Positions 1-64,000 of a stretch of DNA of 64,000 bases are shown here, piece by piece; positions within the stretch are counted from its first letter, which is position 1, and every line of letters begins with the position of its first letter. The stretch is taken from contig CAZBHH010000001.1 of the NCBI GenBank assembly GCA_964492065.1, forward strand, positions 6,500 to 70,499, written 5' to 3'. The notes beneath the pieces are model-generated. The model was not told where the DNA came from. It made no database searches and worked only from the letters and a program-made list of their open reading frames with translations. Source of the stretch: an uncultured Chitinophagales bacterium (GTDB lineage Bacteria; Bacteroidota; Bacteroidia; Chitinophagales; BACL12). A program made the position numbers and the translations under genes.

Positions 1-311
1 GCCCATTTTGAATTTAGTTTACTTCCCGGAATAAGCGGGGATGGATAAATCTAATACATACCGTTGAGTTGATTGCAATTTTGAATCAACTTTTAACAAG
101 GCGCCTTGGGTGGGCGGCGTTGGCTGTGCGCAAATGCCGCAGCCGGTGGGGATTTGCGGGATGTGGAATCGCCGCATCGCCGCTGTTCTGCGGGGCACGC
201 TGCGGTTACTCCTGCTGCGCATGTGACCGCCGCTGTGTATTTTTATACTTTCCGGCGCCAGAACCGGCTGCCGGCACACTGTGTTTTAACCGTAAATAAA
301 AACTGAATGAT

Positions 312-560
312 ATGAAATGTCCGAATTGCAATGTAAACCTGGTAATGAGTGAGCGCAGCGGTATCGAGATTGACTATTGCCCCGACTGCCGCGGCGTGTG
401 GCTCGACCGCGGCGAGCTCGATAAAATCATCGAACGCTCATCGCGGGATACGCCTCCCAATCCCTCCGGCTCATACGACGGCAAACAACACTACCCGAAA
501 GATGGCCATTACCCTTATAAAAAGAAAAAGGGTTTGTTCGACGAATTGTTTGACTTCTGA
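312..560 (+). CDS. zf-TFIIB-like zinc-ribbon small protein
   Basis: CPNC...CPDC with the typical GIEIDYCPxCRGVWLDRGELDKII motif; KKKKGLFDELFDF tail. Confidence 0.85.
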   Translation: MKCPNCNVNLVMSERSGIEIDYCPDCRGVWLDRGELDKIIERSSRDTPPNPSGSYDGKQHYPKDGHYPYKKKKGLFDELFDF

Positions 561-583
561 TAAATGCTTCCTAAGGGTGAAAT

Positions 584-611
584 AAAAAAACCGGCTTGCG
601 CCGGTTTTTTT
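584..611. terminator. Bidirectional intrinsic terminator between the zinc-ribbon gene and clpC
   Basis: AAAAAAACCGGC-TTGC-GCCGGTTTTTTT inverted repeat between convergent genes. Confidence 0.9.
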
Positions 612-3179
612 TTATACTTCTTTTTCCTTTTCCTCTTTTTCTTTCTCTTCTTTCTTCTCTTTCTTTTTCGATACGGCGGTGTTAATTGTCAACTCCTTTT
701 TCTCGGTATCGTATTCCACCGTCAGCGTATCGCCGGGTTTGAACTTATCCAGGAGAATCTGCTCGGCGAGCGGGTCTTCCAGGTATTTCTGGATGGCACG
801 GTGCAGCGGGCGGGCGCCAAACTGCGGGTCGTAGCCCTTCTCGGCGAGGAAATCCTTCGCCGAATCGGCAAGTTTGAGTTTATAGCCGAGAGTCTCCAAC
901 CGTGTGCGCACTTCCTGCAGCGTGATATCGATGATCTTAAAGATATCTTCCCTGCTCAGCGGGTTGAAGATGACCACGTCGTCGATGCGGTTCAGGAATT
1001 CGGGCGAGAAGGTGCGCTTCAATGCCGTTTCGATTACCGCTTTGCTGTGGTCGTCGGCAGCCCGTTCTTTTGCGCCGGTGCTGAATCCCACGCCTTGTCC
1101 GAAATCCTTCAATTGCCTTGCCCCGATATTGGAGGTCATGATTATCAGCGTATTTTTAAAGTCGATTTTGCGTCCCAGACCGTCTGTCAGTTGTCCGTCG
1201 TCCAACACCTGCAACAGGATATTAAAAATATCGGGATGCGCCTTTTCAATTTCGTCGAGCAGGATAACGGAGTAGGGCTTGCGCCGCACTTTCTCGGTGA
1301 GTTGTCCGCCTTCTTCGTATCCGACATATCCCGGAGGGGCGCCGATTAAGCGGCTGACGCTGAATTTTTCCATGTACTCGCTCATATCGATGCGAATCAG
1401 CGAATCCTTGCTGTCGAATAAAAACTGGCTGAGTACTTTGGCGAGTTCGGTTTTTCCCACGCCGGTGGGGCCGAGGAAGATAAACGAGCCAATGGGTTTT
1501 TTCGGGTCTTTCAAACCCACCCGGTTGCGCTGTATCGCCTTGGTAATTTTTGAAATGGCTTCGTCCTGGCCGATAACGCCCTGGCGCAGTTCTTCGGCCA
1601 TATTCACCAGTTTGGAACCTTCGCTCTGGGCGATGCGCTTGGTAGGGATACCGGTCATCATCGCCACCACTTCGGCGATATCGTCTTCGGTGACGGGGTA
1701 TTTTTCGGTCTTCACCTGCTCTTCCCATTTTGTCTTTGCGGCTTCCAGTTCTTCCAGCAATTTCTTTTCGTTATCCCGCAGTTGAGCGGCTTCCTCGTAG
1801 CGCTGGCTTTTCACCACCTGGTTTTTCTTGTCCTTGATCTCTTCGATCTTGGCTTCGAGTTTCACCACTTCGTCCGGCACGTGAATATTTTTCAGGTGTA
1901 CCCGGGCGCCCACTTCGTCCAGAACGTCTATGGCCTTATCGGGTAAAAACCTGTCGGAAATATACCTGTTGGAGAGGGTAACGCAGGCTTTAATTGCCTC
2001 GTCGGCGTACTCGACATTGTGGTATTCCTCGTATTTCGATTTAATATTATTCAGTATCTCCATGGTTTCGTCGGCGGTGGGCGGGTCTATCATCACTTTC
2101 TGGAATCTCCTGTCGAGGGCGCCGTCTTTTTCGATGTACTGGCGGTATTCGTCGAGGGTGGAAGCGCCGATACACTGCAGTTCGCCGCGGGCGAGGGCGG
2201 GTTTAAAGATATTGCTGGCGTCCAGCGATCCGGTGGCGCCGCCGGCGCCGACGATGGTGTGAATTTCATCGATAAACAGGATGACGTCCCTGTTTTTCTC
2301 GAGTTCATTCATAATCGCCTTCATGCGCTCTTCAAACTGACCGCGGTATTTGGTTCCCGCAACGAGTGCGGCCAGGTCGAGCATGACGATGCGCTTGTCG
2401 AATAACACCCTGGATACTTTCCGCTGAATGATGCGCAGCGCCAGGCCTTCCACTACCGCAGTTTTGCCCACTCCCGGTTCGCCGATCAAAATGGGATTGT
2501 TCTTCTTGCGGCGGCTCAAAATCTGGCTCACCCGCTCAATTTCGGTCTGCCTGCCCACAATCGGGTCCAATTTTCCGTCTTCGGCAGCACGGGTAATATC
2601 CCTGCCGAAATTGTCGAGAACGGGGGTTTTGGATTTGGCAGCGCCGGATTTCCGGGGTACGCTAAACTGGCGTTCGGGTTTGTCTTCGTCTTCAAATCCC
2701 TCATCTTCGGCGGAATTTGTCGGCAAATCCTGACCCATTTCCTGGCGCACGTAGTCCAGTTCCTGGCGGAATGATTCGTAATCCACGTCAAACTGACCGA
2801 GAATCTGAGTAGCTATATTGTCTTTATTCTTCAGTATAGAGAGCAACAGGTGCTCGGTGCCGATGGTATCGCTTTTCAATACTTTGGCTTCGAGCACGGT
2901 AATTTTTAACACCTTTTCGGCTTGTTTAGTCAACGGCAGGCTGCCGGCATTCACAGTTTGGCGGGGAGATTTTTCCCGAATGGCCTCCTCAACGCTCTTG
3001 CGCAGCAGCACCATATTCACCTCCAGGCTCTGCAATACCCGGATTGCCAGGCCGCCGCCTTCGCGGATCAGGCCGAGCAGCAGGTGTTCGGTACCGATAT
3101 GATCATGACCTAATCGCAGCGCTTCTTCACGGCTATAGGAAATAACCTCTTTTACTTTGGGGGAAAATTTAGCATCCAT
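612..3179 (-). CDS. clpC: ATP-dependent Clp protease ATP-binding subunit, ClpC type
   Basis: Clp N-domain repeats, two Walker A motifs ([16 protein letters not shown]), UVR-type middle domain ([12 protein letters not shown]). Confidence 0.95.
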
Positions 3180-3410
3180 AGTATTCCTTTAAGTCAATAA
3201 TTAAACCAAACTAATCGAACTGCCAATATAACAATAACCACATTACGACAACGCAATTTAATGTAACGTGATTGTAAAACGCTTGCAATGGTATAATAAT
3301 TCAATGCAAGGTAATGCGCTGCATATTTCACAAATTTGGAAAAAAAATTAATTGGTTGTTATCCACAATCAATTAAAACTCGCTATAATTGTTCACCAAA
3401 TAGAATCATT

Positions 3411-3782
3411 ATGAAGTTTACATTAGACAAGAAAGAGAGATATTGCGTATTTAAGCTGAACGAAGACAAACTCAACTCATTGATTTCGCCTTTTTTGAAA
3501 AGTGAACTCATACTGTTAAACCAGGAGGGCTACCGGAATATCATCGCCGATCTGAGCCAGGTATCCTTTGTGGACTCTTCCGGGCTCAGCGCATTGCTGA
3601 TCGGCCACCGCATCTGCAAGGATGCAAAAGGCACCTTTGTACTGTGCGGGTGCAACGAAGCGGTAATAAAACTCATCAAAATTTCACAGTTGGACACCAT
3701 TTTAAATATGGTGCCGACAGAAAGCGAGGCAACCGATTTCATTTTGATGGAAGAGGTGCAGCGTGAAATTGAAGGTGAGTAG
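3411..3782 (+). CDS. STAS-domain anti-sigma factor antagonist
   Basis: DLSQVSFVDSSGL phosphoacceptor motif; start moved to ATG 3411. Confidence 0.85.
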   Translation: MKFTLDKKERYCVFKLNEDKLNSLISPFLKSELILLNQEGYRNIIADLSQVSFVDSSGLSALLIGHRICKDAKGTFVLCGCNEAVIKLIKISQLDTILNMVPTESEATDFILMEEVQREIEGE

Positions 3783-3784
3783 CC

Positions 3785-4732
3785 ATGTCATTTGAAGTAA
3801 CCATCATCGGTAGCAATTCGGCGGTACCGGCCCACGGGAGGAACCCGAGTGCGCAGGTGGTTGCGATATCCGACAAAATGTATTTGGTGGACTGTGGCGA
3901 GGGGACGCAGATGCGGCTCCAGCAATTGGGCATTAAATGGAGTAAAATCAACCATATCTTCATCAGCCACTTACACGGCGATCATTACTTCGGTTTAATC
4001 GGGATGATTTCCACCTATCACTTGCTGAAAAGAACCCGGCCGCTGGAGGTCTTTGCGCCGGCGCCGCTGGAGGAAATCATCCGCACCCAGTTGGCAGCGG
4101 GCAATACGGAGTTGTGTTTCCCCTTAATTTTTCACCCTACCAACCCCGAGACTGCGCAAATAATTCTCGAAAACGAAGAGATTACGGTGGAGACCATTAT
4201 TCTGAGTCACCGCATCGCCTGTACCGGATTTTTGTTCCGCGAAAAGCAAAAGGAGCGCAAAATAAACCGGGATAAAATGCAGGAATACGGCGTGCCGTTC
4301 CACTATGTCCCGGAGTTGAAACAGGGAAACGATATCGTTTTGCAGGAAACCGGCAGGCGAATTGCCAATGCAGAACTCACCATAGACCCGGTTCCGGCGC
4401 TCTCTTACGCCTATTGTTGCGATACCGCCTACGACGAATCGCTGTTGCCGCAAATCCAACATGTCAACCTGCTGTACCACGATTGTACATTCGACAAAGC
4501 GAGCAGCGCCCGGGCAGCGGAGACATTTCACAGCACGACAGTCCAGGCGGCGACCATAGCGTCCAAGGCGAGGGTACAGCAATTGCTCATCGGCCATTTC
4601 TCGGCGAAGTACGCCGACCTCGGCGTGTTGCTGGAAGAAGCCAGAGCCGTTTTCGCCGATACCGCCCTGGCATTGGAAGGGGTAACCTTTAAAGTACGCC
4701 ATGCACAGGAAGCGGTAAAATTTGCCGGTTGA
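3785..4732 (+). CDS. rnz: Ribonuclease Z (tRNA 3' processing, metallo-beta-lactamase fold)
   Basis: HLHGDH motif, DCGEGTQ, HST and GHFS motifs, flexible-arm insert. Confidence 0.92.
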   Translation: MSFEVTIIGSNSAVPAHGRNPSAQVVAISDKMYLVDCGEGTQMRLQQLGIKWSKINHIFISHLHGDHYFGLIGMISTYHLLKRTRPLEVFAPAPLEEIIRTQLAAGNTELCFPLIFHPTNPETAQIILENEEITVETIILSHRIACTGFLFREKQKERKINRDKMQEYGVPFHYVPELKQGNDIVLQETGRRIANAELTIDPVPALSYAYCCDTAYDESLLPQIQHVNLLYHDCTFDKASSARAAETFHSTTVQAATIASKARVQQLLIGHFSAKYADLGVLLEEARAVFADTALALEGVTFKVRHAQEAVKFAG

Positions 4733-4776
4733 AACGGCAGGCCGCTGCTCCGCCATTCACTTTACAGGCGGTCAAC

Positions 4777-6132
4777 TCATTCCCGTTTCAAGTCGTATTT
4801 CTCGATTTTATTGTAGAGATGAGAGCGCTGGATATCCAGTTCTTCGGCGGTTTTGGAAACATTCCAATTGTTTTTATTCAGCCGGAACAGGATAAATTCC
4901 TTTTCGATATAATCTTTAAAGTCCTGGAATTTTTCGAAGCGCTCGTATAAGTCTTTCGGGCTGCCGCCGCTGCCGGAAGTGTTGCCGTAAGCGAGCACAT
5001 CTTCCTCGGTAATTTTCTGGTCGCTGAGGATGACAAGGCGCTCGAGCACATTGCGCAGTTCGCGGATATTGCCCGTAAAGGTGATATTCTGCATTTCCTG
5101 CATAGCCTTCGGGGTAATCACCTTGCGGGGCATGCCGTAGTCTTCACAGATTTCCTTCACAAATTTTTCGGCGAGCAGCGGGATGTCTTCTTTGCGGTCG
5201 TTGAGCGATGGCACGTGAATTAAAATCACGCTGAGGCGGTGGTACAGGTCAATGCGAAAGGTGTTAACCTCGATCTCTTTCAGCAGGTCTTTATTGGTAG
5301 CGGCAACCACCCGCACATCCACCGGTATTTCCTTGTCGCCGCCGACACGGGTAATTTTATTTTCCTGGAGGGCACGCAGCACCTTTGCCTGGGCGCTGAG
5401 ACTCATGTCGCCGATTTCATCGAGAAACAGGGTGCCGCCATTTGCCTGTTCAAATTTGCCGATGCGCTGTTTTATCGCCGAGGTGAATGCGCCCTTTTCG
5501 TGGCCGAACAGTTCGCTTTCGATCAGCTCGCTCGGAATGGCGGCGCAGTTCACCTCTATCAGCGGGCCGTTGGAGCGATTGCTGCGCTCGTGAATCCAGC
5601 GGGCGACCAGTTCCTTGCCGGTGCCGTTATCGCCGGTGATTAATACCCGTGCATCGGTAGGCGCCACACGCTCAATGGTGTCTTTAATTTTTTTTATCGC
5701 CGGCGAATCGCCGATTATCTCTCTTGTTTTCGAGACTTTGCGCTTGAGCACTTTTGTCTCTGTCAGCAAATTGCTCTTGTCGAGCGCATTGCGGATGGTG
5801 ATGAGCAGCCGGTTCAAATCGGGCGGTTTGGCCACGTAATCGAAGGCGCCTTTTTTCACGGCATCCACTGCCGTTTCCAGGGTGCCATGACCGGAAATCA
5901 TAATGACGGGTACATCGGCATTGGATTGCTGCATTTTTTCCAATACCTCCATACCATCCATTTTTGGCATTTTAATATCCATCAATACCACATCGTAATC
6001 GCCGTCCTGAATCATGCGCAACCCTTCGGCGCCATCCTGTGCTTCATCCACCGTATAGCCCTCGTACTCCAGTATTTCCTTTAGCGTTTTGCGAATGCTT
6101 TTTTCATCATCTACCAATAAAATATTTGCCAT
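4777..6132 (-). CDS. NtrC/NtrX-family response regulator (REC-AAA+-Fis HTH)
   Basis: Receiver domain (DD...D...K), GDNGTGKE Walker A, ESELFGHEKGAFTSA, C-terminal HTH. Confidence 0.92.
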   Translation of the reverse strand: MANILLVDDEKSIRKTLKEILEYEGYTVDEAQDGAEGLRMIQDGDYDVVLMDIKMPKMDGMEVLEKMQQSNADVPVIMISGHGTLETAVDAVKKGAFDYVAKPPDLNRLLITIRNALDKSNLLTETKVLKRKVSKTREIIGDSPAIKKIKDTIERVAPTDARVLITGDNGTGKELVARWIHERSNRSNGPLIEVNCAAIPSELIESELFGHEKGAFTSAIKQRIGKFEQANGGTLFLDEIGDMSLSAQAKVLRALQENKITRVGGDKEIPVDVRVVAATNKDLLKEIEVNTFRIDLYHRLSVILIHVPSLNDRKEDIPLLAEKFVKEICEDYGMPRKVITPKAMQEMQNITFTGNIRELRNVLERLVILSDQKITEEDVLAYGNTSGSGGSPKDLYERFEKFQDFKDYIEKEFILFRLNKNNWNVSKTAEELDIQRSHLYNKIEKYDLKRE

Positions 6133-6226
6133 ATGATTTAGTGTTCAAGGTTAGTTTAAATCTACTGTTCCGGTAACGGGCTTAAAATTACCCAAAATTA
6201 AAGCAACTGTTTTGGCATTAATACGG

Positions 6227-6964
6227 CTATAGTTCCTCTTGCTTAGTGAGATTTCCCGACTCGTCGTAATATTTCCATTTGCCGGTTTTCAAATCCTTTG
6301 CGTAATTGCCTTCGCTTTTCACTGCGCCGTTGTCGTAGTACTCCGTCCACAACCCGGTTTTCAATCCGCTTGTGTAGTTGCCCTTCGAAATGATTACGCC
6401 ATTCATATTATAAACTACCTGCGGACCTTCTAAAATGCCGTTGACATAATACTGCTCCATTGCGGGCAGTCCGTTGTTGTAATACCAGGTGCTGCGCCCG
6501 TGTTTAACACCTTCTTTGAATTCCTCTTCGGCAACTGTTTTTCCCATCGTATTATTTTCAATGGACAGCCCGTCGAGTTTTCCGTTCTTATAGTAATTGC
6601 TGCGCAGCAGGATGCGCACATTGCTGGAACTGCCGTAGATGCGCACCTCGCCGTTGAGTGTATCGTTCAGGTAATGCTCCTCTTTGGCCAGCACTCCGGA
6701 TTTTTCGAAATATAATTGCAGTCCGTCTTGCCTGCCATGCCTGTATTGTTTCATTCCCATCAACACGCCATTGGGAAAATAATGCATCAGGTTGCCGTGC
6801 AGCTCACCGTCTTTCAATGTGCCTTTGTCAATGGATAAATCTTTATTTACCGTTTCGAAGGCAACGATATTGCGAACCGGATCCACGGCGGTAAAAATGG
6901 TATCCTGTTGACAGTATGCCGTTGCGTTAAAACAACAAAGCAATACAAAAACTATCCTAATCAT
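6227..6964 (-). CDS. Exported MORN-variant repeat protein (YwqK-like)
   Basis: Repeated Y..G.L.G....Y..NG units; signal peptide from ATG 6964 (MIRIVFVLLCC). Confidence 0.8.
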   Translation of the reverse strand: MIRIVFVLLCCFNATAYCQQDTIFTAVDPVRNIVAFETVNKDLSIDKGTLKDGELHGNLMHYFPNGVLMGMKQYRHGRQDGLQLYFEKSGVLAKEEHYLNDTLNGEVRIYGSSSNVRILLRSNYYKNGKLDGLSIENNTMGKTVAEEEFKEGVKHGRSTWYYNNGLPAMEQYYVNGILEGPQVVYNMNGVIISKGNYTSGLKTGLWTEYYDNGAVKSEGNYAKDLKTGKWKYYDESGNLTKQEEL

Positions 6965-7148
6965 TTTTCTTTTTTTTATCTTTCTTTTGATTTTTCCCAT
7001 TGTCTTCTTTTGACGGAGACTGTTCGCCGCGACAGCATTCATCCAGCACCATTTTGCAGTTGCTGCACTGTCCATGCCCGTGTACCCACACGATTTGTGC
7101 GGGCAGGCCGCAGAACGGGCAAATAATGATATCGGCATTCAACTCCAT
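6957..7148 (-). CDS. Small Cys/His-rich putative zinc-binding protein
   Basis: CPFC-x-HGHGQCSNC-x-ECC; its stop overlaps the next ATG (ATGATTAG), suggesting translational coupling. Confidence 0.6.
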   Translation of the reverse strand: MELNADIIICPFCGLPAQIVWVHGHGQCSNCKMVLDECCRGEQSPSKEDNGKNQKKDKKKKND

Positions 7149-7158
7149 ACAAAAAAAA

Positions 7159-7529
7159 CTGCAGGCTCATAAGCCGGATTCTGTTTCAATCCTGTCATTT
7201 ATCTGGGCTGTACATCACTGCACAGCTCCTGCTGCCTACCCACCGGAGATTCGGGCGAGCCACCCTCTGTTCCACCGCAGTGGAATACTCCGGCATATTT
7301 GGCATTGTAACCCGCAAGGTTTACCCGCAACAGCTATTGCTAACTGCTGCCGTGAGCTCTTACCTCACATTTTCACCCTTGCCGTTTCCCTGCGGAAGCG
7401 GCGGTTATTTTCTGTGGCACTATCTCGTGCAATGTCGAAACATTACAGCCACCCGTTAGGTGGTGCAGCGCTCTGTGTTATCCGGACTTTCCTCTCCGAC
7501 TTTAATCGGAGCGACAGGCCGGCCTGCAG
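7159..7529 (-). ncRNA. rnpB: RNase P RNA
   Basis: Minus strand has GAGGAAAGTCCGG near the 5' end and ACAGAATCCGGCTTAT near the 3' end; P1 ends CTGCAGGC/GCCTGCAG pair; ~370 nt. Confidence 0.95.
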
Positions 7530-7544
7530 ATATGTTAAAGAACA

Positions 7545-8513
7545 TTATAAATATATCTCGGTTGCACCAAAGCCAAAACGCACATTGTAATCATTATTAT
7601 ACGATACTACTTCCGGTGTTTGTCGCAACACTTTTTCAATTTCTTCTTTCAGCTTGCCGGTACCCAAACCGTGAATCGCATAAATGCGATGTAAATTATA
7701 TGTTATAGCCTTGTCTAAAAACCGCTCGAAATGCCGCAACTGAATCGATAATATTTCCGACTTCTCCAACCTTGCATGGTCAGCTACGAGTTTTTCGATA
7801 TGCAGGTCGATATAATCGGGCATTGCCGCTTTTTCCAATACCTGATGCGCTGGAATGTTTTTCTTTGGCGGTTTCTTAAAAATATCCGCTTCCTCCTTGT
7901 CAGCGGACGTTTTTTCTCTTTCGTCCGGCAACGCTTTTAATATTTCAAAGGCGAGAAAATCTCTTTGCTTAAACACATCGCTTTCCAGTTGGGAAAAAAA
8001 TTGCTTTGCTTTCAGCCTGAGTTCTTTTGACACTGATCTGCCGGTACCGGAACCGGTGTTAATCCAAAAGGTCACATTGAATTGCGGCAGGTCGTTTAAA
8101 TGATCCGGTTTAAAAAAGTGCAGTCGGATATCGGCGCCCGAAGGCAATTCTTTTTTTAATTTTTCTTCAGTTGACTGCCGCAGCAGGTATGTGTAGTCCA
8201 TCCACAGGTTTTCGTTCAGCCTGTTGCACAACCACAACGCATACCGCTCGGTTTCGCCGTTCATTTTTCGCATGGGTTCCATCACCAGCCATATACCTGC
8301 GGGCAGTTCCCGTTTTGCGTCAATAGTTTTTGGAGTTTCCTCTTTTTCTCTCAGTTCGAATTCCGAGGCTTTGACAACGGCGGTTGCGTGTACCGTGCGC
8401 AAGTTGCCATCAATATCTACAATGGCAGTATATTTATCCATATAGGATCGCAATACGCCCAATTCGCCGGTGGTAACAACAAATACTTTTGTGCCGTCAG
8501 GAATTTTGCCCAT
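7545..8513 (-). CDS. Smr/MutS2 C-terminal domain protein
   Basis: C-terminal Smr motifs IDLHIEKL...IHGLGTGKLK; N-terminal KOW-like strands. Confidence 0.85.
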   Translation of the reverse strand: MGKIPDGTKVFVVTTGELGVLRSYMDKYTAIVDIDGNLRTVHATAVVKASEFELREKEETPKTIDAKRELPAGIWLVMEPMRKMNGETERYALWLCNRLNENLWMDYTYLLRQSTEEKLKKELPSGADIRLHFFKPDHLNDLPQFNVTFWINTGSGTGRSVSKELRLKAKQFFSQLESDVFKQRDFLAFEILKALPDEREKTSADKEEADIFKKPPKKNIPAHQVLEKAAMPDYIDLHIEKLVADHARLEKSEILSIQLRHFERFLDKAITYNLHRIYAIHGLGTGKLKEEIEKVLRQTPEVVSYNNDYNVRFGFGATEIYL

Positions 8514-8520
8514 AGACTTA

Positions 8521-8528
8521 CAAAGGTA
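8521..8528 (-). promoter_or_regulatory. Bacteroidota housekeeping -7 promoter element for the smr gene
   Basis: TACCTTTG matches TAnnTTTG, 7 nt upstream of the ATG. Confidence 0.6.
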
Positions 8529-8588
8529 GGTAATCGAAAATTTTCACCTGCCGGTTCCCGGGCAGTGCAATTTTTTTATCATTGCAGT

Positions 8589-9257
8589 ATGAAATTTGTG
8601 TTCCGGCAAAATCCGGGTAGCGCAAACGGTATTATTTCCATAATGCTCGCATGTATGTTGCTCTCTTGCCAACCCCTGTTGCGCCGGGTTGTCGGAATAA
8701 ATGATATTTCCCGTTTCACCCCGGAAGAAATCACAGAACTCGCAGCCAAATACCACGTGGCAGATGCGGAACTGTTGGTATTGCGGGATACGGCTTATCT
8801 CCAATTTATGCACGCCTATATCGAAAGCCGGTCAACGGGATTTGATTCGGCAAAATTTCTATATCAACCGTTACAGGTAATGGGTTTTGACAGCGCCGGC
8901 CGTATTCAATTTCACCTGGTTAACTGCAATATTGGAGGCTTCCCAAACCTGCAATGGAACAGGTACGGCTATTTCGACGTGGCACCGCTGCACATGCCCG
9001 GTCAATTGTTGCCGGATTCCACATTGGAAATCACATCCTTTAACGGGTTGTACGCACCTGTTTTTCCGGAACTGGATGGCATACAACCGCAAAGCGGAGA
9101 AACCATTATCGCCTACTGGAATCACTTCATGGGACGGCAGAGCAAACGGCTGATTGCGACAGTGCATGAATATAAAAACAATACGTATCCCAACGCCAAA
9201 ATCTATTTTGTAAATACGGATAATTTCATATACCTGTTACATACCGACAGTATTTAA
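8589..9257 (+). CDS. Hypothetical lipoprotein
   Basis: Lipobox-like MLLSC; coding-like composition; start uncertain. Confidence 0.6.
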   Translation: MKFVFRQNPGSANGIISIMLACMLLSCQPLLRRVVGINDISRFTPEEITELAAKYHVADAELLVLRDTAYLQFMHAYIESRSTGFDSAKFLYQPLQVMGFDSAGRIQFHLVNCNIGGFPNLQWNRYGYFDVAPLHMPGQLLPDSTLEITSFNGLYAPVFPELDGIQPQSGETIIAYWNHFMGRQSKRLIATVHEYKNNTYPNAKIYFVNTDNFIYLLHTDSI

Positions 9258-9320
9258 ATGCCTTAAATCACAGGTCGGATTGCAGCGCTGAATACCGATA
9301 GCTTATCTTCGCCGATAATT

Positions 9321-9989
9321 ATGCAGAACCCGACGAAAAAAACGCTCAAGTGGAGTATCGCTCAAAAAGCAGAGGCACAATGGTGGCAGAATTACCTGCA
9401 GGGTAAAGATGTGGCGGCGTATCATGCGTGGAAAAAAAATTACTGGCAGGGCGTATTGGATAAAATTGCCGGAGTATGTCCTGTTAAGAGCGGTATGCAG
9501 GTACTGGATGCCGGTTGCGGGCCGGCGGGACTATTTATGCAATTGCCGCACTGTGCGGTAGATGCCGTTGACCCGCTCATAGATAATTACAATGCAAACC
9601 TGCCGCATTTCAAAACTGCCGACTACCCGTATGTTACATTTTTCAATTCGCCGATGGAGCAGTATGCAACTGAAAAAAAATACGATATCGTGTTTTGCAT
9701 GAATGCGATTAACCACGTTATAGATATCAGACACAGTTACTCATTATTAGGCAAATGGGTAAAGCCCGGCGGCAAACTGGTGGTGACGATCGATGCGCAC
9801 AATTACAAATTTTTCAAGTACCTGTTCCGGTGTATTCCCGGCGATATCCTGCATCCGCATCAATACGACTTAAACGAATATGCGGCATTTATCACAGGCA
9901 ATGGATTTCACATGTTGTTCACCGAAAAATTAAAAACAGAATTTTTCTTTAATCACTACATACAGGTGGCGGAGAAAACCGGCGATTAA
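9321..9989 (+). CDS. Class I SAM-dependent methyltransferase
   Basis: VLDAGCGP motif I, YDIVFCMNAINHV, VKPGGKL. Confidence 0.88.
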   Translation: MQNPTKKTLKWSIAQKAEAQWWQNYLQGKDVAAYHAWKKNYWQGVLDKIAGVCPVKSGMQVLDAGCGPAGLFMQLPHCAVDAVDPLIDNYNANLPHFKTADYPYVTFFNSPMEQYATEKKYDIVFCMNAINHVIDIRHSYSLLGKWVKPGGKLVVTIDAHNYKFFKYLFRCIPGDILHPHQYDLNEYAAFITGNGFHMLFTEKLKTEFFFNHYIQVAEKTGD

Positions 9990-10996
9990 AAATACAGCCA
10001 ATACCAATGCGTTTTTCCGCCCTGGTTAAACTCGATAGCGGGCGCAGGAAATTTCAGAATATTTGCAATTTCCAAAACCATATTCCAGAATGGCGACTTC
10101 CCTTTGAAAGCGTTGAAATCCACATCCAGCGATACGTAATACTGCCGGGTGCGGGGGATATCGCTGTAATCGATTAATAAGTCATCGGGACAATTTTCAT
10201 ATTTAACATCGGGGTTGCTGCACCAGATATTTTCATAGCCGCCCAAAATACCCTGGGCGCCATAGCCGACGGAAAACATCAGCCACTTCGGAAAACGTGT
10301 ATCCGGCGCCATAAACATGGAAGGATTCACCGAAAGCCAGGTGGTCAATCCGTTATAGTCCTTTAAAATGCGTTCGACATCGCTGCTGCCGTAGAGTGCC
10401 TCCGCCCTGTCCTGTACTTGTTGCGGAAACCGGGAATAATCGACGAGATGTTGGGAATACTTCAACCGGAAGCGCTGTTCGTCCCAGAGAAAATTCTGGC
10501 CGGTAGCCAAGGCGGCGCCGAGCGTATTGGCGGCGAAGTCGCCCCAACTGAAACCCCATTCTGCCGAAAACCCGTCGAACACTTCAATGGTAAGCTGCAA
10601 CAGGGAGGCGGTTGCAAAGCCGGCCCAATAAGCATTTTCTTTTTTCATCCCCGTCCAGCGGTACATGCCGGTGGTGAGATTGGTTTCAAAGTACGCCGTG
10701 TAGATATGTCCCAGTTTATCCTGCTGCAACCACTCGCCATCATCGTTAAAAAAATGAAACGACGATTGCGGGTAATTTTTATACCAATAGCTGTAAAGCG
10801 CAACAGTTGCGCCGGTGTACAGTGCGGACTCCGTTCCCACTACGAGCGCAAGGCGCTTTGGCTGATACGCAGTAGCGGGCGTGAGAAATGGATTTAAAAA
10901 TTTGCTGCTGTCTGATTGCGCCGCAGCTTTCAGTGTTAACGCACAAAACAAAACCGAAATTAACATCCTGTGCAGGTAGAGTTTTGTATTATGCAT
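9986..10996 (-). CDS. DUF2279/YfiM-like exported protein
   Basis: WLQQDKLGHIY and FDGFSAEWGFSWGDFAAN motifs; signal peptide. Confidence 0.8.
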   Translation of the reverse strand: MHNTKLYLHRMLISVLFCALTLKAAAQSDSSKFLNPFLTPATAYQPKRLALVVGTESALYTGATVALYSYWYKNYPQSSFHFFNDDGEWLQQDKLGHIYTAYFETNLTTGMYRWTGMKKENAYWAGFATASLLQLTIEVFDGFSAEWGFSWGDFAANTLGAALATGQNFLWDEQRFRLKYSQHLVDYSRFPQQVQDRAEALYGSSDVERILKDYNGLTTWLSVNPSMFMAPDTRFPKWLMFSVGYGAQGILGGYENIWCSNPDVKYENCPDDLLIDYSDIPRTRQYYVSLDVDFNAFKGKSPFWNMVLEIANILKFPAPAIEFNQGGKTHWYWLYF

Positions 10997-11017
10997 ATGT
11001 TGTTATCCCATTTTTTT

Positions 11018-12418
11018 TCACTCAAGTAAGATGCGTTTTGCGGTGTCGAGGATGTCAATGGCAGTGGCGGCATCGGGCGCCTCGGCATACACCCGCAACA
11101 GAGGTTCTGTTCCCGAAGGCCGGATCATCATCCACGCATGGCCGGCGAAGTGAAATTTATACCCGTCGATGGATTCGGTGCGCTCCACTTTGTATTTTCC
11201 GAATGCGGCATACCGGTTGTCTTTGCAATTGGCAATTATCTGTTGCTTTAACACATCGGAGATATGCAAATCGTATCTCTCGTAATGAAACGCCCCCGTA
11301 ATGTCGTACACTTCCCGGATTAAATCCCTGAGCGACTTACCCGTTTTCGCCATAAATTCCATGAGCAACAATCCGCACCAGATACCATCACGCTCGGGTA
11401 CATGTCCTTTCACCGCAATGCCGCCGCTCTCTTCCCCTCCGAGTAAAACATCGCCGGCAATCATCTTACCGCAGATGTATTTAAACCCGATTTTCGTAAC
11501 CTCCACATCCAGCCCGTAATGCGCACAGAGCGCTTTCACTTTATCGCTCACACTAAAAGCGACAACGACTTTGCCGGACAATCCTTTATACTTATGCAGG
11601 TAATGAATCAGCAATAAAATAATGTGATGTGAATCGACAAAATTTCCGTCGCCGTCGTACATGCCGATTCGGTCGGCATCGCCGTCATTGGCAAGACCGG
11701 CTCCAATATCCGCCCGGGATTGGATTATGCTTTTTAATTCGGACAGGTTTCTTTCGATAGGTTCCGGCGCCTGGCCATTGAACCCGGGATTTTCTGCGCA
11801 ATGCAGCGGTACGATATTCTTAAAAATGCGCTGAGCAATGCGCTGGCCTGCGCCGAACATGGCATCATAAGCAATCTGTATCCCCGATGTATTTATCAGG
11901 TGTAAATCAAAACACGCACGGACGTGATCAAAATACATCTGTTCCAGGTCAACCCAATGCAACAGTCCCCTGTTTCCAAATACCTCCAGCGAGGTGTCGG
12001 GCACCGGGTACATATCGGGGATGAGATGTTCCACCTTTTCGATTTCTTCGGGTACCGTCGGGCCGCCGTAACCGCTTTTCAATTTAAACCCATTGTACGA
12101 GGGCGGGTTATGACTGGCGGTAATCACTACGCCGGCAACGGCGCCCAATTTATTTGCGCCCAGGCTCACCATCGGCGTGGTAACAAATCCTTTGGCAATA
12201 AATACTTCGATACCATTTTCGCATAACACCTGTGCGGTAACTTCGGCGAACATTGCGCCGCCAAACCGGCAATCGTGCCCTACAACAACCGCAGGCCTTC
12301 CGCCGGATAGCCGCACCCAATCGGCGGTTGCCTTACTCACCCTCGCCACATTATCTGCGGTAAACTCGCGGGCGATGATTGCCCGCCAACCGTCCGTTCC
12401 AAACTTTAAATGTATCAT
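11018..12418 (-). CDS. Phosphoglucomutase/phosphomannomutase family protein
   Basis: FGTDGWR, TASHNP phosphoserine loop, DGDADR metal loop, GEESGG, RPSGTEP. Confidence 0.93.
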   Translation of the reverse strand: MIHLKFGTDGWRAIIAREFTADNVARVSKATADWVRLSGGRPAVVVGHDCRFGGAMFAEVTAQVLCENGIEVFIAKGFVTTPMVSLGANKLGAVAGVVITASHNPPSYNGFKLKSGYGGPTVPEEIEKVEHLIPDMYPVPDTSLEVFGNRGLLHWVDLEQMYFDHVRACFDLHLINTSGIQIAYDAMFGAGQRIAQRIFKNIVPLHCAENPGFNGQAPEPIERNLSELKSIIQSRADIGAGLANDGDADRIGMYDGDGNFVDSHHIILLLIHYLHKYKGLSGKVVVAFSVSDKVKALCAHYGLDVEVTKIGFKYICGKMIAGDVLLGGEESGGIAVKGHVPERDGIWCGLLLMEFMAKTGKSLRDLIREVYDITGAFHYERYDLHISDVLKQQIIANCKDNRYAAFGKYKVERTESIDGYKFHFAGHAWMMIRPSGTEPLLRVYAEAPDAATAIDILDTAKRILLE

Positions 12419-12488
12419 ATTCTCAATCCCTGTCTTTCGTCCCTAATTTGATATTTCCCAACGCACGGGTAATTCCGATTAGCGCCGT

Positions 12489-13373
12489 TTAATTTAATTT
12501 ATCGAGGAAGGCCTTTACTTCTTTAAAGTACTGGTCCTTATTGCTGCTGAAATTTTCGTCGTTGTTCACATTGGGAACAACATATATTGATGTGATTTTT
12601 TTCTTTAATGCCGCAATGCTCTCTATATCCGCCGGAGTCGAATAATCGCCCTTGGCGCCGACAATCAGCAGGATACCACGCAAGTGGTCGCCTTTTACCG
12701 ACAGCGCATTCATGGGTTCGATCAGCGACTTATCAAATGCCAGGGGCATCAGGATCTTGCCGCCGGTAAATTCCTTATAGCGCTTTTCGATGGTCTCGAG
12801 CGTGGTATAGGGCGCATCGGCAATCACATTATTTACTTTCACGTTGTTGGCCGAAATACCCAGCGCCAAACCGGCGCCTATTCCCTGGCCGTACATGGTG
12901 ATGGTGAGCGTGGTAAAATACTTCTTCACGTAGTCCACCACCGCATTCAGATCGGTACCGAATTGCGCATAGATATAAAATTTCGGGTTCACATTGAATT
13001 CGTCGCTTTTCCCGTAACCGCGATAATCGAACATAAATACGTGATACCCCATTCCGAGAAATACACCAGCATACTCCAGCGAGTTTGCCATATTGCCCTG
13101 GCCGTTACTGGCGATAATCACGCCTTTCTTGGACAATTTCTCGGCGGGGATTAAATGCCATCCAAACAAGGTAAGCGCCGATCCGTCCGCTTTTTTATCC
13201 GGTGTTTCGATGCGTATCTCCTCGAAGTTCAGGCCGTAATCGGCCGGGGTGATCGCATACTCCTTTTCGGCTGTCAGCCCGATAGTAGTATTTTGCGCAT
13301 GGATGGTCTGTAAAAGCAATACATTCAAAAGAGCAAATACGAATACTCTGATACTCATTTTTAGATTTGTCAT
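12489..13373 (-). CDS. Exported alpha/beta-hydrolase-fold protein, probably catalytically inactive
   Basis: FDYRGYGKS motif and fold pattern, but nucleophile elbow reads GQGIG; signal peptide ending HAQ. Confidence 0.8.
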   Translation of the reverse strand: MTNLKMSIRVFVFALLNVLLLQTIHAQNTTIGLTAEKEYAITPADYGLNFEEIRIETPDKKADGSALTLFGWHLIPAEKLSKKGVIIASNGQGNMANSLEYAGVFLGMGYHVFMFDYRGYGKSDEFNVNPKFYIYAQFGTDLNAVVDYVKKYFTTLTITMYGQGIGAGLALGISANNVKVNNVIADAPYTTLETIEKRYKEFTGGKILMPLAFDKSLIEPMNALSVKGDHLRGILLIVGAKGDYSTPADIESIAALKKKITSIYVVPNVNNDENFSSNKDQYFKEVKAFLDKLN

Positions 13374-13491
13374 GTGATTAAATTATTTTTTAAATGATAT
13401 TTCCCGAACGGGTGTCGTAAAAATAAAGTTTTGAACTGAATTCACCGTGTTGGCAAATGGCACGGTTAAGTAAATTTACCCGCTTTTGAAG

Positions 13492-14148
13492 ATGATGCAG
13501 ACACCAGATACACATAAACACCAGGGCTTAAGACTGAAGTTGATTGAGGTCCTCCGCCACAAAGGCATAGCGGACGAAACGGTATTGCAGGCCATTAACC
13601 GGGTACCCCGCCACGTATTTTTCGACCGGGCATTTATCGATCATGCATATGAGGATAAAGCGTTTCAAATCGGTGAAGGGCAGACTATCAGCCAGCCGTA
13701 CACGGTTGCCTATATGACTGAAAAACTGGAGTTGGCGCCCAAGATGAAAGTGCTTGAAATCGGAACCGGCAGCGGGTACCAGGCTTGTGTGCTGGCAGAA
13801 ATGGGCGCCAGGGTATTTTCAATAGAACGGTTTAAATCGCTGCACCTGAAAGCACGTCAACAATTGACGGAAATGGGATATGCCGGTATAAAGCTCTTTT
13901 TCAACGACGGTTTCGAAGGGCTGCCCGTCTTTGCGCCTTTCGACAGAATTATTATTACCGCTGCAGCACCGGAAATTCCACCCCCCTTATTACAACAACT
14001 CAAAATCGGCGGCATCATGGTGCTGCCGCTCGGCAAAGAAGAAGACCAGATTATGCTGAAGATTACAAAAACCGGCGAACGGGATTTTAAAAAGGAAGCG
14101 GGTGATAATTTCCGCTTTGTCCCCATGCTGCCCGGAAAGGTATTCTGA
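13492..14148 (+). CDS. pcm: Protein-L-isoaspartate O-methyltransferase
   Basis: GQTISQPY, VLEIGTGSGYQ, APFDRIIITAA. Confidence 0.95.
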   Translation: MMQTPDTHKHQGLRLKLIEVLRHKGIADETVLQAINRVPRHVFFDRAFIDHAYEDKAFQIGEGQTISQPYTVAYMTEKLELAPKMKVLEIGTGSGYQACVLAEMGARVFSIERFKSLHLKARQQLTEMGYAGIKLFFNDGFEGLPVFAPFDRIIITAAAPEIPPPLLQQLKIGGIMVLPLGKEEDQIMLKITKTGERDFKKEAGDNFRFVPMLPGKVF

Positions 14149-14216
14149 TTGTATGTATTTGAGGATTTCACCGGGCACAATGTGGATTTGTGTATTTCCA
14201 CGGAATCTGCAGTTTT

Positions 14217-14224
14217 TATTTTTG
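14217..14224 (+). promoter_or_regulatory. -7 promoter element with no nearby downstream ORF
   Basis: TATTTTTG matches TAnnTTTG, followed by CCGCAA. Confidence 0.5.
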
Positions 14225-14284
14225 CCGCAACTAATACAATCCTATCCTTTAAAATAGTGAAAGTTAGTTTACAATTGGTAGCAG

Positions 14285-14313
14285 ACCCTTTGAGATCTCA
14301 AAGGGTTTTTTTT
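14285..14313 (+). terminator. Intrinsic terminator
   Basis: Perfect palindrome ACCCTTTGAGATCTCAAAGGGT; T8 tract at 14306-14313. Confidence 0.85.
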
Positions 14314-14504
14314 ATGCATTCAGTTTGTCCGAAATCTTAAGTCAATGCCTTTTTGCGCCGGGATGCCAACCCGGGAACCGGCTGCAATATCCGCATTTTC
14401 CGCTCCGCCGCAACGGAACTTTTTGTTTTCTGCAACTTCCCGGCAGTTTTTTAACTCATAAGGTTTGTAAATACTAAATTTGCACCCGAAATAAAAAATC
14501 AAGT

Positions 14505-15113
14505 ATGAAAATCATTACGAATGCCCGGATTCTCACGGTTCTGATATTAGGACTTTCATTCGCTGTATCAGGATGTTTTCGCAAGGGTGAAGAAGATCCG
14601 TTTTTTTCCATTCACACCCGCGATGCCCGGATGGCTCAAAACTGGCAACTCACCAAGTTGACCGGAACGGTAGTAAATACCACCAACGGGTTGACGACCA
14701 ATATCAATTACAATTTTGACGGTACGAATATATTTATTACCACAAACGGCAATACAGTGAGCTACGGATATGCATTTGAAATGAATATATCTGATAATGG
14801 TACGGTAATATCGAAAGAGACATTTACCGATCCGGCCAATCCCAACGTAGTTTACAACACGAGCTCCAAGACGAGTTACTGGTTTTGGGCAAATGATGTA
14901 AAGAATAAGACGACTGTTAACCTGGACCTGACCGGTACATTTCAGCCTTATCCCGCTTACGATATCCCGCGGCTGGCATGGAATGATATGGCATTATTAG
15001 TCGATTACACCGATAACTACCAGCAAATTGACCCGGTGACAGGCACAACCATTTCATCCAGCTCGACGGTAAACCTCAATCTGGAATTCGATGTGATTCT
15101 CCCGGAGAATTGA
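14505..15113 (+). CDS. Hypothetical (likely surface) lipoprotein, beta-rich
   Basis: Lipobox VSGC followed by K/E/D-rich export-signal-like FRKGEED; TAAATTTG promoter at 14475-14482. Confidence 0.75.
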   Translation: MKIITNARILTVLILGLSFAVSGCFRKGEEDPFFSIHTRDARMAQNWQLTKLTGTVVNTTNGLTTNINYNFDGTNIFITTNGNTVSYGYAFEMNISDNGTVISKETFTDPANPNVVYNTSSKTSYWFWANDVKNKTTVNLDLTGTFQPYPAYDIPRLAWNDMALLVDYTDNYQQIDPVTGTTISSSSTVNLNLEFDVILPEN

Positions 15114-15122
15114 CGTTATCTC

Positions 15123-15584
15123 TTAGCGGCGTAAGGAGCGCAACGAGCGGTCGGCATCTCTTTTTTCGTCGCGGGCTTTGATTGTCTGACGTTTATCGTG
15201 TACTTTTTTACCTCTTGCCAACGCAATTTCCAGCTTGGCAAACCCGCGGTCATTAATAAATAATTTCAGCGGCACAATAGTAAATCCCCGCTCTTTCACT
15301 TTAGCCTGCAATTTGGCAAGTTCCCTGCCGCTGAGCAGCAACTTGCGCAGTCGCAAGGGCTCGTGCTGGTAATGGGTTGCCATTTCGTATTCCTTCACAT
15401 GCATCCCCTTCACCCAGAGTTCATTATTCTTAAACAGGCAATACGCCTCGCCAATACTTGCCTTTCCTTCGCGGATGGATTTTATTTCACTGCCGTGAAG
15501 CACTAATCCTGCCGTGTAGGTATCCACAATTTCAAATTCGAAAGATGCCCGCTTGTTCCTGATATTTACTTTTCCCGGATTCAT
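15123..15584 (-). CDS. smpB: SsrA-binding protein
   Basis: NKRASFEFEI, AGLVLHGSEIKSIR, RLRKLLL, ARGKKVHDKR; TACCTTTG promoter at 15616-15623 on minus strand. Confidence 0.96.
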   Translation of the reverse strand: MNPGKVNIRNKRASFEFEIVDTYTAGLVLHGSEIKSIREGKASIGEAYCLFKNNELWVKGMHVKEYEMATHYQHEPLRLRKLLLSGRELAKLQAKVKERGFTIVPLKLFINDRGFAKLEIALARGKKVHDKRQTIKARDEKRDADRSLRSLRR

Positions 15585-15928
15585 GTATGCCTGGCTGCAT
15601 TTTTTTGTTGCTGTGCAAAGGTAATATGCATCCGCACAGTTTGTACCCCACCCTCCTGCCGGATTGTATTTTCAAGACCTCCGCAACCCGAATCCGGCCA
15701 TCGGAAATAAAAACGCTTTGGTGTTACTCTTATATTGGAAAATAGCGTGCGGAGTAATGGATGTTGCGCTGCTCCGGATACGGGTATGGCCGGCTTGATG
15801 TAAATTTGTACGGCATACTTGCGTCAACCGGTAATTTTTCTCCCGTGTTTAAAACACCGTAGTCCTGTAATCAATTGCTGTGGGAAACCGCCGGTTAAAC
15901 GCATCAAACGGACAGAAAAACGAATACT

Positions 15929-16729
15929 ATGAAATGTCTTGCCCTACTGATTGCAACCTTATTGCCGATACTCATCTACTGCCAGCAGATAAGCACGGAC
16001 AGGCCGGATATTACAGAGAGCCCTTACATCGTTCCCCAGAATTATATTCAGTTTGAACACGGATTTTCATACGATTGGGGTGAAACTGCCAACAGCGCAA
16101 GTCCATCCCCTGCAGAGGACTATTCTAACCTGCAGATAGCCTCCACCCTGCTGCGTTATGGCGCCAATGATTTTATCGAATTGCGATTGGAATTTAACCC
16201 GACCGTCTCAACAGTTGCGGATGCGTCCATAACCGGACTGCCTCCAATCGGCATAGGACTCAAAACTAAATTAATTACCGCTAAAGGCGCTATTCCGCAA
16301 ATAGCTATTGTGGCGACCGCCTATCCCGGTTTACTCGCCACCGAAAATATGCAACCGGAGGCGTCTTATTACGAATGGAAGCTGGCTGTGGATCATACGT
16401 TGACCGATTGGTGGAGCATCGGATGGAACTTTGGCGCTTCGGCGAACAGCCTCTCATCACCCCAATACTTGTATTCGCTGAGTTCCGGTTTCTCACTGGG
16501 TGAAAAGGCGGGATGCTTTCTGGAGGTATTTGGCGATTTCGCATCCGTAACAACCAATGCGGCAACAGCCGGCAATGTATATGCAGATGCAGGAATCACC
16601 TATGTATTCACGCCGGCCCTGCAAGTTGATTTTTCCGTTGGCAATGCCATTACCCATGGGGAGAGTTACCACGTTCTGGGCATGGGCATCTCCTGGTTTG
16701 TTTCGGCCAAACCCGCTGATAAAAATTAA
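15929..16729 (+). CDS. Outer-membrane beta-barrel 'transporter' (MetA-pathway-of-phenol-degradation-like family)
   Basis: Signal peptide, ISTDRPDITES N-terminal motif, alternating beta-strand pattern; TAAATTTG at 15801-15808. Confidence 0.75.
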   Translation: MKCLALLIATLLPILIYCQQISTDRPDITESPYIVPQNYIQFEHGFSYDWGETANSASPSPAEDYSNLQIASTLLRYGANDFIELRLEFNPTVSTVADASITGLPPIGIGLKTKLITAKGAIPQIAIVATAYPGLLATENMQPEASYYEWKLAVDHTLTDWWSIGWNFGASANSLSSPQYLYSLSSGFSLGEKAGCFLEVFGDFASVTTNAATAGNVYADAGITYVFTPALQVDFSVGNAITHGESYHVLGMGISWFVSAKPADKN

Positions 16730-16896
16730 TGGAATCCCGGCGGCGCTACACCTGGTTGGACGCATTCGTCGCCATATTGCAAATCACCCTCCATAACCCT
16801 TAGTAACCGCACAGATTTCCGGCAGTATGCCGTTGCCGATTCAATGATTTCCAAATGGGAAGCCCAATGATTTGACTTCGCAAATTTCCAACCGGG

Positions 16897-17268
16897 TTAA
16901 TACTGGCCCGTTGACAACAAGACTAAGGTACAGGCTTCTATTGTTTCGATGCCGTTTTGCCGGGCGAGGGCAGCCAGATTATCATTTTCGGTTCCGGGAT
17001 TAAAGATTATCCGCCTGGGATGTAATTGCAGAATATAATCATAGTACTCCTGTTGACGCAAAGGATTTAAATACAGGGTAACCGTATCCACATCCCGCAC
17101 TTCGGGGAGGCCTGTACGGATGGGGACGGTTTCGGCCATTGCCTGCCGGTTTCCGATAGCCACCACCTCGTGGCCGTGTAACAGTAACTGCTGAATTGCC
17201 TTATAAGCGTAGCGCTCCGGCTTGGGCGACGCCCCCAAAACCACTGTTTTCTTACTATTCTTCTCCAT
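16897..17268 (-). CDS. CoA-binding domain protein
   Basis: VVLGASPKPERY, IIFNPGTEN, ACTLVLL; start at ATG 17268. Confidence 0.88.
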   Translation of the reverse strand: MEKNSKKTVVLGASPKPERYAYKAIQQLLLHGHEVVAIGNRQAMAETVPIRTGLPEVRDVDTVTLYLNPLRQQEYYDYILQLHPRRIIFNPGTENDNLAALARQNGIETIEACTLVLLSTGQY

Positions 17269-17363
17269 AAAATTGCCCCGCCTATTGACTTGTATCAAAT
17301 AAGACAGTATTTTGCACAACAATATCCCCGGCATTCCTGTTCCTAACAAACTTGCAAAAAAGT

Positions 17364-17657
17364 ATGATGAATATAGAAAACATAAACACCATTGCAAAGG
17401 AAGAAATACCCTTACTGGATTTCTCTAACCGCGAAGTATTGCACTCTCGTGATGAAATTGAACATCGCAAGCAATTACTGCTGCAAAGCATGGTGTTGGG
17501 AAATACCTATCACACCAAAGTAATCATCATCTTCGAAAGCGGCAATGGCATTTTCCAGGTGGATACTACCATCTGGGCTACTACCGATGAATATGTCCTG
17601 TTGAAAGGGGCAGTGTATTTGCCGATACAGTGTATTCACGACGTTATTATTCCTTAG
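17364..17657 (+). CDS. Conserved hypothetical small protein
   Basis: LGNTYHTKV...VDTTIWATTD...LKG...LPI pattern recalled from Bacteroidota hypotheticals. Confidence 0.7.
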   Translation: MMNIENINTIAKEEIPLLDFSNREVLHSRDEIEHRKQLLLQSMVLGNTYHTKVIIIFESGNGIFQVDTTIWATTDEYVLLKGAVYLPIQCIHDVIIP

Positions 17658-17914
17658 TTTTTGCGGTTATAGTCGCTGAAAAGCCATAGCAGTTTGCAAT
17701 TTACAACCGCAGACAGCAATAATTGCATTGCTATCGGAGGATGGCAATAATTGCACTACCGGATGGAAGTATTGACGGGAAAAAACAATGCTGCTCCGGG
17801 TACGCAGACATAGGCTGTATGGCTACTATTAGACGCCATCGGGCGCTGCGATTGATAATTCGCCGCTATAACACCCAGGAACCATCCTAATTTTTATACC
17901 TTTAACATAAAAAC

Positions 17915-18634
17915 ATGCTCGACGATCTGCTCCCCGAAAATTTATTGGTTTTCGATATAGAAACCGTACCCGCCGAAAGAGACTTTTCGCAATTAACACC
18001 TGCAATGCAAAAACTTTGGGAAGATAAAAATGGCCGTAACCGGCCTGAGACCGAGTCGCCGGAACAATTCTACTTTAACCGTGCCGGCATCTTTGCCGAA
18101 TTTGGAAAAGTAATTGTCATTGTCTGCGGTTATATGCAGAAAAAAAACAATAATTATTATCTCAAATTAAAAGTCTATAAACATCACGACGAAAAACAGT
18201 TATTGACCGAATTTTCCCGCACCCTGCAAAATGCCGCCAACAATAAATACCAGTTATGCGGACATAATATCCGCGAGTTCGATGTGCCCTGGCTCTGCCG
18301 CCGCATGTTGATTAACGGCTTACCGCTGCCGCATTCCATTGATTTGTACGGCAAAAAACCCTGGGAAGTGAATCATGTGGACACGCTAGATCTCTGGAAA
18401 TTCGGCGACTATAAACACTATACATCGCTCAATTTGCTCACCAACATATTGGGCATTCCCACGCCAAAGGAGGATATGGATGGCAGTATGGTCGGAAAAT
18501 CGTATTGGGAAGAGGACGGACTCGACCGAATCGCCGTGTATTGCAGTAAGGATGTAATTGCCGTCGCTCAACTCATCATGCGTTTGAAAGGATTGCCGTT
18601 AATTGCAGATGCCAACATTTCCTTTTCCGAATAA
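17915..18634 (+). CDS. 3'-5' exonuclease (DEDD, PolB-related RNase H-like domain)
   Basis: FDIETVP (ExoI), GHNIREFD (ExoII), YCSKDV (ExoIII). Confidence 0.88.
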   Translation: MLDDLLPENLLVFDIETVPAERDFSQLTPAMQKLWEDKNGRNRPETESPEQFYFNRAGIFAEFGKVIVIVCGYMQKKNNNYYLKLKVYKHHDEKQLLTEFSRTLQNAANNKYQLCGHNIREFDVPWLCRRMLINGLPLPHSIDLYGKKPWEVNHVDTLDLWKFGDYKHYTSLNLLTNILGIPTPKEDMDGSMVGKSYWEEDGLDRIAVYCSKDVIAVAQLIMRLKGLPLIADANISFSE

Positions 18635-18873
18635 TGTACCCGAAAATCGTCAACGCCATCCGGCAGCGAATAATAGCCCGGAAGTATATATTCAGTTTAA
18701 ATTATTTTCTAAATGCAAAACATTTGCCACCTGCAGTTGTTTAACGGGGGATGGCAGAAGCAGCCATGCGGAATGTCATTCCATTTACGGTGAATTTTCA
18801 TTAAATTTGGCTTTTGATACCCATTCAAAAAAATCAAATCAACATAAAAAAAATAATACCTAAATAGCAAAAA

Positions 18874-20334
18874 ATGGATAATAAGAAGAAAAAACTCAAT
18901 TCGGTTTCAGGAAGGCCGATAGCGGAGAACCAGAACGTGGAAACTGCCGGAAAGCGAGGCCCCATGTTGTTGCAGGATTTTTGGTTTATCGAAAAGTTAG
19001 CGCACTTTGACCGGGAAGTGATTCCGGAGCGGAGAATGCACGCCAAAGGCTCCGGCGCATTTGGTACGTTTACGGTAACGCATGATATTACCAAATACAC
19101 CAAAGCAAAAATATTTTCACAGGTGGGTAAAAAGACGGAGATGTTTGCACGCTTTTCCACCGTTGCCGGAGAGCGGGGTGCAGCAGATGCCGAACGGGAC
19201 ATTCGCGGTTTCGCACTTAAATTCTACACCGAAGAAGGCAACTGGGACCTGGTAGGCAATAACACACCGGTATTTTTCATGCGGGACCCTTACAAATTTC
19301 CCGATCTGAACAAAGCTGTGAAGCGTGACCCGAAAACAAACCTGAGAAGTGCAAATAACAATTGGGACTTCTGGACACTGCTCCCCGAGGCATTACACCA
19401 GATTACCATTGTCATGAGCGACAGGGGTATCCCAAAATCCTATCGCTATATGCACGGATTTGGCAGCCACACGTTCAGCCTGATCAATGCAAAAAATGAA
19501 CGGCATTGGGTGAAGTTTCACTTCAGAACCATGCAGGGCATTGAAAACCTGACAAACAAAGAAGCCGAAGCGCTCATCGGCAAAGACAGGGAGAGCAGTC
19601 AAAACGACTTGTTTTACGCAATCGAAAACGGCGATTTCCCGAAGTGGAAAATGCAGGTGCAGATAATGCCGGAAGCAGACGCAAAACACTATCGCTTCAA
19701 CCCCTTCGACCTGACTAAAGTATGGCCGCACGGCGACTACCCGCTTATGGATGTCGGAATTATTGAGCTAAACAGAAATCCCGAGAATTATTTTGCAGAT
19801 GTGGAACAGGCAGCCTTTAATCCCGCTTATGTAGTGCCGGGTATCGGTTTTTCACCCGACAGAATGCTCCAGGGCAGATTGTTCTCTTACGGCGATGCGC
19901 AACGCTACCGACTGGGAATTAACCACTATCAGATACCGGTAAATACACCAAAATGTCCTTACCATATCTATCACCGCGACGGCGCTATGCGCATAGACGG
20001 CAACGAAGGCGGAACCCTGCATTACGAACCCAACAGCTACGATCAATGGAAGGAACAAAAAGAATACGCCGAACCGCCATTGGATTTGGAAGGGCCTGCT
20101 TTCCACTACGACCATCGGGAGGATGAAGATTATTACACACAACCCGGTAACCTGTTCCGCCTGATGAATCCGCAACAACGACAGGCGCTGTTCAACAATA
20201 CGGCGGATGCTATGGCCGGCGTCGAAAAATTTATTAAGGAAAGGCATATAGTCAATTGCTATAAAGCCGATCCGGAATACGGAAAAGGTGTGGCAATGGC
20301 TTTAGGCCTGGATATCGACAATATAAAAATGTAA
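18874..20334 (+). CDS. katA: Monofunctional small-subunit heme catalase
   Basis: [15 protein letters not shown] distal His, [21 protein letters not shown] proximal Tyr. Confidence 0.96.
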
Positions 20335-20463
20335 TTGATTCACATTCCGCAACAGCTGTCCCGAAGCAGATTATTTGAATACCTGTTTGTTTTGATGTTT
20401 CATTATCAGGGCGAATATTTTCAAAATATCACTTTTGGATAGCTGTTGCTTTTTACCCCCCCA

Positions 20464-21498
20464 ATGCACGTATCGACACATAGAAAACGCATACTGCTGA
20501 CAGGCGCTTCGGGTACCGTCGGGTATGAGGTGCTCAAACAATTGTCTGTATTAAAAGATACATTGGATATTACCATATTTGATGTGGCATCCGCAAATTC
20601 GCGAAAAAAATTCAAGCCGTTCAGAAAAGATGTAAAAATTGTTTACGGCGATATTACTTCCATAGCCGATGTCGAAAAAGTATGTAGAGAAACGGATGTC
20701 GTCATTCACCTCGCCGCAATTATACCGCCGCTGGCTGATGAAAAACCCGAACTTGCATACCGGGTAAATACATTAGGCACACAACATTTAGTCAAATGCC
20801 TTGAACAGCATGCACCACATGCATTTTTGTTGTACAGCTCTTCGATTTCAGTGTATGGCGACAGAATTCAAAATCCGTGGATAACAGTGGACGATGCACT
20901 GAAGCCAAGTGCGGGCGATCAATATGCAATCACTAAAATTGAAGCAGAAAATATAATCCGCAACAGCAAACTCAATTGGAGCATTTTCAGGTTATCGGCA
21001 ATAATGGGCGGCCATAAAATTTCGAAGCTCATGTTCCATCAGCCGTTGAATACCTCTCTGGAAATTACTACACCTGAAGACACAGCAAGGGCTTTTGTAA
21101 ATGCAATCGGAAAACAGGCACAACTGTCAAAAAAGATATTTAACCTCGGGGGCGGAGCACAATGCCGGATTACCTATGCAGATTTTCTATCACGTTCTTT
21201 TAAAATCTTCGGGCTGGGTGAAGTGGATTTCCCGCCGAAATCCTTTGCGGATAAAAATTTTCACTGCGGTTATTACAAAGACAGCGACACGTTAAATGCA
21301 ATCCTCGACTTTAACAGGGATACCATCGACACGTATTTTGAACACGAAAAGTCAAAGATCTCACCGTTGGCACGCCTAATCAATACACTATTTAAAAAAT
21401 TTATCAAGCGCTATCTGTCCCGGCAGTCGGAGCCATTGGCCGCTTATGTACAACAGGATAAAAAGCAAATGGCGCATTTCTTTAATGAGCCCGATTAA
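20464..21498 (+). CDS. NAD-dependent epimerase/dehydratase (extended SDR)
   Basis: TGASGTVG Rossmann motif, SSISVYG, YAITK (YxxxK). Confidence 0.88.
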   Translation: MHVSTHRKRILLTGASGTVGYEVLKQLSVLKDTLDITIFDVASANSRKKFKPFRKDVKIVYGDITSIADVEKVCRETDVVIHLAAIIPPLADEKPELAYRVNTLGTQHLVKCLEQHAPHAFLLYSSSISVYGDRIQNPWITVDDALKPSAGDQYAITKIEAENIIRNSKLNWSIFRLSAIMGGHKISKLMFHQPLNTSLEITTPEDTARAFVNAIGKQAQLSKKIFNLGGGAQCRITYADFLSRSFKIFGLGEVDFPPKSFADKNFHCGYYKDSDTLNAILDFNRDTIDTYFEHEKSKISPLARLINTLFKKFIKRYLSRQSEPLAAYVQQDKKQMAHFFNEPD

Positions 21499-21554
21499 TA
21501 CATTGTTTTCAAACAACTGAAAGACGCAACAAATACCAATAGTTATTTAAACAC

Positions 21555-22007
21555 TCAACGGGGTTTGTAAGAGCCGGGTACCGTCCGGAAACTAATTGCC
21601 AGGCGGTTCCACCCGTTAATCGCCACGATTGCCATAGTCAGAGCGACTAATTCCTTTTCCGAGAAATGCCGGCGCACTTCTGCATATAATTCGTCCGAAA
21701 CTTCATCTTCGGAAATCAATGTCAGCGCTTCTGTCCATTCCAGGGCTGCTCTCTCCCGCTCCGTATAAAACGGCGTTTCGTGCCAGGCATTCAATGCGTA
21801 CAGCCGCTGTTCGGTTTCACCCGCCTTGCGGGCATCTTTGGTGTGCATATCTATGCAATAGGCACAACCGTTTAACTGAGAAGCTCTTGTCTTTACCAAT
21901 TCGTAAAGCGATAACTCCAACCCGGAATTTTTTACGTAATGCTCCAGCGCATACATCGCCTGCATGGCTTCCGGCGCTACTTTTCCATAATTTAATCTCT
22001 CCTCCAT
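21555..22007 (-). CDS. Carboxymuconolactone decarboxylase/AhpD-family protein
   Basis: RASQLNGCAYCIDMH, INGWNRL. Confidence 0.9.
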   Translation of the reverse strand: MEERLNYGKVAPEAMQAMYALEHYVKNSGLELSLYELVKTRASQLNGCAYCIDMHTKDARKAGETEQRLYALNAWHETPFYTERERAALEWTEALTLISEDEVSDELYAEVRRHFSEKELVALTMAIVAINGWNRLAISFRTVPGSYKPR

Positions 22008-22254
22008 TGTAACTGATTTTATACCTCAAAAGAACATAATTTTTTGTATAATGTTTTCATTCACCCCGCATATCGGCGAGCAATGCAACAAAGGCCCGGT
22101 TTTGTGAAGAGAGCTATTATCTGCACGCCGTCACACCCGTAAACGCACACATCGCCGATTTTTTAACGGGTGATTCAGCCGGAACATCCTGCCGATTGCA
22201 GTTTTGAATGCGGATTAGCCTGGCTGGTTAAAAAATTTCTCTTCTTCTTAGTTA

Positions 22255-22278
22255 ATACCGGATATTTTTGTCCGGTAT
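22255..22278. promoter_or_regulatory. Candidate Rrf2 operator (8-8-8 palindrome) in the rrf2 promoter
   Basis: ATACCGGA-TATTTTTG-TCCGGTAT; contains a TTTG 22 nt upstream of a TATCTTTG -7 box at 22293-22300. Confidence 0.6.
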
Positions 22279-22318
22279 ATGTAAACTTTACATATCTTTG
22301 TCCCGAAAGATAAATACA

Positions 22319-22753
22319 TTGTTTTCGAAGGCATGCGAATACGGTATAAAGGCAACCATATATGTAGCTAAGAAATCTCAGGAAGATAAGAAGGTGAGTT
22401 TAAAAGTCGTCGCAAGGGCAATAAACTCACCCGAGGCATATACTTCCAAAATTCTACAGCAACTCGCCCGGCATAACATTATCCATTCGGTAAAAGGGCC
22501 AAACGGAGGGTTTTATATGGACAGTAAAGCGCTCGACACGGTCATGCTCAGCAACATTGTATTTGCAATCGACGGCGACTTAATTTATAAGGGCTGCGGA
22601 CTGGGAATGAAGCGTTGTAATGAAAAAATGCCCTGCCCCGTACATTATCAATTCAAAAAAATAAGAGAACAGCTTAAAGAGATGCTGGAAACCACGTCCG
22701 TAAAATCATTGAGCCTCGATGTTAAAAAAGGGCTGGCATTCTTAAAGCGATAG
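22319..22753 (+). CDS. Rrf2-family transcriptional regulator with three Cys (Fe-S type)
   Basis: FSKACEYGIKA start motif (TTG start), SVKGPNGGF, CGLGMKRCNEKMPCPVH. Confidence 0.9.
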   Translation: MFSKACEYGIKATIYVAKKSQEDKKVSLKVVARAINSPEAYTSKILQQLARHNIIHSVKGPNGGFYMDSKALDTVMLSNIVFAIDGDLIYKGCGLGMKRCNEKMPCPVHYQFKKIREQLKEMLETTSVKSLSLDVKKGLAFLKR

Positions 22754-22764
22754 AGAGATATTCA

Positions 22765-22788
22765 ATTAAAGACAATTTTATCCGAAAT
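22765..22788. promoter_or_regulatory. Second candidate Rrf2 operator, upstream of oxidase subunit I
   Basis: Reverse complement ATTTCGGATAAAATTGTCTTTAAT matches box 1 at 15/24 positions, sharing CGGATA-N3-TTGTC. Confidence 0.5.
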
Positions 22789-22796
22789 AGTACACT

Positions 22797-24542
22797 ATGG
22801 ACAAAAGCATTTTAGGCGAATCAGGGATAATTATTACCATATTGCTCATTGCAATACCGGTAATTGCAGCCTCATTACTGGTAATTGCAAGGATGTATTC
22901 CGTATTTAAAAAATATCAGCACAAGCGGGAATTGGAAAAATTCCATGCTTACCTGAAGGGATTGACCCCCGCGGAAGTTGAGAAGCTGGAACAGCGGAAA
23001 AAAGAACTGGAATACTCGTTAACCGACAGGGAACTGGCAGGAGATGCCACACCGGTGGACAGCAAAGGGCTGATTGACAATATCAGCCATACCGATGTAT
23101 TGCGATTCGTAGAAAAAAAGAAAAAAGGGCAACCGCGACCGAACATCGAGCCCAATCTCACGAAGTTAATTTTATGGTACCTGGGTTGTTCCGTTTTTTG
23201 GTTGTTGTTCGGAACGACTATCGGCGAATACCTGGGAATTAAATTTGCGGCGCCGGATATTGACCATGCCAGTTGGCTGAGTTTCGGAAGGCTCAGACCG
23301 GTGCATACCAATGCCGTTTTTTGGGGATGGGCATCTTTGGCGATGCTCGGTTTAGCGTACTATGTCATTCCTCGTGTCAGCAATGTGAAGATCGCAAGTA
23401 TTACCACCGGATATGCCACACTGATACTCATCAATGCCAGCGTGATTATCGGAAGCCTGTCGCTTATGGCAGGCCTGAATAACGGCGGCGGCGAGTACCG
23501 CGAATATATCTGGCCGGTGATGTTGTTATTTGGAGCAGGCATTATTATTTCGCTGATAAATTTTATAAAAACTATTGCTGCCAGAGCGACAAAAGAAATT
23601 TATGTTTCCAACTGGTATATCGTTTCGGCGATGATGTTTGTCCTGGTAATTGCCCTCGTCGCATATTGGCCGAGCTGGCAAAACGGTTTGGGCGAAACTA
23701 TCGTACAGGGGTATTATATGCACCAGGGCGTGGGAATGTGGTTCATGCTGTTTTGCCTGGGTTTGATGTATTACTTTTTGCCGCAGCAACTCAATAAACC
23801 CATTTACTCTTACAGCCTGGGGATACTCGCATTCTGGACGCAAATTATTTTTTATACCCTCATCGGAACACATCACTTTATTTTCAGCGCCATTCCCTGG
23901 TGGTTGCAAACGGTAGCCATCGTCGGCAGTGTAGGCATGATAATCCCGGTAGTAGCGGGAACCACCAACTTCCTGATGACGATGAAAGGCACGTGGAATA
24001 AACTGTCCGACAGCTATACATTGCCCTTTTATTTAATAGGCACTATCTTTTATTTTACGGGCTCGCTGCAGGGTACTGCCGAGGCGTTTCGCTTCACCAA
24101 TTTAGTGTGGCACTTCACCGATTTTACGGTGGCGCATTCACACCTCACCATGTACGGCATTATTTCCTTTATGCTTTGGGGATTCATTTACACCGTAGTT
24201 CCCCGGCTCACGGGCAAGGAGCCGCCTCACCTTACGGTAGGTGCGCATTTCTGGCTGGCACTCATAGGGCTGCTGTTTTATACCGTCCCGCTCATGTACG
24301 GCTCTACATTAAGAGGCCTGATGTGGATGGACGGCAAACCCTTTATCGACAGTGTTGCCATGATGGCTCCTTTCTGGCTGTGGCGTGCTATCGGCGGTTC
24401 GCTGATGTGGATTGCCCATATCCTGTTTGCATATAACTTCTATTCAATGGTTAAGAAGCAGGATACATTTGAAATACCCAAATCGGCGATAGATATTCTA
24501 AAAGCGAAAGAACAATTGGAAACCAAGGTCCTTATCAAATAA
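22797..24542 (+). CDS. ccoN: Divergent cbb3-like (C-family) heme-copper oxidase subunit I with N-terminal extension
   Basis: RLRPVHTN, YYMHQGVG, FYTLIGTHH, HFTDFTVAHSH: six His ligands and the helix-VII Tyr are present. Confidence 0.85.
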   Translation: MDKSILGESGIIITILLIAIPVIAASLLVIARMYSVFKKYQHKRELEKFHAYLKGLTPAEVEKLEQRKKELEYSLTDRELAGDATPVDSKGLIDNISHTDVLRFVEKKKKGQPRPNIEPNLTKLILWYLGCSVFWLLFGTTIGEYLGIKFAAPDIDHASWLSFGRLRPVHTNAVFWGWASLAMLGLAYYVIPRVSNVKIASITTGYATLILINASVIIGSLSLMAGLNNGGGEYREYIWPVMLLFGAGIIISLINFIKTIAARATKEIYVSNWYIVSAMMFVLVIALVAYWPSWQNGLGETIVQGYYMHQGVGMWFMLFCLGLMYYFLPQQLNKPIYSYSLGILAFWTQIIFYTLIGTHHFIFSAIPWWLQTVAIVGSVGMIIPVVAGTTNFLMTMKGTWNKLSDSYTLPFYLIGTIFYFTGSLQGTAEAFRFTNLVWHFTDFTVAHSHLTMYGIISFMLWGFIYTVVPRLTGKEPPHLTVGAHFWLALIGLLFYTVPLMYGSTLRGLMWMDGKPFIDSVAMMAPFWLWRAIGGSLMWIAHILFAYNFYSMVKKQDTFEIPKSAIDILKAKEQLETKVLIK

Positions 24543-24552
24543 AAATAATACA

Positions 24553-25560
24553 ATGCATTTTTTCGATAATCACAATAAACTCTTCGGTACGGCCCTCGCA
24601 TTATTTGTCGGTTTGACAATTATCGTTGCCGTAATACCGGCACTGAAAAATCAAAAAAACAATGCGCCGCTTCCCGGCGATACGCCATTGACGGCGGATG
24701 AAATGGCCGGAAAGAAAATCTATATCGCCAACGGCTGCGTGGCATGTCATACTCAACAGGTGCGCAATGTGGATATGGATAAACTCTGGGCAGACCGCCC
24801 GGGCATTCCGGCGGATTACGCCGATGTAAAGCGCACCGATTTCTGGCGAAATACCGCCACGCTGATGGGTACCGAAAGAACCGGCCCCGACCTCACCAAT
24901 GTCGGCAACAGACAAGGCTCTTTAGCGTGGAATTTATTACATCTCTATCAACCGAGAGCAGTGGTGGAACAATCGGTGATGCCCGCCTATCCCTGGTTGT
25001 TTGAAGTTAAACAGGAAGTGGGCGCCGATGATGTGGAAGTGGTTGTACCCGAAAAATTCAGAGTAGGCGTAAAAGGAAAGATCGTTGCCAGAAAGGAAGC
25101 GCTGCAATTAGTCGCCTATCTGCAAAGCCTGAAACAAATTCCACTGCCCGACGGCAGTACACCTCCCGAATTTTTATACAAGAAAGCGGAGAAACCCATT
25201 GCCGCGGCCGGCGAGACAGCGCTTCAACCGGATGGCGCACTGCTCTATACAAATAACTGCGCCGCCTGCCACCAACCCAATGGCGAAGGATTGCAAGGCG
25301 CTTTCCCGCCATTAAAAGGCAGTTCCGTTGTGCTGGGTGACGACCTGGAATTGTTTGTTAAAATAATTATGCAGGGATACGACGCCCGGCCGGAATATGC
25401 GGTGATGAATGCCGTGGGCACAGACAACAATTTAACCCCTGAAGAAGTAACTGCCATTATCAATCACGAAAAGACGAGCTGGGGAAATGATGCGCCGACA
25501 GTAAGCGTGGAAGAAGTGAAAAAAATTATCGATTTTATTAATGCTATTTCGAGTAAATAA
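24553..25560 (+). CDS. ccoO: CcoO-like cytochrome c fused to a second c-type heme domain
   Basis: CVACHTQQVR...RTGPDL...SVMPAY (CcoO) plus C-terminal CAACHQ...GAFPPL. Confidence 0.85.
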   Translation: MHFFDNHNKLFGTALALFVGLTIIVAVIPALKNQKNNAPLPGDTPLTADEMAGKKIYIANGCVACHTQQVRNVDMDKLWADRPGIPADYADVKRTDFWRNTATLMGTERTGPDLTNVGNRQGSLAWNLLHLYQPRAVVEQSVMPAYPWLFEVKQEVGADDVEVVVPEKFRVGVKGKIVARKEALQLVAYLQSLKQIPLPDGSTPPEFLYKKAEKPIAAAGETALQPDGALLYTNNCAACHQPNGEGLQGAFPPLKGSSVVLGDDLELFVKIIMQGYDARPEYAVMNAVGTDNNLTPEEVTAIINHEKTSWGNDAPTVSVEEVKKIIDFINAISSK

Positions 25561-25835
25561 TGCAGAAGCACATCGCTATATTGGCCGTATTCCTGTTGGT
25601 AAATCAATGGCTGCACGCTTGTGAAGTTTGTAAGGCAGCACAACCCGAAGTTACCCGCGGGATAACTCATGGCGTCGGGCCGCAAAGTTATTGGGACTGG
25701 GTAATAATCGGAGCGGTGGCCGCATTGACTTTGGTAACGCTCATTCTTTCCATAAAATACCTGGTAAGGCCGGGGGAAAACGACAGCAATCATATTAAAC
25801 AAACTATCCTAACCAATTTTGACGATGCAAGATAA
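25560..25835 (+). CDS. Small membrane protein with CxxC and His (oxidase operon accessory)
   Basis: Signal-like N-terminus, ACEVCK...ITHGVGP, C-terminal TM helix; start overlaps upstream stop. Confidence 0.7.
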   Translation: MQKHIAILAVFLLVNQWLHACEVCKAAQPEVTRGITHGVGPQSYWDWVIIGAVAALTLVTLILSIKYLVRPGENDSNHIKQTILTNFDDAR

Positions 25836-26229
25836 TACGAGTAAAGTAACCCTGTTTGTGGACGATGAGCTGCAGCCCATTGCAGAACTCTACACTCCCG
25901 TACAATTTGAACTGGATACCCGTAAACTGACCGACGGAGAACACACCTTAAAAATTGTCAGTAAATCGCCCACCGGGAGGGAAGGTATCCGCAAAATCAA
26001 ATTTATCGTGCGAAACGGCCCTGCTATAACGGTGGATGGCATCAGCGACAACAAGGTAATTGACGGCGTAATCCCGGTGATGATTAATGCCTACGACAAG
26101 GGCAATCAAAAGAAATTTATCATCGGCGGAAGCGAAACACCGACCAGTATCCCCAGTTGGCTCTGGATCCTTTTGGTGGCATTTTTCGGTTGGGCAGCTT
26201 ATTTTATGATTACCCATTTCAACCTGTAA
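25819..26229 (+). CDS. Beta-rich (Ig-like) protein with C-terminal membrane anchor
   Basis: LDTRKLTDGEHTLKI Ig-like pattern, hydrophobic C-terminus, overlaps upstream gene; start may be 25825. Confidence 0.7.
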   Translation: MTMQDNTSKVTLFVDDELQPIAELYTPVQFELDTRKLTDGEHTLKIVSKSPTGREGIRKIKFIVRNGPAITVDGISDNKVIDGVIPVMINAYDKGNQKKFIIGGSETPTSIPSWLWILLVAFFGWAAYFMITHFNL

Positions 26230-26377
26230 TATCCATTTTAATCTATCCCCATCCCCTGTTTACAGGGCGTCGATGCGGATACCACTATGCGTCTGCCTGT
26301 AAAATGCACAGTCGTCACAGATGGCATCCCGGCAAAGTGGAGTTGAAAACTTCAATTTTATTCATACCTTTAAGGTA

Positions 26378-26770
26378 TTGAAACGCACAATCGTCATATC
26401 GCTGCTCGCCATGTTCCTTTACGCAAATACGGAACTCCATGAGCTGTTGAAATTGCCGGTATTAGTCCATCATTACCTGGAACACGATACCAGCTCCCCC
26501 GATTTATCCTTTTTCGAATTTTTAAAAGAGCATTACGACAGCAATAATACCCACCGGCATCCGGACAACAATCACAATGACCATCAGAAGTTGCCGTTTA
26601 AAAACGGCAATTGCAGCACGATGCACTCCGTATTGGACGTATTCCAGGTCGGGATGCAATCCTGTTGTCAGATTGATGTATGTTCCGTAAAAGCTATTTT
26701 CCCCTGCGATGATTTAATATATCTATCCTCCATTTACACCGAAGTTTTCCAACCGCCACAGTTCTGTTAA
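26378..26770 (+). CDS. His-rich hypothetical protein preceding czcA
   Basis: TTG start, hydrophobic N-terminus, ELLKLPVLVHHYLEH and HRHPDNNHNDHQKLPFK. Confidence 0.7.
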   Translation: MKRTIVISLLAMFLYANTELHELLKLPVLVHHYLEHDTSSPDLSFFEFLKEHYDSNNTHRHPDNNHNDHQKLPFKNGNCSTMHSVLDVFQVGMQSCCQIDVCSVKAIFPCDDLIYLSSIYTEVFQPPQFC

Positions 26771-26877
26771 TGCAGCCCGGCTAAACTCCCGGGTCTGGCA
26801 GCGCTTTACGTGTATGTATTTTGTCCAACAGCGCTGTAGTCATTCATCGATGATTTCATTGCATTAACGAATTACTT

Positions 26878-29800
26878 ATGCTCAATAACATAATTGCATT
26901 TTCAGTAAAGAACAAACTCATTATCGGTTTATTCATCATTGCGCTCATCGGCTATGGCAGCTACCAGTTGACACATCTGCCAATTGATGCCGTACCCGAT
27001 ATCACCGACAACCAGGTACAGGTTATAACAGTTACACCTTCCCTGGGGGCTCCCGACGTGGAAAGGCTCATTACCTTTCCCATTGAACAGGCCAACAGCA
27101 ACATTCCGGGGCTAAAGGAAATCCGCAGTTTCTCCCGCTTTGGGCTTTCGCTCATCACCATCGTCTTTGAAGACGATGTGGACGTTTACTGGGCAAGGCA
27201 ACAAGTGACGGAACGGTTGAAAATTGCCGAGCAGGAAATTCCCGCAGGAATCGGCTCGCCCGAGTTGGCGCCGGTTACCACCGGGCTGGGCGAAATATAT
27301 CAATACGTACTTAGAACCAAACCCGGCTATGAATCGCAATACGACGCCACCGCATTGAGGACGATACAGGATTGGATTGTGCGCAGGCAATTGCTCGGCG
27401 TTAAAGGCGTGGCCGACGTCAGCAGTTTCGGCGGCAGGGTAAAACAATATGAAATTGCCGTAAATCCCGATGTGCTCAAATCAAACGGCATTGCCATCAG
27501 CGATGTGTTTGAAGCATTGGAAAAAAATAATGAGAACACCGGCGGTGCATATATCGAAAGATCTTCTACCGTATTGTATATCCGTACCGAAGGCCTTATC
27601 GGAAGTGTAGAGGATATTCAAAATATCGTCGTGAAGAATACGGGTAACGGCACGCCGCTGTTAATAAAACACATTGCCGACGTGCGAATCGGGCAAGCGA
27701 TCCGCTACGGCACCATGACGTATAACGACGAGGGCGAAGTTGCCGGCGCAGTTGTAATGATGCTGAAGGGAGGCAACAGCAGTGAAGTCATAAAAAACGT
27801 AAAAGCACAAATTGCTCAAATAGAAAAAACATTGCCGGAAGGCGTGGTGATAGAACCTTTTTTAGACCGCACCAAAATGGTGAATAATGCCATAGATACC
27901 GTTACCACAAACCTGTTGGAAGGAGCCCTTATCGTCATTTTCGTTTTGGTATTATTTCTCGGCAATTTCAGGGCCGGCATTTTGGTGGCATCCGTCATTC
28001 CTCTTTCCATGCTGTTTGCAGTGATCATGATGAATATATTCGGCGTAAGCGGTAACCTGATGAGTTTAGGCGCCCTTGATTTCGGATTGATTGTAGATGG
28101 CGCCGTCATTATCGTCGAAGCTGTAATGCACTCAATGATGGTAAAAGGTTCCATATTAAAAGTGAATGCAATGCCGGCAGTAGCCGGGGTTATGCATACT
28201 GAAACAGCAGGGCAACGCCAAAAACTTACACAGGGAGAAATGGACGCCGAAGTGCAGCGCTCGGCGAGCAGAATGATGAACAGCGCCGTATTCGGACAAA
28301 TCATTATCCTGATCGTTTACCTGCCCATTTTTACGCTGGAAGGCATTGAAGGTAAAATGTTCAGGCCGATGGCACAGACAGTGGCCTTTGCATTGCTCGG
28401 CGCATTCCTGTTGTCACTCACTTACATCCCGATGATGAGCGCACTGTTCCTGACCAAAAACACGAAGCATAAAAGAAATATTTCCGACCGGATGATGCAT
28501 GCCATAGAGAGCTTTTATCAAAAATGGTTAAAGAGAGTGCTGCACTATCCCAAAACAGTAATCGGGTTTGCCATCTTCTTATTTGCAATTGCAATTTTTA
28601 TTTTTTCACGTATGGGAGGAGAATTTATACCCGAACTCCCCGAAGGCGATTTCGCCGTATCCACCATTGTGTTAACCGGGAGTTCATTAGATGCATCAGT
28701 GGATGCGGTTACAAAATCCGCCCATATCCTGTTGGAAAAATTCCCGGAAGTGGAGAAGGTGGTAGGCAAAACAGGCAGCGGTGAGATACCTACCGACCCC
28801 ATGCCTATTGAAGCATCAGACATGATGATTATTCTCAAAGACAAAAGCGAATGGACATCGGCAAAGACATGGGATGCTCTGGCCGAAAAAATGAATTTAG
28901 CATTGCAAGATGTGCCCGGAGTGGCTTACAGTTTTCAATATCCGGTTGCAATGCGATTCAACGAACTGATGACCGGCGCCAAACAAGATGTCGTTTGTAA
29001 AATTTTTGGTGAAAACTTAGATACGCTTTCCAAATACTCTAAACTGCTCGGCGATATTGCGGGTAAGATCGAAGGCACGGAAAGTATTTATGTTGAACCG
29101 ATCGACGGTTTGCCTCAACTGGTAATTCAGTTTAACCGGGATGCAATTGCCCAATACGGATTAAATATATCCGATGTGAACAACGTCATTAATACCGCAT
29201 TTGCAGGACAGAGCAGCGGACAGGTTTACGAGGACGAGCGGCGATTCGACCTTGTAGTACGGCTTGCAGAAGAGAAGCGCCGCAGCGTGGAAGATGTGAG
29301 AAACCTGCTGGTATCCACGCCACAAGGATCGCAAATTCCTCTATACCAGATCGCCGATGTCTCCATCCGCGAAAGTGTAAATCAAATTCAACGTGAGAAT
29401 GCCAATCGCCGGATTATTGTCGGCTTTAATGTGAATGGCCGGGACGTGGAGAGCATTGTGCACGACCTGCAATCAGGTGTTGAATCGGAATTAAAATTAC
29501 CGCCGGGCTACTATGTCACTTACGGAGGAGCGTTTGAGAACCTGACAGAAGCAAAAAAGCGGTTAGCGCTTGCCGTTCCCATTTCGCTGCTGTTAATTTT
29601 CATCCTGCTGTATTTTGCATTTCATTCGGTAAAACAAGGGTTGCTCATCTATTCTGCAATACCGCTATCCGCCATCGGGGGCATTTTCCTGCTCGCCGCC
29701 CGCGGTATTCCATTCAGCATAAGCGCCGGAATCGGGTTTATCGCATTGTTTGGCGTGGCGGTGCTCAATGGTATCGTATTGATAGCCGAATTCAACAGGA

Positions 29801-30096
29801 TACGGGCTGACGGTGAAACGGATCTCACGCAAACAGTAATCCGGGGCACCAAAACCAGATTGCGCCCGGTACTGATGACGGCACTCGTCGCATCGCTTGG
29901 CTTTTTGCCGATGGCCTTAAGCCACAACGCCGGCGCCGAAGTGCAGCGCCCACTGGCAACCGTCGTTATCGGCGGCCTGCTCCTCGCCACCTTTCTCACC
30001 TTGTTTGTTCTGCCGGTACTCTATATTCTGTTTGAAAAATTTGCACCGGGAAAAAATAATTCAATTACTCAAACGCCAGGAAATGAAAACGAATAA
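26878..30096 (+). CDS. czcA: Heavy-metal efflux RND transporter, CzcA type
   Basis: LPIDAVPDITDNQVQ, TM4 DFGLIVDGAVIIVE, RLRPVLMTALVASLGFLPM. Confidence 0.93.
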   Translation: MLNNIIAFSVKNKLIIGLFIIALIGYGSYQLTHLPIDAVPDITDNQVQVITVTPSLGAPDVERLITFPIEQANSNIPGLKEIRSFSRFGLSLITIVFEDDVDVYWARQQVTERLKIAEQEIPAGIGSPELAPVTTGLGEIYQYVLRTKPGYESQYDATALRTIQDWIVRRQLLGVKGVADVSSFGGRVKQYEIAVNPDVLKSNGIAISDVFEALEKNNENTGGAYIERSSTVLYIRTEGLIGSVEDIQNIVVKNTGNGTPLLIKHIADVRIGQAIRYGTMTYNDEGEVAGAVVMMLKGGNSSEVIKNVKAQIAQIEKTLPEGVVIEPFLDRTKMVNNAIDTVTTNLLEGALIVIFVLVLFLGNFRAGILVASVIPLSMLFAVIMMNIFGVSGNLMSLGALDFGLIVDGAVIIVEAVMHSMMVKGSILKVNAMPAVAGVMHTETAGQRQKLTQGEMDAEVQRSASRMMNSAVFGQIIILIVYLPIFTLEGIEGKMFRPMAQTVAFALLGAFLLSLTYIPMMSALFLTKNTKHKRNISDRMMHAIESFYQKWLKRVLHYPKTVIGFAIFLFAIAIFIFSRMGGEFIPELPEGDFAVSTIVLTGSSLDASVDAVTKSAHILLEKFPEVEKVVGKTGSGEIPTDPMPIEASDMMIILKDKSEWTSAKTWDALAEKMNLALQDVPGVAYSFQYPVAMRFNELMTGAKQDVVCKIFGENLDTLSKYSKLLGDIAGKIEGTESIYVEPIDGLPQLVIQFNRDAIAQYGLNISDVNNVINTAFAGQSSGQVYEDERRFDLVVRLAEEKRRSVEDVRNLLVSTPQGSQIPLYQIADVSIRESVNQIQRENANRRIIVGFNVNGRDVESIVHDLQSGVESELKLPPGYYVTYGGAFENLTEAKKRLALAVPISLLLIFILLYFAFHSVKQGLLIYSAIPLSAIGGIFLLAARGIPFSISAGIGFIALFGVAVLNGIVLIAEFNRIRADGETDLTQTVIRGTKTRLRPVLMTALVASLGFLPMALSHNAGAEVQRPLATVVIGGLLLATFLTLFVLPVLYILFEKFAPGKNNSITQTPGNENE

Positions 30097-31420
30097 TAAA
30101 TCAATTCCAGTATGCTGCATTACGGCTCTCCGGCAGTTGTACCGCAAATACCTGTCGATGGTTTTATCTAACCAAATAACAAAAAGAAAATATCGCATGC
30201 AGAATCTGCTCTGTTTGGTCTTGTTGATTTGCTTTGATACCGGTGTCGGTATTTCGCAACAGCCCATTCATCTGCAAGGTGCAATCGATACTGCCCTGAA
30301 AAATAACTTAACCATGCGAAATGAAATGTTGTATTCCGAATACCTGGAAAAATTACAGGCCACTGCTTTTGATATTCCGCAGACAACACTGGCAGGTGAA
30401 TACGGTCAGTTTAATTCCGCCTTTTACGACAATAAATGGGGAATTGCACAGGGAATCAGCTTTCCCACAGTTTACCTGAAACAAAAGTCGCTTTTGGAGG
30501 AAACGTACAAATCCGGGGTAATGCATCTTGCATTAAAGGAAGTTGAATTAAAGCAGCAGGTCAGCTCGGTATTTTACCGCCTTATCTACCTGGACGCCAA
30601 ACAGCAAATTCTCATCGAAGCGGATTCCGCCTATGTCAGTTTTTTGGAACAGGCAAACCTCCGTTTTGAAAAAGGCGAAACGAATATCCTGGAAAAAACA
30701 ACAGCCGAAATGCTGCGAGGTCAGATTCATCTGCAGTTGCAACACATTCAACAGGAAATAGAAATACTCCGGCTTCAATTTCAACTGTTGCTCAATGCGG
30801 TTACCCCATATTATCCGGCAGCCGAAGGTTTAAAAATGCCGTATCGCACCGGGCCGGACACTTCGGCATTGGCGTATCATCCGGCAGTACAGTTATTACA
30901 GCAGGAAAAAACAATGGCTGTATTAAATACGCAACTGGAGAAATCGAGACTTTTGCCCGATTTGAGTGTTGCCTTTAACTCGATGAGCCAACAGGGAATG
31001 GGCGCCGATGATATTTACTATCCGAAATCCGAACGGTTTGGTTCTGTCCAATTCGGTGTCGGCATCCCTTTGTTTTTCGGAGCACAGAAAGCGAAGATTC
31101 GCTCGGCAAAGACATTGGAGCAAATCAGTGAAAACAACCTGGCTATCGGGTTACAATCGCTGAAAACCGATTGCGCTTCTGCACTGAGCAACTACAATAA
31201 TCAACTGGCGATCGTGCAATATTTTGAAGAAACCGCCCTGCGCAATGCAGATACTATTGTACAGACAGCGACACGCCAGTTTGAAAACGGGGATATCAAT
31301 TATTTAGAATGGACAATGCTCATCAACAATGCAATAACCATCCGCAGCGATTACCTGGATGCCGTTAATGCATTGAATCAAAGTATTATTCAATTGGAGT
31401 ATTTCAGCAATTCGAGATGA
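30083..31420 (+). CDS. TolC/CzcC-family outer-membrane efflux protein (start uncertain: 30083, 30158 or 30197)
   Basis: RFEKGETNILE and FENGDINYLEW TolC repeat motifs; lies between RND and adaptor genes. Confidence 0.85.
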   Translation: MKTNNKSIPVCCITALRQLYRKYLSMVLSNQITKRKYRMQNLLCLVLLICFDTGVGISQQPIHLQGAIDTALKNNLTMRNEMLYSEYLEKLQATAFDIPQTTLAGEYGQFNSAFYDNKWGIAQGISFPTVYLKQKSLLEETYKSGVMHLALKEVELKQQVSSVFYRLIYLDAKQQILIEADSAYVSFLEQANLRFEKGETNILEKTTAEMLRGQIHLQLQHIQQEIEILRLQFQLLLNAVTPYYPAAEGLKMPYRTGPDTSALAYHPAVQLLQQEKTMAVLNTQLEKSRLLPDLSVAFNSMSQQGMGADDIYYPKSERFGSVQFGVGIPLFFGAQKAKIRSAKTLEQISENNLAIGLQSLKTDCASALSNYNNQLAIVQYFEETALRNADTIVQTATRQFENGDINYLEWTMLINNAITIRSDYLDAVNALNQSIIQLEYFSNSR

Positions 31421-31500
31421 TACTGTTGATTGATGAAACTGCAAAATACAATGGTTTTAATACGATATACACATAATACAAAACATAATAAAATAAACAC

Positions 31501-32700
31501 ATGAAACCTATAAGCAATACAATATCGAAATGCGCCGGGATTCCGGCAATTGCAATAGCCGCTTGTTTAATACTGCTTGCCGCCTTTGCACTAACCTTGC
31601 AGTCATGCGGTAAGAAGCAGGCAGCGCCGGAACCGGAAACCGGTGGCGAAACGCCAATGGAAAACACCGTTGTACTCACCGATGCACAATTAAAGAATGC
31701 GGATATTCAGGCCGCCCCGATAAAACAGCAGCGCATTTCTACCCATCTGAAGGTAAACGGAGTAATTGATGTTCCGCCACAAAACATGGTATCGATCAGC
31801 GTGCCGCTCGGCGGTTATTTAAAGTCCACATCCCTGCTGGAAGGTTCTCATGTAAATAAGGGTGAAGTGATTGCTATTCTGGAAGACCCGCAGTATATCC
31901 AATTGCAACAGGATTATCTCATGGCTAAAGCGCAACTGGCGGCATTGGAAAAAGAATACCGGCGCCAGGAAGAGCTCAACCGCAGTAAGGCGAGCAGCGA
32001 CAAAGTGTTGGAAAATGCAGAAGCCGACTACACCGCACAGTTGGTCATGGTCAATGCGTTGTCGGAAAAACTAAAACTCATCCATATCAATCCTGAAACA
32101 TTAAATGAAAATTCCATTTCGAGAACCATCACCATTCAATCGCCAATTGATGGATTTGTAACACATGTCAATATGAATATCGGGAAATATATTGCGCCGA
32201 CGGATGTATTATTTGAGCTGGTAAACCCGTCTGATATTCACCTGACGCTTACAGTATTTGAAAAAGATCTCGACAAATTGTTTATCGGCCAGAAGGTTCT
32301 CGCCTACAGCAATGCGCACCCAAATAAAAAATACCCCTGTGAAATTATCCTTATCGGGCGGGACTTGTCGCACGAACGGGCGGTAACCGTACATTGCCAT
32401 TTTGAGCAATACGATAAAGCGCTGATTCCCGGTATGTTTATGAATGCGGAAATCGAAGTCGCTTCTACTGAGGCGGTGGCAATTCCGGAGGATGGGTTAG
32501 TACATTTTGCAGGGAAATATTACGTCTTCATTCAGGCGGATACCCATACATACCATATGCAGGAAGTCATAACCGGAGCCACTGAAAACGGATTGACAGA
32601 AATCGCTTTTCCCGACAGTTCCGGAATGGATGATAAAATATTTGTAACCCGCGGCGCCTATACCCTTTTAATGAAACTGAAAAATACCGGAGAAGAATAA
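31501..32700 (+). CDS. czcB: RND periplasmic adaptor subunit (CzcB-like), lipoprotein
   Basis: LQSC lipobox, lipoyl-like halves (VPLGGYLK; IQSPIDGFV), LIPGMFMNAEI. Confidence 0.9.
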   Translation: MKPISNTISKCAGIPAIAIAACLILLAAFALTLQSCGKKQAAPEPETGGETPMENTVVLTDAQLKNADIQAAPIKQQRISTHLKVNGVIDVPPQNMVSISVPLGGYLKSTSLLEGSHVNKGEVIAILEDPQYIQLQQDYLMAKAQLAALEKEYRRQEELNRSKASSDKVLENAEADYTAQLVMVNALSEKLKLIHINPETLNENSISRTITIQSPIDGFVTHVNMNIGKYIAPTDVLFELVNPSDIHLTLTVFEKDLDKLFIGQKVLAYSNAHPNKKYPCEIILIGRDLSHERAVTVHCHFEQYDKALIPGMFMNAEIEVASTEAVAIPEDGLVHFAGKYYVFIQADTHTYHMQEVITGATENGLTEIAFPDSSGMDDKIFVTRGAYTLLMKLKNTGEE

Positions 32701-32708
32701 ACTATGTA

Positions 32709-35180
32709 TTATTGAATAATAAATGAGCGGATAACGGCATTGCCCTCTCCCGAGAGCAGATGTAAAACATACAACCCCGGAGCCGAACCTTGCAAATCAA
32801 TTTGAAACAATCCGCTGTCGAAGTTTTGCGAGTAAATTTTTTGCCCGTTGATATCAAATATCTCTACCAGAAACGGATATGCAGCAGTGTAACTGCCGTT
32901 CAGTTTGCCGTTACCCGGATTGGGAAAAATGTGCAATGCATAGTCCTCAGCTTTCACCGATTCCCGCAGTGAAAGCGTAGTGAATGTCTGCACTTCTGAA
33001 AAATCCGTCCAGGTATCATCGCATTTTGCCCGCACCTTGTACTGATAGGTGGCAGATGGAATCAAACCCGTTAATAATTTTCTCGGGTAATAGCTAAATT
33101 TCTTTTGCCAGGGCACAGCGCCTTCTGCCCGGTACAACAACATAAACAAGTCGCTCTCATCCGCCGCTGACCAGTAAATTTTTGCAGTCGTTGCAGTGGC
33201 CATTAATACATCCATTTCAGCAGGCGGGGTACATGCATCATCACCGGTTAATGTTATGGTGACAACCGAATCGCAACCCGTCGAATTGGTAAAATGGAAT
33301 ACATAGGTTCCAATAACTGCAGTGTCACTACCATCTGGTAACATATACACTTCCTCGTCATCCAATTCCACTTCTATTGCAGTAGCAGAGCTATTGCCGA
33401 CAGAGATGGAGTATTTGGAAAGCAAACCGGTAAACGGCGGACTGCCGGCGAGGATCCGCACATAATAATTGCCCTGAGGCACGTCAGAAATACCACACGT
33501 TATTTCACCATCTGCAGTTGTTCCTTCCAGTGTAATCGCTGACCCGCCTGCATCTACCGGCACTAATTGAGCGCTGAACACATTCCCGGCATCGAACAGG
33601 CCGACGATATCAAAGTAAACGTGCATTGAATCCCCGTTGCAATACGCAGTATTATCTGTTCCTTCGACTAACAGTATTTTCGAATTACATTCCGCACTCA
33701 CCGTTAATACATTCTCGGTATAACGCATCTGCGACTCGATAATAAAATTATCCGGTGGCTCCGGTGTTCCGATGGGCGGAAATTCGGATTCTAATGTATA
33801 AAACGCATCCGGCACATACTGATATAAGGTAGATTCCGGGAGGTCGTCGGTTCCGGCAGGTTGAATAGTTCCGGTGATATTATTGCCATATTCAAAATGG
33901 CCGCTTCCGCTTAAATCGTATAACCCGAGCAGGAGGCCATCATTGGTAATTTCATTACCCACAAAATTCTGATAGCCGCCGGCGGCAGCGCTGCTCATAA
34001 AAATGCCGTAGAGTTCTGCACGGTTGCGAAAGAAAGTATTGTATCTGCCATTAGCACCGTGCGAATCGTCTATTACAATATTTTGCACCGTATTGCCCTC
34101 AAATAAATTGGCGTAGGGATAATTGCCGTGTAACACAAGGTCGCCGGCAGAAGACGATGGCAGCCATGTGTCTGTCCAATACGGGTTAATGGAATAATTA
34201 TACGAAACGACATTACCATTGGCTCCTGCCTGTAACAACATGCTGTGGCGCAGATGATTAAAAATATTCCCGGTAATTAAATTATCGCCTGAAGTATAAT
34301 GGATAACCACGCCGTAAGCTCGCCCGCCATCGCCGTAATCGAATGCATCCTGCACATAACATCCGGAAACTTCCGAATGCGTGGTCGTATGCAATTCGAT
34401 ATGCGCATAATTACAACCGTAACTTGCCACTCCACGCACCCAACATTCGGCTGCATACTTGAAATAAATATTTGAAAAGTTTTTTACGGTCTGATCCTGA
34501 CGCACAATGGACATGTCTTCAATGCCTGTATTGGTCTTCATATTCAGTTGTTTCAACTGTACTTCCCGGGAAGTAAAAAAATCCCTGCGTATCTCCATAT
34601 CTGCAAACAAGGTATCACCGGCGATACTTTCAATTTTAAAAATTTGTCCGGTAGTTTGAAACGCCCAGTCGCTGGTGACAAGCATTGCATCCTGTTCAAA
34701 CAATTCGACGTAATCACCCGTCTCGAACCCCGAAGCGTCTTCCACCGGTATGGCGTTGGTACCCTTGAAAATATTCGTTGTGCAATAACTTTGAGTACCC
34801 GTCTCTCCACCCTTAATTGTAATGGCATCGGTAGGAATGTTTAAATTAAAGGTAAGTGTAGTATATGCAGCGCCTGCGCCTTTTAACACCATATTGCTTT
34901 TAAGTGCGATGCCCGACTGAAAATAAAAATTTCCCGGCGGAAAGTAAATTGCGGTAAACGATGCACTGATGGTGTCGAGTATACCGGCAATTACGGCATC
35001 ATTTGGGGTAACGCCGTCGCCATTGCCTCCTGCATCCGTAAAGTTAATAATCTGTGTGGGCGTGTAGCAATCGCCGGTGAGTCCGGCCATCTGCCAGTTG
35101 ACTGTACGATCGTCGCTAATTGTTTGACTGCATACAAATGTGGTAATGCCTGCCAATAAGGGTAGTAATATAAGTTTCAT
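32709..35180 (-). CDS. T9SS-secreted right-handed beta-helix (pectate-lyase-superfamily-like) protein with FN3 and type A CTD
   Basis: Signal peptide, GDGVTPND, Asn-ladder repeats, FN3 (YQYKVRAKC), CTD IFPNPG...PGLYVLHL...FIIQ. Confidence 0.8.
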   Translation of the reverse strand: MKLILLPLLAGITTFVCSQTISDDRTVNWQMAGLTGDCYTPTQIINFTDAGGNGDGVTPNDAVIAGILDTISASFTAIYFPPGNFYFQSGIALKSNMVLKGAGAAYTTLTFNLNIPTDAITIKGGETGTQSYCTTNIFKGTNAIPVEDASGFETGDYVELFEQDAMLVTSDWAFQTTGQIFKIESIAGDTLFADMEIRRDFFTSREVQLKQLNMKTNTGIEDMSIVRQDQTVKNFSNIYFKYAAECWVRGVASYGCNYAHIELHTTTHSEVSGCYVQDAFDYGDGGRAYGVVIHYTSGDNLITGNIFNHLRHSMLLQAGANGNVVSYNYSINPYWTDTWLPSSSAGDLVLHGNYPYANLFEGNTVQNIVIDDSHGANGRYNTFFRNRAELYGIFMSSAAAGGYQNFVGNEITNDGLLLGLYDLSGSGHFEYGNNITGTIQPAGTDDLPESTLYQYVPDAFYTLESEFPPIGTPEPPDNFIIESQMRYTENVLTVSAECNSKILLVEGTDNTAYCNGDSMHVYFDIVGLFDAGNVFSAQLVPVDAGGSAITLEGTTADGEITCGISDVPQGNYYVRILAGSPPFTGLLSKYSISVGNSSATAIEVELDDEEVYMLPDGSDTAVIGTYVFHFTNSTGCDSVVTITLTGDDACTPPAEMDVLMATATTAKIYWSAADESDLFMLLYRAEGAVPWQKKFSYYPRKLLTGLIPSATYQYKVRAKCDDTWTDFSEVQTFTTLSLRESVKAEDYALHIFPNPGNGKLNGSYTAAYPFLVEIFDINGQKIYSQNFDSGLFQIDLQGSAPGLYVLHLLSGEGNAVIRSFIIQ

Positions 35181-35273
35181 AAACCAGGAAGTTCAATTGT
35201 ATTGGCAAGCAGTTACCAAAAGTACAGTTAGTTTTTCTTAAGGGCAACCCCCTCGGCAAAAAAAAAATATGTA

Positions 35274-35963
35274 TTACCACTGCACCGGTTCAATATTGTG
35301 TTTTACGAGATATTCGTTTGTTTTACTAAAATGCCGGCATCCAAAAAAGCCTTTATGGACTGAAAAGGGAGAGGGATGCGCCGCCTCAAGAACGAGGTGC
35401 TTTTCCGCATTGATGAGCGCTCTTTTTTCCTGGGCGTACTTGCCCCACAGTAAGAATACCACGTGTTCCCTTCTGGCGCTCAATTGTTTTATTGCCTCGT
35501 CGGTAAAGTACTGCCATCCGATATGTTGATGGCTCGCCGGCTTATTGCTCTCAACCGTAAGCATGGCATTTAATAAAAAAACACCTTGTTGCGCCCAGCG
35601 AGCCAGGTTTCCGGAAGAAGGTATGGGCAGTTGCAAATCGGTTTGCAGTTCTTTAAAAATATTCTCAAGCGAAGGAGGGGGCTTAATACCATCGGGCACA
35701 GAGAAACAGAGCCCGTGTGCCTGACCGGGGCCGTGGTAGGGATCCTGACCTAAAATGACCACCTTCACCTCCTTGAACGGCGTTGAATTAAAGGCATTGA
35801 ATATCAATGGTCCCGGAGGGTAAATCAACTTGCCTTTCTTTTTTTCGGCTTGCAGAAAAGCTTTAATATACAGAAAATACGCCTTTATAAACTCCGACTG
35901 AAGGGCATCCAGCCAACCGGGTTCCAGCGCCGGCAATTTAGATGTAATTTTTTCTTTGTCCAT
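35274..35963 (-). CDS. ung: Uracil-DNA glycosylase family 1
   Basis: ILGQDPYHG, GVFLLN, AAHPSPFS. Confidence 0.96.
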   Translation of the reverse strand: MDKEKITSKLPALEPGWLDALQSEFIKAYFLYIKAFLQAEKKKGKLIYPPGPLIFNAFNSTPFKEVKVVILGQDPYHGPGQAHGLCFSVPDGIKPPPSLENIFKELQTDLQLPIPSSGNLARWAQQGVFLLNAMLTVESNKPASHQHIGWQYFTDEAIKQLSARREHVVFLLWGKYAQEKRALINAEKHLVLEAAHPSPFSVHKGFFGCRHFSKTNEYLVKHNIEPVQW

Positions 35964-36051
35964 TGATCAGCTAACATACAGTATCTTTATAACTTCACAA
36001 TATGAAGTTCAAATTAATTGGTTTTAACTGCACACTTAAAATGAACAAGCC

Positions 36052-37938
36052 ATGGGAATACAAGTGGACGGAAATATCTCCAAACAGGTAAAATTAAAAT
36101 TCATCCATCAGCTTTTAGAAGATGTGGAAGCTTTGGAATATATGGTGGAACACAACTTGTTTGAAGCCGACACGTGGCGTATCGGCGCCGAACAGGAATT
36201 GTGCATCGTCAATGAAGATTGGAAGCCGGCTCCCGATGCACTGCAAATATTAGCTGCCGCAAATGATCTTTCCATCGCAACCGAACTGGCAACTTATAAC
36301 CTCGAAATAAACCTGGACCCGCTGCGCTTGCAACACGATTGTTTCAGCGTGATCCGGCAACAACTGGAAGCAAAATTATCATTGCTGAAGTCCAAGGCAG
36401 CGGAGTTTAACGATAAAATTGTAATGGCGGGAATCTTGCCATCGATTTCCCGCAACGAACTCAGCCTGGAATACCTCACACCCCTTAAGCGATACGAGCA
36501 TTTAAACAATGCGCTGCTGAAAGCCAGGGGATTGAAGTTCGATTTATTCCTAAAAGGCCTGGATGAAATTCACGTGCGCCACGACAACATTTTGTTTGAA
36601 GCGTGCAATACCAGCTTCCAGTGCCACCTGCAACTGCACCCTGCGGATTTTGCCGTTGCATACAACTGGGCGCTAGCCATTTCGGCCCCCGTACTTGCAG
36701 CAGCAACCAATTCTCCTTTGCTACTCGGCAAGGAGCTGTGGAGTGAAATTCGCATTGCATTATTTCAACAGGCGATTGATACGAGGAAAACCATCGATGA
36801 AATACGTGAGCGCAAAGGGCGGGTTACCTTCGGTGAAAACTGGATTAAAAGCAATATTACCGAACTCTATAAATACAATATATCCAATTATCATCCATTG
36901 CTGTTTAAGGAACACCCGGAACACGCCATGGAAAAATTAAAAAAAGGTGAAATACCGGAACTGTATTCGCTGCGGCTGCACAACGGCACTGTCTATAGCT
37001 GGAATCGACTCTGTTACGGCACCGGAAACGGCCAACCTCACCTGCGCCTGGAAAACAGGTACATCCCTGCCGGCCCGACAGTGGCGGACGAAATTGCCAA
37101 TATGGTTTTCTGGACAGGACTAATGGTTAATCCACCGGGAGAGGCTTTTGATATCTGGAATCACTTCAATTTTAAAGATGTGAAATCCAATTTTTTCAAG
37201 GCCGCAAGAACCGGTATGGAATCGGTCTTAATATGGAAGGGAAAACCGATTTCCGCAAAACGACTCATTGAAGAAGAACTGCTGCCATTGGCCTCAATAG
37301 GCCTGAGTAAAGCAGGTGTGGATGCTCGCGATATTCAACTATACCTGGGCATCATTCAGCGCAGGATACAAACGCAAACCGGCGCACAGTGGCAAATACG
37401 GAATTACAGGAAACTGAGAGAAGTAATGGGCCAAAGTGATGCCGTTGTTTCACTCACTCAGAACATCTATCAAAGGCAACAGGAAAATAATGCCGTTTGC
37501 GATTGGACGGATATTGATACAGCAGAAAGCGTGGCCGAGAGGTATAGCAAAATGGTGTACGTGCGGCAACTGATGAGTACCAATTTAATAACCGTATTTC
37601 CCGACGACCTGCTGCTGTTCGTCAATAACGTGATGCAATGGCAGAACATAGGTCATATGCTGATAGAAGACAAAAAAGGCAAGCTGGTAGGTTTGGTAAC
37701 TGCTCCGAGCTTAATCGAATTCATGCAATCGCACGAGTCGTTGCACAATGTAAGCGTAGATCGCATCATGAAGAAAAAAATTATCACCATCGGCCCGGAC
37801 GACACCATTCAAAATGCACTGGAACTGATGCAGAAAAATAATATCACCAGCTTACCCGTAGTCTCCAATGATATTTTGGTGGGTATCGTCACCCGTAAGG
37901 ATATGCTGTGGTGGCTGTCAATGATTAAATCGCATTGA
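36052..37938 (+). CDS. Glutamate-cysteine-ligase-2-like (carboxylate-amine ligase) domain fused to a CBS pair
   Basis: IGAEQEL, ELATYNLEINL, TSFQCHLQ, HLRLENR; C-terminal tandem CBS (ITSLPVV...LVGIVT). Confidence 0.8.
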   Translation: MGIQVDGNISKQVKLKFIHQLLEDVEALEYMVEHNLFEADTWRIGAEQELCIVNEDWKPAPDALQILAAANDLSIATELATYNLEINLDPLRLQHDCFSVIRQQLEAKLSLLKSKAAEFNDKIVMAGILPSISRNELSLEYLTPLKRYEHLNNALLKARGLKFDLFLKGLDEIHVRHDNILFEACNTSFQCHLQLHPADFAVAYNWALAISAPVLAAATNSPLLLGKELWSEIRIALFQQAIDTRKTIDEIRERKGRVTFGENWIKSNITELYKYNISNYHPLLFKEHPEHAMEKLKKGEIPELYSLRLHNGTVYSWNRLCYGTGNGQPHLRLENRYIPAGPTVADEIANMVFWTGLMVNPPGEAFDIWNHFNFKDVKSNFFKAARTGMESVLIWKGKPISAKRLIEEELLPLASIGLSKAGVDARDIQLYLGIIQRRIQTQTGAQWQIRNYRKLREVMGQSDAVVSLTQNIYQRQQENNAVCDWTDIDTAESVAERYSKMVYVRQLMSTNLITVFPDDLLLFVNNVMQWQNIGHMLIEDKKGKLVGLVTAPSLIEFMQSHESLHNVSVDRIMKKKIITIGPDDTIQNALELMQKNNITSLPVVSNDILVGIVTRKDMLWWLSMIKSH

Positions 37939-38014
37939 GAGATAAAAGTTTTGACGGGGCGCTGACCGGGCGCTTCTTGTAAAAATTTTAATTTTAGGCA
38001 ATTAATATTTGCGT

Positions 38015-40192
38015 ATGAAGTCTGATACACTGTATCTCGGTGCAATTGTCTGCACAGCATTCCTTGCAATTACCTGTAATACATCAAAAGAAACGGCAGT
38101 CCGGGGGCCGGGACCTGTAATATATCCAAAAACAAAAACTGTGGACAGCGTCGACAACTATTTCGGCACTTTAATTAAAGATCCGTATCGCTGGTTGGAA
38201 AATGAAGGCGATTCGGCAGTGCGTCAGTGGATCGAAGAAGAAAATGCGGTGACTTTTACATATCTGGATGCAATACCCTATCGCAATGATGTAGAAGACA
38301 GGTTGACGGCACTCAACGACTATCCCAAAATGAGTACGCCGTTTCGTGCCGGTAAATATTATTTCGTAAATAAGAACAATGGATTGCAAAATCAGTCGGT
38401 AACGTTTTACAGTGAGGGAATAGACGGCGAAGAAAAAATTTTTCTTGATCCGAATACCCTGAGCGATGACGGCACCGTAACTTCTGGCATAGCCGGATTT
38501 TCCAACGACAGAAAATACGCCGTAATCAGTCAAAGCGCTGCGGGGAGCGATTGGAATGTATTGTTTGTGCGCAACCTGGAAACCAATACAACGCTGGAAG
38601 ATAAAATTGAATGGACTAAATTCAGCGGAGCGGCATGGTATAAAAACGGATTTTTTTACTCTGCCTTTGACAAACCGATTGCCTCTCAGACCTATACCGC
38701 CGCTTCCGAAGGCCAAAAGGTGTATTATCACGCACTCGGCACACCGCAAAGCAACGACAAACTGATTTACCGGGATGCCGAAAATCCACGTATTTACAAC
38801 AGCGTACAGACCACTCAAGATGAGAAATTCATGTTTATTTATCAAAGCGCAGGTACCAGCGGGACCGGAATTCTTTGGAAATATGCGGATGATAAAGCGG
38901 GAAACTTCAAAACTTTATTCGAAGGCTACGATTGGGAATACTCCATCCTGGACAATGCGGGCGACAGCCTCCTGGTGATGACGAATTACAAGGCGCCGAA
39001 TTATAAAGTGGTGTTGGTAGATCCCAACAATCCAAAACCGGAAAACTGGAAAGAGATAATTCCGGAAAAAGCGGAACTACTTGAAAACGTTGTGCTGTCG
39101 GGAGGAAAATTATTTACAATTTACCTTAAAAACGTATCTGCGGTTGTGTATCAATACACCCGTACCGGCACATTGGAGTTTGAAGTCGGATTGCCAGGCC
39201 TCGGAACGGTAAGCGGATTTTACGGTGAGAAAGACGATACGGAAGTGTATTACAGCTTTACCTCATTTACCACGCCTGCCGACATTTATAAATACGATAT
39301 ACAAACAGGTACTTCCACTTTATATAAAAAGAGCGCTATTCAGTTCGATGCATCACAATACGAGACAAAGCAGGTGTTTTATTCCAGCAAAGACGGCACA
39401 AAAATCCCGATGTTTCTCACGTATAAAAAAGGTATTGCACTGGACGGCAGCAATCCGTGTTTTCTCTATGCCTATGGCGGATTTAATATCCCACGCAAAC
39501 CGGAATTCAGCACTACAACAGCCGTATTATTGGAACAGGGTTATGTGTACGCCGTTGCCAACCTGCGGGGCGGCAGCGAATACGGCGAAGAGTGGCACAA
39601 AGCGGGTATGCTCGATAAAAAACAAAATGTATTTGATGATTTTATCGCTGCAGCCGAATATCTCGTCGCCGAAAAATATACTTCGGCAAACAAACTGGCA
39701 GTATACGGCCGCTCAAACGGCGGATTATTAATCGGTGCGGTGATGACGCAGCGCCCCGACTTGTTTGCGGTGGCATTGCCCAGAGTCGGCGTATTGGATA
39801 TGTTGCGTTACCACACATTTACCGTCGGCTGGGGATGGGCTGTGGAATACGGCAGCAGTGAAGTGGAATCACAGTTTAATTACCTCATCAAATATTCGCC
39901 GTTGCACAATGTGAAGGATGGCACTGCATATCCCGCCACATTGATAACCACCGGCGACCACGACGACCGGGTGGTACCCGCCCATTCCTTTAAGTTTGCA
40001 GCCACCTTGCAAAAAGCACAGGCGGGCAATAAACCGGTGTTGATACGCATCGATGTACAGGCCGGGCACGGCGGCGGAAAACCCCTTTCAAAAATTATTG
40101 CTGAAGAGGCCGACCTGATCAGCTTCACCATGTGGAACAGCGGAATTACACAATTCAAACAGGCTGCGACGCAAACGGGTCGAGGTGAATAA
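38015..40192 (+). CDS. Prolyl oligopeptidase (S9A), lipoprotein
   Basis: DPYRWLE, GRSNGG, DDRV, GHG triad; beta-propeller; lipobox AITC. Confidence 0.93.
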   Translation: MKSDTLYLGAIVCTAFLAITCNTSKETAVRGPGPVIYPKTKTVDSVDNYFGTLIKDPYRWLENEGDSAVRQWIEEENAVTFTYLDAIPYRNDVEDRLTALNDYPKMSTPFRAGKYYFVNKNNGLQNQSVTFYSEGIDGEEKIFLDPNTLSDDGTVTSGIAGFSNDRKYAVISQSAAGSDWNVLFVRNLETNTTLEDKIEWTKFSGAAWYKNGFFYSAFDKPIASQTYTAASEGQKVYYHALGTPQSNDKLIYRDAENPRIYNSVQTTQDEKFMFIYQSAGTSGTGILWKYADDKAGNFKTLFEGYDWEYSILDNAGDSLLVMTNYKAPNYKVVLVDPNNPKPENWKEIIPEKAELLENVVLSGGKLFTIYLKNVSAVVYQYTRTGTLEFEVGLPGLGTVSGFYGEKDDTEVYYSFTSFTTPADIYKYDIQTGTSTLYKKSAIQFDASQYETKQVFYSSKDGTKIPMFLTYKKGIALDGSNPCFLYAYGGFNIPRKPEFSTTTAVLLEQGYVYAVANLRGGSEYGEEWHKAGMLDKKQNVFDDFIAAAEYLVAEKYTSANKLAVYGRSNGGLLIGAVMTQRPDLFAVALPRVGVLDMLRYHTFTVGWGWAVEYGSSEVESQFNYLIKYSPLHNVKDGTAYPATLITTGDHDDRVVPAHSFKFAATLQKAQAGNKPVLIRIDVQAGHGGGKPLSKIIAEEADLISFTMWNSGITQFKQAATQTGRGE

Positions 40193-40230
40193 TTGTTTAA
40201 ACAGCGATAACCGGAGGCAACAGGGAAATA

Positions 40231-40262
40231 AAAAAACTCTTTCAACCCGGCATTGAAAGAGT
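40231..40262 (-). terminator. Intrinsic terminator downstream of tRNA-Arg
   Basis: ACTCTTTCAA-N7-TTGAAAGAGT stem with a T-run on the minus strand. Confidence 0.75.
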
Positions 40263-40276
40263 GTTGAATCGGGAAG

Positions 40277-40349
40277 TGACCCCGGCACGACTCGAACGTG
40301 CGGCCATCTGCTTAGAAGGCAGATGCTCTATCCACTGAGCTACGGGGCC
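40277..40349 (-). tRNA. tRNA-Arg (anticodon TCT)
   Basis: GGCCCCG/CGGGGTC acceptor stem, AGCTCAGTGGATAGAGC D-arm, TCTGC-CTTCTAA-GCAGA anticodon arm, TTCGAGT T-loop; CCA not encoded. Confidence 0.95.
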
Positions 40350-40385
40350 GATACGTGCGCAAATTTAAAGAAATCAATACGTTTT

Positions 40386-40760
40386 TTACTTCTTCCGGCT
40401 CAGTTTTGAAAGCGCTATCGTCTCAAAAAATAGAAATGAAAAATAAATCAACGCAAACGGAAGCGCAAAGGCAATTGTAGAGGAATCGGGATAATACTGT
40501 TTATAAACCAATACCAGCGCCCCCGCAATAAACAGCTTGAGAATTATTCCTGCGAAGAAAATTTGCATAAAATTCTGGAAACGCCCGTGCATATTTTTTG
40601 AATACAAATAAAAAGTGCCCAATGTAATTACAAAAAATACGGCATAGCAAATCCATGCAAACCCGATGGCAGGTCTGAATAATTCCGCTGTTCCCAACAG
40701 GAACAAACCAAGGCCTATGACGGCCGCAAAGAGCCAGAATTTCAATATAAACGACCTCAT
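40386..40760 (-). CDS. Four-TM membrane protein, AtpI-like
   Basis: Four hydrophobic segments, GIILKLF, YFSFLFFET; follows the AtpZ-like gene. Confidence 0.65.
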   Translation of the reverse strand: MRSFILKFWLFAAVIGLGLFLLGTAELFRPAIGFAWICYAVFFVITLGTFYLYSKNMHGRFQNFMQIFFAGIILKLFIAGALVLVYKQYYPDSSTIAFALPFALIYFSFLFFETIALSKLSRKK

Positions 40761-41002
40761 TCTTTTTTGGGTGGGTTGATAAACTCTTTTAATACGAGAT
40801 ATAATCCGCTAAACACCCCCAGCAAAGAGAATACAATCTTGAATGCCGGATCGGTACCTAACCAGGCATCCAGTTTTATTCCACCCACTACGCCAATCAG
40901 GATAGCGGCTATCAACTGGAATGCGATATTGGAGTACTTGAGGTAATTACCGAACGCCCGCTTTTTCGGGTTCGATGATGGCCTGGATGGCTTCTTTTGC
41001 AT
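40757..41002 (-). CDS. AtpZ/AtpI-family two-TM protein
   Basis: YLKYSNIAFQL...GGIKLDAWLGT...LLGVFSGLY. Confidence 0.75.
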   Translation of the reverse strand: MQKKPSRPSSNPKKRAFGNYLKYSNIAFQLIAAILIGVVGGIKLDAWLGTDPAFKIVFSLLGVFSGLYLVLKEFINPPKKE

Positions 41003-41390
41003 CCCCTTTCTTCTCTTTTGATCCCATTGTACAAATACCGTTAAACCGGGCACCGTTCTCAATCACTATCTTGGCGGTATAAATATTTCCTTCCACAATA
41101 CAAGTACTTTTTAAGGTGAGCAGTTCACTGACTTCCAGGTCGCCGTTTACCTTGCCTTCGATATCCGCATTTCTGCAAATGATATCCCCGTTCACCAGGC
41201 CGGTGGCGCCGATAGCCACCTTTGCCGCCGTGCGCACAGTGCCTTCTATCACCCCCTCCACCCGCACATCGCCATCGCTCTCCAGTTCACCGGTAAGGGT
41301 AGTGCCTTGATTGATACGATTGGAAATGATCATCCCTTTTCCATTCGTGTATTGACTGGGGGATTCCGATACATTTTTATTGCCGAACAT
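40947..41390 (-). CDS. Bactofilin (polymer-forming cytoskeletal protein)
   Basis: MFG N-terminus, GTTLTGELESDGDVRVEGVIEG, IVIENGARFNG. Confidence 0.92.
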   Translation of the reverse strand: MFGNKNVSESPSQYTNGKGMIISNRINQGTTLTGELESDGDVRVEGVIEGTVRTAAKVAIGATGLVNGDIICRNADIEGKVNGDLEVSELLTLKSTCIVEGNIYTAKIVIENGARFNGICTMGSKEKKGDAKEAIQAIIEPEKAGVR

Positions 41391-41400
41391 TGTTCAAATT

Positions 41401-42282
41401 TTAATTGAAGATAATGAATTCTGCCGGATTTAATGCAATTTTTTCGTGCCACAGCTCAAAATGCAGATGGGGGCCGGAACTGAGCTCACCCGTATTGCCG
41501 ATGATTGCCAGCACATCCCCCGCTTTTACGACATCGCCCTCTTTGCGCAATAGCTGCGAATTGTGCTTATATTGGGAAATCAACCCGTAATCGTGTTGCA
41601 CGATGATGACATTGCCCGCCTGCAGGCTCCAGAATGCCGCAATCACCACGCCATCAAGGCAGCATTTAATAGGGGTATTCTCCTTGGCCACTATATCCGT
41701 CCCGAAATGCCCTTCATTGACATCGAATTCGGCGGTAATCGTACCCTTCAGCGGTGGGAAAAACAACAACGACCTGAAACTCTCCTTGCTGGGGCCGCCT
41801 GCGCCACTTGCCGATAAATTAAATAAATCTTCCTTTTCGACCTCGTCCCGCATTTGTCGATCCAGCTCCGATATTGAGGTTATATCCAATGAGGTGTAGT
41901 CTTTGGTTGAATCGATAATCAGGGCATATTGCGCCGAATCCAGTTCTCCGTTTAACCGCCGCTGCAGGTTGTCAAAATACAGGTTATACGCCCGTAACTG
42001 GAGCAGCATCGAGTCCGTAGTCGCCGAATTGGCCACCGCCTGGCGCATGGTATTGTATTCAGAATAGCCCACCACGTAATTTTTTAAGGGGGTAAACACC
42101 AAAATAGAGTAAACTAAGGCGGTCAATACGACAAAAACAGTACTCAGAATCAGGATGACATTCCAGGTAGTAAGCGTCACTGAAGTGCGCACCTCGAATG
42201 TCTTGTCGTGCATCAAAACCAGCCTGTATTTGTTGCGCAGATTTTGAAACCATGTTTTGCGGCCGGCGGACGTTTTACCCAT
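41401..42282 (-). CDS. M23-family metallopeptidase with N-terminal TM helix
   Basis: HFGTD (HxxxD) and GPHLHFE (HxH) motifs. Confidence 0.9.
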   Translation of the reverse strand: MGKTSAGRKTWFQNLRNKYRLVLMHDKTFEVRTSVTLTTWNVILILSTVFVVLTALVYSILVFTPLKNYVVGYSEYNTMRQAVANSATTDSMLLQLRAYNLYFDNLQRRLNGELDSAQYALIIDSTKDYTSLDITSISELDRQMRDEVEKEDLFNLSASGAGGPSKESFRSLLFFPPLKGTITAEFDVNEGHFGTDIVAKENTPIKCCLDGVVIAAFWSLQAGNVIIVQHDYGLISQYKHNSQLLRKEGDVVKAGDVLAIIGNTGELSSGPHLHFELWHEKIALNPAEFIIFN

Positions 42283-42350
42283 ATACTGTTAAATCTAAAT
42301 AATCTGCCCTTTTTAAAATATTTTTGTAGCAGTTTGGTTATATATATTCA

Positions 42351-45011
42351 ATGTCAATAACGATTTTGAAACGCAACACAATACACATATCCTTTGCAAT
42401 TTTAAGCCTTTTTTGCCTATCTGCGTGCGCATCTTCCAAAAAGTCTGCTAAGGACAACTGGTTGAGCCGCGGTTACCACAATATTACGGCAAGAGACAAT
42501 GGCTATTTCAATGCAAAGCTGCTCATGCAGCAAAATGAAAAAATGCAATGGACCAATCAGAAGGACAATTATACGGCCTTACTGCCCGTGTTTAAATACG
42601 GCGATCAGCAAACCGTGCAAACTATGGCGCCATCCTATGACGAGATCATTAAAAAATCATCAATCGCCATTCAGTTGCACCCGAAAAGCCGATGGGTGGA
42701 TGATTGTTACCTGTTAATCGGAAAGTCAAACTTCTATAAGGGCGCATACGAGGAGTCGCTCAAGACATTCCAATACGTCGTTTCCAAATACTCAGAACCC
42801 AAAAAGAAAAAATCAAAACACAAGCGGAGAAACAAGAAGAAAAAACAAGACACCGGCGAAAAGAAACTGCTGGATGTATTTAAACACCACCCGGCCCATC
42901 ATGCCGCCTCTCTCTGGATTGTGCGCTCATTGATTGAGCAAAAACAATTTGCCGACGCCCAAACCGCTTTGAGTGTCATTAAGAGTCAGAAGAATTTTCC
43001 CGAAAGACTTTACAGTGAGTTGTATGCCGTCGAAGCGGATTTATACCTGAAACAAAATCAATTCGACGGCGCCATACTCCCGCTGGAAAATGCCATTGAA
43101 TACACAAAGGATAAAGCGCTGAAGGCGAGGTATTACTTTATCCTCGCTCAATTGCACGAGAAAAAAGGCGAAAGCCCGCTTGCCATTGAATCGCTGAAAA
43201 AGGTAATTGGCTTAAAGCCGGATTATATCACCGACTTTTACGCACGCCTGGCAATTGCAAAAATCGGGATGAACAACTACGGATTCTCCGATGCCTCCAC
43301 TTTAAAGACACTCCAGGAGATGGCCACCTCCGAGAAGTATAAAGAATTCTACGGACTGTTGTATTATACCCTCGCTGAAATTGAACTGGCGAAAAAGGAT
43401 AAAGAACAAGCGCTTGTGTATTTAAACCTGGCGGTGCGCAACGGCGATAGCGATCCTGAACAGAAAGCGCTGAGTTATATGAAGCTGGGCGATATCTATT
43501 ACCAGGATATCAATTACCCAATGTCATACAATTACTACGACAGTTGTTTGATAACATTGCCCAAGACTAACGAGCGCTACAATCAAATGCTGGACCGCAG
43601 GGATGGATTGGGCGAACTGGTGAAATACCTCAAGGTAATCGAAACCGAAAAAAAACTGCAATACCTCGCTTCGCTGAACGAGTGGGACCTGGAGAAAGAG
43701 TTGGATAAGATATTAGCCGAACAGGAAGAAAAAATACAAAATCAGCAATTCCTGGAATCGGATGAGGGACAAACCAAAACGGAAACTACGGGAGGCAGCG
43801 GCGATTTCTACTTCTACAATTCCTTATTAATGTCCAAAGGCTTTACTGAATTTAAACGCATTTGGGGCAACAGGAAACTGGAAGACAACTGGCGGCGCAG
43901 CGATAAAACTTCAACGGAGGAATTGGCAAATGAAAATACAAATGGCGACAAACAGGAGGAAACCACTGTGGATTTTTCCAGCGACAAGTTAACCCGTGCA
44001 GATATAATCGCCAGCCTACCCACAACGGAAGCCAAACTGAAGGCTTCCAATGAAAAAATTGCCGTTGCTTTGTACAACGCCGGCACCGTGTACAAACAGC
44101 GGTTTAACCAACTGACAGAAGCACGGGCCAGGTTCAGGGAAAATGTAGATAACTATCCCGACAATACTTATGAACTCCAGGCTTTGTATCAATTGTATCT
44201 GATTGAAACAGCCGGCGCACAGAGAGATGCGTATAAAAATAAAATCCTTGAAAAATACCCCGAAAGTCTGTTTGCCAATATAATCCGCGATCCCGACTAC
44301 CTGGAAAAGCAGATGCACAAGAATGCACAGGTAGAAGAATATTATACCACTACATTAAACCTGTATAACGAAGGTTCCTATTCCGCGGTCGCTTCCCGCC
44401 TTGCCGCCGTGGACAGCCTGTTTAAGGAAAATCCCTATAAACCGAAATTCGACATGCTCAATGCATTGATAATCGCAACTACCGGTGATAAGGACGCCTT
44501 TGTAGAAGCGCTCGAAAAAGTGGTGGCCAATTATCCCACCGATGAAGTCGGCATTAAGGCGAAGGAAATATTGCTCGGCATGGGTTACTCGGAAAAGGTG
44601 GTAAAGGATACCGAAATTGTTGACCCAAACACCAATTATACTTTTAATGCGTCCGAAGAACATTATTTTCTTGCCGTAATTAATGTGGCAGGGAAAGCCG
44701 CAGGCACTCTGAAAAACAATCTATCCTCATTTAATTCCAAAAATTACAGCCTGAAGAATCTCCGGGTCAGCTCCCTGTTGCTGGGAAAAGAAAAAACGCT
44801 TATTATGATCAAATCTTTCCCGGAAAACACTTCCGCATTGGAGTATTACGCCAACGTCAATAAAAATGAGGCTGAAATTCTGACCGGTGTTAATGTGGAA
44901 GGAATCGTTTTTATGGTGATTGCCAAAAGCAATTATATCCAGTTTTATAAAAGCAAGGATGTGGATGCATATCTGCAGTTTTTTGAAGAGAATTACCTGG
45001 AGAACAAATAA
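42351..45011 (+). CDS. sprE: TPR lipoprotein of the T9SS, SprE/PorW
   Basis: LSAC lipobox, YHNITARDNGYFNA, many TPRs, WGNRKLEDNWRR; synteny with M23/bactofilin. Confidence 0.8.
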   Translation: MSITILKRNTIHISFAILSLFCLSACASSKKSAKDNWLSRGYHNITARDNGYFNAKLLMQQNEKMQWTNQKDNYTALLPVFKYGDQQTVQTMAPSYDEIIKKSSIAIQLHPKSRWVDDCYLLIGKSNFYKGAYEESLKTFQYVVSKYSEPKKKKSKHKRRNKKKKQDTGEKKLLDVFKHHPAHHAASLWIVRSLIEQKQFADAQTALSVIKSQKNFPERLYSELYAVEADLYLKQNQFDGAILPLENAIEYTKDKALKARYYFILAQLHEKKGESPLAIESLKKVIGLKPDYITDFYARLAIAKIGMNNYGFSDASTLKTLQEMATSEKYKEFYGLLYYTLAEIELAKKDKEQALVYLNLAVRNGDSDPEQKALSYMKLGDIYYQDINYPMSYNYYDSCLITLPKTNERYNQMLDRRDGLGELVKYLKVIETEKKLQYLASLNEWDLEKELDKILAEQEEKIQNQQFLESDEGQTKTETTGGSGDFYFYNSLLMSKGFTEFKRIWGNRKLEDNWRRSDKTSTEELANENTNGDKQEETTVDFSSDKLTRADIIASLPTTEAKLKASNEKIAVALYNAGTVYKQRFNQLTEARARFRENVDNYPDNTYELQALYQLYLIETAGAQRDAYKNKILEKYPESLFANIIRDPDYLEKQMHKNAQVEEYYTTTLNLYNEGSYSAVASRLAAVDSLFKENPYKPKFDMLNALIIATTGDKDAFVEALEKVVANYPTDEVGIKAKEILLGMGYSEKVVKDTEIVDPNTNYTFNASEEHYFLAVINVAGKAAGTLKNNLSSFNSKNYSLKNLRVSSLLLGKEKTLIMIKSFPENTSALEYYANVNKNEAEILTGVNVEGIVFMVIAKSNYIQFYKSKDVDAYLQFFEENYLENK

Positions 45012-45014
45012 CAC

Positions 45015-47306
45015 ATGACGCTTAAAGAACAATACTATTTTTATCGCAAATACGTAATCTGGTTTTGGCTGATACTTTTATCGGGCATTGCGTTGTTTGT
45101 TTTATTTATTTACCTCGTAAGTATCGGCACTTTTGGCGCACTGCCCGGCTTTGAAGAATTGGAGAATCCGCAAAGCAATTTAGCTACCCAGGTAATTTCC
45201 AGCGATGGAGAATTGATCGGGAGATATTATAAAGAAAACAGGACCAATGCCACCTTCGACGAAATTCCCACGCATTTAACACAAGCACTCGTATCAACGG
45301 AAGATGAGCGGTTTTACAGACATTCGGGAATCGACATCCGCTCGCTGGGAAGGGTAATTGTGAAAACCATCCTGTTGCGCCAGGAAGATGCGGGAGGCGG
45401 CAGTACACTCAGCCAGCAATTGGCAAAAAATTTATACGGCAGGCCGACGAGTGATAATATCTTTTCGCTGGCAATGATCAAATTCAAAGAATGGATTACT
45501 GCCGCAAAACTGGAGCGGCGCTATACCAAGGATGAAATACTGCTGATGTACCTCAACACCGTGGAATACATTTACGATGCACACGGCGTAAAGACGGCGG
45601 CAAAAACATTTTTTAATAAAGATGTCGATTCATTGCATATTGAAGAATCCGCCGTGTTAGTGGGTATGGTAAAAAATCCTTCTCTCTATAACCCGGTGCG
45701 ATATCCCGATAAAACCCTGGAGCGACGCAATGTGGTCCTGGCTCAAATGATGCATGCAAATTATCTTTCCCGGGCACAATTTGATTCGTTAAAGTTGTTG
45801 CCTTTGGATATCTCTCATTTTCGCCGACAGGATCACACAACGGGAGAAGCTACTTATTTCAGAGAATACCTGCGCCTGTGGCTGGCAGACTGGGTTAAGG
45901 CAAATCCAAAACCCGACGGCAGCACCTGGGATATCTACCGCGATGGATTGCGCATCTATACCACCATTGATTCAAAAATGCAACAATACGCCGAAGAGGC
46001 CTCGGCCGAATGGCTGACCAAACTGCAGGCGGAATTCGATAAGCACTGGAAAGGCAATAAGTATGAACCCTGGAGCTACCCCTATAGCGGGCGCACACAA
46101 CCCGACCTGATTGACAGGGCAATGAAGACTTCCGAACGCTACCGCAAACTTAAAAAGCAGGGCATGTCGGAATCTGCAATTGTCGAGAATTTCAATACGC
46201 CTGTTGAGATGACGCTGTTTTCCTGGAAGGCGCCGGGCAGGGATTTGGACACATTGATTTCTCCCTACGATTCAATTAAGTACTGTAAGAAAATACTGCA
46301 CCCGGGTTTCATGGCCATGGACCCGCATACCGGTGAAATCAAAGCCTGGGTTGGCGGCGTCGATTTGCGCTACTTTCAATTGGATCACGTAAACCCTTCC
46401 ACCAAGCGCCAGGTAGGTTCCACTTTTAAACCGTTTGTTTATACAGCAGCAATTGCCGACAAGGGCTTTTCTCCCTGCCAGGAAGTTCCCAATATTCAGA
46501 TCACTTTTGAAAAGGGAAGCAAATGGGGACTACTCCAGGACTGGACTCCTAAAAACAGCGATGGAAAATATGGCGGCATGTTGACCTTAAGCATGGGATT
46601 GGGAAAATCGGTGAATACCATCACCGCATATTTACTCCGCGAAGTTGGCATTCAGCCGGTTATTGATTTAGCCCATAATTTGGGCATTGAATCTGATTTG
46701 CCCTTCCAGCCATCCATCTGCCTTGGTGTCAGCGATATATCCGTTTACGAGATGACCGCCGCATACAGCGCTTATGCCAATAAAGGCGTAGCAGTACGCC
46801 CGACATTTATCACACGCATTGAAGATAAAAACGGAAATATCATCGCCGAATTTCCCGTTCAAAAAGTGGAAGTTATGCGGGAGGAGATCGCCCATGTCAT
46901 GTTGAACATGTTGCAATACGTGGTTAATTACGGAACCGGTAACCGCCTGCGCAGAGAAGCCTATGGTGGTATTACGGGAGAAGTTGCCGGCAAAACGGGA
47001 ACAACACAGGAAAATACCGACGGCTGGTTTATGGGCATCACACCTCAATTAGTATGTGGCACCTGGGTAGGCGCCGATGACCCGGTAGTACATTTTCGCT
47101 CGACCGCTTTGGGACAGGGTGCTAATATGGCCTTGCCCATTTACGGATTGTTTCTGCGCAAACTCTATGATGACCCGTCAACCGGTATCAATCCGGGCGC
47201 CAAATTTCCACCCTTTGAAGGCACTAAGACCATCGAATTGGATTGCAGCAAATACAAAACAAAACGGGATAATGTTTATGAAGAATTACTGGAAGGTTAC
47301 CAGTAA
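45015..47306 (+). CDS. Class A penicillin-binding protein (PBP1A)
   Basis: EDERFY, GGSTLSQQLAK (TG); STFK, SVN, KTGT (TP). Confidence 0.93.
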   Translation: MTLKEQYYFYRKYVIWFWLILLSGIALFVLFIYLVSIGTFGALPGFEELENPQSNLATQVISSDGELIGRYYKENRTNATFDEIPTHLTQALVSTEDERFYRHSGIDIRSLGRVIVKTILLRQEDAGGGSTLSQQLAKNLYGRPTSDNIFSLAMIKFKEWITAAKLERRYTKDEILLMYLNTVEYIYDAHGVKTAAKTFFNKDVDSLHIEESAVLVGMVKNPSLYNPVRYPDKTLERRNVVLAQMMHANYLSRAQFDSLKLLPLDISHFRRQDHTTGEATYFREYLRLWLADWVKANPKPDGSTWDIYRDGLRIYTTIDSKMQQYAEEASAEWLTKLQAEFDKHWKGNKYEPWSYPYSGRTQPDLIDRAMKTSERYRKLKKQGMSESAIVENFNTPVEMTLFSWKAPGRDLDTLISPYDSIKYCKKILHPGFMAMDPHTGEIKAWVGGVDLRYFQLDHVNPSTKRQVGSTFKPFVYTAAIADKGFSPCQEVPNIQITFEKGSKWGLLQDWTPKNSDGKYGGMLTLSMGLGKSVNTITAYLLREVGIQPVIDLAHNLGIESDLPFQPSICLGVSDISVYEMTAAYSAYANKGVAVRPTFITRIEDKNGNIIAEFPVQKVEVMREEIAHVMLNMLQYVVNYGTGNRLRREAYGGITGEVAGKTGTTQENTDGWFMGITPQLVCGTWVGADDPVVHFRSTALGQGANMALPIYGLFLRKLYDDPSTGINPGAKFPPFEGTKTIELDCSKYKTKRDNVYEELLEGYQ

Positions 47307-47374
47307 TCACATGCGCATCTGTCGTCCATAGAGACTTGTGCCTGTGTTAAATTTGAAATGACAATACTTGAAAA

Positions 47375-47854
47375 ATGCACATCGAAGCAAATTCCGTGGA
47401 TGACTACATACAGGCAATCTCCGGCGACAGGAAAACCGCTGTGATAACATTGCGCAATACCATACGCAAGAGTTTACCGCCGGGCTATACGGAAATATTT
47501 GCATACAATATGCCTGCTTACGCAGTTCCTCACTCTGTGTATCCGGCGGGATATCACGTAGATCCAAAAATACCGTTGATGTTGATGAGTTTTGCATCGC
47601 AAAAGAATTTTATCTCCGTGTACCACATGGGTTTGTATATGGATGATGCATTAATGCATTGGTTTAAGGCGGCCTATTCTGACAGGGTTAAGACAAAATT
47701 GGATATGGGGAAGAGTTGTATCCGGTTTAAAAACCCCGGGGCAATCCCCTACGGTTTAATTGCCGAATTAGCATCTAAGCTTACTGTCAACCAGTGGATT
47801 GCGCTGTATGAAAGTAAATTAACCGTTAACCCGAAGCATTCAAAAGGAATTTGA
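47375..47854 (+). CDS. DUF1801 (YdhG-like) protein
   Basis: SVDDYI, FASQKNFISVY, DMGKSCIRFK. Confidence 0.85.
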   Translation: MHIEANSVDDYIQAISGDRKTAVITLRNTIRKSLPPGYTEIFAYNMPAYAVPHSVYPAGYHVDPKIPLMLMSFASQKNFISVYHMGLYMDDALMHWFKAAYSDRVKTKLDMGKSCIRFKNPGAIPYGLIAELASKLTVNQWIALYESKLTVNPKHSKGI

Positions 47855-47859
47855 TACAC

Positions 47860-48651
47860 ATGCAATTGAAGAGAGGCTTCATTTCACAGTTCGGGCATCG
47901 GTGCATTCTGTGCATGCCGATAGCTCTTTCTATATGTCTCATTTTATTTTCTTCATCCGGCTTGCACAATAGAACCCCTACCCGTGAAATTACAGTGAGC
48001 TTGAATTTTGAAGAGGTAGATTCTGATTTTCTCACCGGCAGAAAGAATTATTACACGGATGAAAATTTTATGGAGATACCCGCTTATCAGGCGTACAGGA
48101 AAGAAATGTTCCTGCTGAAAGATACCTACCACGCATTTGCAAAGATGTACGATGCTGCAAAAGCGGATGGTATTACATTAAAAATCATATCCGCCTCCCG
48201 CACGTTTGACGAGCAGAAAAATGTTTGGGAAGATAAATGGAAGAAGAATGCAACGGCATATCCCGACCCGGTTGAACGGGCGCAGTACATTTTGCAATTC
48301 AGCGCCATGCCCGGTACGAGCCGCCACCATTGGGGAACTGAAATTGATTTGAACAGCCTGCAAAATTCCTATTTTGAAACGGCAGCCGGAAAGAAAATCT
48401 ACGACTGGCTGCAAACGCATGCACAGGCGTACGGATTTTGCCAGACTTATAATAGCTATACAATTCGCGGTGGCGGCTATAATGAAGAAAAGTGGCATTG
48501 GTCATTCTATCCCATTTCCGACAGCCTGTTGACGCTGTTCAAACAGAAAGTGGATTTGAGAAATATGCATGGTTTTTCCGGTGTGGAAACTGCCGGGCAG
48601 TTACATGTGTTAAGCGATTATATCCTGAAGGTTAATTATGAATGTGATTAA
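47860..48651 (+). CDS. M15B (VanY-like) D,D-carboxypeptidase
   Basis: SAMPGTSRHHWGTEID, EEKWHWS. Confidence 0.85.
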   Translation: MQLKRGFISQFGHRCILCMPIALSICLILFSSSGLHNRTPTREITVSLNFEEVDSDFLTGRKNYYTDENFMEIPAYQAYRKEMFLLKDTYHAFAKMYDAAKADGITLKIISASRTFDEQKNVWEDKWKKNATAYPDPVERAQYILQFSAMPGTSRHHWGTEIDLNSLQNSYFETAAGKKIYDWLQTHAQAYGFCQTYNSYTIRGGGYNEEKWHWSFYPISDSLLTLFKQKVDLRNMHGFSGVETAGQLHVLSDYILKVNYECD

Positions 48652-48674
48652 TTTGCACAGCGGTTGTATGGCAC

Positions 48675-50477
48675 ATGACTCCCGAACACTTTAAAAATAT
48701 TGAAATCACCATTCCTGCCAACCCGGGGGTTTACCGGTATTACGACAAGGATAAACACATTCTCTATGTCGGAAAAGCGAAGAACCTGAAAAAACGGGTG
48801 AGCTCCTATTTCAGGGAAAGCGGTTTAAGCGGAAGGATTCAGGTGCTGGTAAGAAAGACCGAGTCCATTGAATTTACCATTACTAACACCGAACAGGATG
48901 CGTTTCTACTTGAAAATACCCTGATTAAAAAACTACAACCCAGGTATAATATTAACCTGAAGGACGGGAAGACATATCCCTATATCGTAATTAAGAATGA
49001 GCGGTTTCCGAGAATTTTCTTTACCCGGAAAAAAATTGCCGACGGCTCGCAGTATTTAGGCCCATACACATCGCTGTCACGGGCAAGGGCTATTTTCGAC
49101 TTTATAAAAACGCTGTTCCCGATACGCACTTGTTCTTACAACCTGTCGGAAGCAAACATTAAAGCCGGCAAATTCAAAGTATGCCTGGAATACCATTTGG
49201 GAAACTGTCTCGGCCCCTGTGAAAATTTGCAGACAGAAGCCGATTACATGGAAAATGTACAACAGATTATTCATATCCTAAAAGGGAATATGGGATTGGT
49301 AAAATCGCTGTTTCGCCAGAGGCTCAACAATCATGTGGAGGCGCTTGAATTTGAACAGGCCGAAGATATCCGGAAAAAATTGGAGGCAATCGAACAATAC
49401 CAGAATAAAAGCAGCGTCGTAAATATTCATATTGACAATGTCGATGTGTTTGCAATTGCAGATGCCAGCAGCTTTGCGGTAATCGGTTTTCTTAAAATCA
49501 TGCAGGGTATGGTAACTCAGGCTAAGACGCTGGTAATTCGCAAAAAGCTGGATGAAACACCCGAGGAGCTCTTGCTCTACGGCATCACCGAATTACAACT
49601 CGAGTTCGACAGCCGTGCAACTGAATTGATCTTGCCGTTTCCGATAGACCTGCCTGCTACTGCCGCAACACAACACATTCCACAAGCGGGAGAAAAGAAA
49701 AAACTGTTGGACCTGGCCTTTAAGAATGCAATGTATGTTAAAGAAGAAAAGGAAGCAGTCAATGAAAAACGGGAGAGGAAAAAAGGCAATGTGCGCATCC
49801 TGGAAGCCATTAAACAAGATTTCCGATTAACACAACTCCCCTATTGCATAGAGTGTTTTGACAACTCCAATATCCAGGGAACAAACCCGGTTGCCAGTAT
49901 GGTAGTATTTCGCAATGCCATGCCGAGTAAAAAGGATTACCGGCATTTCAATATTAAGACTGTAACAGGGCCGGATGATTTTTCGAGCATGCGTGAAATC
50001 GTATATCGCCGTTACAAGCGTTTAATGGACGATGCTTTGCCCCTGCCGCAGTTAATCGTCATTGATGGGGGCAAAGGCCAGTTACACGCAGCAGTTGATG
50101 CATTACAATCGTTGAATATTTACGGCAAAGTGGCGATATGTTCCATTGCAAAAAGATTGGAGGAAATTTACTTTCCCGAAGACAGCGTGCCTTTGTACCT
50201 GAATAAAAAATCGGAAAGCCTGAAGGTAATTCAGCAATTGCGAGATGAGGCGCACCGCTTCGCAATTACCTTTCACCGGCGGAAGAGAAACAAATCCGCT
50301 TTAACTTCAGAGCTCGATGCCATACCGGGAATAGGCCCATCCACAATCAGCCGTTTGATTAAAGTATTTAAAAGCGTAAAGAAAATTAAAGTTGCCGATG
50401 AGCAGTCCATTGCCGAAGTTATTGGTAAGGCAAAGGCACGTATTATCGTTTCGCATTTAAACAACCAACAGGGTTAA
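48675..50477 (+). CDS. uvrC: Excinuclease ABC subunit C
   Basis: GIY-YIG (GVYRY...YVGKAKNL), IECFDNS, IDGGKGQ, HhH (IPGIGP). Confidence 0.97.
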   Translation: MTPEHFKNIEITIPANPGVYRYYDKDKHILYVGKAKNLKKRVSSYFRESGLSGRIQVLVRKTESIEFTITNTEQDAFLLENTLIKKLQPRYNINLKDGKTYPYIVIKNERFPRIFFTRKKIADGSQYLGPYTSLSRARAIFDFIKTLFPIRTCSYNLSEANIKAGKFKVCLEYHLGNCLGPCENLQTEADYMENVQQIIHILKGNMGLVKSLFRQRLNNHVEALEFEQAEDIRKKLEAIEQYQNKSSVVNIHIDNVDVFAIADASSFAVIGFLKIMQGMVTQAKTLVIRKKLDETPEELLLYGITELQLEFDSRATELILPFPIDLPATAATQHIPQAGEKKKLLDLAFKNAMYVKEEKEAVNEKRERKKGNVRILEAIKQDFRLTQLPYCIECFDNSNIQGTNPVASMVVFRNAMPSKKDYRHFNIKTVTGPDDFSSMREIVYRRYKRLMDDALPLPQLIVIDGGKGQLHAAVDALQSLNIYGKVAICSIAKRLEEIYFPEDSVPLYLNKKSESLKVIQQLRDEAHRFAITFHRRKRNKSALTSELDAIPGIGPSTISRLIKVFKSVKKIKVADEQSIAEVIGKAKARIIVSHLNNQQG

Positions 50478-50478
50478 A

Positions 50479-50516
50479 ATAAAAATGCCACACAAACATT
50501 TGTGTGGCATTTTTAT
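50479..50516. terminator. Bidirectional terminator between uvrC and gldN
   Basis: ATAAAAATGCCACACAAA-CA-TTTGTGTGGCATTTTTAT perfect inverted repeat. Confidence 0.9.
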
Positions 50517-50531
50517 CGGAAAGAATATAAA

Positions 50532-51362
50532 TCAGAACTCCCAAAGCTGGTGTTCAAATTCGAATATCTCATTCTTAATCCTGTCGCTTTCCAGCACCTC
50601 GTCAATTCCGGATGCATACGAATTGATATATCTGTCGTACACGTTATCTTCTTTAATGATATAACTGCTGAAAAAACGCATCTCAAAAATATCGTCGAAG
50701 GTGAAATACCGGGCGCTGTTCTGCTCATTGAAAACCTCGTGACGCACAAACAGGTTGCGCAAATCGGGGTAGTATAACCAGAACATCAATTCCTCGCCAA
50801 TGGGTTCGCCGGTAAATTCATCGATGCGTTCGCGAATTGGTGCAATGCCGATAATGCGGACTACAAGAGTTGAAGTTTCCTGGTCGAAAATCCAATCTTC
50901 CTTAATCTGCAGTTTTTTTATGAGCTTATAATCAAACTCTCTTGGTATTACCTTAATTACCTCTTCATAAGTTACCTCATCATACTGGTAAACAGTATCC
51001 ACCCCTTCATAGCGCTGAACAATTTCATCAATCGTAAAGGCTGTTCCCTCCCGAAAATCATCGTACAAAGGATTATAGGCAGTTACTTCACCGGACTTGA
51101 TCGCTTCATAAACAAACTGCATAAACGGGTCTCGAGGCCATGTAAATATCAGGTTCATCTTCTCCCTGAAATCAATATTCCGCCAAACCCGTTTTTCCCA
51201 AAATACATCCGACTCGCGGATGTAGTCATACGGAATTACTTCCCGGGTGTTTATTAAGTTCCTGGTGTAGGCGCCATCCAACTTCGCTTCCGAAGTCGGC
51301 TGTGCAAATACCCCTGCAGTTGCAAGTGTACTAAACAGGAAAAAAAGAATGCGATTTCTCAT
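50532..51362 (-). CDS. gldN: Gliding motility/T9SS protein GldN (PorN)
   Basis: RESDVFWEKRVWRNID, IKEDWIFD, RIIGIAP, FEFEHQLWEF. Confidence 0.93.
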   Translation of the reverse strand: MRNRILFFLFSTLATAGVFAQPTSEAKLDGAYTRNLINTREVIPYDYIRESDVFWEKRVWRNIDFREKMNLIFTWPRDPFMQFVYEAIKSGEVTAYNPLYDDFREGTAFTIDEIVQRYEGVDTVYQYDEVTYEEVIKVIPREFDYKLIKKLQIKEDWIFDQETSTLVVRIIGIAPIRERIDEFTGEPIGEELMFWLYYPDLRNLFVRHEVFNEQNSARYFTFDDIFEMRFFSSYIIKEDNVYDRYINSYASGIDEVLESDRIKNEIFEFEHQLWEF

Positions 51363-51373
51363 AATATAGATTT

Positions 51374-52987
51374 TTATCCTATAAGTTTAAACGATAAACT
51401 CAGCTGGCGGGTAGTTCCGTCGGGCATCCTCACCGAAATCCTTGGAAACACGATAGTATCTCCCGGTTTGGCCTTTTTCTTAATTTCATTCATCAGCGAG
51501 GTAAACTTGTTGGAACTGGAAACATCGGAAACGATATTTCCGCCACCACTCGGTGCATATACCATCTCAAACCCGGAAACTGTGTAAGGAATTTGGAACA
51601 CAAAGTCCGGATTACGGGCATCTATCTTATCGGTAATCTTAAACTCTCCCGCCTTCATGGTACCTCCTTTGGAGGATCCGCAGTAGGGATACGGGTCTGG
51701 TATTCGCCTTACCCGAAACTCTTCGGAATAAGTCTTTGAACCCTCGGGCGACTGTACGGTTACGTTAATTTTATCCAAACCGACAGTCGTCGGCTTTGCG
51801 ATATATTCTTCGCCTTTCACCTTGGCAATCCCGCAACCTGATGCAGAAACCTTGTCGGCAGCAAATCCCGGTACGGAAATTTTCACAGGGTTGTCCACCC
51901 CGATGTACAGCACATTCATTGCAGTAGGAGAGATAACGGCCTGACCCACCTCGAAGGTTTCATATCCGAAATCAAACGGATAGAACTGGTATTCGCCTTC
52001 TTTCACCGGATCCGGCAACCGGATAACGCCCTGGTATTTAGGGCTGCCGGTAGCTAATTCTTTGATTTTTCCCATTCCTCCAACTACTTCGATCTGGCGG
52101 GCTCCTGACAATGGAATATCCTTGCCTTTAATCACGTTGTAATCGCCATTTGCATCCTGGTGAACGGCGCTTGTAAATGTGCCTAAGAACACTTCAATAT
52201 TTGCCTGTTCTGAAGTGGCTGCAATAAAGATATCGGCGGTATATTCATTGCCTCTCTTCACATAAGAGGAAGGCGCAATTACTCTTGCCGCCATCTTATC
52301 GAATTTGATTTTTGCTGCGTCCACCTGGGAGGCCAGGTGTTCCAGGACAGTAGATTCCGTACTCTTTGAATCATTCTGAATTTTGGTGAGAATAGTAATT
52401 ACCGCAATGGTCGGCACCTTGTAGAAGTTAAATTCTTCCCATGTGAGCTTATTCGCCTGCGCATCGGATTCATCGATGGACAAGGTCAGTTGCGACGCTT
52501 TCGCTTCGCCGTTCCATTTATTGAGTATATTTTTATATTCCTCACTTACTTTTAATATCTCGGCTTTTAATTCGGCTCCCTTGCCGCGATTGATAAACAT
52601 CGTAGTCGGTTTCTCCGTATCGCTCTCGCCTTTCAGTTTTTCCAGGCCCGAATGTTTATCAGTGATGGTTCCGCCGGTATATTCAATCAACTCGTTTTTA
52701 ATGCCCTCTATGTAATTATAGAATTCACTGGTGAGTTTTTGAACGGCCATTGCATCCTGGTTTATCTGTTGTACCCTGTCAGTTTGTTCCTCGGCTGCTT
52801 TATCGGCAATGCCGGCAATAATCTGAGAGTTTTTATCGGATAAAATGGTATTGGTATTTCCAATACCTTTATTCACCAGGTTAAAGGCGTTGAGAATCTC
52901 GGCAGAAACGTTAAGTGCAAGAAGGGCTGTCAACACCAGGTACATGAGATTAATCATGAGCTGGCGTGGTTCCTTAGGTATTGACAT
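51374..52987 (-). CDS. gldM: T9SS motor rotor GldM (PorM)
   Basis: PRQLMINLMYLVLTALLALNVSAEIL, MNVLYIGVDNP. Confidence 0.95.
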   Translation of the reverse strand: MSIPKEPRQLMINLMYLVLTALLALNVSAEILNAFNLVNKGIGNTNTILSDKNSQIIAGIADKAAEEQTDRVQQINQDAMAVQKLTSEFYNYIEGIKNELIEYTGGTITDKHSGLEKLKGESDTEKPTTMFINRGKGAELKAEILKVSEEYKNILNKWNGEAKASQLTLSIDESDAQANKLTWEEFNFYKVPTIAVITILTKIQNDSKSTESTVLEHLASQVDAAKIKFDKMAARVIAPSSYVKRGNEYTADIFIAATSEQANIEVFLGTFTSAVHQDANGDYNVIKGKDIPLSGARQIEVVGGMGKIKELATGSPKYQGVIRLPDPVKEGEYQFYPFDFGYETFEVGQAVISPTAMNVLYIGVDNPVKISVPGFAADKVSASGCGIAKVKGEEYIAKPTTVGLDKINVTVQSPEGSKTYSEEFRVRRIPDPYPYCGSSKGGTMKAGEFKITDKIDARNPDFVFQIPYTVSGFEMVYAPSGGGNIVSDVSSSNKFTSLMNEIKKKAKPGDTIVFPRISVRMPDGTTRQLSLSFKLIG

Positions 52988-53023
52988 TTCTTTTTACTTT
53001 TCTTATTTTAATGAATTAATTGA

Positions 53024-53848
53024 TTAGCGGTTGCTCCCTGCACCTGCACTCATGGCAGACAACATATTACCATATACCCTGTTCAATGCAGCCAGGTTAT
53101 TTGACAACTGACCGATTTCTTCTTTGTACTTTTGAGTATCTGACAGAGATTCATTCAGGTTATCCATCGCCGAATTCAACGAGCCATAGAAACGGTTCAT
53201 CGCTTTCAGGTGATTATTGGTATCCTGTAACTCCAGCTCGTAAATCGAATTTAACTGACTGAGGTTTTTGGTTACAACCTGCACCTGTTCGTGATACTTG
53301 GAAGTATCTACGGACGAAGATGCAATTTGAGACATGGCGTTGGCGGCATTGTGATATGCTTCCCGCATTTCGGAAACTGCCGATGATGCCTCTTTAATGT
53401 TCATGCTGTACTCATTGGTATTCAGCGCCGCATCGTGTACGTCTGACAATTTCTCGATGTTGTCGCCCAGTTTCTTCAGATTTTCACCCAAACGTTCAAT
53501 CATCATCGGTTCCACTTTGGATTCTTCAAGCATCTTATCCAATTGCTGTGTTACGCTCTGTTTTGGTTCCAGCTTATGAATTTTCTTACCTGTTTTGGCT
53601 TCTTCCACTTCCGGAGATATATCGAGATCCGGGTAAATTTTTTCCCAATAATAATCCTTGTGCGGAGGCAGCACTCCCAAAAGGAGGAAAATAAAGGCTT
53701 CGGTAAACATACCCACCATAAGCATAAGGTCGGCTCCGTCCCAGTGAAGGATTTTAAATAAAGCTCCAACGAGAACAATAGAAGCGCCAACGCCAATGAT
53801 TAGGTTTTTGATTCTTTTAAAACGATCGGTTTCGAAAAACGCAGACAT
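53024..53848 (-). CDS. gldL: T9SS motor stator GldL (PorL)
   Basis: GVGASIVLVGALFKILHW...GMFTEAFIF, YYWEKIYPDL, LNRVYGNMLSAM. Confidence 0.95.
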   Translation of the reverse strand: MSAFFETDRFKRIKNLIIGVGASIVLVGALFKILHWDGADLMLMVGMFTEAFIFLLLGVLPPHKDYYWEKIYPDLDISPEVEEAKTGKKIHKLEPKQSVTQQLDKMLEESKVEPMMIERLGENLKKLGDNIEKLSDVHDAALNTNEYSMNIKEASSAVSEMREAYHNAANAMSQIASSSVDTSKYHEQVQVVTKNLSQLNSIYELELQDTNNHLKAMNRFYGSLNSAMDNLNESLSDTQKYKEEIGQLSNNLAALNRVYGNMLSAMSAGAGSNR

Positions 53849-53930
53849 TGTGGTACTTGATTTTTTGGTTAATTAAAATTGTTTAAATCACACACATCAA
53901 CCTACGGGCACTCCCTTTGGCTGAATAACT

Positions 53931-55220
53931 TTAGAAATCACTCATTGACCTGCCCAAGAACGGCATTACACAGCGAAAGCCCACATAGCTGTTGGCGGTG
54001 TCCTGAAACTCGTAATGTCTTGTACCGGTTTGAATAAAATAACTAATATCTTTCCATGAGCCTCCCCTGATCACTTTGCGCTTCAACGCCGGCGGGTCGC
54101 TGTCTTCGGCATCGTAGCGTATATCCGGGTTTTGATCGTGGATAAACGCATAGGAATTCTCCTTGAATGCGGTAGATGTCCACTCTGCAACATTACCGGC
54201 CATATTATACAGTCCATAATCGTTTGGAGCATAGGAATATACATTTACGGTATAATACCCGCCGTCTTCGGGATAGTTACCCCGGCCGGGTTTAAAGTTG
54301 GCCAGGAAACAACCTTTTGTATTGCGCACATAAGGGCCGCCCCAGGGATACGGCACCAGGTCGCGGCCGCCTCTTGCTGCGTATTCCCACTCGTGTTCTG
54401 TAGGCAAGCGGAAGTCATCGACAATCACATCGCCGTTCTTAATTCTCCACCAGTTCCAGAACTCGGTTCGCCAATGCGAGAAGGCATTGGACTGATGCCA
54501 GGTTACCCCAACGACGGGGTATTCGTCAAAGGCGGGATGTGAAAAATATTGCCTGGTCATCGGCTCATTATAGGAATAGGCGTAATCGTGAACCCAAACC
54601 AGGGTATCGGGATACACCCGCACGGTCTTTTCGTCCATGAATTCGCTGATATACTTATCGCGATCCATATTTGTCTCCTTACTGGCGGCGTCTTTCCACT
54701 TTATCCAATTATAGGTATACACCAGGCGATTCGGATCAATCGTGCGGTAATAGCGGTATTCGCCCGGAGGCAACAGCATCTCCTGGAGTTTTGCGGATTG
54801 TTCGGGATCTTCCCAGTCGATTTCCTGGGTCCAGTCCAAAATGGGCTCTTCGGTAACCTGTCCCTCCTCGGCCTCTACATAATGGCCGAGCAGCACATGG
54901 GCTATGGAATCCCGCACCCAGAATACAAATTGGCGGTACTCGTTATTCGTAATTTCGGCGTCATCCATGTAAAATCCGGAAATGGAAATGGACTTTTCAC
55001 GTTGCCATAACGAGTTGTTCACATCCTGGTCGCTCGGGCCAATATGCAAGGTCCCGGATGGAACGTACACCATTCCGTAAGGATTTATAGGCTCCCAGCC
55101 CGGCCTGTCTAGTGTACCTAATAGCTGACCCCGGTAATCATCCCAACTGGATGACACACATCCGGAAAGGAGAAAAGCTGTGATTAATACAGCCGGGATT
55201 AAAGATATTCTTCTGTTCAT
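53931..55220 (-). CDS. gldK: T9SS ring lipoprotein GldK (PorK)
   Basis: LSGC lipobox, FGE-sulfatase-like domain (EITNNEYRQFV, RLPTEHEWEYAARGG). Confidence 0.93.
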   Translation of the reverse strand: MNRRISLIPAVLITAFLLSGCVSSSWDDYRGQLLGTLDRPGWEPINPYGMVYVPSGTLHIGPSDQDVNNSLWQREKSISISGFYMDDAEITNNEYRQFVFWVRDSIAHVLLGHYVEAEEGQVTEEPILDWTQEIDWEDPEQSAKLQEMLLPPGEYRYYRTIDPNRLVYTYNWIKWKDAASKETNMDRDKYISEFMDEKTVRVYPDTLVWVHDYAYSYNEPMTRQYFSHPAFDEYPVVGVTWHQSNAFSHWRTEFWNWWRIKNGDVIVDDFRLPTEHEWEYAARGGRDLVPYPWGGPYVRNTKGCFLANFKPGRGNYPEDGGYYTVNVYSYAPNDYGLYNMAGNVAEWTSTAFKENSYAFIHDQNPDIRYDAEDSDPPALKRKVIRGGSWKDISYFIQTGTRHYEFQDTANSYVGFRCVMPFLGRSMSDF

Positions 55221-55362
55221 ACTAGAGTGGTTATGCAAAGTAGTGTCGTAAAATTATACTTTTTATCAATAGAAAACCGCATTCTGTGACAATCTATAGC
55301 GATTGACAGCTTAAAATCCGGTTTGAAATTAAAAACAATATACGACATGACAAACGTTCAGT

Positions 55363-56373
55363 TCAATAATAAAGGTATCTCAGGTTATTAATTTCCTTAC
55401 CGGCCCTGGGCCTTTCCAATGGCACACGGTAGGCGATTGTCAGCTCATGCGACCCCTGGCTTACCGCACTGAGGCCTGATAATGTTATATCATAGGAATA
55501 ATGTATCCCCAATCTCTCCGTAATATTCCACCCGCCAATAATTACGACAGCATCGGTTTGATTCTCAAGATAACCTCTAAACGAGGCGCCTAAAAATAAA
55601 TTGTTTTTATAGTCGAGCAGCAGGTTCACGTCTGCCATACTCTCAATAACATCCGATTTAAAAAGAACGGTAGGCCGCAGGTGCCACTTACTGCCAATTT
55701 CCTGCGAATAGCCTAAATAAACGTACCCTGTGGGTGAATATTGTATCGAAGTATTCCCGGCGGCAGTAGGGAATTCAAATGCCTGACCCAGTAGGTGCAG
55801 TACCGAGACGCCGGCTTCCAGCTTACCTGATTTCAATGCGATACCCGCATTCAAATCAGGCAGGATATCGCTTACCAGCGTTTCCGGGATGTAATTGTCA
55901 TTGTGATCTACCATCCCTTCATAACTCCCCTGCGGTGCGATGAGCTTACTGCCGTTCAGCGCCTGGTAGGCTATTCCGGCCGAAGCTCCCAGGCTCAGAG
56001 TAGTGGTTGTACTCAGGCTGACATGATAGGCATAGGCAAGGGCTACGGCGGTGGTTTGCAATTGCCCTGCATTATCATTTACCAGCCTGATACCTGCTCC
56101 GCTATGGATGCGGTATAAGGGAAAATGGGAACTCAGCGACTGTGTCTGGGGCGCTCCCGGGATGTCAACCCATTGGCTGCGGGCGTTTACCACACTTACC
56201 ACGGCATCCTCCAGCCCTGAAAAAGCAGGGTTAAAAACAGCCGGTGCATTCATATATTGACTGAACTGGGGTTCGTGTTGCGCCCTGACTGCCAATGCGA
56301 GAAACGCACCCATAAACAATGCACAACAATGCCTCGACGGATTCAAAACAATGAAATATCGGCCTAATCTCAA
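55363..56373 (-). CDS. porP: PorP/SprF-family T9SS outer-membrane barrel
   Basis: QFSQYMNAPAVFNPAFSG, RSQWVDIPGAP, YSYDITLS...GSHE. Confidence 0.9.
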   Translation of the reverse strand: MRLGRYFIVLNPSRHCCALFMGAFLALAVRAQHEPQFSQYMNAPAVFNPAFSGLEDAVVSVVNARSQWVDIPGAPQTQSLSSHFPLYRIHSGAGIRLVNDNAGQLQTTAVALAYAYHVSLSTTTTLSLGASAGIAYQALNGSKLIAPQGSYEGMVDHNDNYIPETLVSDILPDLNAGIALKSGKLEAGVSVLHLLGQAFEFPTAAGNTSIQYSPTGYVYLGYSQEIGSKWHLRPTVLFKSDVIESMADVNLLLDYKNNLFLGASFRGYLENQTDAVVIIGGWNITERLGIHYSYDITLSGLSAVSQGSHELTIAYRVPLERPRAGKEINNLRYLYY

Positions 56374-56598
56374 ATCGTTTCCTTAATTATCCGGTGCAAA
56401 ATAATCAATGCTGTTTTCACTTCAAAATCCTGGTTCTTATCCATAGTATTCTGACATCCATTTGACATGTGTTCGGCGTATTGACCAAACAGCAGGCGCA
56501 AACCGGTATTTCCTCCGCTGATTCCGCATGCTTCTTAGGTGCCGGCCCGTCTATACGGTCAATCCGGTAGTGTCGAACTTTCCGTATGGCATCGGGAT

Positions 56599-57381
56599 CT
56601 ATTTCTTCTTATTCACAACCGATAAATACTTCTCCAGCGCCATGAAGATGGATGGGGTCTCGGCAGTAGGCGCCGCCACATCCACCCGGATATTATAATT
56701 TTCCAGAGTCTTAAGGGTCAGTTCACCCAAACATGCGATGCGGATATTACCCTGTTTAAAATCGGGGTAATTAAAGAGCAGGCTGTCCACGCCTTTCGGG
56801 GTAAACAGCAATATCATATCAAACTGATCGATTGGTTGTAAATCCTGTAAATCGGTAGGAATAGTTTCATAAATAAACGCCTCGCTGAAATCGGCGTTCT
56901 TCGATATTAGAAACTGGTTGATATTGTCCCGGTGTTCCTGAGCGCAGGGAAATAAAATCTTTTCATTCGGGATATGCTTTGCCATAACCTCAAACAATTC
57001 ATTCTCCTTGCCATTGGATCCATAGAATATTTTCCGCTTTCTAAACTGAATATACTTCTGAAGATACACCGCCACTGCTTCTGAAATACAGAAGTATTTA
57101 GTTTCCTCCGGCATGCGGATACGCAATTCTTCACAAACCCTGAAAAAATGATCTATGGCATTTTTTGAAGTCAGAATAACGGCTGAATATTCCCGTATGT
57201 CAATACGCTGTTTCCTGAATTCTTTAGCCGGGATACCCTCTATTTTAATAAACTGGCGAAACTCGAATTTAACCTTAAACTTTTCGGCAAGGTCTGTATA
57301 GGGATTCTTAGATATTTCAGGTTTAGGTTGTGATACCAGTATTCTCTTTACCGGTGTCATCACCTCATCATAATTAGACAT
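56599..57381 (-). CDS. hemD: Uroporphyrinogen-III synthase-like protein
   Basis: ILVSQPKP, ILTSKNAIDHFF, YFCISEAVA, FTPKGV; Bacteroidota-type HemD upstream of porP. Confidence 0.8.
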   Translation of the reverse strand: MSNYDEVMTPVKRILVSQPKPEISKNPYTDLAEKFKVKFEFRQFIKIEGIPAKEFRKQRIDIREYSAVILTSKNAIDHFFRVCEELRIRMPEETKYFCISEAVAVYLQKYIQFRKRKIFYGSNGKENELFEVMAKHIPNEKILFPCAQEHRDNINQFLISKNADFSEAFIYETIPTDLQDLQPIDQFDMILLFTPKGVDSLLFNYPDFKQGNIRIACLGELTLKTLENYNIRVDVAAPTAETPSIFMALEKYLSVVNKKK

Positions 57382-57393
57382 TCAACTAATTTT

Positions 57394-58254
57394 TCAGCTG
57401 TTTATTTCTAAGTTGCCGATCACTTTAATAAGTATCAGCAACGGTGCAATTTCCAGGGTGCAAAGATAGATTAAAAAATAAAAGAAGTGAAACCTGGCAA
57501 ATCCTCCCCCTATCTGCACACCTTTTATTATCCGGATTATGTAAACGCAAATCAACACCCCTGCTCCGCAATACAACGCCCATTGCGAAACCGGCGAATC
57601 GGTTGTAGCCATCAGGATGGCAAATGGCAACAGGCAGATACCCGTCATTTGCAGGAGCACCCTCGTGTTGAACCGGAAGAAATTCAATTCCGCTTTAAAC
57701 GGATAGATTAATGACAACAGGCCATAGACTAACGAACGGGCAAAATATATAGCGGGAATTAACAGTCCGTAAATTGCAATATCCAAATATTTATTCCCTG
57801 AAATACCGGGGAAACCGTAAGCGCTGAGTAGCTGATACAGGAAAACGGCACTTACCAAAACAAAATTCAGGAAGATCAGCAGGCTGAAAATACCTGCCGA
57901 GAATTCGCGGTCCCGGTAAATTTGCTGCCCCAGGTTTTGATTGACTATCACCGTAATATTCTCGCCAAGCTGGCGAGGGTATTGCACACGCAACAGGGTG
58001 ACATAAGCCAACAACAGCAACAGGATGCACGGTATGATCCATTCCGCCTCTGCACGTCGGGGTTGCATGACCTGTGACGTAACACTGCCTGTTTGCACAA
58101 GCAGGGAATCCATATTTGCAAATCCAAAAGCACTTTCCGCAGCAATGGCAGCAGACGTATCCGCAACAGCGGGCTGAGCAAGCGTATCCACCGTTTGCGC
58201 ATTTGAAAAATGCAAATTCAAAAGAATTACAACTGCAGTAACTGTCTTGCGCAC
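57394..58254 (-). CDS. DUF4271-like multi-TM membrane protein
   Basis: Multiple TMs, C-terminal YFLIYLCTLEIAP motif. Confidence 0.75.
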   Translation of the reverse strand: MRKTVTAVVILLNLHFSNAQTVDTLAQPAVADTSAAIAAESAFGFANMDSLLVQTGSVTSQVMQPRRAEAEWIIPCILLLLLAYVTLLRVQYPRQLGENITVIVNQNLGQQIYRDREFSAGIFSLLIFLNFVLVSAVFLYQLLSAYGFPGISGNKYLDIAIYGLLIPAIYFARSLVYGLLSLIYPFKAELNFFRFNTRVLLQMTGICLLPFAILMATTDSPVSQWALYCGAGVLICVYIIRIIKGVQIGGGFARFHFFYFLIYLCTLEIAPLLILIKVIGNLEINS

Positions 58255-58255
58255 G

Positions 58256-60052
58256 CTAAAAATAATTTATATACCCAAAATGAATTTTTGCATTTCTGAA
58301 TTGCAATGGCGTAGTTTCAGTTTTCCCCAGCGCATAACTCAATCCGAAAATACCGGCTTTTGTCTCAAAGTTAATACCTGCTCCAAATCCAAGCGGAAAT
58401 TCGCAGAGTGCCGGGTTCAGGCTTTCATTGATGGCGTAACCGATATCGGCAAACAACTGCGCAAAGGAATTTCTGGAGAGCAGGTAGCGAAATTCAGTCG
58501 TTATCAGGTAATACGCCGAGGCGGTGACAGATTGTTCGTCGAAGCCCCTCAGGATGCCGTTGCCTCCAATGCGGTACAACTCGTTGCTGAAAATCTGGTC
58601 GTTAAAAATACCGGCGCCTCTGAATCCTGCCAATATTGTCGCATGCGAAAAAATGGGAATAAACCATTGGATTTTAAACTGGTAATTGATGGAGAGCGAT
58701 CTCAGGCTGATACTGTCGTACAATGTTTCAAAATCGTAATCGGGAAATGCCGGGTCTGTCAAATCGAGTAAGCTGACATTTTTCTTTATCGTTTTAACGC
58801 CGGCGGAAACCTGGCCCTCCAAAAAGATACCCCGCCTGGGGTTATACAGGTAATCGAGATTTTCATAATGCCCTCCGATTCCATAGGATTTTATTTGCAG
58901 ATCTACATTGGGCGGCAGGCTCTTGTTGGCGAGGACGTAAGCGGTATCCATTTGCAGAATATCCGAATGATAAAAAGCGATAAATCCCTTTACATAGTTG
59001 TTGCCGCGAAAGTGAAACAACACTCCCGCATTTTCTTTTCTCTCTAAAAAGGTCGAATCACGCAGGAACAGGCTGAACCCCAAGTCGAGCCCGACAGGCA
59101 GGGAAGGCAGGTAGGGATACATCAGTGAGGCTTGCAGTTCCTTTGTAGAGCTCTCCAATTGGGTAAACCGCAAATCGAACAATTCGCCGACCGAAAAAAT
59201 ATTGTACAAGCGCAAATTGCCGTCGCCCGTCACCAACAGCCTTCCGGTGATTGCGTTATTGGGTAATACGCCGATAACCGCATCGAATTTACTCGCATTC
59301 TTATTGTCGAGAAATGCAACCACCTTGGCTTCATTGCCCAAAAATTCCACCTGGGTGCTGCGCAGAAAATTCGCAAATGGCAATTCCTTTAAACCCAAAT
59401 CCACCGCATCGATTAACGCCTGGTTATAAAATTTTCCGTTTTTAATTCCCGTATATTGTGACAAATAGTTTTCGGATAATTGCAAGTCGCCACGCACTTC
59501 AATGCCTGAAAATTTTATCAACCTGCCCTTATCCAGGCGGAGGGTAGCCGTCAGTGCCGTATCCTGCAATGCTATATCGTCCAGCCAGGTAGTGGCAAAT
59601 GGATAACCGTGCATCTCGGCATAGGTAATCAGCGACTGCATCAGCACAAACAACTCCAGGTGATTATAGGGCGCACTCGCAAATTTTTTCTCTTTAAAGC
59701 CCGCTGCGTTCAGGATTAACGGATCTATACTATCGGTTTGCAGGTGTACCCAGTCAATCCGGCGCCCGGTATGCCACCGGATATGCCAAATCGTATCGCT
59801 CTTTGATATGATCTGATAATGTGCCAGCAGGTAACCGGCATGGTATGCAGTGAGCAGCAATTCATTCAGGCTTTTGGCGGCGAGTTGTGCATTGTCGAAC
59901 ACGGTATCGGGTGAAAAATTTTTGCCGAAGATTTCCTTGTCAAATTCTCCATCGTCAAACCTGAGCACGCAGGCATCCTGGGAAAAGGATTTCTGGCCCA
60001 TCCAAAGTATCGCAGATAATATGAATAATTTTACAGTCACTATGCCGAACAA
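58256..60052 (-). CDS. Omp85/TamA-like outer-membrane protein with POTRA-like domains (start may be GTG ~60040)
   Basis: GYPFA POTRA motif, YRIGGNGILRGF loop-6 motif, C-terminal YINYF. Confidence 0.8.
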   Translation of the reverse strand: MFGIVTVKLFILSAILWMGQKSFSQDACVLRFDDGEFDKEIFGKNFSPDTVFDNAQLAAKSLNELLLTAYHAGYLLAHYQIISKSDTIWHIRWHTGRRIDWVHLQTDSIDPLILNAAGFKEKKFASAPYNHLELFVLMQSLITYAEMHGYPFATTWLDDIALQDTALTATLRLDKGRLIKFSGIEVRGDLQLSENYLSQYTGIKNGKFYNQALIDAVDLGLKELPFANFLRSTQVEFLGNEAKVVAFLDNKNASKFDAVIGVLPNNAITGRLLVTGDGNLRLYNIFSVGELFDLRFTQLESSTKELQASLMYPYLPSLPVGLDLGFSLFLRDSTFLERKENAGVLFHFRGNNYVKGFIAFYHSDILQMDTAYVLANKSLPPNVDLQIKSYGIGGHYENLDYLYNPRRGIFLEGQVSAGVKTIKKNVSLLDLTDPAFPDYDFETLYDSISLRSLSINYQFKIQWFIPIFSHATILAGFRGAGIFNDQIFSNELYRIGGNGILRGFDEQSVTASAYYLITTEFRYLLSRNSFAQLFADIGYAINESLNPALCEFPLGFGAGINFETKAGIFGLSYALGKTETTPLQFRNAKIHFGYINYF

Positions 60053-60087
60053 ATTTAATCACATTCTATTCCCTGCTGCGTGAGCCG

Positions 60088-61215
60088 ATGGCTGGTATTT
60101 ATATTCATATTCCGTTCTGCCGTCAAAAATGCAATTACTGTAATTTTCATTTCAGCACATCGGTAAAACGCATTCCCGAGATGACGGATTGTATTAACCG
60201 GGAAATAGAATTGCGAAAGGATTACTTAAAAAACGAACCTGTTGATTCGGTCTATTTTGGCGGCGGCACGCCATCCTGGATTGGCACGGCGTATATTCAA
60301 TCTATTTTAAATACCCTGCACGAAAATTTTACAATTAGCCCCCTTGCCGAAATCACCTTAGAAGCAAATCCCGACGACGTACAACCGGAGATGCTCGCCA
60401 CATTGCGCAATTCGGGCATCAATCGCCTGAGTCTGGGTGTTCAATCTTTTTTTAATGCGCACTTGCAATGGATGCATCGGGCGCACAATGCGGAAGATGC
60501 ACATTTAAGTATCCGGCAAATACAACAGGCGGGATTTTCCAATTACTCCGTAGATCTCATTTACGGGTTACCCGGTTTAACGGATGACCAATGGCGTCAA
60601 AATCTCGAAGTATTGCTAGGCGAAAATGTACCGCATATTTCCTGTTACGCATTGACGGTGGAGCCAAAGACGGAATTGTTTCATACACTGAAGAAAAACA
60701 AAATACCGCCGTTGGACGAGGAGCAATCGGAGCGCCAATACCATATCACCCACAGAATACTCACTGAAAACGGATACGACCACTACGAGATTTCCAATTT
60801 TGCAAAACCCGGTTTCCGGGCGGTGCATAATTCCGCATACTGGGAAGGCAAACACTACCTGGGCATAGGGCCTTCGGCGCATTCTTTCAATGGGGCCTCA
60901 AGGCAGTGGAACGCAAGTAACAACGCATTGTACATGCATGGTATAGGGCAGGGAGTTATCCCGCACGCATATGAATTACTTTCACCGGTGCAGCAGGCAA
61001 ACGAGATGATCATGATTGCATTACGGCAAAGCAGTGGATTAAACCTTACCGGGTTTCAACAGAAATTTGGCACTGCATTTTATAAGGCGCTGTTAAAAAA
61101 TATCGGGCGCAACACCTCTGCATTCGAAACCGATACCGGAGATAACCTGGTTATTCGGGAATGCAACCGATTCATATCAGATACAATTATCAGCGATTTA
61201 TTTCTGGAAGAATGA
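60088..61215 (+). CDS. hemW: Radical SAM heme chaperone HemW
   Basis: IYIHIPFCRQKCNYCNF, GGGTPS, YEISNF, HNSAYW. Confidence 0.93.
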   Translation: MAGIYIHIPFCRQKCNYCNFHFSTSVKRIPEMTDCINREIELRKDYLKNEPVDSVYFGGGTPSWIGTAYIQSILNTLHENFTISPLAEITLEANPDDVQPEMLATLRNSGINRLSLGVQSFFNAHLQWMHRAHNAEDAHLSIRQIQQAGFSNYSVDLIYGLPGLTDDQWRQNLEVLLGENVPHISCYALTVEPKTELFHTLKKNKIPPLDEEQSERQYHITHRILTENGYDHYEISNFAKPGFRAVHNSAYWEGKHYLGIGPSAHSFNGASRQWNASNNALYMHGIGQGVIPHAYELLSPVQQANEMIMIALRQSSGLNLTGFQQKFGTAFYKALLKNIGRNTSAFETDTGDNLVIRECNRFISDTIISDLFLEE

Positions 61216-61219
61216 GTAG

Positions 61220-63199
61220 TTATGGGTTTACCCGTGTAGCCGGCATGTGCAAGGCTAAGAACCCGCACATAGCTTTATAAAATTCCAGCCGGTTTTCTTC
61301 CAACCGAAAGCCATGTCCTTCGTTTTCCTTCAGCATATACACGACATGGATGTTCCGGTTGAGCAGCGCATCAACCATTTGCTGCGATTCCAATTCAGTA
61401 ACCCGCGGATCATTAGCTCCCTGAGCAATAAACAACGGCGCCACAATTTTGTCGGCGTGTAATACGGGCGACACCTCGGCAAGCAAAGCGCTGTCTTTAA
61501 CCGGATGACCTATCATTTCATACAGCATTTCCTTTTCGGGTTCCCAATAGGCGGGAAGATTCGCCAGCAGGGTGAAAAGATTAGATGGACCGACGTAATC
61601 AATGCCGCATGCATAGAGGTCGGGCGTGAATGTCAGACCAGCCAAGGCGGCGTAGCCACCGTAGGATGAACCGTAAATGGCGATGCGTTCGGGATCTGCA
61701 ATCCCCTGTTGAACGAGCCAATTCACACCGTCGGTAAGGTCGTCCTGCATTTTGCGCCCCCACTGTTTAAAACCCGATTCGGAAAACGCCTTGCCATACC
61801 CCCAACTGCCGCGGTAATTTATTTGCAATACCGCATAGCCCCGGCTCGCCAGCATTTGCACTTCGGGTTTGAATCCCCACATATCCCGCGACATGGGGCC
61901 GCCGTGTACAATCATAACTAATGGCATATGCTTACCCTCGCTGTGGATGGGTATCGTCAAATACCCGTGAACAGTCAGGCCGTCTCTGGTATTAAAACTA
62001 ATGGGTTGCATCGGCGACATTTCTTCCGACTGAATACTCTCGTTGAGTATGGCGAGCTGATCCAGTCGGCGATTTACGGCGTTGAACAAATAATACCTCC
62101 CCGGCGATACATCCGAATAAGTCCGCACGATGATATTCTCCTCTTTATCATCTATTGAACTGAAATAAATTTCTTTATTGGGCAATTGCGTTTTAAGGTA
62201 TTCGTAACAGCTATTCAGTTTCGGATCGGTGAACACCGTATTTTTCTTATCTGTGATAAAATAATAAGCAGTCAGCACCTTGCGCCTGCGAGAGCTTTCA
62301 GCCCACCATATATCCACTTCGGGATGTTCGAAAATCAATTCCGGGTGTTGGGGATCAGCCGGGTCAATGCGCACCAACGCCGCTTTATCCCTGTTGAGGT
62401 TTGACAATGCATAGATATGGTAATTGTCCGAGTCGAAGAACATCGGCTGCACCATATCCTTCCAGTTGCTGCTGAGTATGGAGTGAAATGCCGAATCCGG
62501 ATGATTGCGGTACAACAAGTGCGTAATGGTACCCTGCTCCACTGAAACGGCTATCCGCACATTGCCCTTATTGTCGCAAAGCCATTGCGTGATCGGTTTT
62601 TTCAAATTATTGTTGAAGGCGAGTTTGTGCAGAGCGCCCGTCTGTATATTTACCCGGTACGGTTCAAACAGTGCACGGTTATCTTTATTCATGGATATTA
62701 TTACTTCATCTTCCGAATCGGGCAATACATCGATGATATTTATACGCACCCCGTCCAGGTCGGTAATTTGTTTCGTCACGCCCTCAGTAGTCACACTGAA
62801 GAGCTTATAATTTTCATCGCCGTTATTATCCTTAATAAACAACAGGGTGTTGTTGTTCTTCCACAAATAAGCGCTTAAATCGCGGTCGGTTTCCGATGTC
62901 AACCGGCGGGGCACATCGTCGCCGGTACTGCGAATAAAAATATTCAGGCGATTGTTATACGGCGCCAGGTAAGCAATATATTCCCCATTAGGAGAAATCG
63001 TATAGGCCGTTTTTTCGGGATTCTTAAAGAAAGATTCAACGGGTATTACACCGCTGTCGTAACTTATCAGGTTGCGGATACCCGCTTCATCGTTAATGAC
63101 GGCGGGTGTATCCTCGCTACAGGTTCCACTCATACTCACTATGCACAACAGCAATCCTACAGTGAAACCCAAAAGGGGAATGCGACTTATTTTCTCCAT
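61220..63199 (-). CDS. S9C dipeptidyl aminopeptidase/acylaminoacyl peptidase
   Basis: VHGGP, GSSYGG, NDPRV, EGHGF triad; start moved to ATG 63199. Confidence 0.92.
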   Translation of the reverse strand: MEKISRIPLLGFTVGLLLCIVSMSGTCSEDTPAVINDEAGIRNLISYDSGVIPVESFFKNPEKTAYTISPNGEYIAYLAPYNNRLNIFIRSTGDDVPRRLTSETDRDLSAYLWKNNNTLLFIKDNNGDENYKLFSVTTEGVTKQITDLDGVRINIIDVLPDSEDEVIISMNKDNRALFEPYRVNIQTGALHKLAFNNNLKKPITQWLCDNKGNVRIAVSVEQGTITHLLYRNHPDSAFHSILSSNWKDMVQPMFFDSDNYHIYALSNLNRDKAALVRIDPADPQHPELIFEHPEVDIWWAESSRRRKVLTAYYFITDKKNTVFTDPKLNSCYEYLKTQLPNKEIYFSSIDDKEENIIVRTYSDVSPGRYYLFNAVNRRLDQLAILNESIQSEEMSPMQPISFNTRDGLTVHGYLTIPIHSEGKHMPLVMIVHGGPMSRDMWGFKPEVQMLASRGYAVLQINYRGSWGYGKAFSESGFKQWGRKMQDDLTDGVNWLVQQGIADPERIAIYGSSYGGYAALAGLTFTPDLYACGIDYVGPSNLFTLLANLPAYWEPEKEMLYEMIGHPVKDSALLAEVSPVLHADKIVAPLFIAQGANDPRVTELESQQMVDALLNRNIHVVYMLKENEGHGFRLEENRLEFYKAMCGFLALHMPATRVNP

Positions 63200-63345
63200 A
63201 GCCTGTTGTCCAAAGATATGACCTCTAACAAAATATGCAGGCATCGAAGTTCTGCCCGATACAGACGTTTAACAGTGTTTAACAGAAATGTGGAAGTATT
63301 TCGAATCCAAACCCAGTTGTTCAAGCTATGGCTTGCTGCGGCGCA

Positions 63346-63846
63346 TTATTTATCCTCCTTTGCCGACAGTTCTTTCAGCTTTTCTTCCAATATATATTCA
63401 TCGCCCTCCACATATCCGCTGTGCGTATCGACGATTACTCCGTTTTGATCTGTGATTACGGTATATGGAACCGTCTGACCATTCAGCATGCGCTGTAAAT
63501 CTTTATTCACATCTAACAGTACCGTATATTCCCATGCCTGGCCGTTTACATAGGACTTAACATTGGAAGTCGTCTTTGCATCATCGATCGATACCGCAAT
63601 GATTTCTACATTGTAATCCGCCTGCCAGTCTTCATATAAATCGGCGATATTATTCAATTCCTTCTTACAAGGCGTACACCAGGTAGCCCAGAAATTGAAC
63701 ACGGTAATTTTGCCGTTTTCACCGAAGGAGGCGACATTGACCTTATTGCCATTGATATCAAACAATTCGAGTGATGGCAGCTTGTCCTGGGAAAATGCGA
63801 AATGACTGCCGAGCACGAAGAGAGCGATGGTACTTATAAACTTCAT
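63346..63846 (-). CDS. TlpA-family thioredoxin-like disulfide reductase
   Basis: FWATWCTPCKKE; signal peptide; TATCTTTG promoter at 63864-63871 on minus strand. Confidence 0.9.
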   Translation of the reverse strand: MKFISTIALFVLGSHFAFSQDKLPSLELFDINGNKVNVASFGENGKITVFNFWATWCTPCKKELNNIADLYEDWQADYNVEIIAVSIDDAKTTSNVKSYVNGQAWEYTVLLDVNKDLQRMLNGQTVPYTVITDQNGVIVDTHSGYVEGDEYILEEKLKELSAKEDK

Positions 63847-64000
63847 TGTATTGATTTAAGAGTCAAAGATATTATCTCTTGCCAATAATTATGCCATTAA
63901 CGGCTTTTGTTTGACCGAATTCTGAAGGTAATACCCATGTATAAACCGGGTTTTGAGTGATAATTCAGACTCAAGATTTTATCTTTGACCAATCTAAAAA

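Follow-up and report, generated by a model that had tools for sequence, protein, structure and literature searches.

Introduction

The closest described relatives of the locus reported here are the canonical cbb3-type (C-family) heme-copper oxidases CcoNOQP, known from the Pseudomonas stutzeri enzyme (structures 3MK7 and 5DJQ) and from the CcoNO fusion of Bacteroidota. Alternative catalytic subunits are also known: the orphan CcoN3 and CcoN4 of P. aeruginosa give rise to nitrite- or cyanide-tolerant cbb3 isoforms, and these close paralogues of canonical CcoN assemble with the CcoO and CcoP of the main enzyme. With respect to regulation, the NsrR regulons of E. coli, Bacillus, Neisseria and Streptomyces are controlled by an autoregulating Fe-S repressor of the Rrf2 family that binds a palindromic operator, and the targets in these regulons and in the NssR-Cgb/Ctb system of Campylobacter include hmp, RIC/YtfE-type di-iron proteins and group-III truncated haemoglobin. 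We know of no NsrR regulon in which a heme-copper oxidase is a core member.

Nitric oxide reductases (NOR) of the same superfamily carry the motifs H-x-Arom-x-E and HH-x-Arom-Arom-x17-E (PMC3084760), and a heme-copper family named 'N2O red', in which the active-site Tyr is missing, was placed next to cNOR on evidence from Flexibacter canadensis (PMC11214002). In the present study we analyzed a 64-kb stretch of DNA from an uncultured Chitinophagales bacterium (hereafter, the window) and the gene cassette that starts with ccoN'. The clade to which ccoN' belongs is a hitherto uncharacterised branch of the cbb3-type oxidases, and our literature search found no description of it.

Results

The ccoN' product gave a match to the COX1 domain with E=1.3e-80 in a Pfam profile search, and its closest solved structures found by phmmer were those of cbb3 CcoN (9g6b and 3mk7, E~1e-62), which confirmed the first-pass annotation of this reading frame as a cbb3-like oxidase. 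The identity to P. stutzeri CcoN is ~30%, and the score against the NCBIfam model TIGR00780 (ccoN) is 253.6 bits, below the equivalog cut-off of 583. The relatives of ccoN' are labelled in databases, as had been guessed, plainly as 'cbb3-type cytochrome c oxidase subunit I'. We conclude that ccoN' is the predicted catalytic subunit of a C-family (cbb3-type) heme-copper oxidase, on a separate paralogous branch. Its core spans residues ~124-555, and the extension that precedes it is 120 aa long here and 260 aa in the long forms of the clade. The AlphaFold2 model, calculated with a 24-sequence in-clade alignment, was of low confidence (mean pLDDT 50.1, pTM 0.48).

The alignment to P. stutzeri CcoN, described earlier as gap-free with an offset of 102, in fact contains indels: the offset of 102 holds only for ~residues 297-478, whereas upstream of ~297 it is 110-111, and H170 fits at 110 only (phmmer alignment). 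The residue identities given in the first-pass annotation (the ligands, Y353, Y325, Y419, H439, four substitutions and helix VI) were all recovered in the phmmer and MAFFT alignments. The heme and CuB ligands correspond as follows: H170=H60, H309=H207, H359/H360=H257/H258 and H447/H449=H345/H347. These six His residues, which serve the low-spin heme b (two), the high-spin heme b3 (one) and CuB (three), are conserved in 100% of the 65 clade members, and so is the helix VII tyrosine Y353 (Y251, Tyr-II), whose cross-link is predicted from sequence only. Further equivalences are Y325=Y223, N391=N289, Y419=Y317 and H439=H337, with Y325, N391 and Y419 conserved in 100% of the clade, and the Glu of the Ca site is kept (E233=E122). 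The substituted positions are M317 (T215 in P. stutzeri), G342 (S240), A345 (H243), Q425 (E323), Q349 (L247) and Q310 (N208), and helix VI reads GYYMHQGVG, without Trp, versus the canonical WWYGHNAVG. Both NOR motifs are absent from the ccoN' protein, where QGVG directly follows H309, in agreement with the earlier statement that a NOR-type Glu is missing.

To describe the substitutions we compared the 65 clade members with 39 other C-family representatives that have the full set of ligands, and we regarded as clade-specific any residue present in 100% or 97% of the clade and in at most 10% elsewhere. Such residues are M317, G342, Q349, Q310, R235, W176, T301, Y290 and G147, and the helix VI motif GYYMHQG is likewise peculiar to the clade. 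The T215 equivalent is Met in 100% of the clade and T in 38/39 other representatives (97%); the S240 equivalent is Gly in 97% of the clade and S in 35/39 (90%); and position 247 has an invariant Gln in the clade and L or I elsewhere. Among the four channel changes proposed at first, T215M and S240G are therefore peculiar to the clade, whereas H243A and E323Q reflect what is normal for CcoN proteins other than the proteobacterial type: of the 39 other representatives, 28 have Q and 10 have E at position 323, 26 have G and 10 have H at position 243, and E323 together with H243 is restricted to the proteobacterial-type group, canonical Bacteroidota CcoNO included. Besides, we take E323 in the 3MK7 structure to be a hydrogen-bond partner of the proximal His and not a channel residue. 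The multiple alignment that the first-pass annotation had proposed as a check showed M317, G342 and Q349 to be clade-wide but T348, listed there as a new polar residue, to be T in just 69% of the clade; S or T is frequent at this position.

Our statements on the channel are based on general knowledge, on PMC3084760 and on the conservation measured across the representatives. The K-analogous channel set (T215, Y223, S240, N289 and Y317) is present in part, with Y325, N391 and Y419 kept and M317 and G342 changed. In all representatives with Gly at position 240, this residue is accompanied by a polar one at 243 or 247. Because Y325, N391 and Y419 are invariant and a new invariant Gln appears at 349, the comparison argues for a channel that is remodelled rather than lost, with Q349 and M317 placed by helix periodicity only. 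The Met that replaces T215 has a large, hydrophobic side chain, which could obstruct the channel instead of being bypassed.

The cassette has a fixed order in 79-80 of the 80 species-level loci: CcoN' is followed by a fusion of CcoO with cytochrome c, then by a CxxC protein of 91 aa and an Ig-like protein of 136 aa (Table 1). The fusion, ccoO'-c, matched FixO (6.5e-30), Cytochrom_C and Cytochrome_CBB3 in Pfam as well as CcoO structures in the PDB (1e-21 to 1e-24), and scored 95 bits against TIGR00781 (ccoO, NCBIfam; cut-off 200). It is present in 79/80 loci, and its two CxxCH heme motifs (CVACH and CAACH) are both kept in 80 orthologues. The 91-aa gene lies directly 3' of ccoO'-c in 79/80 loci; its product is without a match in Pfam or NCBIfam, and between the leader and the transmembrane helix it has the conserved pattern A-C-x-x-C...Q-P...H-G-x-G-P. 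A CxxCK (NrfA-type) heme motif, considered for this protein, was rejected, as the Lys is not conserved. The 136-aa protein, found in 79/80 loci with 51-79% identity, has no signal peptide, and its Big_7 match in Pfam is marginal (4.1e-5). No separate CcoP or CcoQ gene was found in the cassette by Pfam and NCBIfam in the 80 loci, and no ccoGHIS genes adjoin it.

Table 1. Features of the ccoN' locus (window coordinates unless residues are given)
Feature	Position	Strand	Description	Basis or remark
Operator O1	22254..22279	.	26-bp palindrome AATACCGGATATTTTTGTCCGGTATA, predicted	overlaps the -33 region of the rrf2 promoter; PWM 24.2 bits
-7 promoter element	22293..22300	+	TATCTTTG	matches TAnnTTTG; read from sequence
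Rrf2-family transcription regulator	22319..22753	+	144 aa	probable start TTG 22319; mechanical ORF start 22268
Operator O2	22764..22789	.	AATTAAAGACAATTTTATCCGAAATA, predicted	8 bp upstream of the ccoN' ATG; PWM 21.0 bits
ccoN'	22797..24542	+	variant C-family heme-copper oxidase subunit I, 581 aa	ORF call, Pfam, alignments
ccoN' N-terminal extension	residues 1-~120		clade-specific; one hydrophobic helix and charged helices, predicted	low-confidence model
ccoN' helix VI motif	23709-23735		GYYMHQGVG codons
ccoN' M317	23745-23747		codon
ccoN' G342	23820-23822		codon
ccoN' Q349	23841-23843		codon
ccoN' Y353	23853-23855		codon
ccoO'-c	24553..25560	+	CcoO (FixO) domain and one C-terminal class-I cytochrome c domain	Pfam, PDB matches
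Accessory protein, 91 aa	25560..25835	+	N-terminal hydrophobic leader, one transmembrane helix
Accessory protein, 136 aa	25819..26229	+	N-terminal Ig-like (Big_7) domain, C-terminal transmembrane helix (tail-anchored)

An Rrf2 gene precedes the cassette in 59/80 loci, here with a gap of 43 bp to ccoN'. We consider TTG 22319 its probable real start because the orthologues begin with MFSKACEYGI. The protein matched the Rrf2 domain of Pfam (E=2.3e-21) and exceeded the cut-off of the NCBIfam model rrf2_super, and across 56 orthologues the cluster-ligand motif C-x6-C-x5-C-x2-H shows a conservation of at least 90%. Its best named NCBIfam match was the IscR equivalog with 60.6 bits (cut-off 207), and its score of 32.6 bits against the NsrR equivalog (cut-off 182) does not place it among the orthologues of NsrR.

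A position weight matrix (PWM) built from 29 orthologous upstream sites had its sole two matches in the window at O1 and O2, and a scan of 1.26 Mb of related loci yielded 79 matches, compared to a background of 2 per 0.64 Mb of shuffled sequence. The sites lie before rrf2 (48, ~50 bp upstream), before ccoN' (at least 18) and before hmp (4), and a further one precedes a DUF2249-RIC gene in one locus (L052). TAnnTTTG is the consensus of the Bacteroidetes -7 promoter element, and a box of this kind is located 3' of the operator in most orthologous upstream regions. The operator consensus, AATAAAGGAyAAAtTTrTCCTTTATT, presumably differs from the published NsrR boxes. The Rrf2 control of ccoN' suggested in the first-pass annotation is thus supported by a conserved predicted operator upstream of both rrf2 and ccoN', and the 26-bp palindrome defines a candidate new Rrf2 operator and regulon in Bacteroidota. 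Two other candidates were discarded: the perfect palindrome ATATGTAAACTTTACATAT (22277-22295) is conserved in no related locus, the neighbouring 26-mer being the conserved one, and a membrane protein of 424 aa that is encoded next to an operator site of another locus (L028), NnrS-like by eye, has no Pfam match.

Genes for group-III truncated haemoglobin, RIC/ScdA, hemerythrin and ferredoxin usually lie downstream of the cassette and are codirectional with it. Across the 80 loci, Pfam identified neighbours of the truncated haemoglobin (40), RIC (26), hemerythrin (25), Hmp (12) and DUF1858/DUF2249 (6) types, and in at least half of the loci a truncated haemoglobin, RIC, hemerythrin or Hmp gene is codirectional with the cassette. 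Together with these genes the cassette looks like a NO-stress regulon, in line with the genomic context expected for the stress oxidase that had been envisaged; NO as the inducing signal is suggested by the gene neighbours only. Within the window no truncated haemoglobin, RIC or Hmp gene lies 3' of the cassette, and its neighbours there are a catalase and an AhpD-like (CMD) protein, an association that recurs too rarely to count as conserved (in 1 and 3 of the 80 loci, respectively). No nosZ-type or denitrification genes occur among the conserved neighbours.

In six Weeksellaceae genomes a canonical CcoNO fusion with all canonical channel residues is encoded 2 kb from the variant, and a Crp/Fnr regulator replaces Rrf2 beside the cassette. 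This CcoNO is 47% identical to P. stutzeri CcoN and 30% identical to the variant of its own genome. The search for a canonical ccoNO in the same genome, proposed earlier, was hence positive in at least six related genomes, and therefore the variant is, as had been suggested, an auxiliary and not the main cbb3 oxidase. The cassette appears to be transcribed in wastewater metatranscriptomes, in which an RNA contig covers 22440-26324; this evidence is at the contig level, where DNA carry-over is possible, and is silent on induction.

The ccoN' clade was monophyletic in 50/50 neighbour-joining bootstraps, with a long stem and far from the canonical group, and this, together with scores far below the NCBIfam cut-offs for ccoN and ccoO, bears out the idea of a distinct subfamily. 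It comprises 109 species-level matches, so far seen in Bacteroidota only, with 60-87% identity across families, and its metagenomic members number in the thousands, activated sludge being a notable source. Its sister group consists of two representatives in a non-Bacteroidota context (P0125 and P0126), which have ordinary oxidase surroundings without NO genes.

Discussion

The predicted enzyme shares with canonical CcoNOQP the 12-helix COX1 core, the six His, the helix VII Tyr, the equivalents of E122, Y223, N289, Y317 and H337, and a CcoO-type mono-heme partner. It differs in T215M, S240G, L247Q, N208Q, helix VI (GYYMHQG) and the N-terminal extension, as well as in a cassette without CcoP and CcoQ, with one c domain on CcoO and two new small subunits, that is placed under Rrf2 with NO-defence genes. 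Like CcoN3 and CcoN4 of P. aeruginosa, ccoN' would be an alternative catalytic subunit beside a main cbb3 under respiratory-poison stress, but it belongs to a separate, deep-branching clade, has dedicated subunits and differs in residues of the channel. The three-Cys Rrf2 protein, the predicted palindrome before the regulator and the NO-detoxification genes resemble the NsrR regulons, although the regulator is not an NsrR orthologue, and the Crp/Fnr regulator beside the Weeksellaceae cassette recalls the NssR-Cgb/Ctb system of Campylobacter.

We give about an even chance to the reading that ccoN' encodes a NO-induced auxiliary oxidase with a remodelled and probably still working proton path. 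Such an enzyme would be a complex of four proteins: CcoN', extended at its N terminus by a helix and a cytoplasmic segment, the CcoO-cytochrome c fusion with two c hemes, the small single-pass CxxC/His protein and the tail-anchored Ig-like protein. The adjacent Fe-S Rrf2 repressor, bound to the 26-bp palindrome at its own promoter and before ccoN', would keep expression off until nitric oxide damages its cluster, upon which the whole gene set would be switched on. Electrons from a periplasmic cytochrome c would travel via both c hemes and then heme b to the intact heme b3-CuB-His-Tyr site, which would reduce O2 and probably turn over some NO, as canonical cbb3 does, so that respiration and O2/NO scavenging could be sustained while the normal oxidases are inhibited. 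Protons may enter by a rebuilt cytoplasmic K-analogous path, in which M317 and G342 lack the hydroxyls of T215 and S240, the new invariant Q349 would sit one helical turn below the cross-link Tyr, and new cytoplasmic elements may replace the part of the channel entrance contributed by CcoP.

The main competing explanation, which we regard as unlikely although worth serious consideration, is that a C-family oxidase has become a dedicated cytochrome c-dependent NO reductase with CuB and His-Tyr kept, the loss of T215 and S240 meaning that the cytoplasmic proton path is lost as in cNOR and that NO is detoxified non-electrogenically. An operon within a NO-defence regulon under an NsrR-like regulator is what one would expect of such an enzyme; two channel residues that are 90-97% conserved elsewhere are now apolar, the long stem and the very high within-clade conservation suggest a change of function, and cNOR (NorBC) itself comes from the same superfamily branch, has a cytochrome c partner with a FixO/NorC-like fold and is under NO-responsive regulation in many bacteria. 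Furthermore, canonical cbb3 has measurable NO reductase activity, and NORs arose repeatedly from oxidases (PMC11214002). Against this, all the hallmarks by which oxidases are told from NORs speak for an oxidase: Tyr-II is invariant, a fourth (Glu) ligand is lacking and both NOR motifs are absent (criteria of PMC3084760 and PMC11214002). Unlike cNOR, ccoN' retains a site of the CuB type, the cross-link Tyr included, and some of the cytoplasmic channel; invariant Y325, N391 and Y419 would be unexpected if the path had been abandoned, and the partner is FixO and not NorC. The weak similarity to NorB (4xyd, E=1.9e-9) is no better than that of the unrelated C-family representative P0144 (3.3e-9). 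A special closeness to NorB, considered because P. stutzeri CcoN does not match 4xyd, was discarded as uninformative, since P0144 does match and the sister P0125 does not.

An ordinary second high-affinity cbb3 for micro-oxic growth, with Rrf2 reporting Fe-S status or oxygen and the NO-related neighbours being coincidental, seems improbable to us. It would agree with the intact active site and partner subunit, with the catalase and AhpD-like neighbours in the window, and with the role of Rrf2 proteins as sensors of Fe-S status or redox as well, the Cys3-His motif resembling IscR (60 bits). Yet catalase and CMD genes occur in just 1 and 3 of the 80 loci, NO-defence genes are codirectional in at least half of them and the same operator precedes hmp; moreover, at least six carriers already have a canonical cbb3, and the channel and the subunit make-up are not ordinary. 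Membership in the putative membrane-bound 'N2O red' family, or some other non-O2 chemistry, we hold to be highly improbable, even though that uncharacterised family is likewise a Bacteroidota-linked C-family branch (PMC11214002), and has a comparable size, with 293 GTDB genomes against the 109 species-level matches of our clade. It is described as close to cNOR and without the active-site Tyr, while the ccoN' clade, set apart by that definition only and compared by description only, is CcoN-like, with Tyr and all CuB ligands invariant; in addition, the E-value of ccoN' against CcoN is lower by 50 orders of magnitude than that against NorB, and nosZ-type or denitrification genes are missing from the conserved neighbours.

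More tentatively, and with rather low confidence, we propose that the clade represents a naturally occurring form intermediate between cbb3 oxidases and NO reductases: a NO-induced heme b3-CuB enzyme with His-Tyr kept, its job being NO removal or NO-insensitive O2 reduction, with a proton route that does without T215 and S240, and with the N-terminal extension and the Ig-like protein replacing the CcoP entrance. If this is true, it would be a further independent step of the C family from O2 reduction towards NO chemistry.

Heme-copper enzymes are sorted into oxidases and NO reductases by a few active-site and channel residues. The single proton channel of the C family is a key argument on how these enzymes pump, and here two of its most conserved residues are replaced in an abundant and strongly conserved clade that keeps the O2-reducing cofactors and is tied to a putative NO-stress regulon. 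Our results also warn that the 'cbb3 subunit I' annotations in Bacteroidota may hide two functionally different enzymes. The clade thus offers a natural, testable experiment on how the K-analogous channel works, on how aerobic Bacteroidota in communities that nitrify and denitrify keep up respiration or dispose of NO, and on the possible origin of NO reductases from C-family oxidases.

Classification of CcoN'

Among solved structures, the variant cbb3-type subunit I, CcoN', was nearest to cbb3 CcoN (9g6b and 3mk7, E about 1e-62), with E-values of 1.9e-9 for NorB (4xyd) and about 1e-4 for the ba3 oxidases. Residues 15-461 of P. stutzeri CcoN were rebuilt from the structure-search alignment, and the numbering was checked. 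All residue identities listed in the first-pass annotation were correct in alignments to this protein; the gap-free alignment at offset 102 that it described held only for residues ~297-478, the N-terminal half being aligned at offset 110-111 with indels.

CcoN' and its relatives form a separate C-family clade in Bacteroidota, in agreement with the subfamily status proposed earlier. CcoN' scored 253 bits against a cut-off of 583 for NCBIfam ccoN, and its partner 95 bits against 200 for ccoO. The best 120 database relatives (79-87% identity over 99% of length) were all from Bacteroidota and, as anticipated, are named 'cbb3-type cytochrome c oxidase subunit I' by their sources. With each GTDB species represented by a single genome, a scan gave 109 matches; the best 80, referred to below as the related loci, come from Chitinophagaceae and Saprospiraceae, among others, and include Flavobacterium, Pedobacter, Parapedobacter, Mucilaginibacter, Sphingobacterium, Chryseobacterium and Empedobacter. 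In a neighbour-joining tree of 45 full-ligand sequences (midpoint rooting, no NOR outgroup), the clade was monophyletic in 50/50 bootstraps and had a long stem. Its sister (50/50) was a pair of representatives, P0125 and P0126, with ordinary oxidase gene surroundings, and the P. stutzeri-type group was remote. Our full-text literature searches found no paper on the clade, its operator or its regulon; subscription journals were thinly covered, and an earlier mention is possible.

The view that CcoN' is not the main cbb3 oxidase agrees with six Weeksellaceae loci, where a canonical 753-aa CcoNO fusion lies 2 kb from the variant. This fusion keeps WWYGHNAV, T215, S240, H243 and E323 (P. stutzeri numbering), and shares 47% identity with P. 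stutzeri CcoN against only 30% with the variant of its own genome. No canonical CcoNO was found within the 64-kb window.

Active site and proton channel

An exhaustive HMMER scan supplied 75 full-length representatives, to which CcoN' was aligned, and we compared residue frequencies between 65 clade members and 39 other full-ligand C-family sequences. The oxidase-type active site is intact, and two highly conserved channel residues are replaced. The six His, Y353, E233, Y325, N391, Y419 and H439 are 100% conserved in the clade. Four channel changes had been listed in the first-pass annotation, and half of them proved clade-specific: M317 and G342 (CcoN' numbering) are essentially invariant in the clade, whereas T215 and S240 are kept in 38/39 and 35/39 of the other sequences. 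H243A and E323Q are family-wide, position 243 being G in 26/39 and position 323 Q in 28/39; H243 and E323 mark only the proteobacterial-type group, canonical Bacteroidota CcoNO included. Of the two polar residues described as new, T348 was unremarkable in the family comparison; Q349, predicted to lie one turn below the cross-link Tyr, is essentially invariant in the clade, with L or I elsewhere and His in both sister representatives. The helix VI motif G-Y-Y-M-H-Q-G and Q310, R235, W176, T301, Y290 and G147 are likewise clade-specific and essentially invariant. Five representatives have Gly at 240, and each is polar at 243 or at 247, which suggests compensation, although the five sequences are not phylogenetically independent.

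Many normal-length CcoN-like proteins (P0173, P0187, P0223, P0252, P0257, P0262 and others) lack several or all heme/CuB His ligands and the Tyr, and represent ligand-less homologues of heme-copper oxidases.

The cassette and its neighbours

In 79-80 of the 80 related loci, ccoN' is followed by three fixed genes. One encodes CcoO fused to a cytochrome c, with both CxxCH motifs conserved; another a 91-aa protein that has a single transmembrane helix and the conserved motif A-C-x-x-C...H-G-x-G-P; and the third a 136-aa protein that lacks a signal peptide and combines an Ig-like domain with a C-terminal helix. Neither CcoP nor CcoQ is encoded in the cassette in these loci; its subunit composition is altered. 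In canonical cbb3 (3MK7 structure) the channel entrance involves CcoP; since CcoP is absent, the entrance must differ in the CcoN' complex. CcoN' is also extended at its N-terminus by a conserved segment made of one hydrophobic helix and charged helices. Long forms (about 690-720 aa) from Sphingobacteriales and some Chitinophagaceae carry a second copy of this module at the N-terminus, pointing to duplication of the extension; they occur in L033-L054 and L061-L080, where ccoN' starts about 400 bp earlier, and as proteins P0121 and P0122.

The conserved neighbours downstream in the same direction, counted in the 80 loci, were group-III truncated haemoglobin (40), the RIC/ScdA di-iron protein (26), hemerythrin (25), 2Fe-2S-like ferredoxin (15), flavohaemoglobin Hmp (12) and DUF1858/DUF2249 (6); Pedobacter loci have the order rrf2-hmp-ccoN'. 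Such genes make up the usual content of NO-stress regulons (NsrR, NssR), and the cassette is embedded among NO-defence genes in the related loci. None of these neighbours lies within the 64-kb window. The window's own neighbours (catalase, AhpD-like, His-rich ORF, RND efflux) are not conserved with the cassette in the 80 loci; the stretch just upstream of rrf2 suggests a local oxidative-stress neighbourhood, and the His-rich ORF and RND system look like a metal-efflux unit.

Features of the window and of related loci
Feature	Position	Strand	Remarks
Catalase	18874-20334		just upstream of rrf2
NAD-dependent epimerase-like protein	20446-21498		just upstream of rrf2
AhpD-like CMD-family protein	21555-22007	-	just upstream of rrf2
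Predicted operator 1	22254-22279		before rrf2; PWM match
Predicted operator 2	22764-22789		8 bp before ccoN' ATG; PWM match
ccoN' ORF	22797-24542	+	581 aa; Pfam COX1 E=1.3e-80
His-rich ORF	26321-26770		149 aa; without family match
RND efflux system	26878-32700		AcrB/CzcA-type pump, outer-membrane factor, CusB/HlyD-type adaptor
Distant Rrf2 paralogue, L008	15873-16304
Distant Rrf2 paralogue, L013	15019-15450
Distant Rrf2 paralogue, L052	16050-16502

Rrf2 regulator and operator

Rrf2 control, proposed in the first-pass annotation, is supported by a shared palindrome before both rrf2 and the adjoining ccoN', a predicted operator that links the cassette directly to an Fe-S Rrf2 regulator. The rrf2 gene lies directly upstream of ccoN' in 59/80 loci, and its product retains C-x6-C-x5-C-x2-H. 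Comparison of upstream regions of the related loci gave a 26-bp palindrome (consensus AATAAAGGAyAAAtTTrTCCTTTATT) some 50 bp upstream of the rrf2 start, with a TAnnTTTG box after it. A PWM built from 29 sites had 79 matches in 1.26 Mb of loci and 2 in 0.64 Mb of shuffled sequence; of the 79, 48 preceded rrf2 and at least 18 preceded ccoN', with several more before long-form ccoN' starts, 4 before hmp and 1 before a DUF2249-RIC gene. The 64-kb window contained exactly two matches, before rrf2 and ccoN'.

About ten Weeksellaceae loci have a Crp/Fnr gene instead of Rrf2 beside the cassette, reminiscent of NssR in Campylobacter, and an rrf2-operator-hmp unit ~7 kb off. The swap is seen in L056-L060, L063, L066 and L067 (about 7300-7900). 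In L008, L013 and L052 another Rrf2 paralogue, a more distant one, follows the cassette by a few kb, past the RIC and DUF2249 genes. A 424-aa polytopic membrane protein of L028 (13554-14925), which has an H-A-H-S-H motif but no Pfam match, is encoded behind an operator-like site and may be a further regulon member. The perfect 9-1-9 palindrome ATATGTAAACTTTACATAT (window 22277-22295), overlapping the -7 box of the rrf2 promoter, had no counterpart in any of the 80 related loci; it may serve a second regulator or have arisen by chance.

Expression

The cassette sequence is present in activated-sludge/wastewater metagenomes and in metatranscriptomes. In one metatranscriptome a single RNA contig of moderate depth spans 22440-26324, beginning within rrf2 and reaching the end of the fourth cassette gene, which fits one transcript; such contig data allow DNA carry-over and are silent on induction. 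Within the region, RNA contigs were deepest (about 70-115) over 26397-27235. RNA contigs from two metatranscriptomes start at 17909, just before the ORF 17915-18634, with a 21-nt A run not in the DNA; this run may mark a polyadenylated RNA end or be an artefact of the library.

Proposed function

The main rival is that CcoN' is a dedicated NO reductase. This would fit the regulon and the lost channel hydroxyls, but it is at odds with all published sequence criteria for NORs; as noted in the first-pass annotation there is no NOR-type Glu, both published NOR motifs (PMC3084760) being absent from CcoN'. Membership of the 'N2O red' family, judged by definition, does not fit either, because that family is defined as cNOR-like and Tyr-less (PMC11214002).

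The core idea of the first-pass annotation, an oxidase with an intact active site and an altered channel, is largely borne out, half of the cited channel changes excepted. Since the remaining channel positions do not vary and an invariant Gln has been gained, the proton path would be remodelled and not lost. We infer that NO is the inducing signal of the cassette, and during NO stress the CcoN' enzyme would reduce O2, plus some NO.
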